In this document: positions 1-64,000 of the stretch, piece by piece
Numbering within the stretch: the first letter of the stretch is position 1
Layout: each line of letters starts with the position of its first letter
From: Auanema rhodensis
Taxonomy: Eukaryota > Animalia > Nematoda
Direction: 5' to 3'
NCBI GenBank assembly: GCA_964057225.1
Contig: OZ059894.1
Span: forward strand, 12,028,001 to 12,092,000
Length of the DNA: 64,000 nucleotides
Notes under the pieces: generated by a model
The model's input: only the letters and a program-made list of their open reading frames with translations
Told to the model about the DNA's origin: nothing
The model's database searches: none
Position numbers and translations under genes: made by a program

Positions 1-676
1 CATATGTATGATAGAACTTCATATTTATTGTAATAGAAAATTTTATTTTCAGACGTCTTGGTTAACAATGATATGTTTTACCCCCTTATAATTTTTATCA
101 TAATGTTCCTTATACGGAACGCTCAATGAAACTTGCTTCCAGAAAAATTTCTTTCTATTTTTTCTTCATATGTACGTAGATACTATAGAGAACTATGATA
201 GAAAACTTTAACATTCACGAAATCATCATTTCTCATTACGCTACGGAGGTTTAAAAAGCTGTGTTTTACCTTATAATAGACCGGAAAACCCTTGTGTTAA
301 AACTGGACCGTTTTTACACATATAAAAATGTCCCGTATTCGGGACCCTAATGTAACTTTTGATTCCCTATATTTTTTTTCATGAAATTTACAATCTACTG
401 TAGAAAGAAGAATTATTTTTATAAAAACTGTAAATTTTTGAAAAATGAAAACAAAACGAAAACAAAAACAACTTTTTTTTGAACATTTTCTCACACAAGG
501 GTCCCCCCTTACCTACTTTTTTTCTCATTACTCGTTTCAACCTCATCCGATCACTCTGCAAACATGTTTAATCGTTCTAACTTGTTGAAATACGTCTTAA
601 AAGTCTAAACAACATGCATATGCATAATAGAAACCACCCGAATAGGCCCCCACGCACTAAACGAGATATATACATT

Positions 677-771
677 ACCAGTATAGTAATAGAACACATA
701 TTGAAGATTAATTCGATAAGAACAATTTATTGACGTAGAGAATGTTTGTTCCGAAAAACTACAATATTAAA
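677..771 (-). pseudogene. Degenerate junction relic (short-element 3' end / U2 nt 40-79 / short-element 5' end), present in every unit
   Basis: 687-726 matches U2 nt 40-79 at 35/40. 727-771 matches 18949-18993 at 38/45. 677-686 is identical to 19723-19732. Confidence 0.85.
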
Positions 772-1039
772 CTATAAAAGTAACAAAAGCGTAGAGGCAG
801 CAAAGACATGAATAAACATAAATGTAAATACAGAATTACCAGGTAGTACATAAGTATGACAAAAAATTATAAGAAAGCCATGAAAATAGAAGGTTTGTGA
901 ACAAATGAGAGGTACATCTTTGATCGTATAGTCATTTCTAAACCGTTCGTATGCTGCAGCATCGTCATAAGCGTCACTCAAGTTGAATTTCCATGTGTAC
1001 TACACGATTTTCATTCTTATTGTTACATTCTTTCCCTGA

Positions 1040-1189
1040 GGGAATGGGCCGTTCCCGCCAGCAGTGCAAGAGCGGGTCGACCCGTGAGGTGGAGCTAGCA
1101 AGCCAGCATCTACCTCAAGTCTCAAAAATCGGTTAACCTTATTGTGAACCAATGGAACACATATCGAAGGTTAATTCGATAAGAACGAT
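1040..1189 (-). pseudogene. U2: U2 snRNA 3' part (nt 40-189), interrupted by Utopia copy 1
   Basis: Identical to intact copies from ATCGTTCTTATC through the Sm site ATTTTTG to stem-loop IV. Confidence 0.93.
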
Positions 1190-4100
1190 GGTTTATTGAA
1201 TAAATAATGTTATGATACAATAAATAACCAATAAAAAAGAGCCCAGAATCGGGGAGACGGTATTACCAGTACAACTTAAAACAGCAAGTGATTAAAAAGT
1301 ACAAAATAAAACACATTACCAACAGAGGCTAAAACGACTCAAGAGTCGGGGGAGTGGGTTAAAAAAAGTAATGAATAACAAAAAAATGAATAATAAAGCA
1401 GAACAGTGAAAAGTAAATATCAAGTGCCGCTATGATCAAACAATTTGAGTGCCTACGGCAATGGTGTTAAAAATAAACAACAAAATACATGTACCAATGA
1501 AGGTCAGAAGGAAAGAGAAAAAAAAAAAAAAAAAAAAAAAGACCAAAATAAGTAATACAAAAAGTAAACACATTACAATCGAATCACAAACAAGTCAATG
1601 GATAATTTCTTCTTCATACTGCCTTACACCAGAAACATGTTCCACGTAGATATTCCTGGCCCACTTGATGGTATCGGCGACGATGAGCTTCTCCATTAGC
1701 CGGTTGTAGTGGCTGCTGATCTTGAGTGATCGGAGGGCTTGTCCGTTGAGCGGGTCCATAGTTCCAAGCGTTCCTACGACATACGCTTCTACACTAGTCT
1801 TATAACCAAGACATTGGTATTGGCTGGCTATGTCAGCATATTTCCTCTCCTTTATCATACGCGCGGCTATCATGGCTTGTCGGCGGTTTTCATAGCTCAC
1901 TGTAACATCAACGATACTACAGTGTTTTGCGTCATGATCGACCACTACTATGTCAGGTCGGAGTGTACTATTAATGCCAGGAAGTGGCTGGTTAGTGTAA
2001 ACTTCTCCGTTTTTAGGCTCTGGCAGGGCTTTGATAAGACGGTCCACGATGTTGTTGTGGCGGAGTTGGATTGCTCTCGTGTGAAAGTGGCAGTGTCCAA
2101 GAACATGTGCAGCAGTTTCGTTGGGGTAACTACACCTGCGGCACTGTTTGTTTCCTTCTCCGTGTCTTCTACAGCCATTGAGCTGGAGAGTATTAAGTCG
2201 AGCCTTGTGGATGAATCGCCAATCAGCAAACCGTATGAAATCTCCCTTCGCCATAAAGTGATTGGACGCTTTGTTGAGCATTGTGACATCAAAGACTTTC
2301 CCTTGATCCGGTTTTTGAAGAAGGATCCGAAGGTCTTTCAGCCATAATGCACGTCGCAGGCTTCTGTGGCATAGTGAAGGTGTTAACAGTTGGTTGTTTA
2401 GATTGAGTTCTAAACCACTTTCGAGGCATGTCCAGTTAGCGTTGATGAGTTTCTTGAGTTGACGCATCGCTACTCTTACTCTAGTCCAGATGGAGGAAAC
2501 ATCAGATGTTTCGGTGTCGAAAATGCCATCAACGGAACCGTTGTAATATGCAGCTGTCTCATCGTTACTGGCTTGACGTTTAATCCTTTTTGATGCTACT
2601 TTTTTTGAGTCTTGATGCGCAATATCAGCTACTACAAGATCAGATGACTTCAAAAGTTGGTAGGCATGAGTGACTTCACAGACGTCTGACAGGTGTTGGA
2701 GTCGAGAGAGACCAAGTCCGCCGTAGTTAGTTGGCAGGTAGATTGGTTCAGCACTGGCGTTTGGAGGATAGTGCATCCATCTACGGGCACAGCGTTTGAG
2801 TTCTTTGTCAAAGGCGACCAGTTTACTCTTTGGGACGTGGCCATTCGTCATATGAAAATTAAGGCAGGGCATCAGGAAGGTGCGTACTGCGTCAGCTTTC
2901 TGCCATTCAGCAAGTAAGGATTTGTCAATTTTTTCCAAGTGTTGACTCATAATATTCACTGTTGGAACCGCAGACTTATGTAAATGCATTCCAGTAGGGA
3001 TTCCCAGGTGGGAGTAGCTGTCGAATTTGCTGAGAGCGGGTAGAGAGGAGCTCTGTAGCATGTATGAGGCTGTTGATATTTTCCCTTTGTCGATCGTCAA
3101 GGTGGCGCATTTCGCTGGTTTGAAGGTCAAGCCTGTGAAATTAGCCGCATTTGATGCTGCGTCCAACATTTTCTGTAGATCTTCTGATGATGAGGAGACC
3201 AGGGCAAGGTCATCGGCGTACGCTAGCACAGCGATGTTGTGGTTGTGTAGCTTATAGCCAGTAGAGGATTCCAAGATGGTTTTAATTAGAGGTTCAATGG
3301 CAAGGTTGAACAGGATCGGAGATAGTGGGGATCCTTGTAACACACCTGCATGAACTGGAATGGTCGATGTGAGTCCGGAGCCTGTCTGGATTCTTGTAGA
3401 GGCATCTGTGTATAGAGCTCGTACTCGGGATATTGAGGCTTCAGCCACTCCTGACCATCTTAGAACGTCTAGCAGAGTTTCGTGTGGCAGCGATCCAAAA
3501 GTGTTTGCGAGATCAAGCCAAGCAATTGCAATTTTCTCACGTTTACGTTTAGCGTCCGCAATGGTACTTTGCAACATAAAGTTGTGTTCCATGCATCCAG
3601 CTTTGGCCACAAAGCCCTTTTGGGAGGGAGAAAGTCTTTTTTCTGCTCTTGCCCATGTTAGCAGTCGATGCGTAAGACAAGCTGAGTACGTCTTACCAAT
3701 TGTGCACGAAAGTGCTATTGGTCGCCAGTTGTTAATGTCAGCTTTATCACCTTTCTTATGGATGAGGACGGTGGTCGACTCTTTCCAGGAAAAAGGGATG
3801 TGTCCTAGCTTGTGTACGGTGTTAAATATCGCTGCTAATATGTGACCTCCTTGGTCAAATTTCTTCCAGTGCGAGTATCGAAGTCCATCAGCTCCTGGAG
3901 CCGTATCGCTGCAACGTCGTATGCGTTCCCAGACTTCCAAAGGGGTGAAAACACCTTCTAATGGGTCGGTACTAGCTGGCAAATCCGGTCTGGTGACTGT
4001 GATGGGGAGGGCTGGGCCTTGACTGCTGTGAACAGAAAGGAAATGTTTTTCAACCTCTGCAGATGGTATGGTGCAGGTTTCACTTTGTTCTCCGAGCAGT

Positions 4101-4925
4101 TGTCGAAAGGCTTTCTTCTTGTTGGCCCTCCAGAGCTTCTGGAGCTTCATCGCCTGGGTTTTTTGGTCTTCCTCAGGTTGTGTGTGTGGTCGGCGCCTTT
4201 GTCGGAAGTTGGGAACTTTGATCATAATGTCAAGAGACTTTCTGATTGCGTCTACCAACTCTTCCAGGACCTGCTCGAGCTCACTTTTGCACACAACCTT
4301 TTTAATTCTATCCACCCAAGTATTTTCAGAGTTTCTATTCGGATCAGGGTCGGCAAAAGATGGTTCTGTACTCGGAACCCTGATCTCGTTGAATATTTCA
4401 CTCTCTCGCGGAAGGGGGGAAACTTCGGCCTCTGGGGACAAGTCCAGAATTGGGGCCTCAAACAAGCGTACCGTTGATGGAGATCCTTGTTCCTGTCCAC
4501 TGGATGATGTTTCCTCCATTGTACGCTCCTCCACGGGCGGGGTGGTCGTCCTTGTGCCTGGTGGGCGGGTGTTCCTGATCCTCCGCAATATAGGGCGGGA
4601 ACTGGGCTCTCTCGGAGATAGAGGTGAGATCACCACAGTTTCCTCTATGATGCGGAGGCATCCTTCAGCTTTTTTCTGATGGCTTTTAACGGCCTTCAGA
4701 TTGCTGGTGAGGCCACAGGCACGGCACTCAAATTCTACTCCGACCTCATGTTCTCTCCGAAGATGGCGGACGAGACCATTGTGGTCTGAGTAGGATCGCG
4801 GAATAGGAGCGCAGATTGAACAAGAAAAAGGCCTCTGAAGAGGCACCTTTAGCTTGTAAAGCCCTTGCTCCATCTCTAGCAGATCTAAAGACTTACGTAG
4901 TACAGTTGCAATATCGATTTAGCCA
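1190..4925 (-). mobile_element. Utopia-type (NeSL clade) U2-specific non-LTR retrotransposon, full length, copy 1
   Basis: Inserted after U2 GTGTAGTA (nt 39, equivalent to human nt 38). Single RT-RLE ORF; 405-bp 3' UTR ending TTCAATAAACC; flanked by duplicated U2 nt 40-96. Confidence 0.93.
1595..4873 (-). CDS. Non-LTR retrotransposon protein: N-terminal zinc fingers, reverse transcriptase, CCHC knuckle, restriction-like endonuclease (1092 aa)
   Basis: CSIC..HLRREH and CRAC..H zinc fingers; NWRPIAL, QKGF, GVLQGSPLSP and YADD RT motifs; CRRC..H..GHC, RHN, RPD..D..K..KY RLE motifs. Confidence 0.96.
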   Translation of the reverse strand: MEQGLYKLKVPLQRPFSCSICAPIPRSYSDHNGLVRHLRREHEVGVEFECRACGLTSNLKAVKSHQKKAEGCLRIIEETVVISPLSPREPSSRPILRRIRNTRPPGTRTTTPPVEERTMEETSSSGQEQGSPSTVRLFEAPILDLSPEAEVSPLPRESEIFNEIRVPSTEPSFADPDPNRNSENTWVDRIKKVVCKSELEQVLEELVDAIRKSLDIMIKVPNFRQRRRPHTQPEEDQKTQAMKLQKLWRANKKKAFRQLLGEQSETCTIPSAEVEKHFLSVHSSQGPALPITVTRPDLPASTDPLEGVFTPLEVWERIRRCSDTAPGADGLRYSHWKKFDQGGHILAAIFNTVHKLGHIPFSWKESTTVLIHKKGDKADINNWRPIALSCTIGKTYSACLTHRLLTWARAEKRLSPSQKGFVAKAGCMEHNFMLQSTIADAKRKREKIAIAWLDLANTFGSLPHETLLDVLRWSGVAEASISRVRALYTDASTRIQTGSGLTSTIPVHAGVLQGSPLSPILFNLAIEPLIKTILESSTGYKLHNHNIAVLAYADDLALVSSSSEDLQKMLDAASNAANFTGLTFKPAKCATLTIDKGKISTASYMLQSSSLPALSKFDSYSHLGIPTGMHLHKSAVPTVNIMSQHLEKIDKSLLAEWQKADAVRTFLMPCLNFHMTNGHVPKSKLVAFDKELKRCARRWMHYPPNASAEPIYLPTNYGGLGLSRLQHLSDVCEVTHAYQLLKSSDLVVADIAHQDSKKVASKRIKRQASNDETAAYYNGSVDGIFDTETSDVSSIWTRVRVAMRQLKKLINANWTCLESGLELNLNNQLLTPSLCHRSLRRALWLKDLRILLQKPDQGKVFDVTMLNKASNHFMAKGDFIRFADWRFIHKARLNTLQLNGCRRHGEGNKQCRRCSYPNETAAHVLGHCHFHTRAIQLRHNNIVDRLIKALPEPKNGEVYTNQPLPGINSTLRPDIVVVDHDAKHCSIVDVTVSYENRRQAMIAARMIKERKYADIASQYQCLGYKTSVEAYVVGTLGTMDPLNGQALRSLKISSHYNRLMEKLIVADTIKWARNIYVEHVSGVRQYEEEIIH

Positions 4926-5021
4926 TTAACCTTATTGTGAACCAATGGAACACATATCGAAGGTTAATTCGATAAGAACGATTACTACACTTTGATCTTA
5001 GCCAAAAGGCCGAGAAGCGAT
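4926..5021 (-). pseudogene. U2: U2 snRNA 5' part (nt 1-96) fused to Utopia copy 1
   Basis: ATCGCTTCTCGGCCTTTTGGCTAAGATC... The match stops 3 nt before the Sm site. Confidence 0.92.
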
Positions 5022-5058
5022 ACAGCATAGCCATGAGTATCAAAGACATCAAGCAAAT

Positions 5059-5082
5059 GTATCGTACTTGTTACGAGTGCAC
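5059..5082 (-). promoter_or_regulatory. Candidate snRNA proximal sequence element (about -61 to -38 of U2; same in every unit)
   Basis: Position matches the usual nematode PSE location (GTGCACTCG..GTACGATAC). Motif similarity is loose. Confidence 0.3.
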
Positions 5083-5463
5083 TCTCTCATTTGAATATAA
5101 AAGTGTGGTTTGACAATCTTGACTGTACAGGTCATAAATGGCTCATATAAACTGTGGATTTACTCAACTTTTGGACTTATTTTTTTCTTATTCGAAGCGC
5201 TGCACTTTTTTCTATTCTTTTTATTCAAATACTTGTATATAGTTTTATATGTACGGTTGCAAAGTTTCCGAATATTTTATATATTTTTATACAATAATTA
5301 GGAGAAGGTTAATACAATGAAATCTCCCAACTTTACAGTGTTTGTATTGCTTACAGTATCTAGAACAACCACTCTTGTAATATTAGAGCACATATCAATC
5401 AACAACTTTTTCTAGTTATCAAAGCTTTTTTATTTCTTCAAGATATTTCAAATAAAATATAAA

Positions 5464-5582
5464 AGCTTACGACACCCGGGATTCCCAAGCCGTCTCCGAT
5501 CCAAGTACTAACCGGGCCCAACGTTGCTTGACTTGCCAGATCGGACGGGATGGCGTACTTTCAACGTGGTATGGTCGTAAGC
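5464..5582 (-). rRNA. 5S: 5S rRNA
   Basis: GCTTACGACCATACCACGTTGAAAG...GTCGTAAGCT, 119 nt, nematode-type, followed by a TTTT Pol III terminator. Confidence 0.97.
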
Positions 5583-5823
5583 AATGTTATATTCTTCATT
5601 ATCAGTTATATCACTCTAAATCTTGTTGTTAATAGTTAGGACCACAAAGAAAACAACAGGAACAGTAACAAATGAAATGCCCAAACTTTACAGTGTTCGA
5701 GTTATTTACAGTATCTAAGACTACCTCTGTCGTGTTATTAGAGCAAACATTCGATTAACAACAACTTTTTTTTAGTTATCAAAGCTTTTTTATTTCTTCA
5801 AAAAATTTCAAATAAAATATAAA

Positions 5824-5942
5824 AGCTTACGACACCCGGGATTCCCAAGCCGTCTCCGATCCAAGTACTAACCGGGCCCAACGTTGCTTGACTTGCCAGA
5901 TCGGACGGGATGGCGTACTTTCAACGTGGTATGGTCGTAAGC
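5824..5942 (-). rRNA. 5S: 5S rRNA
   Basis: Identical copy 360 bp away. Confidence 0.97.
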
Positions 5943-6084
5943 AATGTCATATTCTTCATTATCAGTTATATCACTCTAAATCTTGTTGTTAATAGATACG
6001 ACCACAAAGAAAACAACAGGAACAGTAACAATAACAAAAAAAATTTTTTTTTCACCTATGTGTCTAAAGGTTAGCCATGTATCC

Positions 6085-6086
<2 letters not shown>

Positions 6087-6132
<46 letters not shown>
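6087..6132. repeat. (TA)n microsatellite (one per unit, variable length)
   Basis: Pure TA run after GTATCCGTT. Confidence 0.95.
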
Positions 6133-6134
<2 letters not shown>

Positions 6135-7311
6135 ACAGTAAAAAGTCCAATCAAGAGAGAAATTTTTTCAACACATAGTTGTTTTTTTTTTAAATATCAT
6201 TGTTTTTCCTCATAACTCGGTTTAAACTCGTTCTAACCCGTTGAAATACGTCTAGAAAGTCTTTATAACATGCATATGTATGATAGAACTTCATATTTAT
6301 TGTAATAGAAAATTTTATTTTCAGACGTCTTGGTTAACAATGATATGTTTTACCCCCTTATAATTTTTATCATAATGTTCCTTATACGGAACGCTCAATG
6401 AAACTTGCTTCCAGAAAAATTTCTTTCTATTTTTTCTTCATATGTACGTAGATACTATAGAGAACTATGATAGAAAACTTTAACATTCACGAAATCATCA
6501 TTTCTCATTACGCTACGGAGGTTTAAAAAGCTGTGTTTTACCTTATAATAGACCGGAAAACCCTTGTGTTAAAACTGGACCGTTTTTACACATATAAAAA
6601 TGTCCCGTATTCGGGACCCTAATGTAACTTTTGATTCCCTATATTTTTTTTCATGAAATTTACAATCTACTGTAGAAAGAAGAATTATTTTTATAAAAAC
6701 TGTAAATTTTTGAAAAATGAAAACAAAACGAAAACAAAAACAACTTTTTTTTGAACATTTTCTCACACAAGGGTCCCCCCTTACCTACTTTTTTTCTCAT
6801 TACTCGTTTCAACCTCATCCGATCACTCTGCAAACATGTTTAATCGTTCTAACTTGTTGAAATACGTCTTAAAAGTCTAAACAACATGCATATGCATAAT
6901 AGAAACCACCCGAATAGGCCCCCACGCACTAAACGAGATATATACATTACCAGTATAGTAATAGAACACATATTGAAGATTAATTCGATAAGAACAATTT
7001 ATTGACGTAGAGAATGTTTGTTCCGAAAAACTACAATATTAAACTATAAAAGTAACAAAAGCGTAGAGGCAGCAAAGACATGAATAAACATAAATGTAAA
7101 TACAGAATTACCAGGTAGTACATAAGTATGACAAAAAATTATAAGAAAGCCATGAAAATAGAAGGTTTGTGAACAAATGAGAGGTACATCTTTGATCGTA
7201 TAGTCATTTCTAAACCGTTCGTATGCTGCAGCATCGTCATAAGCGTCACTCAAGTTGAATTTCCATGTGTACTACACGATTTTCATTCTTATTGTTACAT
7301 TCTTTCCCTGA

Positions 7312-7500
7312 GGGAATAGGCCGTTCCCGCCAGCAGTGCAAGAGCGGGTCGACCCGTGAGGTGGAGCTAGCAAGCCAGCATCTACCTCAAGTCTCAAAAA
7401 TCGGTTAACCTTATTGTGAACCAATGGAACACATATCGAAGGTTAATTCGATAAGAACGATTACTACACTTTGATCTTAGCCAAAAGGCCGAGAAGCGAT
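7312..7500 (-). ncRNA. U2: U2 snRNA
   Basis: Full ~189 nt: canonical 5' end, GTAGTA branch-point recognition, Sm site, TTGCAC loop IV. One 3'-end variant at 7318. Confidence 0.95.
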
Positions 7501-7942
7501 ACAGCATAGCCATGAGTATCAAAGACATCAAGCAAATGTATCGTACTTGTTACGAGTGCACTCTCTCATTTGAATATAAAAGTGTGGTTTGACAATCTTG
7601 ACTGTACAGGTCATAAATGGCTCATATAAACTGTGGATTTACTCAACTTTTGGACTTATTTTTTTCTTATTCGAAGCGCTGCACTTTTTTCTATTCTTTT
7701 TATTCAAATACTTGTATATAGTTTTATATGTACGGTTGCAAAGTTTCCGAATATTTTATATATTTTTATACAATAATTAGGAGAAGGTTAATACAATGAA
7801 ATCTCCCAACTTTACAGTGTTTGTATTGCTTACAGTATCTAGAACAACCACTCTTGTAATATTAGAGCACATATCAATCAACAACTTTTTCTAGTTATCA
7901 AAGCTTTTTTATTTCTTCAAGATATTTCAAATAAAATATAAA

Positions 7943-8061
7943 AGCTTACGACACCCGGGATTCCCAAGCCGTCTCCGATCCAAGTACTAACCGGGCCCAA
8001 CGTTGCTTGACTTGCCAGATCGGACGGGATGGCGTACTTTCAACGTGGTATGGTCGTAAGC
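7943..8061 (-). rRNA. 5S: 5S rRNA
   Basis: Array copy. Confidence 0.96.
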
Positions 8062-8302
8062 AATGTTATATTCTTCATTATCAGTTATATCACTCTAAAT
8101 CTTGTTGTTAATAGTTAGGACCACAAAGAAAACAACAGGAACAGTAACAAATGAAATGCCCAAACTTTACAGTGTTCGAGTTATTTACAGTATCTAAGAC
8201 TACCTCTGTCGTGTTATTAGAGCAAACATTCGATTAACAACAACTTTTTTTTAGTTATCAAAGCTTTTTTATTTCTTCAAAAAATTTCAAATAAAATATA
8301 AA

Positions 8303-8421
8303 AGCTTACGACACCCGGGATTCCCAAGCCGTCTCCGATCCAAGTACTAACCGGGCCCAACGTTGCTTGACTTGCCAGATCGGACGGGATGGCGTACTTT
8401 CAACGTGGTATGGTCGTAAGC
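8303..8421 (-). rRNA. 5S: 5S rRNA
   Basis: Array copy. Confidence 0.96.
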
Positions 8422-8563
8422 AATGTCATATTCTTCATTATCAGTTATATCACTCTAAATCTTGTTGTTAATAGATACGACCACAAAGAAAACAACAGGA
8501 ACAGTAACAATAACAAAAAAAATTTTTTTTTCACCTATGTGTCTAAAGGTTAGCCATGTATCC

Positions 8564-8623
<60 letters not shown>

Positions 8624-9800
8624 ACAGTAAAAAGTCCAATCAAGAGAGAAATTTTTTCAACACATAGTTGTTTTTTTTTTAAATATCATTGTTTTTCCTC
8701 ATAACTCGGTTTAAACTCGTTCTAACCCGTTGAAATACGTCTAGAAAGTCTTTATAACATGCATATGTATGATAGAACTTCATATTTATTGTAATAGAAA
8801 ATTTTATTTTCAGACGTCTTGGTTAACAATGATATGTTTTACCCCCTTATAATTTTTATCATAATGTTCCTTATACGGAACGCTCAATGAAACTTGCTTC
8901 CAGAAAAATTTCTTTCTATTTTTTCTTCATATGTACGTAGATACTATAGAGAACTATGATAGAAAACTTTAACATTCACGAAATCATCATTTCTCATTAC
9001 GCTACGGAGGTTTAAAAAGCTGTGTTTTACCTTATAATAGACCGGAAAACCCTTGTGTTAAAACTGGACCGTTTTTACACATATAAAAATGTCCCGTATT
9101 CGGGACCCTAATGTAACTTTTGATTCCCTATATTTTTTTTCATGAAATTTACAATCTACTGTAGAAAGAAGAATTATTTTTATAAAAACTGTAAATTTTT
9201 GAAAAATGAAAACAAAACGAAAACAAAAACAACTTTTTTTTGAACATTTTCTCACACAAGGGTCCCCCCTTACCTACTTTTTTTCTCATTACTCGTTTCA
9301 ACCTCATCCGATCACTCTGCAAACATGTTTAATCGTTCTAACTTGTTGAAATACGTCTTAAAAGTCTAAACAACATGCATATGCATAATAGAAACCACCC
9401 GAATAGGCCCCCACGCACTAAACGAGATATATACATTACCAGTATAGTAATAGAACACATATTGAAGATTAATTCGATAAGAACAATTTATTGACGTAGA
9501 GAATGTTTGTTCCGAAAAACTACAATATTAAACTATAAAAGTAACAAAAGCGTAGAGGCAGCAAAGACATGAATAAACATAAATGTAAATACAGAATTAC
9601 CAGGTAGTACATAAGTATGACAAAAAATTATAAGAAAGCCATGAAAATAGAAGGTTTGTGAACAAATGAGAGGTACATCTTTGATCGTATAGTCATTTCT
9701 AAACCGTTCGTATGCTGCAGCATCGTCATAAGCGTCACTCAAGTTGAATTTCCATGTGTACTACACGATTTTCATTCTTATTGTTACATTCTTTCCCTGA

Positions 9801-9989
9801 GGGAATGGGCCGTTCCCGCCAGCAGTGCAAGAGCGGGTCGACCCGTGAGGTGGAGCTAGCAAGCCAGCATCTACCTCAAGTCTCAAAAATCGGTTAACCT
9901 TATTGTGAACCAATGGAACACATATCGAAGGTTAATTCGATAAGAACGATTACTACACTTTGATCTTAGCCAAAAGGCCGAGAAGCGAT
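9801..9989 (-). ncRNA. U2: U2 snRNA
   Basis: Intact array copy. Confidence 0.95.
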
Positions 9990-10431
9990 ACAGCATAGCC
10001 ATGAGTATCAAAGACATCAAGCAAATGTATCGTACTTGTTACGAGTGCACTCTCTCATTTGAATATAAAAGTGTGGTTTGACAATCTTGACTGTACAGGT
10101 CATAAATGGCTCATATAAACTGTGGATTTACTCAACTTTTGGACTTATTTTTTTCTTATTCGAAGCGCTGCACTTTTTTCTATTCTTTTTATTCAAATAC
10201 TTGTATATAGTTTTATATGTACGGTTGCAAAGTTTCCGAATATTTTATATATTTTTATACAATAATTAGGAGAAGGTTAATACAATGAAATCTCCCAACT
10301 TTACAGTGTTTGTATTGCTTACAGTATCTAGAACAACCACTCTTGTAATATTAGAGCACATATCAATCAACAACTTTTTCTAGTTATCAAAGCTTTTTTA
10401 TTTCTTCAAGATATTTCAAATAAAATATAAA

Positions 10432-10550
10432 AGCTTACGACACCCGGGATTCCCAAGCCGTCTCCGATCCAAGTACTAACCGGGCCCAACGTTGCTTGAC
10501 TTGCCAGATCGGACGGGATGGCGTACTTTCAACGTGGTATGGTCGTAAGC
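10432..10550 (-). rRNA. 5S: 5S rRNA
   Basis: Array copy. Confidence 0.96.
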
Positions 10551-10791
10551 AATGTTATATTCTTCATTATCAGTTATATCACTCTAAATCTTGTTGTTAA
10601 TAGTTAGGACCACAAAGAAAACAACAGGAACAGTAACAAATGAAATGCCCAAACTTTACAGTGTTCGAGTTATTTACAGTATCTAAGACTACCTCTGTCG
10701 TGTTATTAGAGCAAACATTCGATTAACAACAACTTTTTTTTAGTTATCAAAGCTTTTTTATTTCTTCAAAAAATTTCAAATAAAATATAAA

Positions 10792-10910
10792 AGCTTACGA
10801 CACCCGGGATTCCCAAGCCGTCTCCGATCCAAGTACTAACCGGGCCCAACGTTGCTTGACTTGCCAGATCGGACGGGATGGCGTACTTTCAACGTGGTAT
10901 GGTCGTAAGC
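10792..10910 (-). rRNA. 5S: 5S rRNA
   Basis: Array copy. Confidence 0.96.
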
Positions 10911-11052
10911 AATGTCATATTCTTCATTATCAGTTATATCACTCTAAATCTTGTTGTTAATAGATACGACCACAAAGAAAACAACAGGAACAGTAACAAT
11001 AACAAAAAAAATTTTTTTTTCACCTATGTGTCTAAAGGTTAGCCATGTATCC

Positions 11053-11092
<40 letters not shown>

Positions 11093-12269
11093 ACAGTAAA
11101 AAGTCCAATCAAGAGAGAAATTTTTTCAACACATAGTTGTTTTTTTTTTAAATATCATTGTTTTTCCTCATAACTCGGTTTAAACTCGTTCTAACCCGTT
11201 GAAATACGTCTAGAAAGTCTTTATAACATGCATATGTATGATAGAACTTCATATTTATTGTAATAGAAAATTTTATTTTCAGACGTCTTGGTTAACAATG
11301 ATATGTTTTACCCCCTTATAATTTTTATCATAATGTTCCTTATACGGAACGCTCAATGAAACTTGCTTCCAGAAAAATTTCTTTCTATTTTTTCTTCATA
11401 TGTACGTAGATACTATAGAGAACTATGATAGAAAACTTTAACATTCACGAAATCATCATTTCTCATTACGCTACGGAGGTTTAAAAAGCTGTGTTTTACC
11501 TTATAATAGACCGGAAAACCCTTGTGTTAAAACTGGACCGTTTTTACACATATAAAAATGTCCCGTATTCGGGACCCTAATGTAACTTTTGATTCCCTAT
11601 ATTTTTTTTCATGAAATTTACAATCTACTGTAGAAAGAAGAATTATTTTTATAAAAACTGTAAATTTTTGAAAAATGAAAACAAAACGAAAACAAAAACA
11701 ACTTTTTTTTGAACATTTTCTCACACAAGGGTCCCCCCTTACCTACTTTTTTTCTCATTACTCGTTTCAACCTCATCCGATCACTCTGCAAACATGTTTA
11801 ATCGTTCTAACTTGTTGAAATACGTCTTAAAAGTCTAAACAACATGCATATGCATAATAGAAACCACCCGAATAGGCCCCCACGCACTAAACGAGATATA
11901 TACATTACCAGTATAGTAATAGAACACATATTGAAGATTAATTCGATAAGAACAATTTATTGACGTAGAGAATGTTTGTTCCGAAAAACTACAATATTAA
12001 ACTATAAAAGTAACAAAAGCGTAGAGGCAGCAAAGACATGAATAAACATAAATGTAAATACAGAATTACCAGGTAGTACATAAGTATGACAAAAAATTAT
12101 AAGAAAGCCATGAAAATAGAAGGTTTGTGAACAAATGAGAGGTACATCTTTGATCGTATAGTCATTTCTAAACCGTTCGTATGCTGCAGCATCGTCATAA
12201 GCGTCACTCAAGTTGAATTTCCATGTGTACTACACGATTTTCATTCTTATTGTTACATTCTTTCCCTGA

Positions 12270-12458
12270 GGGAATGGGCCGTTCCCGCCAGCAGTGCAAG
12301 AGCGGGTCGACCCGTGAGGTGGAGCTAGCAAGCCAGCATCTACCTCAAGTCTCAAAAATCGGTTAACCTTATTGTGAACCAATGGAACACATATCGAAGG
12401 TTAATTCGATAAGAACGATTACTACACTTTGATCTTAGCCAAAAGGCCGAGAAGCGAT
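12270..12458 (-). ncRNA. U2: U2 snRNA
   Basis: Intact array copy. Confidence 0.95.
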
Positions 12459-12900
12459 ACAGCATAGCCATGAGTATCAAAGACATCAAGCAAATGTATC
12501 GTACTTGTTACGAGTGCACTCTCTCATTTGAATATAAAAGTGTGGTTTGACAATCTTGACTGTACAGGTCATAAATGGCTCATATAAACTGTGGATTTAC
12601 TCAACTTTTGGACTTATTTTTTTCTTATTCGAAGCGCTGCACTTTTTTCTATTCTTTTTATTCAAATACTTGTATATAGTTTTATATGTACGGTTGCAAA
12701 GTTTCCGAATATTTTATATATTTTTATACAATAATTAGGAGAAGGTTAATACAATGAAATCTCCCAACTTTACAGTGTTTGTATTGCTTACAGTATCTAG
12801 AACAACCACTCTTGTAATATTAGAGCACATATCAATCAACAACTTTTTCTAGTTATCAAAGCTTTTTTATTTCTTCAAGATATTTCAAATAAAATATAAA

Positions 12901-13019
12901 AGCTTACGACACCCGGGATTCCCAAGCCGTCTCCGATCCAAGTACTAACCGGGCCCAACGTTGCTTGACTTGCCAGATCGGACGGGATGGCGTACTTTCA
13001 ACGTGGTATGGTCGTAAGC
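12901..13019 (-). rRNA. 5S: 5S rRNA
   Basis: Array copy. Confidence 0.96.
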
Positions 13020-13260
13020 AATGTTATATTCTTCATTATCAGTTATATCACTCTAAATCTTGTTGTTAATAGTTAGGACCACAAAGAAAACAACAGGAAC
13101 AGTAACAAATGAAATGCCCAAACTTTACAGTGTTCGAGTTATTTACAGTATCTAAGACTACCTCTGTCGTGTTATTAGAGCAAACATTCGATTAACAACA
13201 ACTTTTTTTTAGTTATCAAAGCTTTTTTATTTCTTCAAAAAATTTCAAATAAAATATAAA

Positions 13261-13379
13261 AGCTTACGACACCCGGGATTCCCAAGCCGTCTCCGATCCA
13301 AGTACTAACCGGGCCCAACGTTGCTTGACTTGCCAGATCGGACGGGATGGCGTACTTTCAACGTGGTATGGTCGTAAGC
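13261..13379 (-). rRNA. 5S: 5S rRNA
   Basis: Array copy. Confidence 0.96.
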
Positions 13380-13522
13380 AATGTCATATTCTTCATTATC
13401 AGTTATATCACTCTAAATCTTGTTGTTAATAGATACGACCACAAAGAAAACAACAGGAACAGTAACAATAACAAAAAAAATTTTTTTTTCACCTATGTGT
13501 CTAAAGGTTAGCCATGTATCCG

Positions 13523-13586
<64 letters not shown>

Positions 13587-14763
13587 ACAGTAAAAAGTCC
13601 AATCAAGAGAGAAATTTTTTCAACACATAGTTGTTTTTTTTTTAAATATCATTGTTTTTCCTCATAACTCGGTTTAAACTCGTTCTAACCCGTTGAAATA
13701 CGTCTAGAAAGTCTTTATAACATGCATATGTATGATAGAACTTCATATTTATTGTAATAGAAAATTTTATTTTCAGACGTCTTGGTTAACAATGATATGT
13801 TTTACCCCCTTATAATTTTTATCATAATGTTCCTTATACGGAACGCTCAATGAAACTTGCTTCCAGAAAAATTTCTTTCTATTTTTTCTTCATATGTACG
13901 TAGATACTATAGAGAACTATGATAGAAAACTTTAACATTCACGAAATCATCATTTCTCATTACGCTACGGAGGTTTAAAAAGCTGTGTTTTACCTTATAA
14001 TAGACCGGAAAACCCTTGTGTTAAAACTGGACCGTTTTTACACATATAAAAATGTCCCGTATTCGGGACCCTAATGTAACTTTTGATTCCCTATATTTTT
14101 TTTCATGAAATTTACAATCTACTGTAGAAAGAAGAATTATTTTTATAAAAACTGTAAATTTTTGAAAAATGAAAACAAAACGAAAACAAAAACAACTTTT
14201 TTTTGAACATTTTCTCACACAAGGGTCCCCCCTTACCTACTTTTTTTCTCATTACTCGTTTCAACCTCATCCGATCACTCTGCAAACATGTTTAATCGTT
14301 CTAACTTGTTGAAATACGTCTTAAAAGTCTAAACAACATGCATATGCATAATAGAAACCACCCGAATAGGCCCCCACGCACTAAACGAGATATATACATT
14401 ACCAGTATAGTAATAGAACACATATTGAAGATTAATTCGATAAGAACAATTTATTGACGTAGAGAATGTTTGTTCCGAAAAACTACAATATTAAACTATA
14501 AAAGTAACAAAAGCGTAGAGGCAGCAAAGACATGAATAAACATAAATGTAAATACAGAATTACCAGGTAGTACATAAGTATGACAAAAAATTATAAGAAA
14601 GCCATGAAAATAGAAGGTTTGTGAACAAATGAGAGGTACATCTTTGATCGTATAGTCATTTCTAAACCGTTCGTATGCTGCAGCATCGTCATAAGCGTCA
14701 CTCAAGTTGAATTTCCATGTGTACTACACGATTTTCATTCTTATTGTTACATTCTTTCCCTGA

Positions 14764-14952
14764 GGGAATGGGCCGTTCCCGCCAGCAGTGCAAGAGCGGG
14801 TCGACCCGTGAGGTGGAGCTAGCAAGCCAGCATCTACCTCAAGTCTCAAAAATCGGTTAACCTTATTGTGAACCAATGGAACACATATCGAAGGTTAATT
14901 CGATAAGAACGATTACTACACTTTGATCTTAGCCAAAAGGCCGAGAAGCGAT
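14764..14952 (-). ncRNA. U2: U2 snRNA
   Basis: Intact array copy. Confidence 0.95.
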
Positions 14953-15394
14953 ACAGCATAGCCATGAGTATCAAAGACATCAAGCAAATGTATCGTACTT
15001 GTTACGAGTGCACTCTCTCATTTGAATATAAAAGTGTGGTTTGACAATCTTGACTGTACAGGTCATAAATGGCTCATATAAACTGTGGATTTACTCAACT
15101 TTTGGACTTATTTTTTTCTTATTCGAAGCGCTGCACTTTTTTCTATTCTTTTTATTCAAATACTTGTATATAGTTTTATATGTACGGTTGCAAAGTTTCC
15201 GAATATTTTATATATTTTTATACAATAATTAGGAGAAGGTTAATACAATGAAATCTCCCAACTTTACAGTGTTTGTATTGCTTACAGTATCTAGAACAAC
15301 CACTCTTGTAATATTAGAGCACATATCAATCAACAACTTTTTCTAGTTATCAAAGCTTTTTTATTTCTTCAAGATATTTCAAATAAAATATAAA

Positions 15395-15513
15395 AGCTTA
15401 CGACACCCGGGATTCCCAAGCCGTCTCCGATCCAAGTACTAACCGGGCCCAACGTTGCTTGACTTGCCAGATCGGACGGGATGGCGTACTTTCAACGTGG
15501 TATGGTCGTAAGC
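15395..15513 (-). rRNA. 5S: 5S rRNA
   Basis: Array copy. Confidence 0.96.
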
Positions 15514-15754
15514 AATGTTATATTCTTCATTATCAGTTATATCACTCTAAATCTTGTTGTTAATAGTTAGGACCACAAAGAAAACAACAGGAACAGTAAC
15601 AAATGAAATGCCCAAACTTTACAGTGTTCGAGTTATTTACAGTATCTAAGACTACCTCTGTCGTGTTATTAGAGCAAACATTCGATTAACAACAACTTTT
15701 TTTTAGTTATCAAAGCTTTTTTATTTCTTCAAAAAATTTCAAATAAAATATAAA

Positions 15755-15873
15755 AGCTTACGACACCCGGGATTCCCAAGCCGTCTCCGATCCAAGTACT
15801 AACCGGGCCCAACGTTGCTTGACTTGCCAGATCGGACGGGATGGCGTACTTTCAACGTGGTATGGTCGTAAGC
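15755..15873 (-). rRNA. 5S: 5S rRNA
   Basis: Array copy. Confidence 0.96.
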
Positions 15874-16015
15874 AATGTCATATTCTTCATTATCAGTTAT
15901 ATCACTCTAAATCTTGTTGTTAATAGATACGACCACAAAGAAAACAACAGGAACAGTAACAATAACAAAAAAAATTTTTTTTTCACCTATGTGTCTAAAG
16001 GTTAGCCATGTATCC

Positions 16016-16056
<41 letters not shown>

Positions 16057-16059
<3 letters not shown>

Positions 16060-17606
16060 TGTGGTGCAAAATATAGTAACCTCTTGAAAAAAATCTAAAT
16101 TTTTTTAATATCAATATTTTTCTGAACAATGTTCACAAATAAATAATAAACACTCCTACATGTGTCAAACCATAAATAAAGCAAGGTGTCAACGCATGTC
16201 ATAAAAAAGATATATGAACAAAACCTTTTTTTCAGCGATCATTACTATCATCAAAAAAAACTTTAAAATAATTTTTTTTGCTTTCAACTTAATTTTTTGA
16301 ATATTTTTGCTAATTCTTGAAATTTATTCAGGCTTTACCTGAATAATGCCCGGAACCAGAGACTTGTCAGTTGCTGAGAAAGCTCAAATCCACGCCTTTT
16401 CTGTCGCGGGTTGGAGCCATCGAGCAATTGCCGAAAATCTGGGCCGTGCACGAAGCACGGTGACCCGCTTCTTATCAGAAGGTAGCGTCAATTCAAGACG
16501 TTCAAATTGTGGTAGGAAGCCTGTTTTGAATGACAGGGATAAGAGGCGAATTATACGTTTAGCGTCTAATTCTACTAACAGTTGTAGTACTATTGCAGGC
16601 AAACTGCATTTAAACGTATCGAGATGGACGGTACGCAAGGTTCTGTCACAAGCGACAACCATAAAGAGAGCTAAAATGAGAAAAGCCCCGTTTTTGACCC
16701 CTGTTCATAAGAGAAATAGGGTCCTTTTTGCCGAAGAGAATGAGGAGCGAGAGTGGACAAAAGTAAACAGAATATAAAAAACGTAGATTTTAATTTCTTT
16801 GTTCTAGGTCATATTTTCTGATGAAAAGAAGTTCAACCTCGATGGTCCTGACGGAGTCCATCATTATTGGAGGGACCTTCGTAAGGAGCCGAGGTACTTC
16901 TCAAAACGTACCGCTGGAGGAGGTTCAGTTATGGTTTGGGCTGCATTTTCCTCAACGGGAAAGTTGCAGATCCAATTCACAACGAACACACTAAACTCCG
17001 AGGACTATCAGGCTATCCTACAAGATAGTCTGATTCCTTATATCAACAGTTATCCTGATGAAAATTTGATTTTTCAACAAGATAATGCCCCCATCCATGC
17101 CAGTAGGTCCACAAAAACATGGCTGGATGAACATAATATTAGTGTTTTGAAATGGCCTTCCAATTCCCCTGATCTAAACCCTATAGAAAATCTATGGGGT
17201 ATTCTTGTTAAAAAGCTGTACGAAGATGGAAGACAGTATGAAAATACTAGACAACTTCGGACAGCAATTTTAAATGCATGGGACCTCCTATCAATTGAAA
17301 CCTGTTCAAATTTGGCATCAAGCATGCCAAGACGTTTAGCTCAGGTAATTGAAAACAATGGAGGTCCTACTTCATATTAAAATTGTGTTTTTTTAATTTT
17401 TTGTTTAACTTCATTTTTGCCCAAAAGTTGTAAAAAAAATATTTTCACTTTTTCTCACATCCACATTGTTAATTAATTTTCCTCTCAATAATAAAATGTT
17501 TGTTAATTTGAAAGCTTCTAAACAATACAAAAAGATTTGGAACAAAACATCATTTGAAAAAAAAAAAAGTTAAAATAAAGAGGTTACAATATTTTGCACC
17601 ACAGTG
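16057..17606 (+). mobile_element. Tc1/mariner superfamily, Tc3-like DNA transposon (1550 bp) inserted in (TA)n
   Basis: 29-bp TIRs CACTGTGGTGCAAAATA(T)WGTAACCTCTT at 16057-16085 and 17578-17606 (1 mismatch); TA on both sides. Confidence 0.95.
16346..17380 (+). CDS. Tc3-like DD34E transposase, 329 aa, two exons (16346-16762, 16808-17380)
   Basis: A 45-nt GT..AG intron at 16763-16807 joins WTK to VIFSDEKKFNLDGPDG in frame. QQDNAP and SPDLNPIEN motifs; N-terminal HTH. Confidence 0.94.
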
Positions 17607-18798
17607 TATATATATATATCAACAGTAAAAAGTCCAATCAAGAGAGAAATTTTTTCAACACATAGTTGTTTTTTTTTTAAATATCATTGTTTTTCCTCAT
17701 AACTCGGTTTAAACTCGTTCTAACCCGTTGAAATACGTCTAGAAAGTCTTTATAACATGCATATGTATGATAGAACTTCATATTTATTGTAATAGAAAAT
17801 TTTATTTTCAGACGTCTTGGTTAACAATGATATGTTTTACCCCCTTATAATTTTTATCATAATGTTCCTTATACGGAACGCTCAATGAAACTTGCTTCCA
17901 GAAAAATTTCTTTCTATTTTTTCTTCATATGTACGTAGATACTATAGAGAACTATGATAGAAAACTTTAACATTCACGAAATCATCATTTCTCATTACGC
18001 TACGGAGGTTTAAAAAGCTGTGTTTTACCTTATAATAGACCGGAAAACCCTTGTGTTAAAACTGGACCGTTTTTACACATATAAAAATGTCCCGTATTCG
18101 GGACCCTAATGTAACTTTTGATTCCCTATATTTTTTTTCATGAAATTTACAATCTACTGTAGAAAGAAGAATTATTTTTATAAAAACTGTAAATTTTTGA
18201 AAAATGAAAACAAAACGAAAACAAAAACAACTTTTTTTTGAACATTTTCTCACACAAGGGTCCCCCCTTACCTACTTTTTTTCTCATTACTCGTTTCAAC
18301 CTCATCCGATCACTCTGCAAACATGTTTAATCGTTCTAACTTGTTGAAATACGTCTTAAAAGTCTAAACAACATGCATATGCATAATAGAAACCACCCGA
18401 ATAGGCCCCCACGCACTAAACGAGATATATACATTACCAGTATAGTAATAGAACACATATTGAAGATTAATTCGATAAGAACAATTTATTGACGTAGAGA
18501 ATGTTTGTTCCGAAAAACTACAATATTAAACTATAAAAGTAACAAAAGCGTAGAGGCAGCAAAGACATGAATAAACATAAATGTAAATACAGAATTACCA
18601 GGTAGTACATAAGTATGACAAAAAATTATAAGAAAGCCATGAAAATAGAAGGTTTGTGAACAAATGAGAGGTACATCTTTGATCGTCTAGTCATTTCTAA
18701 ACCGTTCGTATGCTGCAGCATCGTCATAAGCGTCACTCAAGTTGAATTTCCATGTGTACTACACGATTTTCATTCTTATTGTTACATTCTTTCCCTGA

Positions 18799-18948
18799 GG
18801 GAATGGGCCGTTCCCGCCAGCAGTGCAAGAGCGGGTCGACCCGTGAGGTGGAGCTAGCAAGCCAGCATCTACCTCAAGTCTCAAAAATCGGTTAACCTTA
18901 TTGTGAACCAATGGAACACATATCGAAGGTTAATTCGATAAGAACGAT
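18799..18948 (-). pseudogene. U2: U2 snRNA 3' part (nt 40-189), interrupted by the short element
   Basis: Identical to U2 nt 40-189. Confidence 0.92.
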
Positions 18949-19732
18949 TTATTGAAGTAGATAATGTTTGTCCCGGAGGACTACAATTTTAAAATAATTA
19001 CTGAAGCCGTTAGGCAGCGAGAAAATAGTAAGGATACTATCCGCACTGAGTGCGTCGTATCATGAAAAAAAAAAGAGAATGTAAAGAAGGCAGAGCATAG
19101 ACTTAGATAATGACATCACTAGTTGTAGATTTGTGGCATCTGCAGCTGCGGGTATGAGGATCAGCATGAACAGATTAAATTTACATGAACAAAGTGGGAA
19201 CATTTTGAGGAACTTAGGGAACGGAGTAATGCGATCATTTTCAAAAATAGAATTACCTATCTGTAGCTACGGATAAAGAGGAATAGCTTTGAATAGATGG
19301 AAATTTACATGAAAATATGTGACATTATGAAACAGCACAATAGATAATGAGACTACGGAAAAAATAGTATCCTTTTGCGTTCTTGATGGATCTGCGGCTC
19401 CCGTCATTGGCTGCGGTTTCGGTGCTCAGCTGGCTAGTCGTCGGCGTTGGACATCGTGGATCGTAATGAGGTTTTCCATAGATTCCGGCTCGGCTGGTTC
19501 TGTGTGCGTTCTTCTCCGTTGTCGTGGTGGTGTTCTTCTCGGCTTTTTCTTTCTCCAAAATTTAACTATACTGAAGGTAGAGCTTTGTTTCACAATTGCT
19601 ACCAAGAGTGAAGAACATTAGCTACTACCAACAGCATAGGACCGCCTCAAGGCCTGGTAGATCAATCAGTGTTGCTTCAATCACCAAGTATTGCGGCCTA
19701 GGCCCTTGGATCAATTCACAACACCAGTATAG
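18949..19732 (-). mobile_element. 784-bp non-autonomous U2-targeted retroelement (SINE/SIDE-like)
   Basis: Same insertion site as Utopia. 3' end CTACTTCAATAA versus Utopia TTCAATAAACC. Flanked by 40-bp duplicated U2 nt 40-79 (18909-18948, 19733-19772). No long ORF. Confidence 0.85.
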
Positions 19733-19811
19733 CAATGGAACACATATCGAAGGTTAATTCGATAAGAACGATTACTACACTTTGATCTTAGCCAAAAGGC
19801 CGAGAAGCGAT
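19733..19811 (-). pseudogene. U2: U2 snRNA 5' part (nt 1-79) fused to the short element
   Basis: Exact U2 nt 1-79. Confidence 0.92.
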
Positions 19812-20253
19812 ACAGCATAGCCATGAGTATCAAAGACATCAAGCAAATGTATCGTACTTGTTACGAGTGCACTCTCTCATTTGAATATAAAAGTGTGGTT
19901 TGACAATCTTGACTGTACAGGTCATAAATGGCTCATATAAACTGTGGATTTACTCAACTTTTGGACTTATTTTTTTCTTATTCGAAGCGCTGCACTTTTT
20001 TCTATTCTTTTTATTCAAATACTTGTATATAGTTTTATATGTACGGTTGCAAAGTTTCCGAATATTTTATATATTTTTATACAATAATTAGGAGAAGGTT
20101 AATACAATGAAATCTCCCAACTTTACAGTGTTTGTATTGCTTACAGTATCTAGAACAACCACTCTTGTAATATTAGAGCACATATCAATCAACAACTTTT
20201 TCTAGTTATCAAAGCTTTTTTATTTCTTCAAGATATTTCAAATAAAATATAAA

Positions 20254-20372
20254 AGCTTACGACACCCGGGATTCCCAAGCCGTCTCCGATCCAAGTACTA
20301 ACCGGGCCCAACGTTGCTTGACTTGCCAGATCGGACGGGATGGCGTACTTTCAACGTGGTATGGTCGTAAGC
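20254..20372 (-). rRNA. 5S: 5S rRNA
   Basis: Array copy. Confidence 0.96.
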
Positions 20373-20613
20373 AATGTTATATTCTTCATTATCAGTTATA
20401 TCACTCTAAATCTTGTTGTTAATAGTTAGGACCACAAAGAAAACAACAGGAACAGTAACAAATGAAATGCCCAAACTTTACAGTGTTCGAGTTATTTACA
20501 GTATCTAAGACTACCTCTGTCGTGTTATTAGAGCAAACATTCGATTAACAACAACTTTTTTTTAGTTATCAAAGCTTTTTTATTTCTTCAAAAAATTTCA
20601 AATAAAATATAAA

Positions 20614-20732
20614 AGCTTACGACACCCGGGATTCCCAAGCCGTCTCCGATCCAAGTACTAACCGGGCCCAACGTTGCTTGACTTGCCAGATCGGACGGGA
20701 TGGCGTACTTTCAACGTGGTATGGTCGTAAGC
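20614..20732 (-). rRNA. 5S: 5S rRNA
   Basis: Array copy. Confidence 0.96.
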
Positions 20733-20874
20733 AATGTCATATTCTTCATTATCAGTTATATCACTCTAAATCTTGTTGTTAATAGATACGACCACAAAGA
20801 AAACAACAGGAACAGTAACAATAACAAAAAAAATTTTTTTTTCACCTATGTGTCTAAAGGTTAGCCATGTATCC

Positions 20875-20920
<46 letters not shown>

Positions 20921-22097
20921 ACAGTAAAAAGTCCAATCAAGAGAGAAATTTTTTCAACACATAGTTGTTTTTTTTTTAAATATCATTGTTTTTCCTCATA
21001 ACTCGGTTTAAACTCGTTCTAACCCGTTGAAATACGTCTAGAAAGTCTTTATAACATGCATATGTATGATAGAACTTCATATTTATTGTAATAGAAAATT
21101 TTATTTTCAGACGTCTTGGTTAACAATGATATGTTTTACCCCCTTATAATTTTTATCATAATGTTCCTTATACGGAACGCTCAATGAAACTTGCTTCCAG
21201 AAAAATTTCTTTCTATTTTTTCTTCATATGTACGTAGATACTATAGAGAACTATGATAGAAAACTTTAACATTCACGAAATCATCATTTCTCATTACGCT
21301 ACGGAGGTTTAAAAAGCTGTGTTTTACCTTATAATAGACCGGAAAACCCTTGTGTTAAAACTGGACCGTTTTTACACATATAAAAATGTCCCGTATTCGG
21401 GACCCTAATGTAACTTTTGATTCCCTATATTTTTTTTCATGAAATTTACAATCTACTGTAGAAAGAAGAATTATTTTTATAAAAACTGTAAATTTTTGAA
21501 AAATGAAAACAAAACGAAAACAAAAACAACTTTTTTTTGAACATTTTCTCACACAAGGGTCCCCCCTTACCTACTTTTTTTCTCATTACTCGTTTCAACC
21601 TCATCCGATCACTCTGCAAACATGTTTAATCGTTCTAACTTGTTGAAATACGTCTTAAAAGTCTAAACAACATGCATATGCATAATAGAAACCACCCGAA
21701 TAGGCCCCCACGCACTAAACGAGATATATACATTACCAGTATAGTAATAGAACACATATTGAAGATTAATTCGATAAGAACAATTTATTGACGTAGAGAA
21801 TGTTTGTTCCGAAAAACTACAATATTAAACTATAAAAGTAACAAAAGCGTAGAGGCAGCAAAGACATGAATAAACATAAATGTAAATACAGAATTACCAG
21901 GTAGTACATAAGTATGACAAAAAATTATAAGAAAGCCATGAAAATAGAAGGTTTGTGAACAAATGAGAGGTACATCTTTGATCGTATAGTCATTTCTAAA
22001 CCGTTCGTATGCTGCAGCATCGTCATAAGCGTCACTCAAGTTGAATTTCCATGTGTACTACACGATTTTCATTCTTATTGTTACATTCTTTCCCTGA

Positions 22098-22286
22098 GGG
22101 AATGGGCCGTTCCCGCCAGCAGTGCAAGAGCGGGTCGACCCGTGAGGTGGAGCTAGCAAGCCAGCATCTACCTCAAGTCTCAAAAATCGGTTAACCTTAT
22201 TGTGAACCAATGGAACACATATCGAAGGTTAATTCGATAAGAACGATTACTACACTTTGATCTTAGCCAAAAGGCCGAGAAGCGAT
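22098..22286 (-). ncRNA. U2: U2 snRNA
   Basis: Intact array copy. Confidence 0.95.
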
Positions 22287-22728
22287 ACAGCATAGCCATG
22301 AGTATCAAAGACATCAAGCAAATGTATCGTACTTGTTACGAGTGCACTCTCTCATTTGAATATAAAAGTGTGGTTTGACAATCTTGACTGTACAGGTCAT
22401 AAATGGCTCATATAAACTGTGGATTTACTCAACTTTTGGACTTATTTTTTTCTTATTCGAAGCGCTGCACTTTTTTCTATTCTTTTTATTCAAATACTTG
22501 TATATAGTTTTATATGTACGGTTGCAAAGTTTCCGAATATTTTATATATTTTTATACAATAATTAGGAGAAGGTTAATACAATGAAATCTCCCAACTTTA
22601 CAGTGTTTGTATTGCTTACAGTATCTAGAACAACCACTCTTGTAATATTAGAGCACATATCAATCAACAACTTTTTCTAGTTATCAAAGCTTTTTTATTT
22701 CTTCAAGATATTTCAAATAAAATATAAA

Positions 22729-22847
22729 AGCTTACGACACCCGGGATTCCCAAGCCGTCTCCGATCCAAGTACTAACCGGGCCCAACGTTGCTTGACTTG
22801 CCAGATCGGACGGGATGGCGTACTTTCAACGTGGTATGGTCGTAAGC
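22729..22847 (-). rRNA. 5S: 5S rRNA
   Basis: Array copy. Confidence 0.96.
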
Positions 22848-23088
22848 AATGTTATATTCTTCATTATCAGTTATATCACTCTAAATCTTGTTGTTAATAG
22901 TTAGGACCACAAAGAAAACAACAGGAACAGTAACAAATGAAATGCCCAAACTTTACAGTGTTCGAGTTATTTACAGTATCTAAGACTACCTCTGTCGTGT
23001 TATTAGAGCAAACATTCGATTAACAACAACTTTTTTTTAGTTATCAAAGCTTTTTTATTTCTTCAAAAAATTTCAAATAAAATATAAA

Positions 23089-23207
23089 AGCTTACGACAC
23101 CCGGGATTCCCAAGCCGTCTCCGATCCAAGTACTAACCGGGCCCAACGTTGCTTGACTTGCCAGATCGGACGGGATGGCGTACTTTCAACGTGGTATGGT
23201 CGTAAGC
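23089..23207 (-). rRNA. 5S: 5S rRNA
   Basis: Array copy. Confidence 0.96.
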
Positions 23208-23349
23208 AATGTCATATTCTTCATTATCAGTTATATCACTCTAAATCTTGTTGTTAATAGATACGACCACAAAGAAAACAACAGGAACAGTAACAATAAC
23301 AAAAAAAATTTTTTTTTCACCTATGTGTCTAAAGGTTAGCCATGTATCC

Positions 23350-23409
<60 letters not shown>

Positions 23410-24586
23410 ACAGTAAAAAGTCCAATCAAGAGAGAAATTTTTTCAACACATAGTTGTTTTTTTTTTAAATATCATTGTTTTTCCTCATAACTCGGTTTAA
23501 ACTCGTTCTAACCCGTTGAAATACGTCTAGAAAGTCTTTATAACATGCATATGTATGATAGAACTTCATATTTATTGTAATAGAAAATTTTATTTTCAGA
23601 CGTCTTGGTTAACAATGATATGTTTTACCCCCTTATAATTTTTATCATAATGTTCCTTATACGGAACGCTCAATGAAACTTGCTTCCAGAAAAATTTCTT
23701 TCTATTTTTTCTTCATATGTACGTAGATACTATAGAGAACTATGATAGAAAACTTTAACATTCACGAAATCATCATTTCTCATTACGCTACGGAGGTTTA
23801 AAAAGCTGTGTTTTACCTTATAATAGACCGGAAAACCCTTGTGTTAAAACTGGACCGTTTTTACACATATAAAAATGTCCCGTATTCGGGACCCTAATGT
23901 AACTTTTGATTCCCTATATTTTTTTTCATGAAATTTACAATCTACTGTAGAAAGAAGAATTATTTTTATAAAAACTGTAAATTTTTGAAAAATGAAAACA
24001 AAACGAAAACAAAAACAACTTTTTTTTGAACATTTTCTCACACAAGGGTCCCCCCTTACCTACTTTTTTTCTCATTACTCGTTTCAACCTCATCCGATCA
24101 CTCTGCAAACATGTTTAATCGTTCTAACTTGTTGAAATACGTCTTAAAAGTCTAAACAACATGCATATGCATAATAGAAACCACCCGAATAGGCCCCCAC
24201 GCACTAAACGAGATATATACATTACCAGTATAGTAATAGAACACATATTGAAGATTAATTCGATAAGAACAATTTATTGACGTAGAGAATGTTTGTTCCG
24301 AAAAACTACAATATTAAACTATAAAAGTAACAAAAGCGTAGAGGCAGCAAAGACATGAATAAACATAAATGTAAATACAGAATTACCAGGTAGTACATAA
24401 GTATGACAAAAAATTATAAGAAAGCCATGAAAATAGAAGGTTTGTGAACAAATGAGAGGTACATCTTTGATCGTATAGTCATTTCTAAACCGTTCGTATG
24501 CTGCAGCATCGTCATAAGCGTCACTCAAGTTGAATTTCCATGTGTACTACACGATTTTCATTCTTATTGTTACATTCTTTCCCTGA

Positions 24587-24736
24587 GGGAATGGGCCGTT
24601 CCCGCCAGCAGTGCAAGAGCGGGTCGACCCGTGAGGTGGAGCTAGCAAGCCAGCATCTACCTCAAGTCTCAAAAATCGGTTAACCTTATTGTGAACCAAT
24701 GGAACACATATCGAAGGTTAATTCGATAAGAACGAT
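24587..24736 (-). pseudogene. U2: U2 snRNA 3' part (nt 40-189), interrupted by Utopia copy 2
   Basis: Identical to U2 nt 40-189. Confidence 0.92.
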
Positions 24737-27700
24737 GGTTTATTGAATAAATAATGTTATGATACAATAAATAACCAATAAAAAAGAGCCCAGAATCGGG
24801 GAGACGGTATTACCAGTACAACTTAAAACAGCAAGTGATTAAAAAGTACAAAATAAAACACATTACCAACAGAGGCTAAAACGACTCAAGAGTCGGGGGA
24901 GTGGGTTAAAAAAAGTAATGAATAACAAAAAAATGAATAATAAAGCAGAACAGTGAAAAGTAAATATCAAGTGCCGCTATGATCAAACAATTTGAGTGCC
25001 TACGGCAATGGTGTTAAAAATAAACAACAAAATACATGTACCAATGAAGGTCAGAAGGAAAGAGAAAAAAAAAAAAAAAAAAAAAAAGACCAAAATAAGT
25101 AATACAAAAAGTAAACACATTACAATCGAATCACAAACAAGTCAATGGATAATTTCTTCTTCATACTGCCTTACACCAGAAACATGTTCCACGTAGATAT
25201 TCCTGGCCCACTTGATGGTATCGGCGACGATGAGCTTCTCCATTAGCCGGTTGTAGTGGCTGCTGATCTTGAGTGATCGGAGGGCTTGTCCGTTGAGCGG
25301 GTCCATAGTTCCAAGCGTTCCTACGACATACGCTTCTACACTAGTCTTATAACCAAGACATTGGTATTGGCTGGCTATGTCAGCATATTTCCTCTCCTTT
25401 ATCATACGCGCGGCTATCATGGCTTGTCGGCGGTTTTCATAGCTCACTGTAACATCAACGATACTACAGTGTTTTGCGTCATGATCGACCACTACTATGT
25501 CAGGTCGGAGTGTACTATTAATGCCAGGAAGTGGCTGGTTAGTGTAAACTTCTCCGTTTTTAGGCTCTGGCAGGGCTTTGATAAGACGGTCCACGATGTT
25601 GTTGTGGCGGAGTTGGATTGCTCTCGTGTGAAAGTGGCAGTGTCCAAGAACATGTGCAGCAGTTTCGTTGGGGTAACTACACCTGCGGCACTGTTTGTTT
25701 CCTTCTCCGTGTCTTCTACAGCCATTGAGCTGGAGAGTATTAAGTCGAGCCTTGTGGATGAATCGCCAATCAGCAAACCGTATGAAATCTCCCTTCGCCA
25801 TAAAGTGATTGGACGCTTTGTTGAGCATTGTGACATCAAAGACTTTCCCTTGATCCGGTTTTTGAAGAAGGATCCGAAGGTCTTTCAGCCATAATGCACG
25901 TCGCAGGCTTCTGTGGCATAGTGAAGGTGTTAACAGTTGGTTGTTTAGATTGAGTTCTAAACCACTTTCGAGGCATGTCCAGTTAGCGTTGATGAGTTTC
26001 TTGAGTTGACGCATCGCTACTCTTACTCTAGTCCAGATGGAGGAAACATCAGATGTTTCGGTGTCGAAAATGCCATCAACGGAACCGTTGTAATATGCAG
26101 CTGTCTCATCGTTACTGGCTTGACGTTTAATCCTTTTTGATGCTACTTTTTTTGAGTCTTGATGCGCAATATCAGCTACTACAAGATCAGATGACTTCAA
26201 AAGTTGGTAGGCATGAGTGACTTCACAGACGTCTGACAGGTGTTGGAGTCGAGAGAGACCAAGTCCGCCGTAGTTAGTTGGCAGGTAGATTGGTTCAGCA
26301 CTGGCGTTTGGAGGATAGTGCATCCATCTACGGGCACAGCGTTTGAGTTCTTTGTCAAAGGCGACCAGTTTACTCTTTGGGACGTGGCCATTCGTCATAT
26401 GAAAATTAAGGCAGGGCATCAGGAAGGTGCGTACTGCGTCAGCTTTCTGCCATTCAGCAAGTAAGGATTTGTCAATTTTTTCCAAGTGTTGACTCATAAT
26501 ATTCACTGTTGGAACCGCAGACTTATGTAAATGCATTCCAGTAGGGATTCCCAGGTGGGAGTAGCTGTCGAATTTGCTGAGAGCGGGTAGAGAGGAGCTC
26601 TGTAGCATGTATGAGGCTGTTGATATTTTCCCTTTGTCGATCGTCAAGGTGGCGCATTTCGCTGGTTTGAAGGTCAAGCCTGTGAAATTAGCCGCATTTG
26701 ATGCTGCGTCCAACATTTTCTGTAGATCTTCTGATGATGAGGAGACCAGGGCAAGGTCATCGGCGTACGCTAGCACAGCGATGTTGTGGTTGTGTAGCTT
26801 ATAGCCAGTAGAGGATTCCAAGATGGTTTTAATTAGAGGTTCAATGGCAAGGTTGAACAGGATCGGAGATAGTGGGGATCCTTGTAACACACCTGCATGA
26901 ACTGGAATGGTCGATGTGAGTCCGGAGCCTGTCTGGATTCTTGTAGAGGCATCTGTGTATAGAGCTCGTACTCGGGATATTGAGGCTTCAGCCACTCCTG
27001 ACCATCTTAGAACGTCTAGCAGAGTTTCGTGTGGCAGCGATCCAAAAGCGTTTGCGAGATCAAGCCAAGCAATTGCAATTTTCTCACGTTTACGTTTAGC
27101 GTCCGCAATGGTACTTTGCAACATAAAGTTGTGTTCCATGCATCCAGCTTTGGCCACAAAGCCCTTTTGGGAGGGAGAAAGTCTTTTTTCTGCTCTTGCC
27201 CATGTTAGCAGTCGATGCGTAAGACAAGCTGAGTACGTCTTACCAATTGTGCACGAAAGTGCTATTGGTCGCCAGTTGTTAATGTCAGCTTTATCACCTT
27301 TCTTATGGATGAGGACGGTGGTCGACTCTTTCCAGGAAAAAGGGATGTGTCCTAGCTTGTGTACGGTGTTAAATATCGCTGCTAATATGTGACCTCCTTG
27401 GTCAAATTTCTTCCAGTGCGAGTATCGAAGTCCATCAGCTCCTGGAGCCGTATCGCTGCAACGTCGTATGCGTTCCCAGACTTCCAAAGGGGTGAAAACA
27501 CCTTCTAATGGGTCGGTACTAGCTGGCAAATCCGGTCTGGTGACTGTGATGGGGAGGGCTGGGCCTTGACTGCTGTGAACAGAAAGGAAATGTTTTTCAA
27601 CCTCTGCAGATGGTATGGTGCAGGTTTCACTTTGTTCTCCGAGCAGTTGTCGAAAGGCTTTCTTCTTGTTGGCCCTCCAGAGCTTCTGGAGCTTCATCGC

Positions 27701-28472
27701 CTGGGTTTTTTGGTCTTCCTCAGGTTGTGTGTGTGGTCGGCGCCTTTGTCGGAAGTTGGGAACTTTGATCATAATGTCAAGAGACTTTCTGATTGCGTCT
27801 ACCAACTCTTCCAGGACCTGCTCGAGCTCACTTTTGCACACAACCTTTTTAATTCTATCCACCCAAGTATTTTCAGAGTTTCTATTCGGATCAGGGTCGG
27901 CAAAAGATGGTTCTGTACTCGGAACCCTGATCTCGTTGAATATTTCACTCTCTCGCGGAAGGGGGGAAACTTCGGCCTCTGGGGACAAGTCCAGAATTGG
28001 GGCCTCAAACAAGCGTACCGTTGATGGAGATCCTTGTTCCTGTCCACTGGATGATGTTTCCTCCATTGTACGCTCCTCCACGGGCGGGGTGGTCGTCCTT
28101 GTGCCTGGTGGGCGGGTGTTCCTGATCCTCCGCAATATAGGGCGGGAACTGGGCTCTCTCGGAGATAGAGGTGAGATCACCACAGTTTCCTCTATGATGC
28201 GGAGGCATCCTTCAGCTTTTTTCTGATGGCTTTTAACGGCCTTCAGATTGCTGGTGAGGCCACAGGCACGGCACTCAAATTCTACTCCGACCTCATGTTC
28301 TCTCCGAAGATGGCGGACGAGACCATTGTGGTCTGAGTAGGATCGCGGAATAGGAGCGCAGATTGAACAAGAAAAAGGCCTCTGAAGAGGCACCTTTAGC
28401 TTGTAAAGCCCTTGCTCCATCTCTAGCAGATCTAAAGACTTACGTAGTACAGTTGCAATATCGATTTAGCCA
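24737..28472 (-). mobile_element. Utopia-type U2-specific non-LTR retrotransposon, full length, copy 2
   Basis: Same junctions and length as copy 1, offset 23547 bp. Confidence 0.93.
25142..28420 (-). CDS. Non-LTR retrotransposon ZnF-RT-RLE protein (1092 aa)
   Basis: As copy 1, but DLANAFGS instead of DLANTFGS. Confidence 0.96.
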   Translation of the reverse strand: MEQGLYKLKVPLQRPFSCSICAPIPRSYSDHNGLVRHLRREHEVGVEFECRACGLTSNLKAVKSHQKKAEGCLRIIEETVVISPLSPREPSSRPILRRIRNTRPPGTRTTTPPVEERTMEETSSSGQEQGSPSTVRLFEAPILDLSPEAEVSPLPRESEIFNEIRVPSTEPSFADPDPNRNSENTWVDRIKKVVCKSELEQVLEELVDAIRKSLDIMIKVPNFRQRRRPHTQPEEDQKTQAMKLQKLWRANKKKAFRQLLGEQSETCTIPSAEVEKHFLSVHSSQGPALPITVTRPDLPASTDPLEGVFTPLEVWERIRRCSDTAPGADGLRYSHWKKFDQGGHILAAIFNTVHKLGHIPFSWKESTTVLIHKKGDKADINNWRPIALSCTIGKTYSACLTHRLLTWARAEKRLSPSQKGFVAKAGCMEHNFMLQSTIADAKRKREKIAIAWLDLANAFGSLPHETLLDVLRWSGVAEASISRVRALYTDASTRIQTGSGLTSTIPVHAGVLQGSPLSPILFNLAIEPLIKTILESSTGYKLHNHNIAVLAYADDLALVSSSSEDLQKMLDAASNAANFTGLTFKPAKCATLTIDKGKISTASYMLQSSSLPALSKFDSYSHLGIPTGMHLHKSAVPTVNIMSQHLEKIDKSLLAEWQKADAVRTFLMPCLNFHMTNGHVPKSKLVAFDKELKRCARRWMHYPPNASAEPIYLPTNYGGLGLSRLQHLSDVCEVTHAYQLLKSSDLVVADIAHQDSKKVASKRIKRQASNDETAAYYNGSVDGIFDTETSDVSSIWTRVRVAMRQLKKLINANWTCLESGLELNLNNQLLTPSLCHRSLRRALWLKDLRILLQKPDQGKVFDVTMLNKASNHFMAKGDFIRFADWRFIHKARLNTLQLNGCRRHGEGNKQCRRCSYPNETAAHVLGHCHFHTRAIQLRHNNIVDRLIKALPEPKNGEVYTNQPLPGINSTLRPDIVVVDHDAKHCSIVDVTVSYENRRQAMIAARMIKERKYADIASQYQCLGYKTSVEAYVVGTLGTMDPLNGQALRSLKISSHYNRLMEKLIVADTIKWARNIYVEHVSGVRQYEEEIIH

Positions 28473-28568
28473 TTAACCTTATTGTGAACCAATGGAACAC
28501 ATATCGAAGGTTAATTCGATAAGAACGATTACTACACTTTGATCTTAGCCAAAAGGCCGAGAAGCGAT
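28473..28568 (-). pseudogene. U2: U2 snRNA 5' part (nt 1-96) fused to Utopia copy 2
   Basis: Exact U2 nt 1-96. Confidence 0.92.
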
Positions 28569-29010
28569 ACAGCATAGCCATGAGTATCAAAGACATCAAG
28601 CAAATGTATCGTACTTGTTACGAGTGCACTCTCTCATTTGAATATAAAAGTGTGGTTTGACAATCTTGACTGTACAGGTCATAAATGGCTCATATAAACT
28701 GTGGATTTACTCAACTTTTGGACTTATTTTTTTCTTATTCGAAGCGCTGCACTTTTTTCTATTCTTTTTATTCAAATACTTGTATATAGTTTTATATGTA
28801 CGGTTGCAAAGTTTCCGAATATTTTATATATTTTTATACAATAATTAGGAGAAGGTTAATACAATGAAATCTCCCAACTTTACAGTGTTTGTATTGCTTA
28901 CAGTATCTAGAACAACCACTCTTGTAATATTAGAGCACATATCAATCAACAACTTTTTCTAGTTATCAAAGCTTTTTTATTTCTTCAAGATATTTCAAAT
29001 AAAATATAAA

Positions 29011-29129
29011 AGCTTACGACACCCGGGATTCCCAAGCCGTCTCCGATCCAAGTACTAACCGGGCCCAACGTTGCTTGACTTGCCAGATCGGACGGGATGG
29101 CGTACTTTCAACGTGGTATGGTCGTAAGC
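29011..29129 (-). rRNA. 5S: 5S rRNA
   Basis: Array copy. Confidence 0.96.
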
Positions 29130-29370
29130 AATGTTATATTCTTCATTATCAGTTATATCACTCTAAATCTTGTTGTTAATAGTTAGGACCACAAAGAAAA
29201 CAACAGGAACAGTAACAAATGAAATGCCCAAACTTTACAGTGTTCGAGTTATTTACAGTATCTAAGACTACCTCTGTCGTGTTATTAGAGCAAACATTCG
29301 ATTAACAACAACTTTTTTTTAGTTATCAAAGCTTTTTTATTTCTTCAAAAAATTTCAAATAAAATATAAA

Positions 29371-29489
29371 AGCTTACGACACCCGGGATTCCCAAGCCGT
29401 CTCCGATCCAAGTACTAACCGGGCCCAACGTTGCTTGACTTGCCAGATCGGACGGGATGGCGTACTTTCAACGTGGTATGGTCGTAAGC
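29371..29489 (-). rRNA. 5S: 5S rRNA
   Basis: Array copy. Confidence 0.96.
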
Positions 29490-29631
29490 AATGTCATATT
29501 CTTCATTATCAGTTATATCACTCTAAATCTTGTTGTTAATAGATACGACCACAAAGAAAACAACAGGAACAGTAACAATAACAAAAAAAATTTTTTTTTC
29601 ACCTATGTGTCTAAAGGTTAGCCATGTATCC

Positions 29632-29681
<50 letters not shown>

Positions 29682-30858
29682 ACAGTAAAAAGTCCAATCA
29701 AGAGAGAAATTTTTTCAACACATAGTTGTTTTTTTTTTAAATATCATTGTTTTTCCTCATAACTCGGTTTAAACTCGTTCTAACCCGTTGAAATACGTCT
29801 AGAAAGTCTTTATAACATGCATATGTATGATAGAACTTCATATTTATTGTAATAGAAAATTTTATTTTCAGACGTCTTGGTTAACAATGATATGTTTTAC
29901 CCCCTTATAATTTTTATCATAATGTTCCTTATACGGAACGCTCAATGAAACTTGCTTCCAGAAAAATTTCTTTCTATTTTTTCTTCATATGTACGTAGAT
30001 ACTATAGAGAACTATGATAGAAAACTTTAACATTCACGAAATCATCATTTCTCATTACGCTACGGAGGTTTAAAAAGCTGTGTTTTACCTTATAATAGAC
30101 CGGAAAACCCTTGTGTTAAAACTGGACCGTTTTTACACATATAAAAATGTCCCGTATTCGGGACCCTAATGTAACTTTTGATTCCCTATATTTTTTTTCA
30201 TGAAATTTACAATCTACTGTAGAAAGAAGAATTATTTTTATAAAAACTGTAAATTTTTGAAAAATGAAAACAAAACGAAAACAAAAACAACTTTTTTTTG
30301 AACATTTTCTCACACAAGGGTCCCCCCTTACCTACTTTTTTTCTCATTACTCGTTTCAACCTCATCCGATCACTCTGCAAACATGTTTAATCGTTCTAAC
30401 TTGTTGAAATACGTCTTAAAAGTCTAAACAACATGCATATGCATAATAGAAACCACCCGAATAGGCCCCCACGCACTAAACGAGATATATACATTACCAG
30501 TATAGTAATAGAACACATATTGAAGATTAATTCGATAAGAACAATTTATTGACGTAGAGAATGTTTGTTCCGAAAAACTACAATATTAAACTATAAAAGT
30601 AACAAAAGCGTAGAGGCAGCAAAGACATGAATAAACATAAATGTAAATACAGAATTACCAGGTAGTACATAAGTATGACAAAAAATTATAAGAAAGCCAT
30701 GAAAATAGAAGGTTTGTGAACAAATGAGAGGTACATCTTTGATCGTATAGTCATTTCTAAACCGTTCGTATGCTGCAGCATCGTCATAAGCGTCACTCAA
30801 GTTGAATTTCCATGTGTACTACACGATTTTCATTCTTATTGTTACATTCTTTCCCTGA

Positions 30859-31047
30859 GGGAATAGGCCGTTCCCGCCAGCAGTGCAAGAGCGGGTCGAC
30901 CCGTGAGGTGGAGCTAGCAAGCCAGCATCTACCTCAAGTCTCAAAAATCGGTTAACCTTATTGTGAACCAATGGAACACATATCGAAGGTTAATTCGATA
31001 AGAACGATTACTACACTTTGATCTTAGCCAAAAGGCCGAGAAGCGAT
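30859..31047 (-). ncRNA. U2: U2 snRNA
   Basis: Intact; shares its 3'-end variant (30865) with 7318. Confidence 0.95.
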
Positions 31048-31489
31048 ACAGCATAGCCATGAGTATCAAAGACATCAAGCAAATGTATCGTACTTGTTAC
31101 GAGTGCACTCTCTCATTTGAATATAAAAGTGTGGTTTGACAATCTTGACTGTACAGGTCATAAATGGCTCATATAAACTGTGGATTTACTCAACTTTTGG
31201 ACTTATTTTTTTCTTATTCGAAGCGCTGCACTTTTTTCTATTCTTTTTATTCAAATACTTGTATATAGTTTTATATGTACGGTTGCAAAGTTTCCGAATA
31301 TTTTATATATTTTTATACAATAATTAGGAGAAGGTTAATACAATGAAATCTCCCAACTTTACAGTGTTTGTATTGCTTACAGTATCTAGAACAACCACTC
31401 TTGTAATATTAGAGCACATATCAATCAACAACTTTTTCTAGTTATCAAAGCTTTTTTATTTCTTCAAGATATTTCAAATAAAATATAAA

Positions 31490-31608
31490 AGCTTACGACA
31501 CCCGGGATTCCCAAGCCGTCTCCGATCCAAGTACTAACCGGGCCCAACGTTGCTTGACTTGCCAGATCGGACGGGATGGCGTACTTTCAACGTGGTATGG
31601 TCGTAAGC
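31490..31608 (-). rRNA. 5S: 5S rRNA
   Basis: Array copy. Confidence 0.96.
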
Positions 31609-31849
31609 AATGTTATATTCTTCATTATCAGTTATATCACTCTAAATCTTGTTGTTAATAGTTAGGACCACAAAGAAAACAACAGGAACAGTAACAAATG
31701 AAATGCCCAAACTTTACAGTGTTCGAGTTATTTACAGTATCTAAGACTACCTCTGTCGTGTTATTAGAGCAAACATTCGATTAACAACAACTTTTTTTTA
31801 GTTATCAAAGCTTTTTTATTTCTTCAAAAAATTTCAAATAAAATATAAA

Positions 31850-31968
31850 AGCTTACGACACCCGGGATTCCCAAGCCGTCTCCGATCCAAGTACTAACCG
31901 GGCCCAACGTTGCTTGACTTGCCAGATCGGACGGGATGGCGTACTTTCAACGTGGTATGGTCGTAAGC
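31850..31968 (-). rRNA. 5S: 5S rRNA
   Basis: Array copy. Confidence 0.96.
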
Positions 31969-32110
31969 AATGTCATATTCTTCATTATCAGTTATATCAC
32001 TCTAAATCTTGTTGTTAATAGATACGACCACAAAGAAAACAACAGGAACAGTAACAATAACAAAAAAAATTTTTTTTTCACCTATGTGTCTAAAGGTTAG
32101 CCATGTATCC

Positions 32111-32176
<66 letters not shown>

Positions 32177-33353
32177 ACAGTAAAAAGTCCAATCAAGAGA
32201 GAAATTTTTTCAACACATAGTTGTTTTTTTTTTAAATATCATTGTTTTTCCTCATAACTCGGTTTAAACTCGTTCTAACCCGTTGAAATACGTCTAGAAA
32301 GTCTTTATAACATGCATATGTATGATAGAACTTCATATTTATTGTAATAGAAAATTTTATTTTCAGACGTCTTGGTTAACAATGATATGTTTTACCCCCT
32401 TATAATTTTTATCATAATGTTCCTTATACGGAACGCTCAATGAAACTTGCTTCCAGAAAAATTTCTTTCTATTTTTTCTTCATATGTACGTAGATACTAT
32501 AGAGAACTATGATAGAAAACTTTAACATTCACGAAATCATCATTTCTCATTACGCTACGGAGGTTTAAAAAGCTGTGTTTTACCTTATAATAGACCGGAA
32601 AACCCTTGTGTTAAAACTGGACCGTTTTTACACATATAAAAATGTCCCGTATTCGGGACCCTAATGTAACTTTTGATTCCCTATATTTTTTTTCATGAAA
32701 TTTACAATCTACTGTAGAAAGAAGAATTATTTTTATAAAAACTGTAAATTTTTGAAAAATGAAAACAAAACGAAAACAAAAACAACTTTTTTTTGAACAT
32801 TTTCTCACACAAGGGTCCCCCCTTACCTACTTTTTTTCTCATTACTCGTTTCAACCTCATCCGATCACTCTGCAAACATGTTTAATCGTTCTAACTTGTT
32901 GAAATACGTCTTAAAAGTCTAAACAACATGCATATGCATAATAGAAACCACCCGAATAGGCCCCCACGCACTAAACGAGATATATACATTACCAGTATAG
33001 TAATAGAACACATATTGAAGATTAATTCGATAAGAACAATTTATTGACGTAGAGAATGTTTGTTCCGAAAAACTACAATATTAAACTATAAAAGTAACAA
33101 AAGCGTAGAGGCAGCAAAGACATGAATAAACATAAATGTAAATACAGAATTACCAGGTAGTACATAAGTATGACAAAAAATTATAAGAAAGCCATGAAAA
33201 TAGAAGGTTTGTGAACAAATGAGAGGTACATCTTTGATCGTATAGTCATTTCTAAACCGTTCGTATGCTGCAGCATCGTCATAAGCGTCACTCAAGTTGA
33301 ATTTCCATGTGTACTACACGATTTTCATTCTTATTGTTACATTCTTTCCCTGA

Positions 33354-33542
33354 GGGAATGGGCCGTTCCCGCCAGCAGTGCAAGAGCGGGTCGACCCGTG
33401 AGGTGGAGCTAGCAAGCCAGCATCTACCTCAAGTCTCAAAAATCGGTTAACCTTATTGTGAACCAATGGAACACATATCGAAGGTTAATTCGATAAGAAC
33501 GATTACTACACTTTGATCTTAGCCAAAAGGCCGAGAAGCGAT
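33354..33542 (-). ncRNA. U2: U2 snRNA
   Basis: Intact array copy. Confidence 0.95.
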
Positions 33543-33984
33543 ACAGCATAGCCATGAGTATCAAAGACATCAAGCAAATGTATCGTACTTGTTACGAGTG
33601 CACTCTCTCATTTGAATATAAAAGTGTGGTTTGACAATCTTGACTGTACAGGTCATAAATGGCTCATATAAACTGTGGATTTACTCAACTTTTGGACTTA
33701 TTTTTTTCTTATTCGAAGCGCTGCACTTTTTTCTATTCTTTTTATTCAAATACTTGTATATAGTTTTATATGTACGGTTGCAAAGTTTCCGAATATTTTA
33801 TATATTTTTATACAATAATTAGGAGAAGGTTAATACAATGAAATCTCCCAACTTTACAGTGTTTGTATTGCTTACAGTATCTAGAACAACCACTCTTGTA
33901 ATATTAGAGCACATATCAATCAACAACTTTTTCTAGTTATCAAAGCTTTTTTATTTCTTCAAGATATTTCAAATAAAATATAAA

Positions 33985-34103
33985 AGCTTACGACACCCGG
34001 GATTCCCAAGCCGTCTCCGATCCAAGTACTAACCGGGCCCAACGTTGCTTGACTTGCCAGATCGGACGGGATGGCGTACTTTCAACGTGGTATGGTCGTA
34101 AGC
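33985..34103 (-). rRNA. 5S: 5S rRNA
   Basis: Array copy. Confidence 0.96.
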
Positions 34104-34344
34104 AATGTTATATTCTTCATTATCAGTTATATCACTCTAAATCTTGTTGTTAATAGTTAGGACCACAAAGAAAACAACAGGAACAGTAACAAATGAAATG
34201 CCCAAACTTTACAGTGTTCGAGTTATTTACAGTATCTAAGACTACCTCTGTCGTGTTATTAGAGCAAACATTCGATTAACAACAACTTTTTTTTAGTTAT
34301 CAAAGCTTTTTTATTTCTTCAAAAAATTTCAAATAAAATATAAA

Positions 34345-34463
34345 AGCTTACGACACCCGGGATTCCCAAGCCGTCTCCGATCCAAGTACTAACCGGGCCC
34401 AACGTTGCTTGACTTGCCAGATCGGACGGGATGGCGTACTTTCAACGTGGTATGGTCGTAAGC
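34345..34463 (-). rRNA. 5S: 5S rRNA
   Basis: Array copy. Confidence 0.96.
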
Positions 34464-34605
34464 AATGTCATATTCTTCATTATCAGTTATATCACTCTAA
34501 ATCTTGTTGTTAATAGATACGACCACAAAGAAAACAACAGGAACAGTAACAATAACAAAAAAAATTTTTTTTTCACCTATGTGTCTAAAGGTTAGCCATG
34601 TATCC

Positions 34606-34655
<50 letters not shown>

Positions 34656-35832
34656 ACAGTAAAAAGTCCAATCAAGAGAGAAATTTTTTCAACACATAGT
34701 TGTTTTTTTTTTAAATATCATTGTTTTTCCTCATAACTCGGTTTAAACTCGTTCTAACCCGTTGAAATACGTCTAGAAAGTCTTTATAACATGCATATGT
34801 ATGATAGAACTTCATATTTATTGTAATAGAAAATTTTATTTTCAGACGTCTTGGTTAACAATGATATGTTTTACCCCCTTATAATTTTTATCATAATGTT
34901 CCTTATACGGAACGCTCAATGAAACTTGCTTCCAGAAAAATTTCTTTCTATTTTTTCTTCATATGTACGTAGATACTATAGAGAACTATGATAGAAAACT
35001 TTAACATTCACGAAATCATCATTTCTCATTACGCTACGGAGGTTTAAAAAGCTGTGTTTTACCTTATAATAGACCGGAAAACCCTTGTGTTAAAACTGGA
35101 CCGTTTTTACACATATAAAAATGTCCCGTATTCGGGACCCTAATGTAACTTTTGATTCCCTATATTTTTTTTCATGAAATTTACAATCTACTGTAGAAAG
35201 AAGAATTATTTTTATAAAAACTGTAAATTTTTGAAAAATGAAAACAAAACGAAAACAAAAACAACTTTTTTTTGAACATTTTCTCACACAAGGGTCCCCC
35301 CTTACCTACTTTTTTTCTCATTACTCGTTTCAACCTCATCCGATCACTCTGCAAACATGTTTAATCGTTCTAACTTGTTGAAATACGTCTTAAAAGTCTA
35401 AACAACATGCATATGCATAATAGAAACCACCCGAATAGGCCCCCACGCACTAAACGAGATATATACATTACCAGTATAGTAATAGAACACATATTGAAGA
35501 TTAATTCGATAAGAACAATTTATTGACGTAGAGAATGTTTGTTCCGAAAAACTACAATATTAAACTATAAAAGTAACAAAAGCGTAGAGGCAGCAAAGAC
35601 ATGAATAAACATAAATGTAAATACAGAATTACCAGGTAGTACATAAGTATGACAAAAAATTATAAGAAAGCCATGAAAATAGAAGGTTTGTGAACAAATG
35701 AGAGGTACATCTTTGATCGTATAGTCATTTCTAAACCGTTCGTATGCTGCAGCATCGTCATAAGCGTCACTCAAGTTGAATTTCCATGTGTACTACACGA
35801 TTTTCATTCTTATTGTTACATTCTTTCCCTGA

Positions 35833-36021
35833 GGGAATGGGCCGTTCCCGCCAGCAGTGCAAGAGCGGGTCGACCCGTGAGGTGGAGCTAGCAAGCCAGC
35901 ATCTACCTCAAGTCTCAAAAATCGGTTAACCTTATTGTGAACCAATGGAACACATATCGAAGGTTAATTCGATAAGAACGATTACTACACTTTGATCTTA
36001 GCCAAAAGGCCGAGAAGCGAT
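35833..36021 (-). ncRNA. U2: U2 snRNA
   Basis: Intact array copy. Confidence 0.95.
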
Positions 36022-36463
36022 ACAGCATAGCCATGAGTATCAAAGACATCAAGCAAATGTATCGTACTTGTTACGAGTGCACTCTCTCATTTGAATATAA
36101 AAGTGTGGTTTGACAATCTTGACTGTACAGGTCATAAATGGCTCATATAAACTGTGGATTTACTCAACTTTTGGACTTATTTTTTTCTTATTCGAAGCGC
36201 TGCACTTTTTTCTATTCTTTTTATTCAAATACTTGTATATAGTTTTATATGTACGGTTGCAAAGTTTCCGAATATTTTATATATTTTTATACAATAATTA
36301 GGAGAAGGTTAATACAATGAAATCTCCCAACTTTACAGTGTTTGTATTGCTTACAGTATCTAGAACAACCACTCTTGTAATATTAGAGCACATATCAATC
36401 AACAACTTTTTCTAGTTATCAAAGCTTTTTTATTTCTTCAAGATATTTCAAATAAAATATAAA

Positions 36464-36582
36464 AGCTTACGACACCCGGGATTCCCAAGCCGTCTCCGAT
36501 CCAAGTACTAACCGGGCCCAACGTTGCTTGACTTGCCAGATCGGACGGGATGGCGTACTTTCAACGTGGTATGGTCGTAAGC
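36464..36582 (-). rRNA. 5S: 5S rRNA
   Basis: Array copy. Confidence 0.96.
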
Positions 36583-36823
36583 AATGTTATATTCTTCATT
36601 ATCAGTTATATCACTCTAAATCTTGTTGTTAATAGTTAGGACCACAAAGAAAACAACAGGAACAGTAACAAATGAAATGCCCAAACTTTACAGTGTTCGA
36701 GTTATTTACAGTATCTAAGACTACCTCTGTCGTGTTATTAGAGCAAACATTCGATTAACAACAACTTTTTTTTAGTTATCAAAGCTTTTTTATTTCTTCA
36801 AAAAATTTCAAATAAAATATAAA

Positions 36824-36942
36824 AGCTTACGACACCCGGGATTCCCAAGCCGTCTCCGATCCAAGTACTAACCGGGCCCAACGTTGCTTGACTTGCCAGA
36901 TCGGACGGGATGGCGTACTTTCAACGTGGTATGGTCGTAAGC
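36824..36942 (-). rRNA. 5S: 5S rRNA
   Basis: Array copy. Confidence 0.96.
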
Positions 36943-37084
36943 AATGTCATATTCTTCATTATCAGTTATATCACTCTAAATCTTGTTGTTAATAGATACG
37001 ACCACAAAGAAAACAACAGGAACAGTAACAATAACAAAAAAATTTTTTTTTTCACCTATGTGTCTAAAGGTTAGCCATGTATCC

Positions 37085-37124
<40 letters not shown>

Positions 37125-38301
37125 ACAGTAAAAAGTCCAATCAAGAGAGAAATTTTTTCAACACATAGTTGTTTTTTTTTTAAATATCATTGTTTTTCCT
37201 CATAACTCGGTTTAAACTCGTTCTAACCCGTTGAAATACGTCTAGAAAGTCTTTATAACATGCATATGTATGATAGAACTTCATATTTATTGTAATAGAA
37301 AATTTTATTTTCAGACGTCTTGGTTAACAATGATATGTTTTACCCCCTTATAATTTTTATCATAATGTTCCTTATACGGAACGCTCAATGAAACTTGCTT
37401 CCAGAAAAATTTCTTTCTATTTTTTCTTCATATGTACGTAGATACTATAGAGAACTATGATAGAAAACTTTAACATTCACGAAATCATCATTTCTCATTA
37501 CGCTACGGAGGTTTAAAAAGCTGTGTTTTACCTTATAATAGACCGGAAAACCCTTGTGTTAAAACTGGACCGTTTTTACACATATAAAAATGTCCCGTAT
37601 TCGGGACCCTAATGTAACTTTTGATTCCCTATATTTTTTTTCATGAAATTTACAATCTACTGTAGAAAGAAGAATTATTTTTATAAAAACTGTAAATTTT
37701 TGAAAAATGAAAACAAAACGAAAACAAAAACAACTTTTTTTTGAACATTTTCTCACACAAGGGTCCCCCCTTACCTACTTTTTTTCTCATTACTCGTTTC
37801 AACCTCATCCGATCACTCTGCAAACATGTTTAATCGTTCTAACTTGTTGAAATACGTCTTAAAAGTCTAAACAACATGCATATGCATAATAGAAACCACC
37901 CGAATAGGCCCCCACGCACTAAACGAGATATATACATTACCAGTATAGTAATAGAACACATATTGAAGATTAATTCGATAAGAACAATTTATTGACGTAG
38001 AGAATGTTTGTTCCGAAAAACTACAATATTAAACTATAAAAGTAACAAAAGCGTAGAGGCAGCAAAGACATGAATAAACATAAATGTAAATACAGAATTA
38101 CCAGGTAGTACATAAGTATGACAAAAAATTATAAGAAAGCCATGAAAATAGAAGGTTTGTGAACAAATGAGAGGTACATCTTTGATCGTATAGTCATTTC
38201 TAAACCGTTCGTATGCTGTAGCATCGTCATAAGCGTCACTCAAGTTGAATTTCCATGTGTACTACACGATTTTCATTCTTATTGTTACATTCTTTCCCTG
38301 A

Positions 38302-38490
38302 GGGAATGGGCCGTTCCCGCCAGCAGTGCAAGAGCGGGTCGACCCGTGAGGTGGAGCTAGCAAGCCAGCATCTACCTCAAGTCTCAAAAATCGGTTAACC
38401 TTATTGTGAACCAATGGAACACATATCGAAGGTTAATTCGATAAGAACGATTACTACACTTTGATCTTAGCCAAAAGGCCGAGAAGCGAT
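38302..38490 (-). ncRNA. U2: U2 snRNA
   Basis: Intact array copy. Confidence 0.95.
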
Positions 38491-38932
38491 ACAGCATAGC
38501 CATGAGTATCAAAGACATCAAGCAAATGTATCGTACTTGTTACGAGTGCACTCTCTCATTTGAATATAAAAGTGTGGTTTGACAATCTTGACTGTACAGG
38601 TCATAAATGGCTCATATAAACTGTGGATTTACTCAACTTTTGGACTTATTTTTTTCTTATTCGAAGCGCTGCACTTTTTTCTATTCTTTTTATTCAAATA
38701 CTTGTATATAGTTTTATATGTACGGTTGCAAAGTTTCCGAATATTTTATATATTTTTATACAATAATTAGGAGAAGGTTAATACAATGAAATCTCCCAAC
38801 TTTACAGTGTTTGTATTGCTTACAGTATCTAGAACAACCACTCTTGTAATATTAGAGCACATATCAATCAACAACTTTTTCTAGTTATCAAAGCTTTTTT
38901 ATTTCTTCAAGATATTTCAAATAAAATATAAA

Positions 38933-39051
38933 AGCTTACGACACCCGGGATTCCCAAGCCGTCTCCGATCCAAGTACTAACCGGGCCCAACGTTGCTTGA
39001 CTTGCCAGATCGGACGGGATGGCGTACTTTCAACGTGGTATGGTCGTAAGC
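38933..39051 (-). rRNA. 5S: 5S rRNA
   Basis: Array copy. Confidence 0.96.
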
Positions 39052-39292
39052 AATGTTATATTCTTCATTATCAGTTATATCACTCTAAATCTTGTTGTTA
39101 ATAGTTAGGACCACAAAGAAAACAACAGGAACAGTAACAAATGAAATGCCCAAACTTTACAGTGTTCGAGTTATTTACAGTATCTAAGACTACCTCTGTC
39201 GTGTTATTAGAGCAAACATTCGATTAACAACAACTTTTTTTTAGTTATCAAAGCTTTTTTATTTCTTCAAAAAATTTCAAATAAAATATAAA

Positions 39293-39411
39293 AGCTTACG
39301 ACACCCGGGATTCCCAAGCCGTCTCCGATCCAAGTACTAACCGGGCCCAACGTTGCTTGACTTGCCAGATCGGACGGGATGGCGTACTTTCAACGTGGTA
39401 TGGTCGTAAGC
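39293..39411 (-). rRNA. 5S: 5S rRNA
   Basis: Array copy. Confidence 0.96.
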
Positions 39412-39553
39412 AATGTCATATTCTTCATTATCAGTTATATCACTCTAAATCTTGTTGTTAATAGATACGACCACAAAGAAAACAACAGGAACAGTAACAA
39501 TAACAAAAAAATTTTTTTTTTCACCTATGTGTCTAAAGGTTAGCCATGTATCC

Positions 39554-39605
<52 letters not shown>

Positions 39606-40782
39606 ACAGTAAAAAGTCCAATCAAGAGAGAAATTTTTTCAACACATAGTTGTTTTTTTTTTAAATATCATTGTTTTTCCTCATAACTCGGTTTAAACTC
39701 GTTCTAACCCGTTGAAATACGTCTAGAAAGTCTTTATAACATGCATATGTATGATAGAACTTCATATTTATTGTAATAGAAAATTTTATTTTCAGACGTC
39801 TTGGTTAACAATGATATGTTTTACCCCCTTATAATTTTTATCATAATGTTCCTTATACGGAACGCTCAATGAAACTTGCTTCCAGAAAAATTTCTTTCTA
39901 TTTTTTCTTCATATGTACGTAGATACTATAGAGAACTATGATAGAAAACTTTAACATTCACGAAATCATCATTTCTCATTACGCTACGGAGGTTTAAAAA
40001 GCTGTGTTTTACCTTATAATAGACCGGAAAACCCTTGTGTTAAAACTGGACCGTTTTTACACATATAAAAATGTCCCGTATTCGGGACCCTAATGTAACT
40101 TTTGATTCCCTATATTTTTTTTCATGAAATTTACAATCTACTGTAGAAAGAAGAATTATTTTTATAAAAACTGTAAATTTTTGAAAAATGAAAACAAAAC
40201 GAAAACAAAAACAACTTTTTTTTGAACATTTTCTCACACAAGGGTCCCCCCTTACCTACTTTTTTTCTCATTACTCGTTTCAACCTCATCCGATCACTCT
40301 GCAAACATGTTTAATCGTTCTAACTTGTTGAAATACGTCTTAAAAGTCTAAACAACATGCATATGCATAATAGAAACCACCCGAATAGGCCCCCACGCAC
40401 TAAACGAGATATATACATTACCAGTATAGTAATAGAACACATATTGAAGATTAATTCGATAAGAACAATTTATTGACGTAGAGAATGTTTGTTCCGAAAA
40501 ACTACAATATTAAACTATAAAAGTAACAAAAGCGTAGAGGCAGCAAAGACATGAATAAACATAAATGTAAATACAGAATTACCAGGTAGTACATAAGTAT
40601 GACAAAAAATTATAAGAAAGCCATGAAAATAGAAGGTTTGTGAACAAATGAGAGGTACATCTTTGATCGTATAGTCATTTCTAAACCGTTCGTATGCTGC
40701 AGCATCGTCATAAGCGTCACTCAAGTTGAATTTCCATGTGTACTACACGATTTTCATTCTTATTGTTACATTCTTTCCCTGA

Positions 40783-40971
40783 GGGAATGGGCCGTTCCCG
40801 CCAGCAGTGCAAGAGCGGGTCGACCCGTGAGGTGGAGCTAGCAAGCCAGCATCTACCTCAAGTCTCAAAAATCGGTTAACCTTATTGTGAACCAATGGAA
40901 CACATATCGAAGGTTAATTCGATAAGAACGATTACTACACTTTGATCTTAGCCAAAAGGCCGAGAAGCGAT
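40783..40971 (-). ncRNA. U2: U2 snRNA
   Basis: Intact array copy. Confidence 0.95.
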
Positions 40972-41413
40972 ACAGCATAGCCATGAGTATCAAAGACATC
41001 AAGCAAATGTATCGTACTTGTTACGAGTGCACTCTCTCATTTGAATATAAAAGTGTGGTTTGACAATCTTGACTGTACAGGTCATAAATGGCTCATATAA
41101 ACTGTGGATTTACTCAACTTTTGGACTTATTTTTTTCTTATTCGAAGCGCTGCACTTTTTTCTATTCTTTTTATTCAAATACTTGTATATAGTTTTATAT
41201 GTACGGTTGCAAAGTTTCCGAATATTTTATATATTTTTATACAATAATTAGGAGAAGGTTAATACAATGAAATCTCCCAACTTTACAGTGTTTGTATTGC
41301 TTACAGTATCTAGAACAACCACTCTTGTAATATTAGAGCACATATCAATCAACAACTTTTTCTAGTTATCAAAGCTTTTTTATTTCTTCAAGATATTTCA
41401 AATAAAATATAAA

Positions 41414-41532
41414 AGCTTACGACACCCGGGATTCCCAAGCCGTCTCCGATCCAAGTACTAACCGGGCCCAACGTTGCTTGACTTGCCAGATCGGACGGGA
41501 TGGCGTACTTTCAACGTGGTATGGTCGTAAGC
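41414..41532 (-). rRNA. 5S: 5S rRNA
   Basis: Array copy. Confidence 0.96.
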
Positions 41533-41773
41533 AATGTTATATTCTTCATTATCAGTTATATCACTCTAAATCTTGTTGTTAATAGTTAGGACCACAAAGA
41601 AAACAACAGGAACAGTAACAAATGAAATGCCCAAACTTTACAGTGTTCGAGTTATTTACAGTATCTAAGACTACCTCTGTCGTGTTATTAGAGCAAACAT
41701 TCGATTAACAACAACTTTTTTTTAGTTATCAAAGCTTTTTTATTTCTTCAAAAAATTTCAAATAAAATATAAA

Positions 41774-41892
41774 AGCTTACGACACCCGGGATTCCCAAGC
41801 CGTCTCCGATCCAAGTACTAACCGGGCCCAACGTTGCTTGACTTGCCAGATCGGACGGGATGGCGTACTTTCAACGTGGTATGGTCGTAAGC
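41774..41892 (-). rRNA. 5S: 5S rRNA
   Basis: Array copy. Confidence 0.96.
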
Positions 41893-42034
41893 AATGTCAT
41901 ATTCTTCATTATCAGTTATATCACTCTAAATCTTGTTGTTAATAGATACGACCACAAAGAAAACAACAGGAACAGTAACAATAACAAAAAAAATTTTTTT
42001 TTCACCTATGTGTCTAAAGGTTAGCCATGTATCC

Positions 42035-42084
<50 letters not shown>

Positions 42085-43261
42085 ACAGTAAAAAGTCCAA
42101 TCAAGAGAGAAATTTTTTCAACACATAGTTGTTTTTTTTTTAAATATCATTGTTTTTCCTCATAACTCGGTTTAAACTCGTTCTAACCCGTTGAAATACG
42201 TCTAGAAAGTCTTTATAACATGCATATGTATGATAGAACTTCATATTTATTGTAATAGAAAATTTTATTTTCAGACGTCTTGGTTAACAATGATATGTTT
42301 TACCCCCTTATAATTTTTATCATAATGTTCCTTATACGGAACGCTCAATGAAACTTGCTTCCAGAAAAATTTCTTTCTATTTTTTCTTCATATGTACGTA
42401 GATACTATAGAGAACTATGATAGAAAACTTTAACATTCACGAAATCATCATTTCTCATTACGCTACGGAGGTTTAAAAAGCTGTGTTTTACCTTATAATA
42501 GACCGGAAAACCCTTGTGTTAAAACTGGACCGTTTTTACACATATAAAAATGTCCCGTATTCGGGACCCTAATGTAACTTTTGATTCCCTATATTTTTTT
42601 TCATGAAATTTACAATCTACTGTAGAAAGAAGAATTATTTTTATAAAAACTGTAAATTTTTGAAAAATGAAAACAAAACGAAAACAAAAACAACTTTTTT
42701 TTGAACATTTTCTCACACAAGGGTCCCCCCTTACCTACTTTTTTTCTCATTACTCGTTTCAACCTCATCCGATCACTCTGCAAACATGTTTAATCGTTCT
42801 AACTTGTTGAAATACGTCTTAAAAGTCTAAACAACATGCATATGCATAATAGAAACCACCCGAATAGGCCCCCACGCACTAAACGAGATATATACATTAC
42901 CAGTATAGTAATAGAACACATATTGAAGATTAATTCGATAAGAACAATTTATTGACGTAGAGAATGTTTGTTCCGAAAAACTACAATATTAAACTATAAA
43001 AGTAACAAAAGCGTAGAGGCAGCAAAGACATGAATAAACATAAATGTAAATACAGAATTACCAGGTAGTACATAAGTATGACAAAAAATTATAAGAAAGC
43101 CATGAAAATAGAAGGTTTGTGAACAAATGAGAGGTACATCTTTGATCGTATAGTCATTTCTAAACCGTTCGTATGCTGCAGCATCGTCATAAGCGTCACT
43201 CAAGTTGAATTTCCATGTGTACTACACGATTTTCATTCTTATTGTTACATTCTTTCCCTGA

Positions 43262-43450
43262 GGGAATGGGCCGTTCCCGCCAGCAGTGCAAGAGCGGGTC
43301 GACCCGTGAGGTGGAGCTAGCAAGCCAGCATCTACCTCAAGTCTCAAAAATCGGTTAACCTTATTGTGAACCAATGGAACACATATCGAAGGTTAATTCG
43401 ATAAGAACGATTACTACACTTTGATCTTAGCCAAAAGGCCGAGAAGCGAT
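43262..43450 (-). ncRNA. U2: U2 snRNA
   Basis: Intact array copy. Confidence 0.95.
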
Positions 43451-43892
43451 ACAGCATAGCCATGAGTATCAAAGACATCAAGCAAATGTATCGTACTTGT
43501 TACGAGTGCACTCTCTCATTTGAATATAAAAGTGTGGTTTGACAATCTTGACTGTACAGGTCATAAATGGCTCATATAAACTGTGGATTTACTCAACTTT
43601 TGGACTTATTTTTTTCTTATTCGAAGCGCTGCACTTTTTTCTATTCTTTTTATTCAAATACTTGTATATAGTTTTATATGTACGGTTGCAAAGTTTCCGA
43701 ATATTTTATATATTTTTATACAATAATTAGGAGAAGGTTAATACAATGAAATCTCCCAACTTTACAGTGTTTGTATTGCTTACAGTATCTAGAACAACCA
43801 CTCTTGTAATATTAGAGCACATATCAATCAACAACTTTTTCTAGTTATCAAAGCTTTTTTATTTCTTCAAGATATTTCAAATAAAATATAAA

Positions 43893-44011
43893 AGCTTACG
43901 ACACCCGGGATTCCCAAGCCGTCTCCGATCCAAGTACTAACCGGGCCCAACGTTGCTTGACTTGCCAGATCGGACGGGATGGCGTACTTTCAACGTGGTA
44001 TGGTCGTAAGC
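43893..44011 (-). rRNA. 5S: 5S rRNA
   Basis: Array copy. Confidence 0.96.
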
Positions 44012-44252
44012 AATGTTATATTCTTCATTATCAGTTATATCACTCTAAATCTTGTTGTTAATAGTTAGGACCACAAAGAAAACAACAGGAACAGTAACAA
44101 ATGAAATGCCCAAACTTTACAGTGTTCGAGTTATTTACAGTATCTAAGACTACCTCTGTCGTGTTATTAGAGCAAACATTCGATTAACAACAACTTTTTT
44201 TTAGTTATCAAAGCTTTTTTATTTCTTCAAAAAATTTCAAATAAAATATAAA

Positions 44253-44371
44253 AGCTTACGACACCCGGGATTCCCAAGCCGTCTCCGATCCAAGTACTAA
44301 CCGGGCCCAACGTTGCTTGACTTGCCAGATCGGACGGGATGGCGTACTTTCAACGTGGTATGGTCGTAAGC
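44253..44371 (-). rRNA. 5S: 5S rRNA
   Basis: Array copy. Confidence 0.96.
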
Positions 44372-44513
44372 AATGTCATATTCTTCATTATCAGTTATAT
44401 CACTCTAAATCTTGTTGTTAATAGATACGACCACAAAGAAAACAACAGGAACAGTAACAATAACAAAAAAAATTTTTTTTTCACCTATGTGTCTAAAGGT
44501 TAGCCATGTATCC

Positions 44514-44563
<50 letters not shown>

Positions 44564-45740
44564 ACAGTAAAAAGTCCAATCAAGAGAGAAATTTTTTCAA
44601 CACATAGTTGTTTTTTTTTTAAATATCATTGTTTTTCCTCATAACTCGGTTTAAACTCGTTCTAACCCGTTGAAATACGTCTAGAAAGTCTTTATAACAT
44701 GCATATGTATGATAGAACTTCATATTTATTGTAATAGAAAATTTTATTTTCAGACGTCTTGGTTAACAATGATATGTTTTACCCCCTTATAATTTTTATC
44801 ATAATGTTCCTTATACGGAACGCTCAATGAAACTTGCTTCCAGAAAAATTTCTTTCTATTTTTTCTTCATATGTACGTAGATACTATAGAGAACTATGAT
44901 AGAAAACTTTAACATTCACGAAATCATCATTTCTCATTACGCTACGGAGGTTTAAAAAGCTGTGTTTTACCTTATAATAGACCGGAAAACCCTTGTGTTA
45001 AAACTGGACCGTTTTTACACATATAAAAATGTCCCGTATTCGGGACCCTAATGTAACTTTTGATTCCCTATATTTTTTTTCATGAAATTTACAATCTACT
45101 GTAGAAAGAAGAATTATTTTTATAAAAACTGTAAATTTTTGAAAAATGAAAACAAAACGAAAACAAAAACAACTTTTTTTTGAACATTTTCTCACACAAG
45201 GGTCCCCCCTTACCTACTTTTTTTCTCATTACTCGTTTCAACCTCATCCGATCACTCTGCAAACATGTTTAATCGTTCTAACTTGTTGAAATACGTCTTA
45301 AAAGTCTAAACAACATGCATATGCATAATAGAAACCACCCGAATAGGCCCCCACGCACTAAACGAGATATATACATTACCAGTATAGTAATAGAACACAT
45401 ATTGAAGATTAATTCGATAAGAACAATTTATTGACGTAGAGAATGTTTGTTCCGAAAAACTACAATATTAAACTATAAAAGTAACAAAAGCGTAGAGGCA
45501 GCAAAGACATGAATAAACATAAATGTAAATACAGAATTACCAGGTAGTACATAAGTATGACAAAAAATTATAAGAAAGCCATGAAAATAGAAGGTTTGTG
45601 AACAAATGAGAGGTACATCTTTGATCGTATAGTCATTTCTAAACCGTTCGTATGCTGCAGCATCGTCATAAGCGTCACTCAAGTTGAATTTCCATGTGTA
45701 CTACACGATTTTCATTCTTATTGTTACATTCTTTCCCTGA

Positions 45741-45929
45741 GGGAATGGGCCGTTCCCGCCAGCAGTGCAAGAGCGGGTCGACCCGTGAGGTGGAGCTAGC
45801 AAGCCAGCATCTACCTCAAGTCTCAAAAATCGGTTAACCTTATTGTGAACCAATGGAACACATATCGAAGGTTAATTCGATAAGAACGATTACTACACTT
45901 TGATCTTAGCCAAAAGGCCGAGAAGCGAT
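45741..45929 (-). ncRNA. U2: U2 snRNA
   Basis: Intact array copy. Confidence 0.95.
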
Positions 45930-46371
45930 ACAGCATAGCCATGAGTATCAAAGACATCAAGCAAATGTATCGTACTTGTTACGAGTGCACTCTCTCATTT
46001 GAATATAAAAGTGTGGTTTGACAATCTTGACTGTACAGGTCATAAATGGCTCATATAAACTGTGGATTTACTCAACTTTTGGACTTATTTTTTTCTTATT
46101 CGAAGCGCTGCACTTTTTTCTATTCTTTTTATTCAAATACTTGTATATAGTTTTATATGTACGGTTGCAAAGTTTCCGAATATTTTATATATTTTTATAC
46201 AATAATTAGGAGAAGGTTAATACAATGAAATCTCCCAACTTTACAGTGTTTGTATTGCTTACAGTATCTAGAACAACCACTCTTGTAATATTAGAGCACA
46301 TATCAATCAACAACTTTTTCTAGTTATCAAAGCTTTTTTATTTCTTCAAGATATTTCAAATAAAATATAAA

Positions 46372-46490
46372 AGCTTACGACACCCGGGATTCCCAAGCCG
46401 TCTCCGATCCAAGTACTAACCGGGCCCAACGTTGCTTGACTTGCCAGATCGGACGGGATGGCGTACTTTCAACGTGGTATGGTCGTAAGC
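46372..46490 (-). rRNA. 5S: 5S rRNA
   Basis: Array copy. Confidence 0.96.
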
Positions 46491-46731
46491 AATGTTATAT
46501 TCTTCATTATCAGTTATATCACTCTAAATCTTGTTGTTAATAGTTAGGACCACAAAGAAAACAACAGGAACAGTAACAAATGAAATGCCCAAACTTTACA
46601 GTGTTCGAGTTATTTACAGTATCTAAGACTACCTCTGTCGTGTTATTAGAGCAAACATTCGATTAACAACAACTTTTTTTTAGTTATCAAAGCTTTTTTA
46701 TTTCTTCAAAAAATTTCAAATAAAATATAAA

Positions 46732-46850
46732 AGCTTACGACACCCGGGATTCCCAAGCCGTCTCCGATCCAAGTACTAACCGGGCCCAACGTTGCTTGAC
46801 TTGCCAGATCGGACGGGATGGCGTACTTTCAACGTGGTATGGTCGTAAGC
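46732..46850 (-). rRNA. 5S: 5S rRNA
   Basis: Array copy. Confidence 0.96.
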
Positions 46851-46992
46851 AATGTCATATTCTTCATTATCAGTTATATCACTCTAAATCTTGTTGTTAA
46901 TAGATACGACCACAAAGAAAACAACAGGAACAGTAACAATAACAAAAAAAATTTTTTTTTCACCTATGTGTCTAAAGGTTAGCCATGTATCC

Positions 46993-47064
<72 letters not shown>

Positions 47065-48241
47065 ACAGTAAAAAGTCCAATCAAGAGAGAAATTTTTTCA
47101 ACACATAGTTGTTTTTTTTTTAAATATCATTGTTTTTCCTCATAACTCGGTTTAAACTCGTTCTAACCCGTTGAAATACGTCTAGAAAGTCTTTATAACA
47201 TGCATATGTATGATAGAACTTCATATTTATTGTAATAGAAAATTTTATTTTCAGACGTCTTGGTTAACAATGATATGTTTTACCCCCTTATAATTTTTAT
47301 CATAATGTTCCTTATACGGAACGCTCAATGAAACTTGCTTCCAGAAAAATTTCTTTCTATTTTTTCTTCATATGTACGTAGATACTATAGAGAACTATGA
47401 TAGAAAACTTTAACATTCACGAAATCATCATTTCTCATTACGCTACGGAGGTTTAAAAAGCTGTGTTTTACCTTATAATAGACCGGAAAACCCTTGTGTT
47501 AAAACTGGACCGTTTTTACACATATAAAAATGTCCCGTATTCGGGACCCTAATGTAACTTTTGATTCCCTATATTTTTTTTCATGAAATTTACAATCTAC
47601 TGTAGAAAGAAGAATTATTTTTATAAAAACTGTAAATTTTTGAAAAATGAAAACAAAACGAAAACAAAAACAACTTTTTTTTGAACATTTTCTCACACAA
47701 GGGTCCCCCCTTACCTACTTTTTTTCTCATTACTCGTTTCAACCTCATCCGATCACTCTGCAAACATGTTTAATCGTTCTAACTTGTTGAAATACGTCTT
47801 AAAAGTCTAAACAACATGCATATGCATAATAGAAACCACCCGAATAGGCCCCCACGCACTAAACGAGATATATACATTACCAGTATAGTAATAGAACACA
47901 TATTGAAGATTAATTCGATAAGAACAATTTATTGACGTAGAGAATGTTTGTTCCGAAAAACTACAATATTAAACTATAAAAGTAACAAAAGCGTAGAGGC
48001 AGCAAAGACATGAATAAACATAAATGTAAATACAGAATTACCAGGTAGTACATAAGTATGACAAAAAATTATAAGAAAGCCATGAAAATAGAAGGTTTGT
48101 GAACAAATGAGAGGTACATCTTTGATCGTATAGTCATTTCTAAACCGTTCGTATGCTGTAGCATCGTCATAAGCGTCACTCAAGTTGAATTTCCATGTGT
48201 ACTACACGATTTTCATTCTTATTGTTACATTCTTTCCCTGA

Positions 48242-48430
48242 GGGAATGGGCCGTTCCCGCCAGCAGTGCAAGAGCGGGTCGACCCGTGAGGTGGAGCTAG
48301 CAAGCCAGCATCTACCTCAAGTCTCAAAAATCGGTTAACCTTATTGTGAACCAATGGAACACATATCGAAGGTTAATTCGATAAGAACGATTACTACACT
48401 TTGATCTTAGCCAAAAGGCCGAGAAGCGAT
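48242..48430 (-). ncRNA. U2: U2 snRNA
   Basis: Intact array copy. Confidence 0.95.
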
Positions 48431-48872
48431 ATAGCATAGCCATGAGTATCAAAGACATCAAGCAAATGTATCGTACTTGTTACGAGTGCACTCTCTCATT
48501 TGAATATAAAAGTGTGGTTTGACAATCTTGACTGTACAGGTCATAAATGGCTCATATAAACTGTGGATTTACTCAACTTTTGGACTTATTTTTTTCTTAT
48601 TCGAAGCGCTGCACTTTTTTCTATTCTTTTTATTCAAATACTTGTATATAGTTTTATATGTACGGTTGCAAAGTTTCCGAATATTTTATATATTTTTATA
48701 CAATAATTAGGAGAAGGTTAATACAATGAAATCTCCCAACTTTACAGTGTTTGTATTGCTTACAGTATCTAGAACAACCACTCTTGTAATATTAGAGCAC
48801 ATATCAATCAACAACTTTTTCTAGTTATCAAAGCTTTTTTATTTCTTCAAGATATTTCAAATAAAATATAAA

Positions 48873-48991
48873 AGCTTACGACACCCGGGATTCCCAAGCC
48901 GTCTCCGATCCAAGTACTAACCGGGCCCAACGTTGCTTGACTTGCCAGATCGGACGGGATGGCGTACTTTCAACGTGGTATGGTCGTAAGC
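48873..48991 (-). rRNA. 5S: 5S rRNA
   Basis: Array copy. Confidence 0.96.
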
Positions 48992-49232
48992 AATGTTATA
49001 TTCTTCATTATCAGTTATATCACTCTAAATCTTGTTGTTAATAGTTAGGACCACAAAGAAAACAACAGGAACAGTAACAAATGAAATGCCCAAACTTTAC
49101 AGTGTTCGAGTTATTTACAGTATCTAAGACTACCTCTGTCGTGTTATTAGAGCAAACATTCGATTAACAACAACTTTTTTTTAGTTATCAAAGCTTTTTT
49201 ATTTCTTCAAAAAATTTCAAATAAAATATAAA

Positions 49233-49288
49233 AGCTTACGACACCCGGGATTCCCAAGCCGTCTCCGATCCAAGTACTAACCGGGCCC
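49233..49288 (-). pseudogene. 5S: 5S rRNA 3' half (nt 64-119), interrupted by the LTR element
   Basis: 5S sequence stops at GGCCC|TGTCAC. Confidence 0.93.
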
Positions 49289-49616
49289 TGTCACGGTCAA
49301 CGTGAAAATACGAACTTTATTGTGTTAACGTTTTGTTGTATTTTTTGTATTAACTCCACCCCCTTTAACCATCTGGTGCCTCCCTATAAAAGGGAGAACC
49401 AAATGGTTAAAATTTTCATGTCTCACCAATTTTGTATTGATTTTAGGATTTCTTGGAATTTCTAGAATCAATCCACTTGTTCACTTTACTGTTGTTGCAT
49501 TTATTGAATAAACCTTTCTTCATTTAACTTGTCTTAACGCATAATACCGCACTCATACGAACCGACTCCATACTTGGACTGATACTTGGAGGTAAAAGTC
49601 CAGTTGTCAAGCGACA
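49289..49616 (+). repeat. 5' LTR
   Basis: TGTCAC...GCGACA, with TATAAAA and AATAAA. Appears identical to the 3' LTR. Confidence 0.96.
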
Positions 49617-49618
49617 TT

Positions 49619-49635
49619 TGGCGACCACGGCAGGA
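49619..49635 (+). other. Primer-binding site (probably tRNA-Arg)
   Basis: TGGCGACCACGGCAGGA, 2 nt after the LTR; complement of a tRNA 3' end TCCTGCCGTGGTCG-CCA. Confidence 0.8.
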
Positions 49636-49864
49636 TATTTCAGTTGCTTACTGATAAGGAAAGTTTAAAACAAAGGTTATATAAAACCGCCGGAGAAATA
49701 AATTCCGAAGAACATTGTGTTAAAGGTTATATAGAACCGCCGGAGAAATAAAATTCCGAAGAACTCGTAGAAAATCCGAGTTGACAAGAAATCACTTGTC
49801 AAGAAACAATAAGACGATAAAAATATCGCTGAATCTGAAATATCCATTGAGGAAGGCTAAAATA

Positions 49865-52800
49865 ATGTCCTCCGCTCAAAGATATATTCTCCAAATGGGG
49901 AGAGAATTAGAATTTTTGAATAAACTGAATTCTAAAGTTGAAAACTATAAGAAAATGACCGATTACTCAGAATTGTCTGAGCCGGTAAATCAAATTATTG
50001 CGCAAGAGAATGAATGTGCAAGAGTTAAAAATTACTTGAATATTTTGGAGAATAAACTCCAATCAATTGAAACCATTGAAATAAATTTTCAAAGAGTTTG
50101 TGAGCTTTTAGAAGAAGAGCTCCAAAAAGAATTAAACAAAAAATTTACAAAAATCGAAGAAGGTGAAAAAGGAGACATCCGTGGCAATGCCACGTTAATA
50201 ATTCTGGAATTAAATGACAAGTTGATATTCTTAAAAAACCTCATTGATAAAAATAAAGAAAAAATCAAAGATATGGAAATACAACTTGAATTACAACAAC
50301 TTCGGGAAAGAGTTGAATATACAGAAGAAAAAGAATATGAAAATTGTACAAACGAGGTACAAGAAAAACAAAACAGTTTACCCGATCAGGTAGTGCATGA
50401 TCAGCATGTTAATGAAGTAAGACTGATTAACCAAATACTGCAAAGACCCGTATTAAAAACTCCAACCTTTGACGGTACTCCGGAAAAATTCCCTTTATTC
50501 TGGGATAGATTCATGAGAATGATTGATAACAATGAATCTTTCTCTATAAGTGAAAAAGTGAACTTCCTATGTGAGTCCTTATCAGGTGAAGCCGAATATC
50601 TTCTTAGGGGAATTCCCGGTACCGAAGAAAACTATGAGTTTATGAAAAATTGTTTGAAGGAAGAATATTCCTCATACGCTGTTGATACAGCAACGCTGAT
50701 CAACAAGTTGAATAAGGTGCCAAAAGCTTCAAGACGAGCCGATAGTTGTGCTCAAACGCTAAGAGAGATAAAAGCTCTGCTGCGACAGATTCAAGCGGCG
50801 GGAGGATCTTTAACCAAAGAGCTTTATGTTGCTACCGTACTCAATAAATTCCCATTTGAAATAATCAAAGATATTCACATCAAACAAAATTTTGAATGGT
50901 CCCACGAGAAAATCATTGAACATATTTCGGCGCAAGTAAAACTACTACAGATGACTGAAAACACTGAATCACTGTATCTCAGTAACAATGAAAAAAGTAA
51001 AAATCCAGATGGTGATCAAACTAAAAAACAATTTCGATTGAATGAAGTTAAGGATTTGAAACAAAGAAGGAATTGCGTTTTTTGCGCGAACAATTCACAC
51101 AATAGCCATATGTGTCCTATTGAAACAACGGAAAAAAGGAAAATTTTAAGAGAAAAAAGGCTATGTTATGTATGCTTTGCAGACAATCATCAAAGCAAAA
51201 ACTGCACATGGCCAAAGTTTAAATGCAACAGCTGTCATGATGATCACAACATTTCAGTTTGTTACCAAAATAAAAGAAATCAGAATAGAAATGGAGTCAT
51301 CACCAACATTTCTTTACAAAGGGGTAATGATGAAGAAAAGACCAGAAATAATCAAACAATTATTCCAAAGAAAGCACATGAAGAACCCACAAGTTTAACC
51401 ACAATTGTTGGTAATCATGACGTAGAAAAAGGCCAAATAATTTTACGAACAGCAAAAGCAAATTTGTTCAATTACAATAGCGATAGTTATGAGAAAGTTA
51501 ACATTATTTTTGATGATTGTTCTCAACGATCTTTTATCAGAGAAGATCTAGCAAAAAGGATGAAACTACCAGTTAAATCCAAACAAAGAAAAACATTTCA
51601 TGGTATTGGAGGAATGAAACATTCTCATGTTTCAAGTATAGTAAACACAATATTCTATACTAAAGAGAAAAATTTAATTGTAACTGAAATGCTCACTAAG
51701 CCAAAAATCAGTTCCCACATATATAGTCCTTATCTTTCAAGAAAGGATTTGAGCTTCATTAAAGAAAATAATATTATATTAGCCAATACCGATACAAATG
51801 GGGAAGTTTTTGAACCGGATGTTTTGATTGGACAAGATAGATTAAAATTGTTCGTAAAAGACAATGAAGAATTCAGACTTCCCTCTGATCTTTTATGTAA
51901 AGGATCTGTATTTGGAACTCTTATAAATGGAGAAACTAAACTTGAAAAAATTGTAACTCTGTGTAGCATTGAAGAGGAACAAAGTCATGAACCACCTCCA
52001 GAAACAAAACTGAAAGAACTTTTCCTTATCGATACTATTGGAATAAGCACCATAGTAGATAACAATGCAGAAGCAGAGAATTATCTTAAAGAATATAGTA
52101 AAGAACTATCCATTAAAGCCGGGAGAATTGAAGCTCCGTTTCCATTTAAAAATTATTTGAATAAATTGAAAAATAATAAATGGCCAGCTTTTCATAGATT
52201 CATGACATTATGGAAAAATCTACACTCTAATAAAGAACAACTAGAATGGTATAAAAAATTAATAAATGAATACATTCAAAAAGGAATTATCGAGCCAATT
52301 GTTGATGAATCAGCCGAAGATGGATTTTTCTTACCACATCATGGAGTGTGGAGAAAAGAAAAAGCTCGACCTTTAAGAATCGTGTTTGATGCTTCAGCAA
52401 AACAAAAAAATAGTCCATCGTTGAACCAAGTTATGCATTCAGGCCAAACATTTATTCACAAAATTCATGATATATTAATAAAATGTAGAAAAAGTCCAAT
52501 AATAATAACCTGCGACATTGAGTCAGCATTTTTACAAATAAGTATTAAAGAAGAGCACAGAAAATATTGTAAATTTTTCTGGATTAGAAACGAAAATGAA
52601 TCGGTAAATAAATATAACGTCATGACATACCAATTCAAACGGCTACCATTTGGTATAACAGCGTCCCCGGGTATATTAAGCATGAGCTTAGCTTGGTACC
52701 TCAATAATCATACCGACCCTTACGCTAGTCACTTGCTCGATTCTTTATATGTTGACAATATAATTTTATATGCAAACAGTGTTGAAGAAGCTAAGATAAA

Positions 52801-55800
52801 ATGCGAAAAAGCCAAGAAAATCTTACAAGGCATTTCTATGAATTTAAGAGAATTTATGAGCAACAATCCAAAAGTTACTGAAGATATGAACAATGAAGAC
52901 AAATACCCACATAATACTACCAAAATTTTGGGTTTAAATTATGATACAAAATTAGATTTATTCGTTCTTATACTTAAATTAAAGAAATTTGAAATCAATA
53001 CGCACAGGAACATGTTAAGTCAAATACATTCAATATTTGATCCATTAGGTATGGCAAGCCCATTGATTTTACCATTAAAATTATTATTAAGAGAATCAAG
53101 TGATCAATTCAAGGGTTGGGATGTTGAATTACCCCAAGAAATAACACATAAATGGAATTTAGTCATAAATGAATTATTAAATGAAAAGGAATTGAGACTT
53201 GAAAGAAAGTTAAACCTGAATGACTCTATATTATGGGTATTTACTGATGCTAGTAAACTAGCCATTGCTGCCTGCACATACATTGAAACCAATGGTAAAA
53301 TAAGCCAACTTGTAAGCGGAAAGTCGAAAATTGCAAAAAAGGGAAATCTAACTATCCCAAGACTAGAACTCATTGCCATACTATTAGGTATTATGTTAGC
53401 TGATAATATCACATCTACAACCAATCACCTTAAAACTGTACACGTAGCCAGTGACAGTAAGGTAGCCTTACATTGGATAGCTAACCATCAGAAAACTTTA
53501 CCACCATATGTAGGCTGTCGCGTCGACAATGTAAGGAAGTATATAGATAAATTGAAGGAAAATAACATTAAAATCAAACTTTTTCATGTGAATGGTGATT
53601 ATAACCCAGCCGATATTGGTTCTCGAGGAGCTTGTCTCCAAGAACTAAGTGATTCTATGTGGATTAAAGGACCACAATGGTTAACCCAAACAAAGTCACA
53701 CATTGAAGAAATTGAATATGAGCCTATTTGGAATATAACAACCTTGATCGATACCGTTGAACAACAACAAATAACACAAATACCAGTTGAAGATATATTC
53801 AAATTACGTAGCAACAACTATACCTTACTGAAAACTATAGTTAAATTAAGTAAATTCTTGAGACATTGGATCATAAAAGTACATCCCACAGCTATAACAA
53901 GGTTAAATAAAGTAATGCAATTAGATGAAAACTGGCAAACTACAGCTAATGATATTGAGATTATAACCAAACTACTAATAAGTAAAGCACAACAGCATGT
54001 AACAATAGATCTCCTCACGAAAAAACATGAAGGTTTTGTATTTTTTCTCGATGAAGAAATAATCAGAGTTCGTAGTAGATTGAACAACTCGGAATTACCG
54101 TTTGAAACTCAAAATCCCATATATCTTCCAAGGGATTCTCCGTACACAGAACACATAATTATGCATTTACACAGAGAATGCATGCACCAAGGAAGAGATT
54201 TTGTTCTAACACTCTTGCGTCAAAAATACTTTTTAAATAAACCATCAAGCATAGTCAGATCAGTTCTCAAAACATGCACAATCTGCAATAGATACAACGC
54301 TTTGCCGTTTGGAACGTCCTTAATGCCAGCATTGCCTAAGGATAGAGTAATTCTAACAAAACCATTCATGAGTACAGGTTGTGACTTATTAGGTCCAATA
54401 ACCATAAAGGATGGTAAAAAGATATTTATATGTCTGTTTACTTGTTTAGCTATAAGAGCTATACACTTAGAAATAGTTTTTGACCAATCAACAAAGGCAT
54501 TCTTAAACGCTTTCGAAAGGTTCATTGGAAGAAGAGGTATTCCAGAAATAATACGAAGCGATAATGGAGGAAATTTCTTATTAAGTGCTAAAGTAATAGA
54601 ATTTTACACAGAAAACCATGAATCTAAAAATGAAAAAACATTAACCAATTATCTTGCCGAAAAGAATATTAAATGGTACTTCAACACACCACAGGCTCCA
54701 TGGAAAGGTGGAACATGGGAAAGACTAGTAGGACTAACAAAGTTAGCACTATACAAAACAATTGGAAATAGATTAATGTCAATTGATGATATACATACAG
54801 TAATTGTAAAAATCGAAACAATTTTGAATACTCGCCCGCTTACACATCCGAACCCATCCAACCTGAACATTTTGCCTATCAGACCTTGTGATTTTTTAAA
54901 CCGTTCCATCAGGTTTACACTTTCTTCAAACGTATCGAATACCCGAATTTATGATAAAACTATCAATAGCAGGACAATACAAACTATAGAGCAAGCCATT
55001 GAAGCAATAGAGTTATCTAACGATGTAACTCAATTATTCTGGAAAAAATTCTATTCAGAGTATTTACTGTATCTTAGAGATATTTACAAACACAACAGAA
55101 AACAACCTGCAACGAACGCTAAGAAACCACAAGAAGGCGAAGTTATTATAATACAAAATGAGGATTCAAGTAGAGGTAAATGGAAATTAGGACGCATAAT
55201 AGAACTAATAAAAAGTGCAGATGGGGAAGTTAGATCTGCAAAACTAATAACTGGCACTGGTCTCATAACAACTCGTTCATTAAATCACATATATCCACTA
55301 GAAGTGAGAAACGCAGAAGCAGCACCGTTTGCGTCAGAACCTCACTCAATGAGATACAATAAAAAATACCAAGTGAATCCATTTTTAATCACCGGGACGG
55401 TAACACAAAAAGGAAATCGGGTTGAAAATATTGAAATTATTGAAAATACTCAAGAAAGTGAACAAAGTAACAATGTAATACCACTCGAAATCTATACACC
55501 CAACATGAATATCATCAACGACGCAGGAGACGAAAATGATGCTAATAATACGAACTTAGAACAAGAGGAAGATCAAACAAATGAGATAACTCTTCAAACC
55601 GAAAATGAATCCAAACCTTCAAATCTAAATAGATGGTTCAGAACAAAAACACAGGGTAGTCAAGCAGCGGTAAGAAGTTATTTTAAGAAAAATAAAATAA
55701 AAACAAATGTTCCAAAAGTAGCTCTTCTTGGAATAATTCCAACGATTGAGGCTACATGCCAATCCTCTGAATTGCTTACAGCGGAAGCATTATATTTCCC

Positions 55801-56242
55801 ACAATGTAATCCATTAACGACTTTGATAACATTTTTCATACCAATTATACTATTATTTACTATATTAGCAATTTGTAAAAGAGTATTGAAAGCTCATAAA
55901 AATGACCAATATTGGTATAAATTTTTAAATGATAATTGGCAAACGATACAAACCGAAGTTAGAAGTGGAAAACCTAATTCAAAAATATTAACAAGTTCAG
56001 ACGATGTAGCCGTACAAAAGGAAAACACAGTAGCCACGAAATTTGACAATGTAACTCCAAAATGGAAAAATGATATTCCAGAAACTATTAAAATTCCAAA
56101 TTACATGAGAACATCATCATTCACTTCATTACAATTATCGATAGCACTCATGGTATTATTAATAACAGTGGAATCTTGTTCAAACTCACATATTAAGCAT
56201 TCAATAAATATAATTTGCATTAATCGGACAAATTGTTATTAA
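49865..56242 (+). CDS. BEL/Pao Gag-Pol polyprotein (first ATG 49865; frame open from 49781), truncated at the start of Env by the duplication junction
   Basis: PTFDG..FW..F gag; triple CCHC knuckles; IFDDCSQRSFI protease; RIVFDAS and YVDN RT; FTDAS, IPRLEL and NPADIGSRG RNase H; H..H..C..C, SDNG and GGTWERLV integrase. Confidence 0.95.
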   Translation: MSSAQRYILQMGRELEFLNKLNSKVENYKKMTDYSELSEPVNQIIAQENECARVKNYLNILENKLQSIETIEINFQRVCELLEEELQKELNKKFTKIEEGEKGDIRGNATLIILELNDKLIFLKNLIDKNKEKIKDMEIQLELQQLRERVEYTEEKEYENCTNEVQEKQNSLPDQVVHDQHVNEVRLINQILQRPVLKTPTFDGTPEKFPLFWDRFMRMIDNNESFSISEKVNFLCESLSGEAEYLLRGIPGTEENYEFMKNCLKEEYSSYAVDTATLINKLNKVPKASRRADSCAQTLREIKALLRQIQAAGGSLTKELYVATVLNKFPFEIIKDIHIKQNFEWSHEKIIEHISAQVKLLQMTENTESLYLSNNEKSKNPDGDQTKKQFRLNEVKDLKQRRNCVFCANNSHNSHMCPIETTEKRKILREKRLCYVCFADNHQSKNCTWPKFKCNSCHDDHNISVCYQNKRNQNRNGVITNISLQRGNDEEKTRNNQTIIPKKAHEEPTSLTTIVGNHDVEKGQIILRTAKANLFNYNSDSYEKVNIIFDDCSQRSFIREDLAKRMKLPVKSKQRKTFHGIGGMKHSHVSSIVNTIFYTKEKNLIVTEMLTKPKISSHIYSPYLSRKDLSFIKENNIILANTDTNGEVFEPDVLIGQDRLKLFVKDNEEFRLPSDLLCKGSVFGTLINGETKLEKIVTLCSIEEEQSHEPPPETKLKELFLIDTIGISTIVDNNAEAENYLKEYSKELSIKAGRIEAPFPFKNYLNKLKNNKWPAFHRFMTLWKNLHSNKEQLEWYKKLINEYIQKGIIEPIVDESAEDGFFLPHHGVWRKEKARPLRIVFDASAKQKNSPSLNQVMHSGQTFIHKIHDILIKCRKSPIIITCDIESAFLQISIKEEHRKYCKFFWIRNENESVNKYNVMTYQFKRLPFGITASPGILSMSLAWYLNNHTDPYASHLLDSLYVDNIILYANSVEEAKIKCEKAKKILQGISMNLREFMSNNPKVTEDMNNEDKYPHNTTKILGLNYDTKLDLFVLILKLKKFEINTHRNMLSQIHSIFDPLGMASPLILPLKLLLRESSDQFKGWDVELPQEITHKWNLVINELLNEKELRLERKLNLNDSILWVFTDASKLAIAACTYIETNGKISQLVSGKSKIAKKGNLTIPRLELIAILLGIMLADNITSTTNHLKTVHVASDSKVALHWIANHQKTLPPYVGCRVDNVRKYIDKLKENNIKIKLFHVNGDYNPADIGSRGACLQELSDSMWIKGPQWLTQTKSHIEEIEYEPIWNITTLIDTVEQQQITQIPVEDIFKLRSNNYTLLKTIVKLSKFLRHWIIKVHPTAITRLNKVMQLDENWQTTANDIEIITKLLISKAQQHVTIDLLTKKHEGFVFFLDEEIIRVRSRLNNSELPFETQNPIYLPRDSPYTEHIIMHLHRECMHQGRDFVLTLLRQKYFLNKPSSIVRSVLKTCTICNRYNALPFGTSLMPALPKDRVILTKPFMSTGCDLLGPITIKDGKKIFICLFTCLAIRAIHLEIVFDQSTKAFLNAFERFIGRRGIPEIIRSDNGGNFLLSAKVIEFYTENHESKNEKTLTNYLAEKNIKWYFNTPQAPWKGGTWERLVGLTKLALYKTIGNRLMSIDDIHTVIVKIETILNTRPLTHPNPSNLNILPIRPCDFLNRSIRFTLSSNVSNTRIYDKTINSRTIQTIEQAIEAIELSNDVTQLFWKKFYSEYLLYLRDIYKHNRKQPATNAKKPQEGEVIIIQNEDSSRGKWKLGRIIELIKSADGEVRSAKLITGTGLITTRSLNHIYPLEVRNAEAAPFASEPHSMRYNKKYQVNPFLITGTVTQKGNRVENIEIIENTQESEQSNNVIPLEIYTPNMNIINDAGDENDANNTNLEQEEDQTNEITLQTENESKPSNLNRWFRTKTQGSQAAVRSYFKKNKIKTNVPKVALLGIIPTIEATCQSSELLTAEALYFPQCNPLTTLITFFIPIILLFTILAICKRVLKAHKNDQYWYKFLNDNWQTIQTEVRSGKPNSKILTSSDDVAVQKENTVATKFDNVTPKWKNDIPETIKIPNYMRTSSFTSLQLSIALMVLLITVESCSNSHIKHSINIICINRTNCY

Positions 56243-57890
56243 AGTAATAGAATTTTACACAGAAAACCATGAATCTAAAAATGAAAAAACATTAACCAAT
56301 TATCTTGCCGAAAAGAATATTAAATGGTACTTCAACACACCACAGGCTCCATGGAAAGGTGGAACATGGGAAAGACTAGTAGGACTAACAAAGTTAGCAC
56401 TATACAAAACAATTGGAAATAGATTAATGTCAATTGATGATATACATACAGTAATTGTAAAAATCGAAACAATTTTGAATACTCGCCCGCTTACACATCC
56501 GAACCCATCCAACCTGAACATTTTGCCTATCAGACCTTGTGATTTTTTAAACCGTTCCATCAGGTTTACACTTTCTTCAAACGTATCGAATACCCGAATT
56601 TATGATAAAACTATCAATAGCAGGACAATACAAACTATAGAGCAAGCCATTGAAGCAATAGAGTTATCTAACGATGTAACTCAATTATTCTGGAAAAAAT
56701 TCTATTCAGAGTATTTACTGTATCTTAGAGATATTTACAAACACAACAGAAAACAACCTGCAACGAACGCTAAGAAACCACAAGAAGGCGAAGTTATTAT
56801 AATACAAAATGAGGATTCAAGTAGAGGTAAATGGAAATTAGGACGCATAATAGAACTAATAAAAAGTGCAGATGGGGAAGTTAGATCTGCAAAACTAATA
56901 ACTGGCACTGGTCTCATAACAACTCGTTCATTAAATCACATATATCCACTAGAAGTGAGAAACGCAGAAGCAGCACCGTTTGCGTCAGAACCTCACTCAA
57001 TGAGATACAATAAAAAATACCAAGTGAATCCATTTTTAATCACCGGGACGGTAACACAAAAAGGAAATCGGGTTGAAAATATTGAAATTATTGAAAATAC
57101 TCAAGAAAGTGAACAAAGTAACAATGTAATACCACTCGAAATCTATACACCCAACATGAATATCATCAACGACGCAGGAGACGAAAATGATGCTAATAAT
57201 ACGAACTTAGAACAAGAGGAAGATCAAACAAATGAGATAACTCTTCAAACCGAAAATGAATCCAAACCTTCAAATCTAAATAGATGGTTCAGAACAAAAA
57301 CACAGGGTAGTCAAGCAGCGGTAAGAAGTTATTTTAAGAAAAATAAAATAAAAACAAATGTTCCAAAAGTAGCTCTTCTTGGAATAATTCCAACGATTGA
57401 GGCTACATGCCAATCCTCTGAATTGCTTACAGCGGAAGCATTATATTTCCCACAATGTAATCCATTAACGACTTTGATAACATTTTTCATACCAATTATA
57501 CTATTATTTACTATATTAGCAATTTGTAAAAGAGTATTGAAAGCTCATAAAAATGACCAATATTGGTATAAATTTTTAAATGATAATTGGCAAACGATAC
57601 AAACCGAAGTTAGAAGTGGAAAACCTAATTCAAAAATATTAACAAGTTCAGACGATGTAGCCGTACAAAAGGAAAACACAGTAGCCACGAAATTTGACAA
57701 TGTAACTCCAAAATGGAAAAATGATATTCCAGAAACTATTAAAATTCCAAATTACATGAGAACATCATCATTCACTTCATTACAATTATCGATAGCACTC
57801 ATGGTATTATTAATAACAGTGGAATCTTGTTCAAACTCACATATTAAGCATTCAATAAATATAATTTGCATTAATCGGACAAATTGTTAT
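54589..57890 (+). repeat. 1651-bp perfect tandem duplication (54589-56239 / 56240-57890)
   Basis: TAAAGTAATAGAATTTTACAC restarts at 56240, and the peptide is duplicated in both ORFs. Confidence 0.95.
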
Positions 57891-59348
57891 CAAGAATACG
57901 ATAATGAAATCAATTTCAATAAAGGCATAAGAGACGCTTGCTTAGAATTCATTTACCAAAATAAATCTATCGGTAAAATAGAAATAACGAAAAAACCAAC
58001 AGAATACATTTGCCAGAAAAGTACGCTATATTATACTCGAGAAAGCACAATTCAATACAAAACTCGATATTCCTGTTATGGAACAGGATCTTGTAATCAC
58101 ACTTGTGAAGCTATAAATCCTATTGGACAATTACAAGAATTTGATAAAGAAGAAGGACCAACACAAGTTGGTTGTGCTAGGCGATGTGGCTCTCTTTTCT
58201 GCGGATGTTGGTCTCTAGAAGACGGTTGCTCATTCTATCAAACTGAATTTAAACCAATCAATGAAATAGTTTATGAAATAGTAGAATGTGATTCTTGGGA
58301 AATGAATATACCATTAGAGGTAAAGTATGATCTATTTAAACACAAAGCCAATATTAATATTCTTTTAAAACCATACGACACTGTTAATTTTCCAAACTTT
58401 AATATAAGCTCAATCTCCCATATTGTACCACCAACCCGATATTTAAACACCAAATATGCATTATCAACCATAAACAGTTATTACATGGAACCTCATACTA
58501 TGAGTGAAGTAGCATGCAAAACCAAAGATCAAACTACAAATGAATTTAACTCTTGTAAAATACTGAAGTTATGTAACTGTAAAATATCAAAAAGGGAAGA
58601 GCTAACATGTACCTGTCCATCTGATAATATTTTCAATCAGGCAAACTTATTACCAATGAACACCAAGAACACCCTAATTACCATGAAAGAAAACAAATTA
58701 ACACTTATTCCTCAAACTGATGAATCAACTGTTGTTCTTCAACTACAAGGGAATGTGTCGTCTCGTACCTTCCTGTACGACTTTCCTTGTCGACCGGAAT
58801 TTAAAAAACTTTCCGGGTGTCACAGCTGTAGAAGAACGGCTGTTGCCGAGTTTATGTGTATATCACAAAAGGATTCTTGGATCACAATGCAATGTAGTGA
58901 GAACATATACATGATTGAATGCGCCCCACACATGCCACTTACTGCTGTGGAATATTACTCAGAACATTCTGAAATCTATGAAGAATGCTTCGTAACATGT
59001 GCTAATGAAAAACACCGCGTGATCATACAAGGAACATTACAATGGGATAGTAAAATCCCAGATGTTGAAAAAACAATCATCAACATTGTGACAAATGCTA
59101 ACACCTGGAGAAACATTTTGGATGTAATTAAAACAAATTGGGCATTATCATTATGCTTCCTCCTGATAACTGTTTTTATACCAGTATTATCTTATATAAT
59201 AGGAGTACAAGCAATAATTGTAATCATCATAATCATACAAAAATTAATCGTTCAGATGATAAAAATTGTAATGATCATTACATCATTACTGAGAAAAATG
59301 CTCAGGAATCCTAGACACAGAGCTGAGTCTAGCACAAATAAAAATTAG
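56427..59348 (+). CDS. Duplicated integrase C-terminus + phlebovirus Gc-like envelope glycoprotein
   Basis: Signal-like LSIALMVLLITVESC; Cys motifs SCYGTGSC, CARRCGSLFCGCW..DGCSFY and LSGCHSC; C-terminal TM segment. Confidence 0.88.
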   Translation: MSIDDIHTVIVKIETILNTRPLTHPNPSNLNILPIRPCDFLNRSIRFTLSSNVSNTRIYDKTINSRTIQTIEQAIEAIELSNDVTQLFWKKFYSEYLLYLRDIYKHNRKQPATNAKKPQEGEVIIIQNEDSSRGKWKLGRIIELIKSADGEVRSAKLITGTGLITTRSLNHIYPLEVRNAEAAPFASEPHSMRYNKKYQVNPFLITGTVTQKGNRVENIEIIENTQESEQSNNVIPLEIYTPNMNIINDAGDENDANNTNLEQEEDQTNEITLQTENESKPSNLNRWFRTKTQGSQAAVRSYFKKNKIKTNVPKVALLGIIPTIEATCQSSELLTAEALYFPQCNPLTTLITFFIPIILLFTILAICKRVLKAHKNDQYWYKFLNDNWQTIQTEVRSGKPNSKILTSSDDVAVQKENTVATKFDNVTPKWKNDIPETIKIPNYMRTSSFTSLQLSIALMVLLITVESCSNSHIKHSINIICINRTNCYQEYDNEINFNKGIRDACLEFIYQNKSIGKIEITKKPTEYICQKSTLYYTRESTIQYKTRYSCYGTGSCNHTCEAINPIGQLQEFDKEEGPTQVGCARRCGSLFCGCWSLEDGCSFYQTEFKPINEIVYEIVECDSWEMNIPLEVKYDLFKHKANINILLKPYDTVNFPNFNISSISHIVPPTRYLNTKYALSTINSYYMEPHTMSEVACKTKDQTTNEFNSCKILKLCNCKISKREELTCTCPSDNIFNQANLLPMNTKNTLITMKENKLTLIPQTDESTVVLQLQGNVSSRTFLYDFPCRPEFKKLSGCHSCRRTAVAEFMCISQKDSWITMQCSENIYMIECAPHMPLTAVEYYSEHSEIYEECFVTCANEKHRVIIQGTLQWDSKIPDVEKTIINIVTNANTWRNILDVIKTNWALSLCFLLITVFIPVLSYIIGVQAIIVIIIIIQKLIVQMIKIVMIITSLLRKMLRNPRHRAESSTNKN

Positions 59349-59466
59349 AACACTAATCTTACTGTAGTAATAAAAAAAAAAAAAAAAACTTTATTAATTA
59401 GCTATAAGAACAGTTTAAAAACACAAAAAAAAAAAAAAAAAAAAAAACAAAAACAAAACAAAAACA

Positions 59467-59905
59467 CTATATACTTGAAATATCTGGATACCCCTCACCA
59501 TCATCGTCTGACATCTACAACAATACTTACATTCACAGTTAAAATATATAAGCTTACCTCCTCACGTTCGTGGTGGCGGGGGTTCTTTGCCCTGCAGAAT
59601 CTGCAGTTGGGAGGCAACGGCATCCTCGAGAACATGTAGATGAGCTGCTCCCGAGTTGGCTCGACTCCATCCTCCGGATAAAGCTCATCGTCTGTCATCT
59701 GCAACAATACTGAGATAAAATAAAATAAACAAATAAATAAATAAATTAAATTAAATTAAAAAAAAAAAAAAAAAAAAAATAATAAGCTTACCGGGCCCTC
59801 CCGTATGCGATGAGTATCTTGCGCCTTGCATCGTTCGCATAGTTCATATGGACCGAGCTCGTCTTCTCCAATCTCCTCTTCAACCTGATACTGTAATTGT
59901 GACAT
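59467..59905 (-). CDS. Predicted three-exon antisense gene, 100 aa (exons 59905-59792, 59698-59558, 59514-59467)
   Basis: GC-rich blocks bounded by TTGTTG(C/T)AG|ATG and |GTAAGCTTA; phase-0 introns of 93 and 43 nt; open frame to TAG. Confidence 0.72.
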
Positions 59906-60357
59906 CTGCAACAATTACAACTATAAAAATAAAAAAAAATAAAAATAAAAATAAAATAAAAAATAAAAATAAAGTCAAGAGGGAAGTACAAAAACTTCAC
60001 GAATACAATAAAAAATTAAATTACTAATCACACGTAGTACAATAGTAAAAAATATAAACAAAGCAAAAATAGGTCATAAAATAATATAAACAAAAGAAAA
60101 TCACTACATATAGAAACAAATGCAACAGTTATAAACAAACAAATCTTTTTATCAAGATCTTCAATCTTTGATAACATCAAGTTTATTTATCCGAATAATA
60201 TACATAAAAAGTAATCCTTTGTACAGGCTTTTTATACATTGTATCCGTAAACACATACTATTCTACAATAAACTAAGGGACGTTTATCATAGGTCAACCC
60301 ACAGATGCGAACAAATATATAAAGAGGGAAACCATTGTTTTTCTCAATTCAGTGCTA

Positions 60358-60819
60358 ATGGATGAAATAACGTCCAATTTAAGTGAGAACACTTCCTTTG
60401 AGGAAGATCTCAAAAATTATTCTCATCTACCCAACACCACTGCCAACCTAAGGCAGCTAATGGTTCTAGAGAAAAGGTTTTATGATAACCTCGCCAGCGC
60501 TGTCAACCACATTTCCGCGCGCCTGGATAACATCAACAACACACTGAATCTAAAGCTCGATAATTTAGCTGTTCAGACGGCTCCTAAAGCCTCCTGCATA
60601 TTCTGCAACAAGCCTACAGCTGATGGCCATCGTACAGCTGCTTGTCCGATTTACCCCTCGTCCCCAGAGCGTACCATACGCTTACACGAATTGGGACTAT
60701 GCATAAAATGTTTGAACCCAAAACATTCAGCAATGTGCGAAGTATCCTGCTATAAGTGCAAGGCCGATACTCACCATGGGGTGGTCTGTGGTGACGTCAA
60801 ACGTAAAAGATATGCATAA
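60358..60819 (+). CDS. Accessory 3' ORF: coiled-coil + triple Cys/His zinc knuckle (153 aa from ATG)
   Basis: CIFC..H....C..R..L..LGLCIKCL..H...C...CYKC...HH..VC, the same pattern as BEL Gag knuckles. Ends 9 bp before the 3' LTR. Confidence 0.78.
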   Translation: MDEITSNLSENTSFEEDLKNYSHLPNTTANLRQLMVLEKRFYDNLASAVNHISARLDNINNTLNLKLDNLAVQTAPKASCIFCNKPTADGHRTAACPIYPSSPERTIRLHELGLCIKCLNPKHSAMCEVSCYKCKADTHHGVVCGDVKRKRYA

Positions 60820-60828
60820 TGCCGGGAA

Positions 60829-61156
60829 TGTCACGGTCAACGTGAAAATACGAACTTTATTGTGTTAACGTTTTGTTGTATTTTTTGTATTAACTCCACC
60901 CCCTTTAACCATCTGGTGCCTCCCTATAAAAGGGAGAACCAAATGGTTAAAATTTTCATGTCTCACCAATTTTGTATTGATTTTAGGATTTCTTGGAATT
61001 TCTAGAATCAATCCACTTGTTCACTTTACTGTTGTTGCATTTATTGAATAAACCTTTCTTCATTTAACTTGTCTTAACGCATAATACCGCACTCATACGA
61101 ACCGACTCCATACTTGGACTGATACTTGGAGGTAAAAGTCCAGTTGTCAAGCGACA
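60829..61156 (+). repeat. 3' LTR
   Basis: Copy of 49289-49616, preceded by a short purine-rich GCCGGGAA. Confidence 0.96.
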
Positions 61157-61224
61157 GGCCCAACGTTGCTTGACTTGCCAGATCGGACGGGATGGCGTAC
61201 TTTCAACGTGGTATGGTCGTAAGC
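61157..61224 (-). pseudogene. 5S: 5S rRNA 5' half (nt 1-68)
   Basis: 5S resumes with the duplicated GGCCC. Confidence 0.93.
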
Positions 61225-61366
61225 AATGTCATATTCTTCATTATCAGTTATATCACTCTAAATCTTGTTGTTAATAGATACGACCACAAAGAAAACAACA
61301 GGAACAGTAACAATAACAAAAAAAATTTTTTTTTCACCTATGTGTCTAAAGGTTAGCCATGTATCC

Positions 61367-61416
<50 letters not shown>

Positions 61417-62593
61417 ACAGTAAAAAGTCCAATCAAGAGAGAAATTTTTTCAACACATAGTTGTTTTTTTTTTAAATATCATTGTTTTTCCTCATAACTC
61501 GGTTTAAACTCGTTCTAACCCGTTGAAATACGTCTAGAAAGTCTTTATAACATGCATATGTATGATAGAACTTCATATTTATTGTAATAGAAAATTTTAT
61601 TTTCAGACGTCTTGGTTAACAATGATATGTTTTACCCCCTTATAATTTTTATCATAATGTTCCTTATACGGAACGCTCAATGAAACTTGCTTCCAGAAAA
61701 ATTTCTTTCTATTTTTTCTTCATATGTACGTAGATACTATAGAGAACTATGATAGAAAACTTTAACATTCACGAAATCATCATTTCTCATTACGCTACGG
61801 AGGTTTAAAAAGCTGTGTTTTACCTTATAATAGACCGGAAAACCCTTGTGTTAAAACTGGACCGTTTTTACACATATAAAAATGTCCCGTATTCGGGACC
61901 CTAATGTAACTTTTGATTCCCTATATTTTTTTTCATGAAATTTACAATCTACTGTAGAAAGAAGAATTATTTTTATAAAAACTGTAAATTTTTGAAAAAT
62001 GAAAACAAAACGAAAACAAAAACAACTTTTTTTTGAACATTTTCTCACACAAGGGTCCCCCCTTACCTACTTTTTTTCTCATTACTCGTTTCAACCTCAT
62101 CCGATCACTCTGCAAACATGTTTAATCGTTCTAACTTGTTGAAATACGTCTTAAAAGTCTAAACAACATGCATATGCATAATAGAAACCACCCGAATAGG
62201 CCCCCACGCACTAAACGAGATATATACATTACCAGTATAGTAATAGAACACATATTGAAGATTAATTCGATAAGAACAATTTATTGACGTAGAGAATGTT
62301 TGTTCCGAAAAACTACAATATTAAACTATAAAAGTAACAAAAGCGTAGAGGCAGCAAAGACATGAATAAACATAAATGTAAATACAGAATTACCAGGTAG
62401 TACATAAGTATGACAAAAAATTATAAGAAAGCCATGAAAATAGAAGGTTTGTGAACAAATGAGAGGTACATCTTTGATCGTATAGTCATTTCTAAACCGT
62501 TCGTATGCTGCAGCATCGTCATAAGCGTCACTCAAGTTGAATTTCCATGTGTACTACACGATTTTCATTCTTATTGTTACATTCTTTCCCTGA

Positions 62594-62782
62594 GGGAATG
62601 GGCCGTTCCCGCCAGCAGTGCAAGAGCGGGTCGACCCGTGAGGTGGAGCTAGCAAGCCAGCATCTACCTCAAGTCTCAAAAATCGGTTAACCTTATTGTG
62701 AACCAATGGAACACATATCGAAGGTTAATTCGATAAGAACGATTACTACACTTTGATCTTAGCCAAAAGGCCGAGAAGCGAT
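62594..62782 (-). ncRNA. U2: U2 snRNA
   Basis: Intact array copy. Confidence 0.95.
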
Positions 62783-63224
62783 ACAGCATAGCCATGAGTA
62801 TCAAAGACATCAAGCAAATGTATCGTACTTGTTACGAGTGCACTCTCTCATTTGAATATAAAAGTGTGGTTTGACAATCTTGACTGTACAGGTCATAAAT
62901 GGCTCATATAAACTGTGGATTTACTCAACTTTTGGACTTATTTTTTTCTTATTCGAAGCGCTGCACTTTTTTCTATTCTTTTTATTCAAATACTTGTATA
63001 TAGTTTTATATGTACGGTTGCAAAGTTTCCGAATATTTTATATATTTTTATACAATAATTAGGAGAAGGTTAATACAATGAAATCTCCCAACTTTACAGT
63101 GTTTGTATTGCTTACAGTATCTAGAACAACCACTCTTGTAATATTAGAGCACATATCAATCAACAACTTTTTCTAGTTATCAAAGTTTTTTTATTTCTTC
63201 AAGATATTTCAAATAAAATATAAA

Positions 63225-63343
63225 AGCTTACGACACCCGGGATTCCCAAGCCGTCTCCGATCCAAGTACTAACCGGGCCCAACGTTGCTTGACTTGCCAG
63301 ATCGGACGGGATGGCGTACTTTCAACGTGGTATGGTCGTAAGC
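63225..63343 (-). rRNA. 5S: 5S rRNA
   Basis: Array copy. Confidence 0.96.
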
Positions 63344-63584
63344 AATGTTATATTCTTCATTATCAGTTATATCACTCTAAATCTTGTTGTTAATAGTTAG
63401 GACCACAAAGAAAACAACAGGAACAGTAACAAATGAAATGCCCAAACTTTACAGTGTTCGAGTTATTTACAGTATCTAAGACTACCTCTGTCGTGTTATT
63501 AGAGCAAACATTCGATTAACAACAACTTTTTTTTAGTTATCAAAGCTTTTTTATTTCTTCAAAAAATTTCAAATAAAATATAAA

Positions 63585-63703
63585 AGCTTACGACACCCGG
63601 GATTCCCAAGCCGTCTCCGATCCAAGTACTAACCGGGCCCAACGTTGCTTGACTTGCCAGATCGGACGGGATGGCGTACTTTCAACGTGGTATGGTCGTA
63701 AGC
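63585..63703 (-). rRNA. 5S: 5S rRNA
   Basis: Array copy. Confidence 0.96.
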
Positions 63704-63845
63704 AATGTCATATTCTTCATTATCAGTTATATCACTCTAAATCTTGTTGTTAATAGATACGACCACAAAGAAAACAACAGGAACAGTAACAATAACAAAA
63801 AAAATTTTTTTTTCACCTATGTGTCTAAAGGTTAGCCATGTATCC

Positions 63846-63891
<46 letters not shown>

Positions 63892-64000
63892 ACAGTAAAA
63901 AGTCCAATCAAGAGAGAAATTTTTTCAACACATAGTTGTTTTTTTTTTAAATATCATTGTTTTTCCTCATAACTCGGTTTAAACTCGTTCTAACCCGTTG

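Follow-up and report, generated by a model that had tools for sequence, protein, structure and literature searches.

The window analysed here, a stretch of 64,000 nucleotides from the nematode Auanema rhodensis, contains a U2 snRNA gene that is interrupted by a non-coding insert of 784 bp, and the locus raises the question of what this insert, termed S1, is and by what means it has been copied. The window belongs to a tandem array whose unit of ~2.48 kb comprises one U2 snRNA gene and two 5S rRNA genes, all on the minus strand. Fourteen of its 17 U2 genes are intact, two are split by a larger element, termed A, and one is split by S1. Copy numbers for the array were determined by exact-pattern searches over the genome, which yielded a total of 449 U2 gene bodies. 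An intact U2 gene of 190 nt (22097-22286, minus strand) served as the U2 reference for the S1 locus; the U2 copies at 7311-7500 and 30858-31047 differ at one position from the other intact copies of the window (99.5% identity).

Some further features of the array were observed. U2 genes on the plus strand number 35, and among the matches listed they are positioned at 10.96 and 11.23-11.30 Mb, which points to an inverted stretch of the array at ~11.22-11.30 Mb. Five full-length copies of A are also located on the plus strand (11.22-11.30 Mb), and a genome-wide exact-pattern search identified no S copies on that strand. The (TA)n spacer of the unit that carries S1 is occupied at positions 16085-17645 of the window by a DNA transposon of the Tc1/Tc3 type, which has terminal inverted repeats and ORF pieces that match the Tc3 HTH and DDE_3 families. 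Between 5S genes, an insertion of ~12 kb (window about 49000-61100) represents a Bel/Pao-type LTR retroelement with a gag-pol of 2153 aa (Peptidase_A17, RT, integrase) and a second, env-like ORF of 973 aa with a Phlebovirus G2 fusion domain.

Read along the minus strand, the interrupted host gene starts with U2 nt 1-39 (19773-19811), which are identical to the intact U2 at 22097-22286 and end, directly before the insertion point, in the GTAGTA branch-point recognition sequence. There follows a head consisting of U2 nt 40-79 (19733-19772), which is repeated downstream of S1 and is 100% identical to U2 in 30 of the 30 loci read; then S1 itself (18949-19732), one of three S1 copies that are 99% alike; and finally U2 nt 40-190, the 3' part of the host gene as determined by comparison with U2 (18798-18948). 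The earlier note on this DNA had described a non-coding 784-bp insert after U2 nt 39, at the same base and in the same orientation as the autonomous element, with U2 nt 40-79 on either side. This description proved correct: nt 40-79 run from 19772 to 19733 and start again from 18948, and the longest ORF of S1 encodes 77 aa. The 3' end of S1, TTCAATAA, directly abuts U2 nt 40, and the ending is, as the note had stated, common to S1 and A, with ACC added before nt 40 in A. That the arrangement is not due to chance is evident from 35 exact matches in the genome for the S1-S3 5' junction and 46 for the S-type 3' junction, while reversed-pattern controls for the 5' junction, the 3' junction and the core of the 5' module gave 0 matches each.

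Utopia elements are U2-specific non-LTR retrotransposons with nematode members in Pristionchus and Trichinella (PMC4640811). The first copy of A in the window has a length of 3753 bp (1190-4942, minus strand) and is flanked by U2 nt 40-96; the second (24737-28489, minus strand, 3753 bp) is 99.97% identical to it. The A ORF (1595-4873) encodes a protein of 1092 aa with RT, CCHC motif and restriction-like endonuclease, which matches RVT_1 at 3e-27 and aligns to solved R2 structures through RT, CCHC and the PD-(D/E)xK endonuclease block. Both window copies have the same orientation as S1 and are joined at their 3' end to U2 nt 40. Genome-wide, 47 full-length copies of A were identified by a count of full-length 5' junctions, and the reading frame is open in at least 42 copies. 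Globodera, Diploscapter and the scorpion Centruroides provide the nearest named relatives, all of them uncharacterised proteins; the two closest relatives (55% identity) reside on GC-rich metagenome contigs and have no U2 flanks. In addition to A, a second autonomous element, termed B, was found in a U2 gene directly downstream of an A copy (L054:46-3983, about 10961685-10965622 of the same chromosome, minus strand). B is 3938 bp long, its head consists of U2 nt 40-89, and it occurs as a single copy in the assembly. The B protein aligns colinearly with that of A in two pieces (48% identity over 816 aa and 60% over 274 aa), between which the reading frame is broken by a single in-frame TAA. The insertion site of A and B, just after the branch-point recognition sequence, is that described for Utopia (PMC4640811), and by their domain set together with the insertion at this conserved U2 position both are classed as Utopia.

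S1 belongs to a family, termed S, which by a genome-wide exact-pattern count of the core of the 5' module comprises 47 copies in four subfamilies: S1 (784-785 bp, three copies), S2 (788-789 bp, 28 copies and one S2/A hybrid), S3 (743-744 bp, three copies) and S4 (865-866 bp, 12 copies). The pairwise identity between the subfamilies is 55-70%. A whole-genome DNA search returned about 40 full-length matches, located at 10.9-12.1 Mb on the same chromosome and on the U2 strand. All S copies fall within the U2/5S array of a single chromosome and share one strand, and the genome-wide exact-pattern counts revealed none outside U2 genes. Of the S-type 3' junctions, 45 pair one-for-one with full-length S copies, and the 46th is the tail of B itself; one S4 copy runs into an N stretch at its 3' end. 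Since the 3' junctions are thus made up of those of full-length S copies and B, the genome contains no 5'-truncated S and none outside U2 genes. In 30 of the 30 loci that were fully read, the junctions are identical, in the order U2 nt 1-79, S, TTCAATAA and U2 nt 40, and one subfamily ends in GTCAATAA instead of TTCAATAA, again followed by U2 nt 40. The earlier note had expected many copies, all at U2 nt 39/40 and with the nt-79 5' boundary in common, rather than a single copy or copies at unrelated sites, and this is what the 47 copies, all within U2 genes, display. The distribution is not that of a classical SINE with dispersed insertions, as 47 of 47 copies lie in U2 genes of one array.

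Each S copy consists of the head of U2 nt 40-79, a 5' module of 108 nt, a drifting body and a conserved 3' module. In S1, the 5' module (S nt 1-108) is located at 19625-19732 and the 3' module (S nt about 660-784) at 18949-19073, the latter with an S-specific hairpin followed by the tail. Averaged over the pairs of S1-S4, identity amounts to ~0.88 for S nt 1-108, 0.3-0.55 in the middle and ~0.73 for the last ~125 nt, and there is no ORF common in place or sequence to S1-S4. The ends of S therefore show signs of selection, while the middle appears decayed or free to drift. In the 5' module, the substitutions specific to S4 are concentrated in two short segments, S 7-13 and 60-66, which could form a helix. 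Two of its base pairs are changed on either side in S4 and yet remain paired, a weak indication, as 27 of 500 shuffles equal it and the comparison comprises four distinct sequences only. RNAalifold predicted a long hairpin without compensatory changes for the S 5' region, and the single-sequence fold of the region was unremarkable (z = -1.5). A custom descriptor scan for an HDV-like fold identified no candidate conserved across all S subfamilies, no Rfam family was found in S by a search at E up to 10, and no tRNA was found in S by ARAGORN. Runs of T7-T12 occur inside S1-S3, and T5 in S4, all of them upstream of the tail, which argues against transcription of S by Pol III. A classical SINE head, i.e., one from tRNA, 7SL or 5S RNA with an internal Pol III promoter, was thus rejected, on the internal T runs and the lack of a tRNA or Rfam match.

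As a separate observation, short complementarities to U2 are found close to the 5' end of S. In S4, nine bases just before the 5' module are complementary to U2 nt 31-39 (S4 leader of L031; alignments), and in S1-S3 seven bases with one wobble are complementary to U2 just upstream of the nick (window 19722-19732). ACTAC or TACTAC is present in the leaders of A and B.

A first possibility for the origin of S is that it represents a plain 5'-truncated or internally deleted Utopia copy, a SIDE in the strict sense. S and B indeed have homologous tails, with 78-82% identity between the terminal 80-85 nt of B and the ends of S1-S3 (18949-19033 in S1), and the terminal box AACATT..YTA.KTCAATAA (18949-18970) is, by alignment, common to S, B, A and a fossil element described below. 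A shares with S only this box of ~20 nt. Beyond the ~85-nt tail, sensitive BLAST revealed no similarity of S to A or B, either as DNA or translated, and all 47 occurrences of the 5' module are in short elements. The note's observation that S1 has no further extended identity to the resident Utopia is in agreement with this, as the sensitive search found the terminal box only; a second Utopia colinear with the 784 bp, which the note had named as a sign of truncation, was not encountered, since B shares only ~85 nt. As there is no longer element colinear with S, S is not a plain truncation; this explanation, which we regard as very improbable in general, already fails in this assembly. An R2-type SIDE in the strict sense was likewise rejected, as S has no 5' similarity to A or B and no Rfam ribozyme at E 10 or better. 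The last ~85 nt of S instead likely derive from the 3' UTR of a B-type autonomous Utopia, as judged from the alignments. With a tail from a LINE-like element and a 5' part of other origin, S is built like a SINE. With regard to a non-autonomous partner, S lacks coding capacity, has the site, orientation and 3' junction of the autonomous elements and shares their 3' end.

The head is not peculiar to S, as A is also flanked on both sides by U2 sequence (nt 40-96). The head boundary is fixed for each element type: the head ends at nt 79 in every S subfamily but extends to nt 89 in B and to nt 96 in A, and this family-specific length indicates that the head is inherited. Truncated copies of A provide a comparison. 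A has 63 3' ends versus 47 full-length 5' junctions, and about 26 of the ends are without a full-length 5' junction at the expected distance. Eight unpaired A 3' ends were fetched, and in four of these the sequence read ended short of the 5' joint; with L038, which had been found earlier, the readable truncated copies numbered four. In L038, the 5' joint is exact at nt 39 and there is no repeat; in L049, U2 nt 1-39 are lost and a T-run filler is present; L052 has U2 nt 1-121, i.e., an 82-nt duplication, followed by a stuttered piece of A; and L047, which begins at A nt 2636, is joined to a GTGTAGTA-like site within the spacer that precedes it, ~2.2 kb being lost. The other three of the four (L038, L049 and L052) begin at A nt 3574-3585, just after a T-run. 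As the 5' joints of truncated A vary, the heads most likely travel on the RNA template. Most simply, a full-length template would begin within the host U2 gene and bring the head with it, and each new copy would then rebuild U2 nt 1-79 (or 1-89, 1-96) ahead of it. For R2, uniform 5' junctions were obtained with target sequence on the RNA and variable junctions without it (PMC3774820), and the joints of A, S and B would match this rule by analogy.

Alternatively, the 40-bp repeat may be an ordinary target-site duplication that arises at each insertion from a staggered cut, with the bottom strand cleaved at nt 39/40 and the top strand at nt 79/80, and is not borne on the RNA. In that case, a common length would be expected for elements with one driving enzyme, and the repeat would be expected in truncated copies as well. 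Flanking repeats of Utopia have been treated in this way, and 20-bp duplications are reported for reptile families (PMC4640811). The geometry is also that expected from target-primed reverse transcription (TPRT) with a downstream top-strand cut, and the complete identity of all S heads to U2, which fits gene conversion, would also fit heads made afresh from the target. The repeat length is, however, fixed per element family (79, 89 and 96) and not per enzyme, and a fixed stagger would not give the spread from no duplication over deletion to an 82-nt duplication that is observed in truncated A. In addition, the A copy upstream of S in L031 keeps nt 80-96, which are absent beside nt 79 there, a pattern that recombination could mimic. 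We therefore consider a target-site duplication rather unlikely, and regard the head as most likely template-borne.

Since the heads of S, A and B include sequence from downstream of the nick, a repeat results and the target is rebuilt. Various stacks of elements were found: A-head-S1-head-A, S4-head-S2, S3-head-A and A-head-B, as well as four S4 copies in a row followed by A and a truncated A before a full A. In the last of these, the 5'-truncated A sits in the rebuilt site before the full A, so that the rebuilt site is re-used by A. Crossing-over within the 40-nt heads could also build such stacks, and the stacks alone are thus no proof of repeated insertion. The earlier note had taken the U2 head of the insert for a device that rebuilds the target. 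Re-use of the rebuilt site is in favor of this idea, but the device is not special to S, as all three element types have heads.

A related structure recurs throughout the array: each unit contains, ~30 nt beyond the end of its U2 gene, a fossil element (18431-18764, minus strand) that starts with a GTGTAGTA-like site (18764-18757), continues with ~217 nt that resemble the B 3' UTR (18703-18487, 77% identity) and a degenerate U2 nt 40-79 (18486-18447), and ends with the first 10-15 nt of S (18446-18431). The similarity to the 5' end of S stops after 15 nt and is not significant by score alone, its weight coming only from its position. The sequence before the S-type 5' junction of the fossil is B-like and not S-like. 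From this order of parts, the spacer that follows each U2 gene is interpreted as a worn U2 pseudogene, in which what is left of a truncated B-like tail precedes the nt 40-79 head and the first bases of S. As the fossil occurs in every unit, the S-type 5' junction would be older than the present array unit.

Copies within a tandem array may also multiply without transposition. S could be a passive passenger, i.e., one or a few old insertions of a now dead element that were spread and diversified only by unequal crossing-over and gene conversion, S itself being not, or no longer, mobilised. Twenty identical S2 copies are regularly spaced at 2.9-3.3 kb, indicating that array recombination and not transposition made much of the copy number. 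The four-fold S4 stack, in which variants alternate, suggests block duplication; there are no truncated S copies and none outside the array; no insertion polymorphism of S was encountered; and B is single-copy with a stop. Other observations are at odds with purely passive spread. The three S1 copies, which are separated by as much as 0.9 Mb, have 6-10 differences in 784 positions, whereas no substitutions were found in the 1500 nt upstream of L001 and L003, two of these copies; a divergence of ~1% between S1 copies, next to identical flanks in the pair compared, suggests that S copies do not simply travel with the array units. The upstream flanks of an S1 unit and an S2 unit are also identical, and their inserts are only 70% alike. 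Four lineages that are 30-45% diverged persist in near-identical units with only both ends conserved, near-identical S4 copies occur in at least five different contexts over 1 Mb, and the fossil has the same junction and appears to predate the present unit. Purely passive spread is therefore considered improbable, though less so than the target-site duplication discussed above.

The results are best explained if S is a SINE-like non-autonomous retroelement that is confined to the Utopia site of U2 genes and is mobilised by Utopia from RNA made at the U2 promoter, a reading to which we assign a probability of about 0.68. S most likely borrows the Utopia enzyme. By analogy with R2, we infer the following course, in which S would be transcribed from the U2 promoter and may be active at present. 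The host U2 promoter would transcribe U2 nt 1-79 together with S, and a Utopia RT/endonuclease acting in trans would bind the tail of this RNA. It would then nick a further U2 gene on the antisense strand, between nt 39 and 40, and reverse-transcribe the RNA. Finally, the U2 part at the end of the cDNA would anneal to the upstream target, resulting in an exact 5' joint; U2 nt 1-79 would thereby be recreated, with an intact landing site before the new copy. Afterwards, unequal crossing-over in the array may amplify some S copies locally. With regard to transcripts, four small sequencing runs of one study, the RNA nature of which is only guessed, contain 80-86% of the S1 words.

The S2/A hybrid (L037, sense 1764-2683, about 11338.5-11339.3 kb) consists of S2 nt 1-~744 and the last 176-186 nt of A. 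Its joint lies at a TTTTAA microhomology after the T-run of A, where three of the four readable truncated A copies begin. Such a structure would be produced by a template jump from the RNA of A to that of S, a process reported for R2 (PMC3414825), and S RNA would then have been close to a working Utopia RT; a deletion could give the same structure.

Which element drives S is less clear from the tails. The partnership with Utopia that the earlier note had proposed is in part supported by the common site and the shared tail, but the likely source of this tail is B (78-82% over ~85 nt) and not the resident A. The driver of S is therefore perhaps a B-type element rather than A. As B has an in-frame stop and A shares only ~20 nt of the tail, neither is clearly a competent driver. 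A more far-reaching reading, which we consider tentative and rather doubtful, is that S represents a new class of promoterless SINE-like element that rebuilds 79 nt of its host gene, has a new functional RNA in its 5' module and has switched from B to A. If so, the 5' module might be, e.g., a protein-recruiting or processing structure that lets S outlive its original partner B, and by always rebuilding the promoter-proximal 79 nt of a Pol II snRNA gene, S would never leave that gene family.

S agrees with Utopia as described (PMC4640811) in its target base and its precise 3' junction. Insertions in tandem within U2 genes, as well as 5' boundaries that vary between families, have been reported there too (PMC4640811). 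In contrast, the repeats here look template-borne, and the lineage without protein matches the autonomous one in copy number. Neither 'non-autonomous' nor 'ribozyme' occurs as a term in the Utopia paper (PMC4640811), and a full-text literature search gave no report of a non-autonomous Utopia partner or of a partner for any snRNA-gene target; both are in line with the earlier note, which knew of no described nematode example.

The closest parallel among known elements may be drawn to the R2 SIDEs of Drosophila (PMC3414825), which are also short and non-coding and occupy the landing site of a retrotransposon with restriction-like endonuclease in an RNA-gene array. Both would be co-transcribed with the host gene, as inferred for S, and use the 3' end of the partner for target-primed reverse transcription, and both show hybrids as from template jumps. 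However, SIDEs are internal deletions that keep the R2 5' ribozyme (PMC3414825), whereas S has no 5' sequence in common with either Utopia and no ribozyme was found in it. S furthermore carries a host-gene head from downstream of the nick, resides in a Pol II snRNA gene and not in rDNA, and is split into four old subfamilies.

SINEs with an snRNA head have been described only from crocodilians, where they are dispersed (SINEU, PMC4494074). These U1/U2-derived heads likewise place U2 sequence at the 5' end of a short retroelement, and transcription without an internal Pol III promoter is a question for both. SINEU copies, in contrast to S, occur at dispersed sites, most of them within a Mariner family, and Tx1 elements are presumed to mobilise them; the SINEU head, which begins close to U2 nt 1, moves along with the element, whereas the S head comprises nt 40-79 and S never leaves U2 genes. 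For R2 with upstream 28S sequence on its RNA (PMC3774820), the uniform 5' junctions are likewise explained by host sequence at the 5' end of the template. There, the retained sequence is located upstream of the insertion site and set by the ribozyme cut.

S is thus a real and well-defined non-coding passenger lineage of Utopia in U2 genes. To our knowledge, non-autonomous partners have been described for only a few site-specific retrotransposons, notably the SIDEs of R2. The U2 array constitutes a compact natural system, in which 47 riders and 47 full-length drivers share 449 targets with a second driver that is nearly extinct. It bears on how an element without protein keeps pace with its driver in a concertedly evolving gene array, on whether S can change its driver, and on how template-borne host-gene sequence fixes the 5' joint and regenerates the target. 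About one fifth of the U2 genes are interrupted (47 S, 47 full-length A and truncated A among 449), raising the question of how this is tolerated by the genome.
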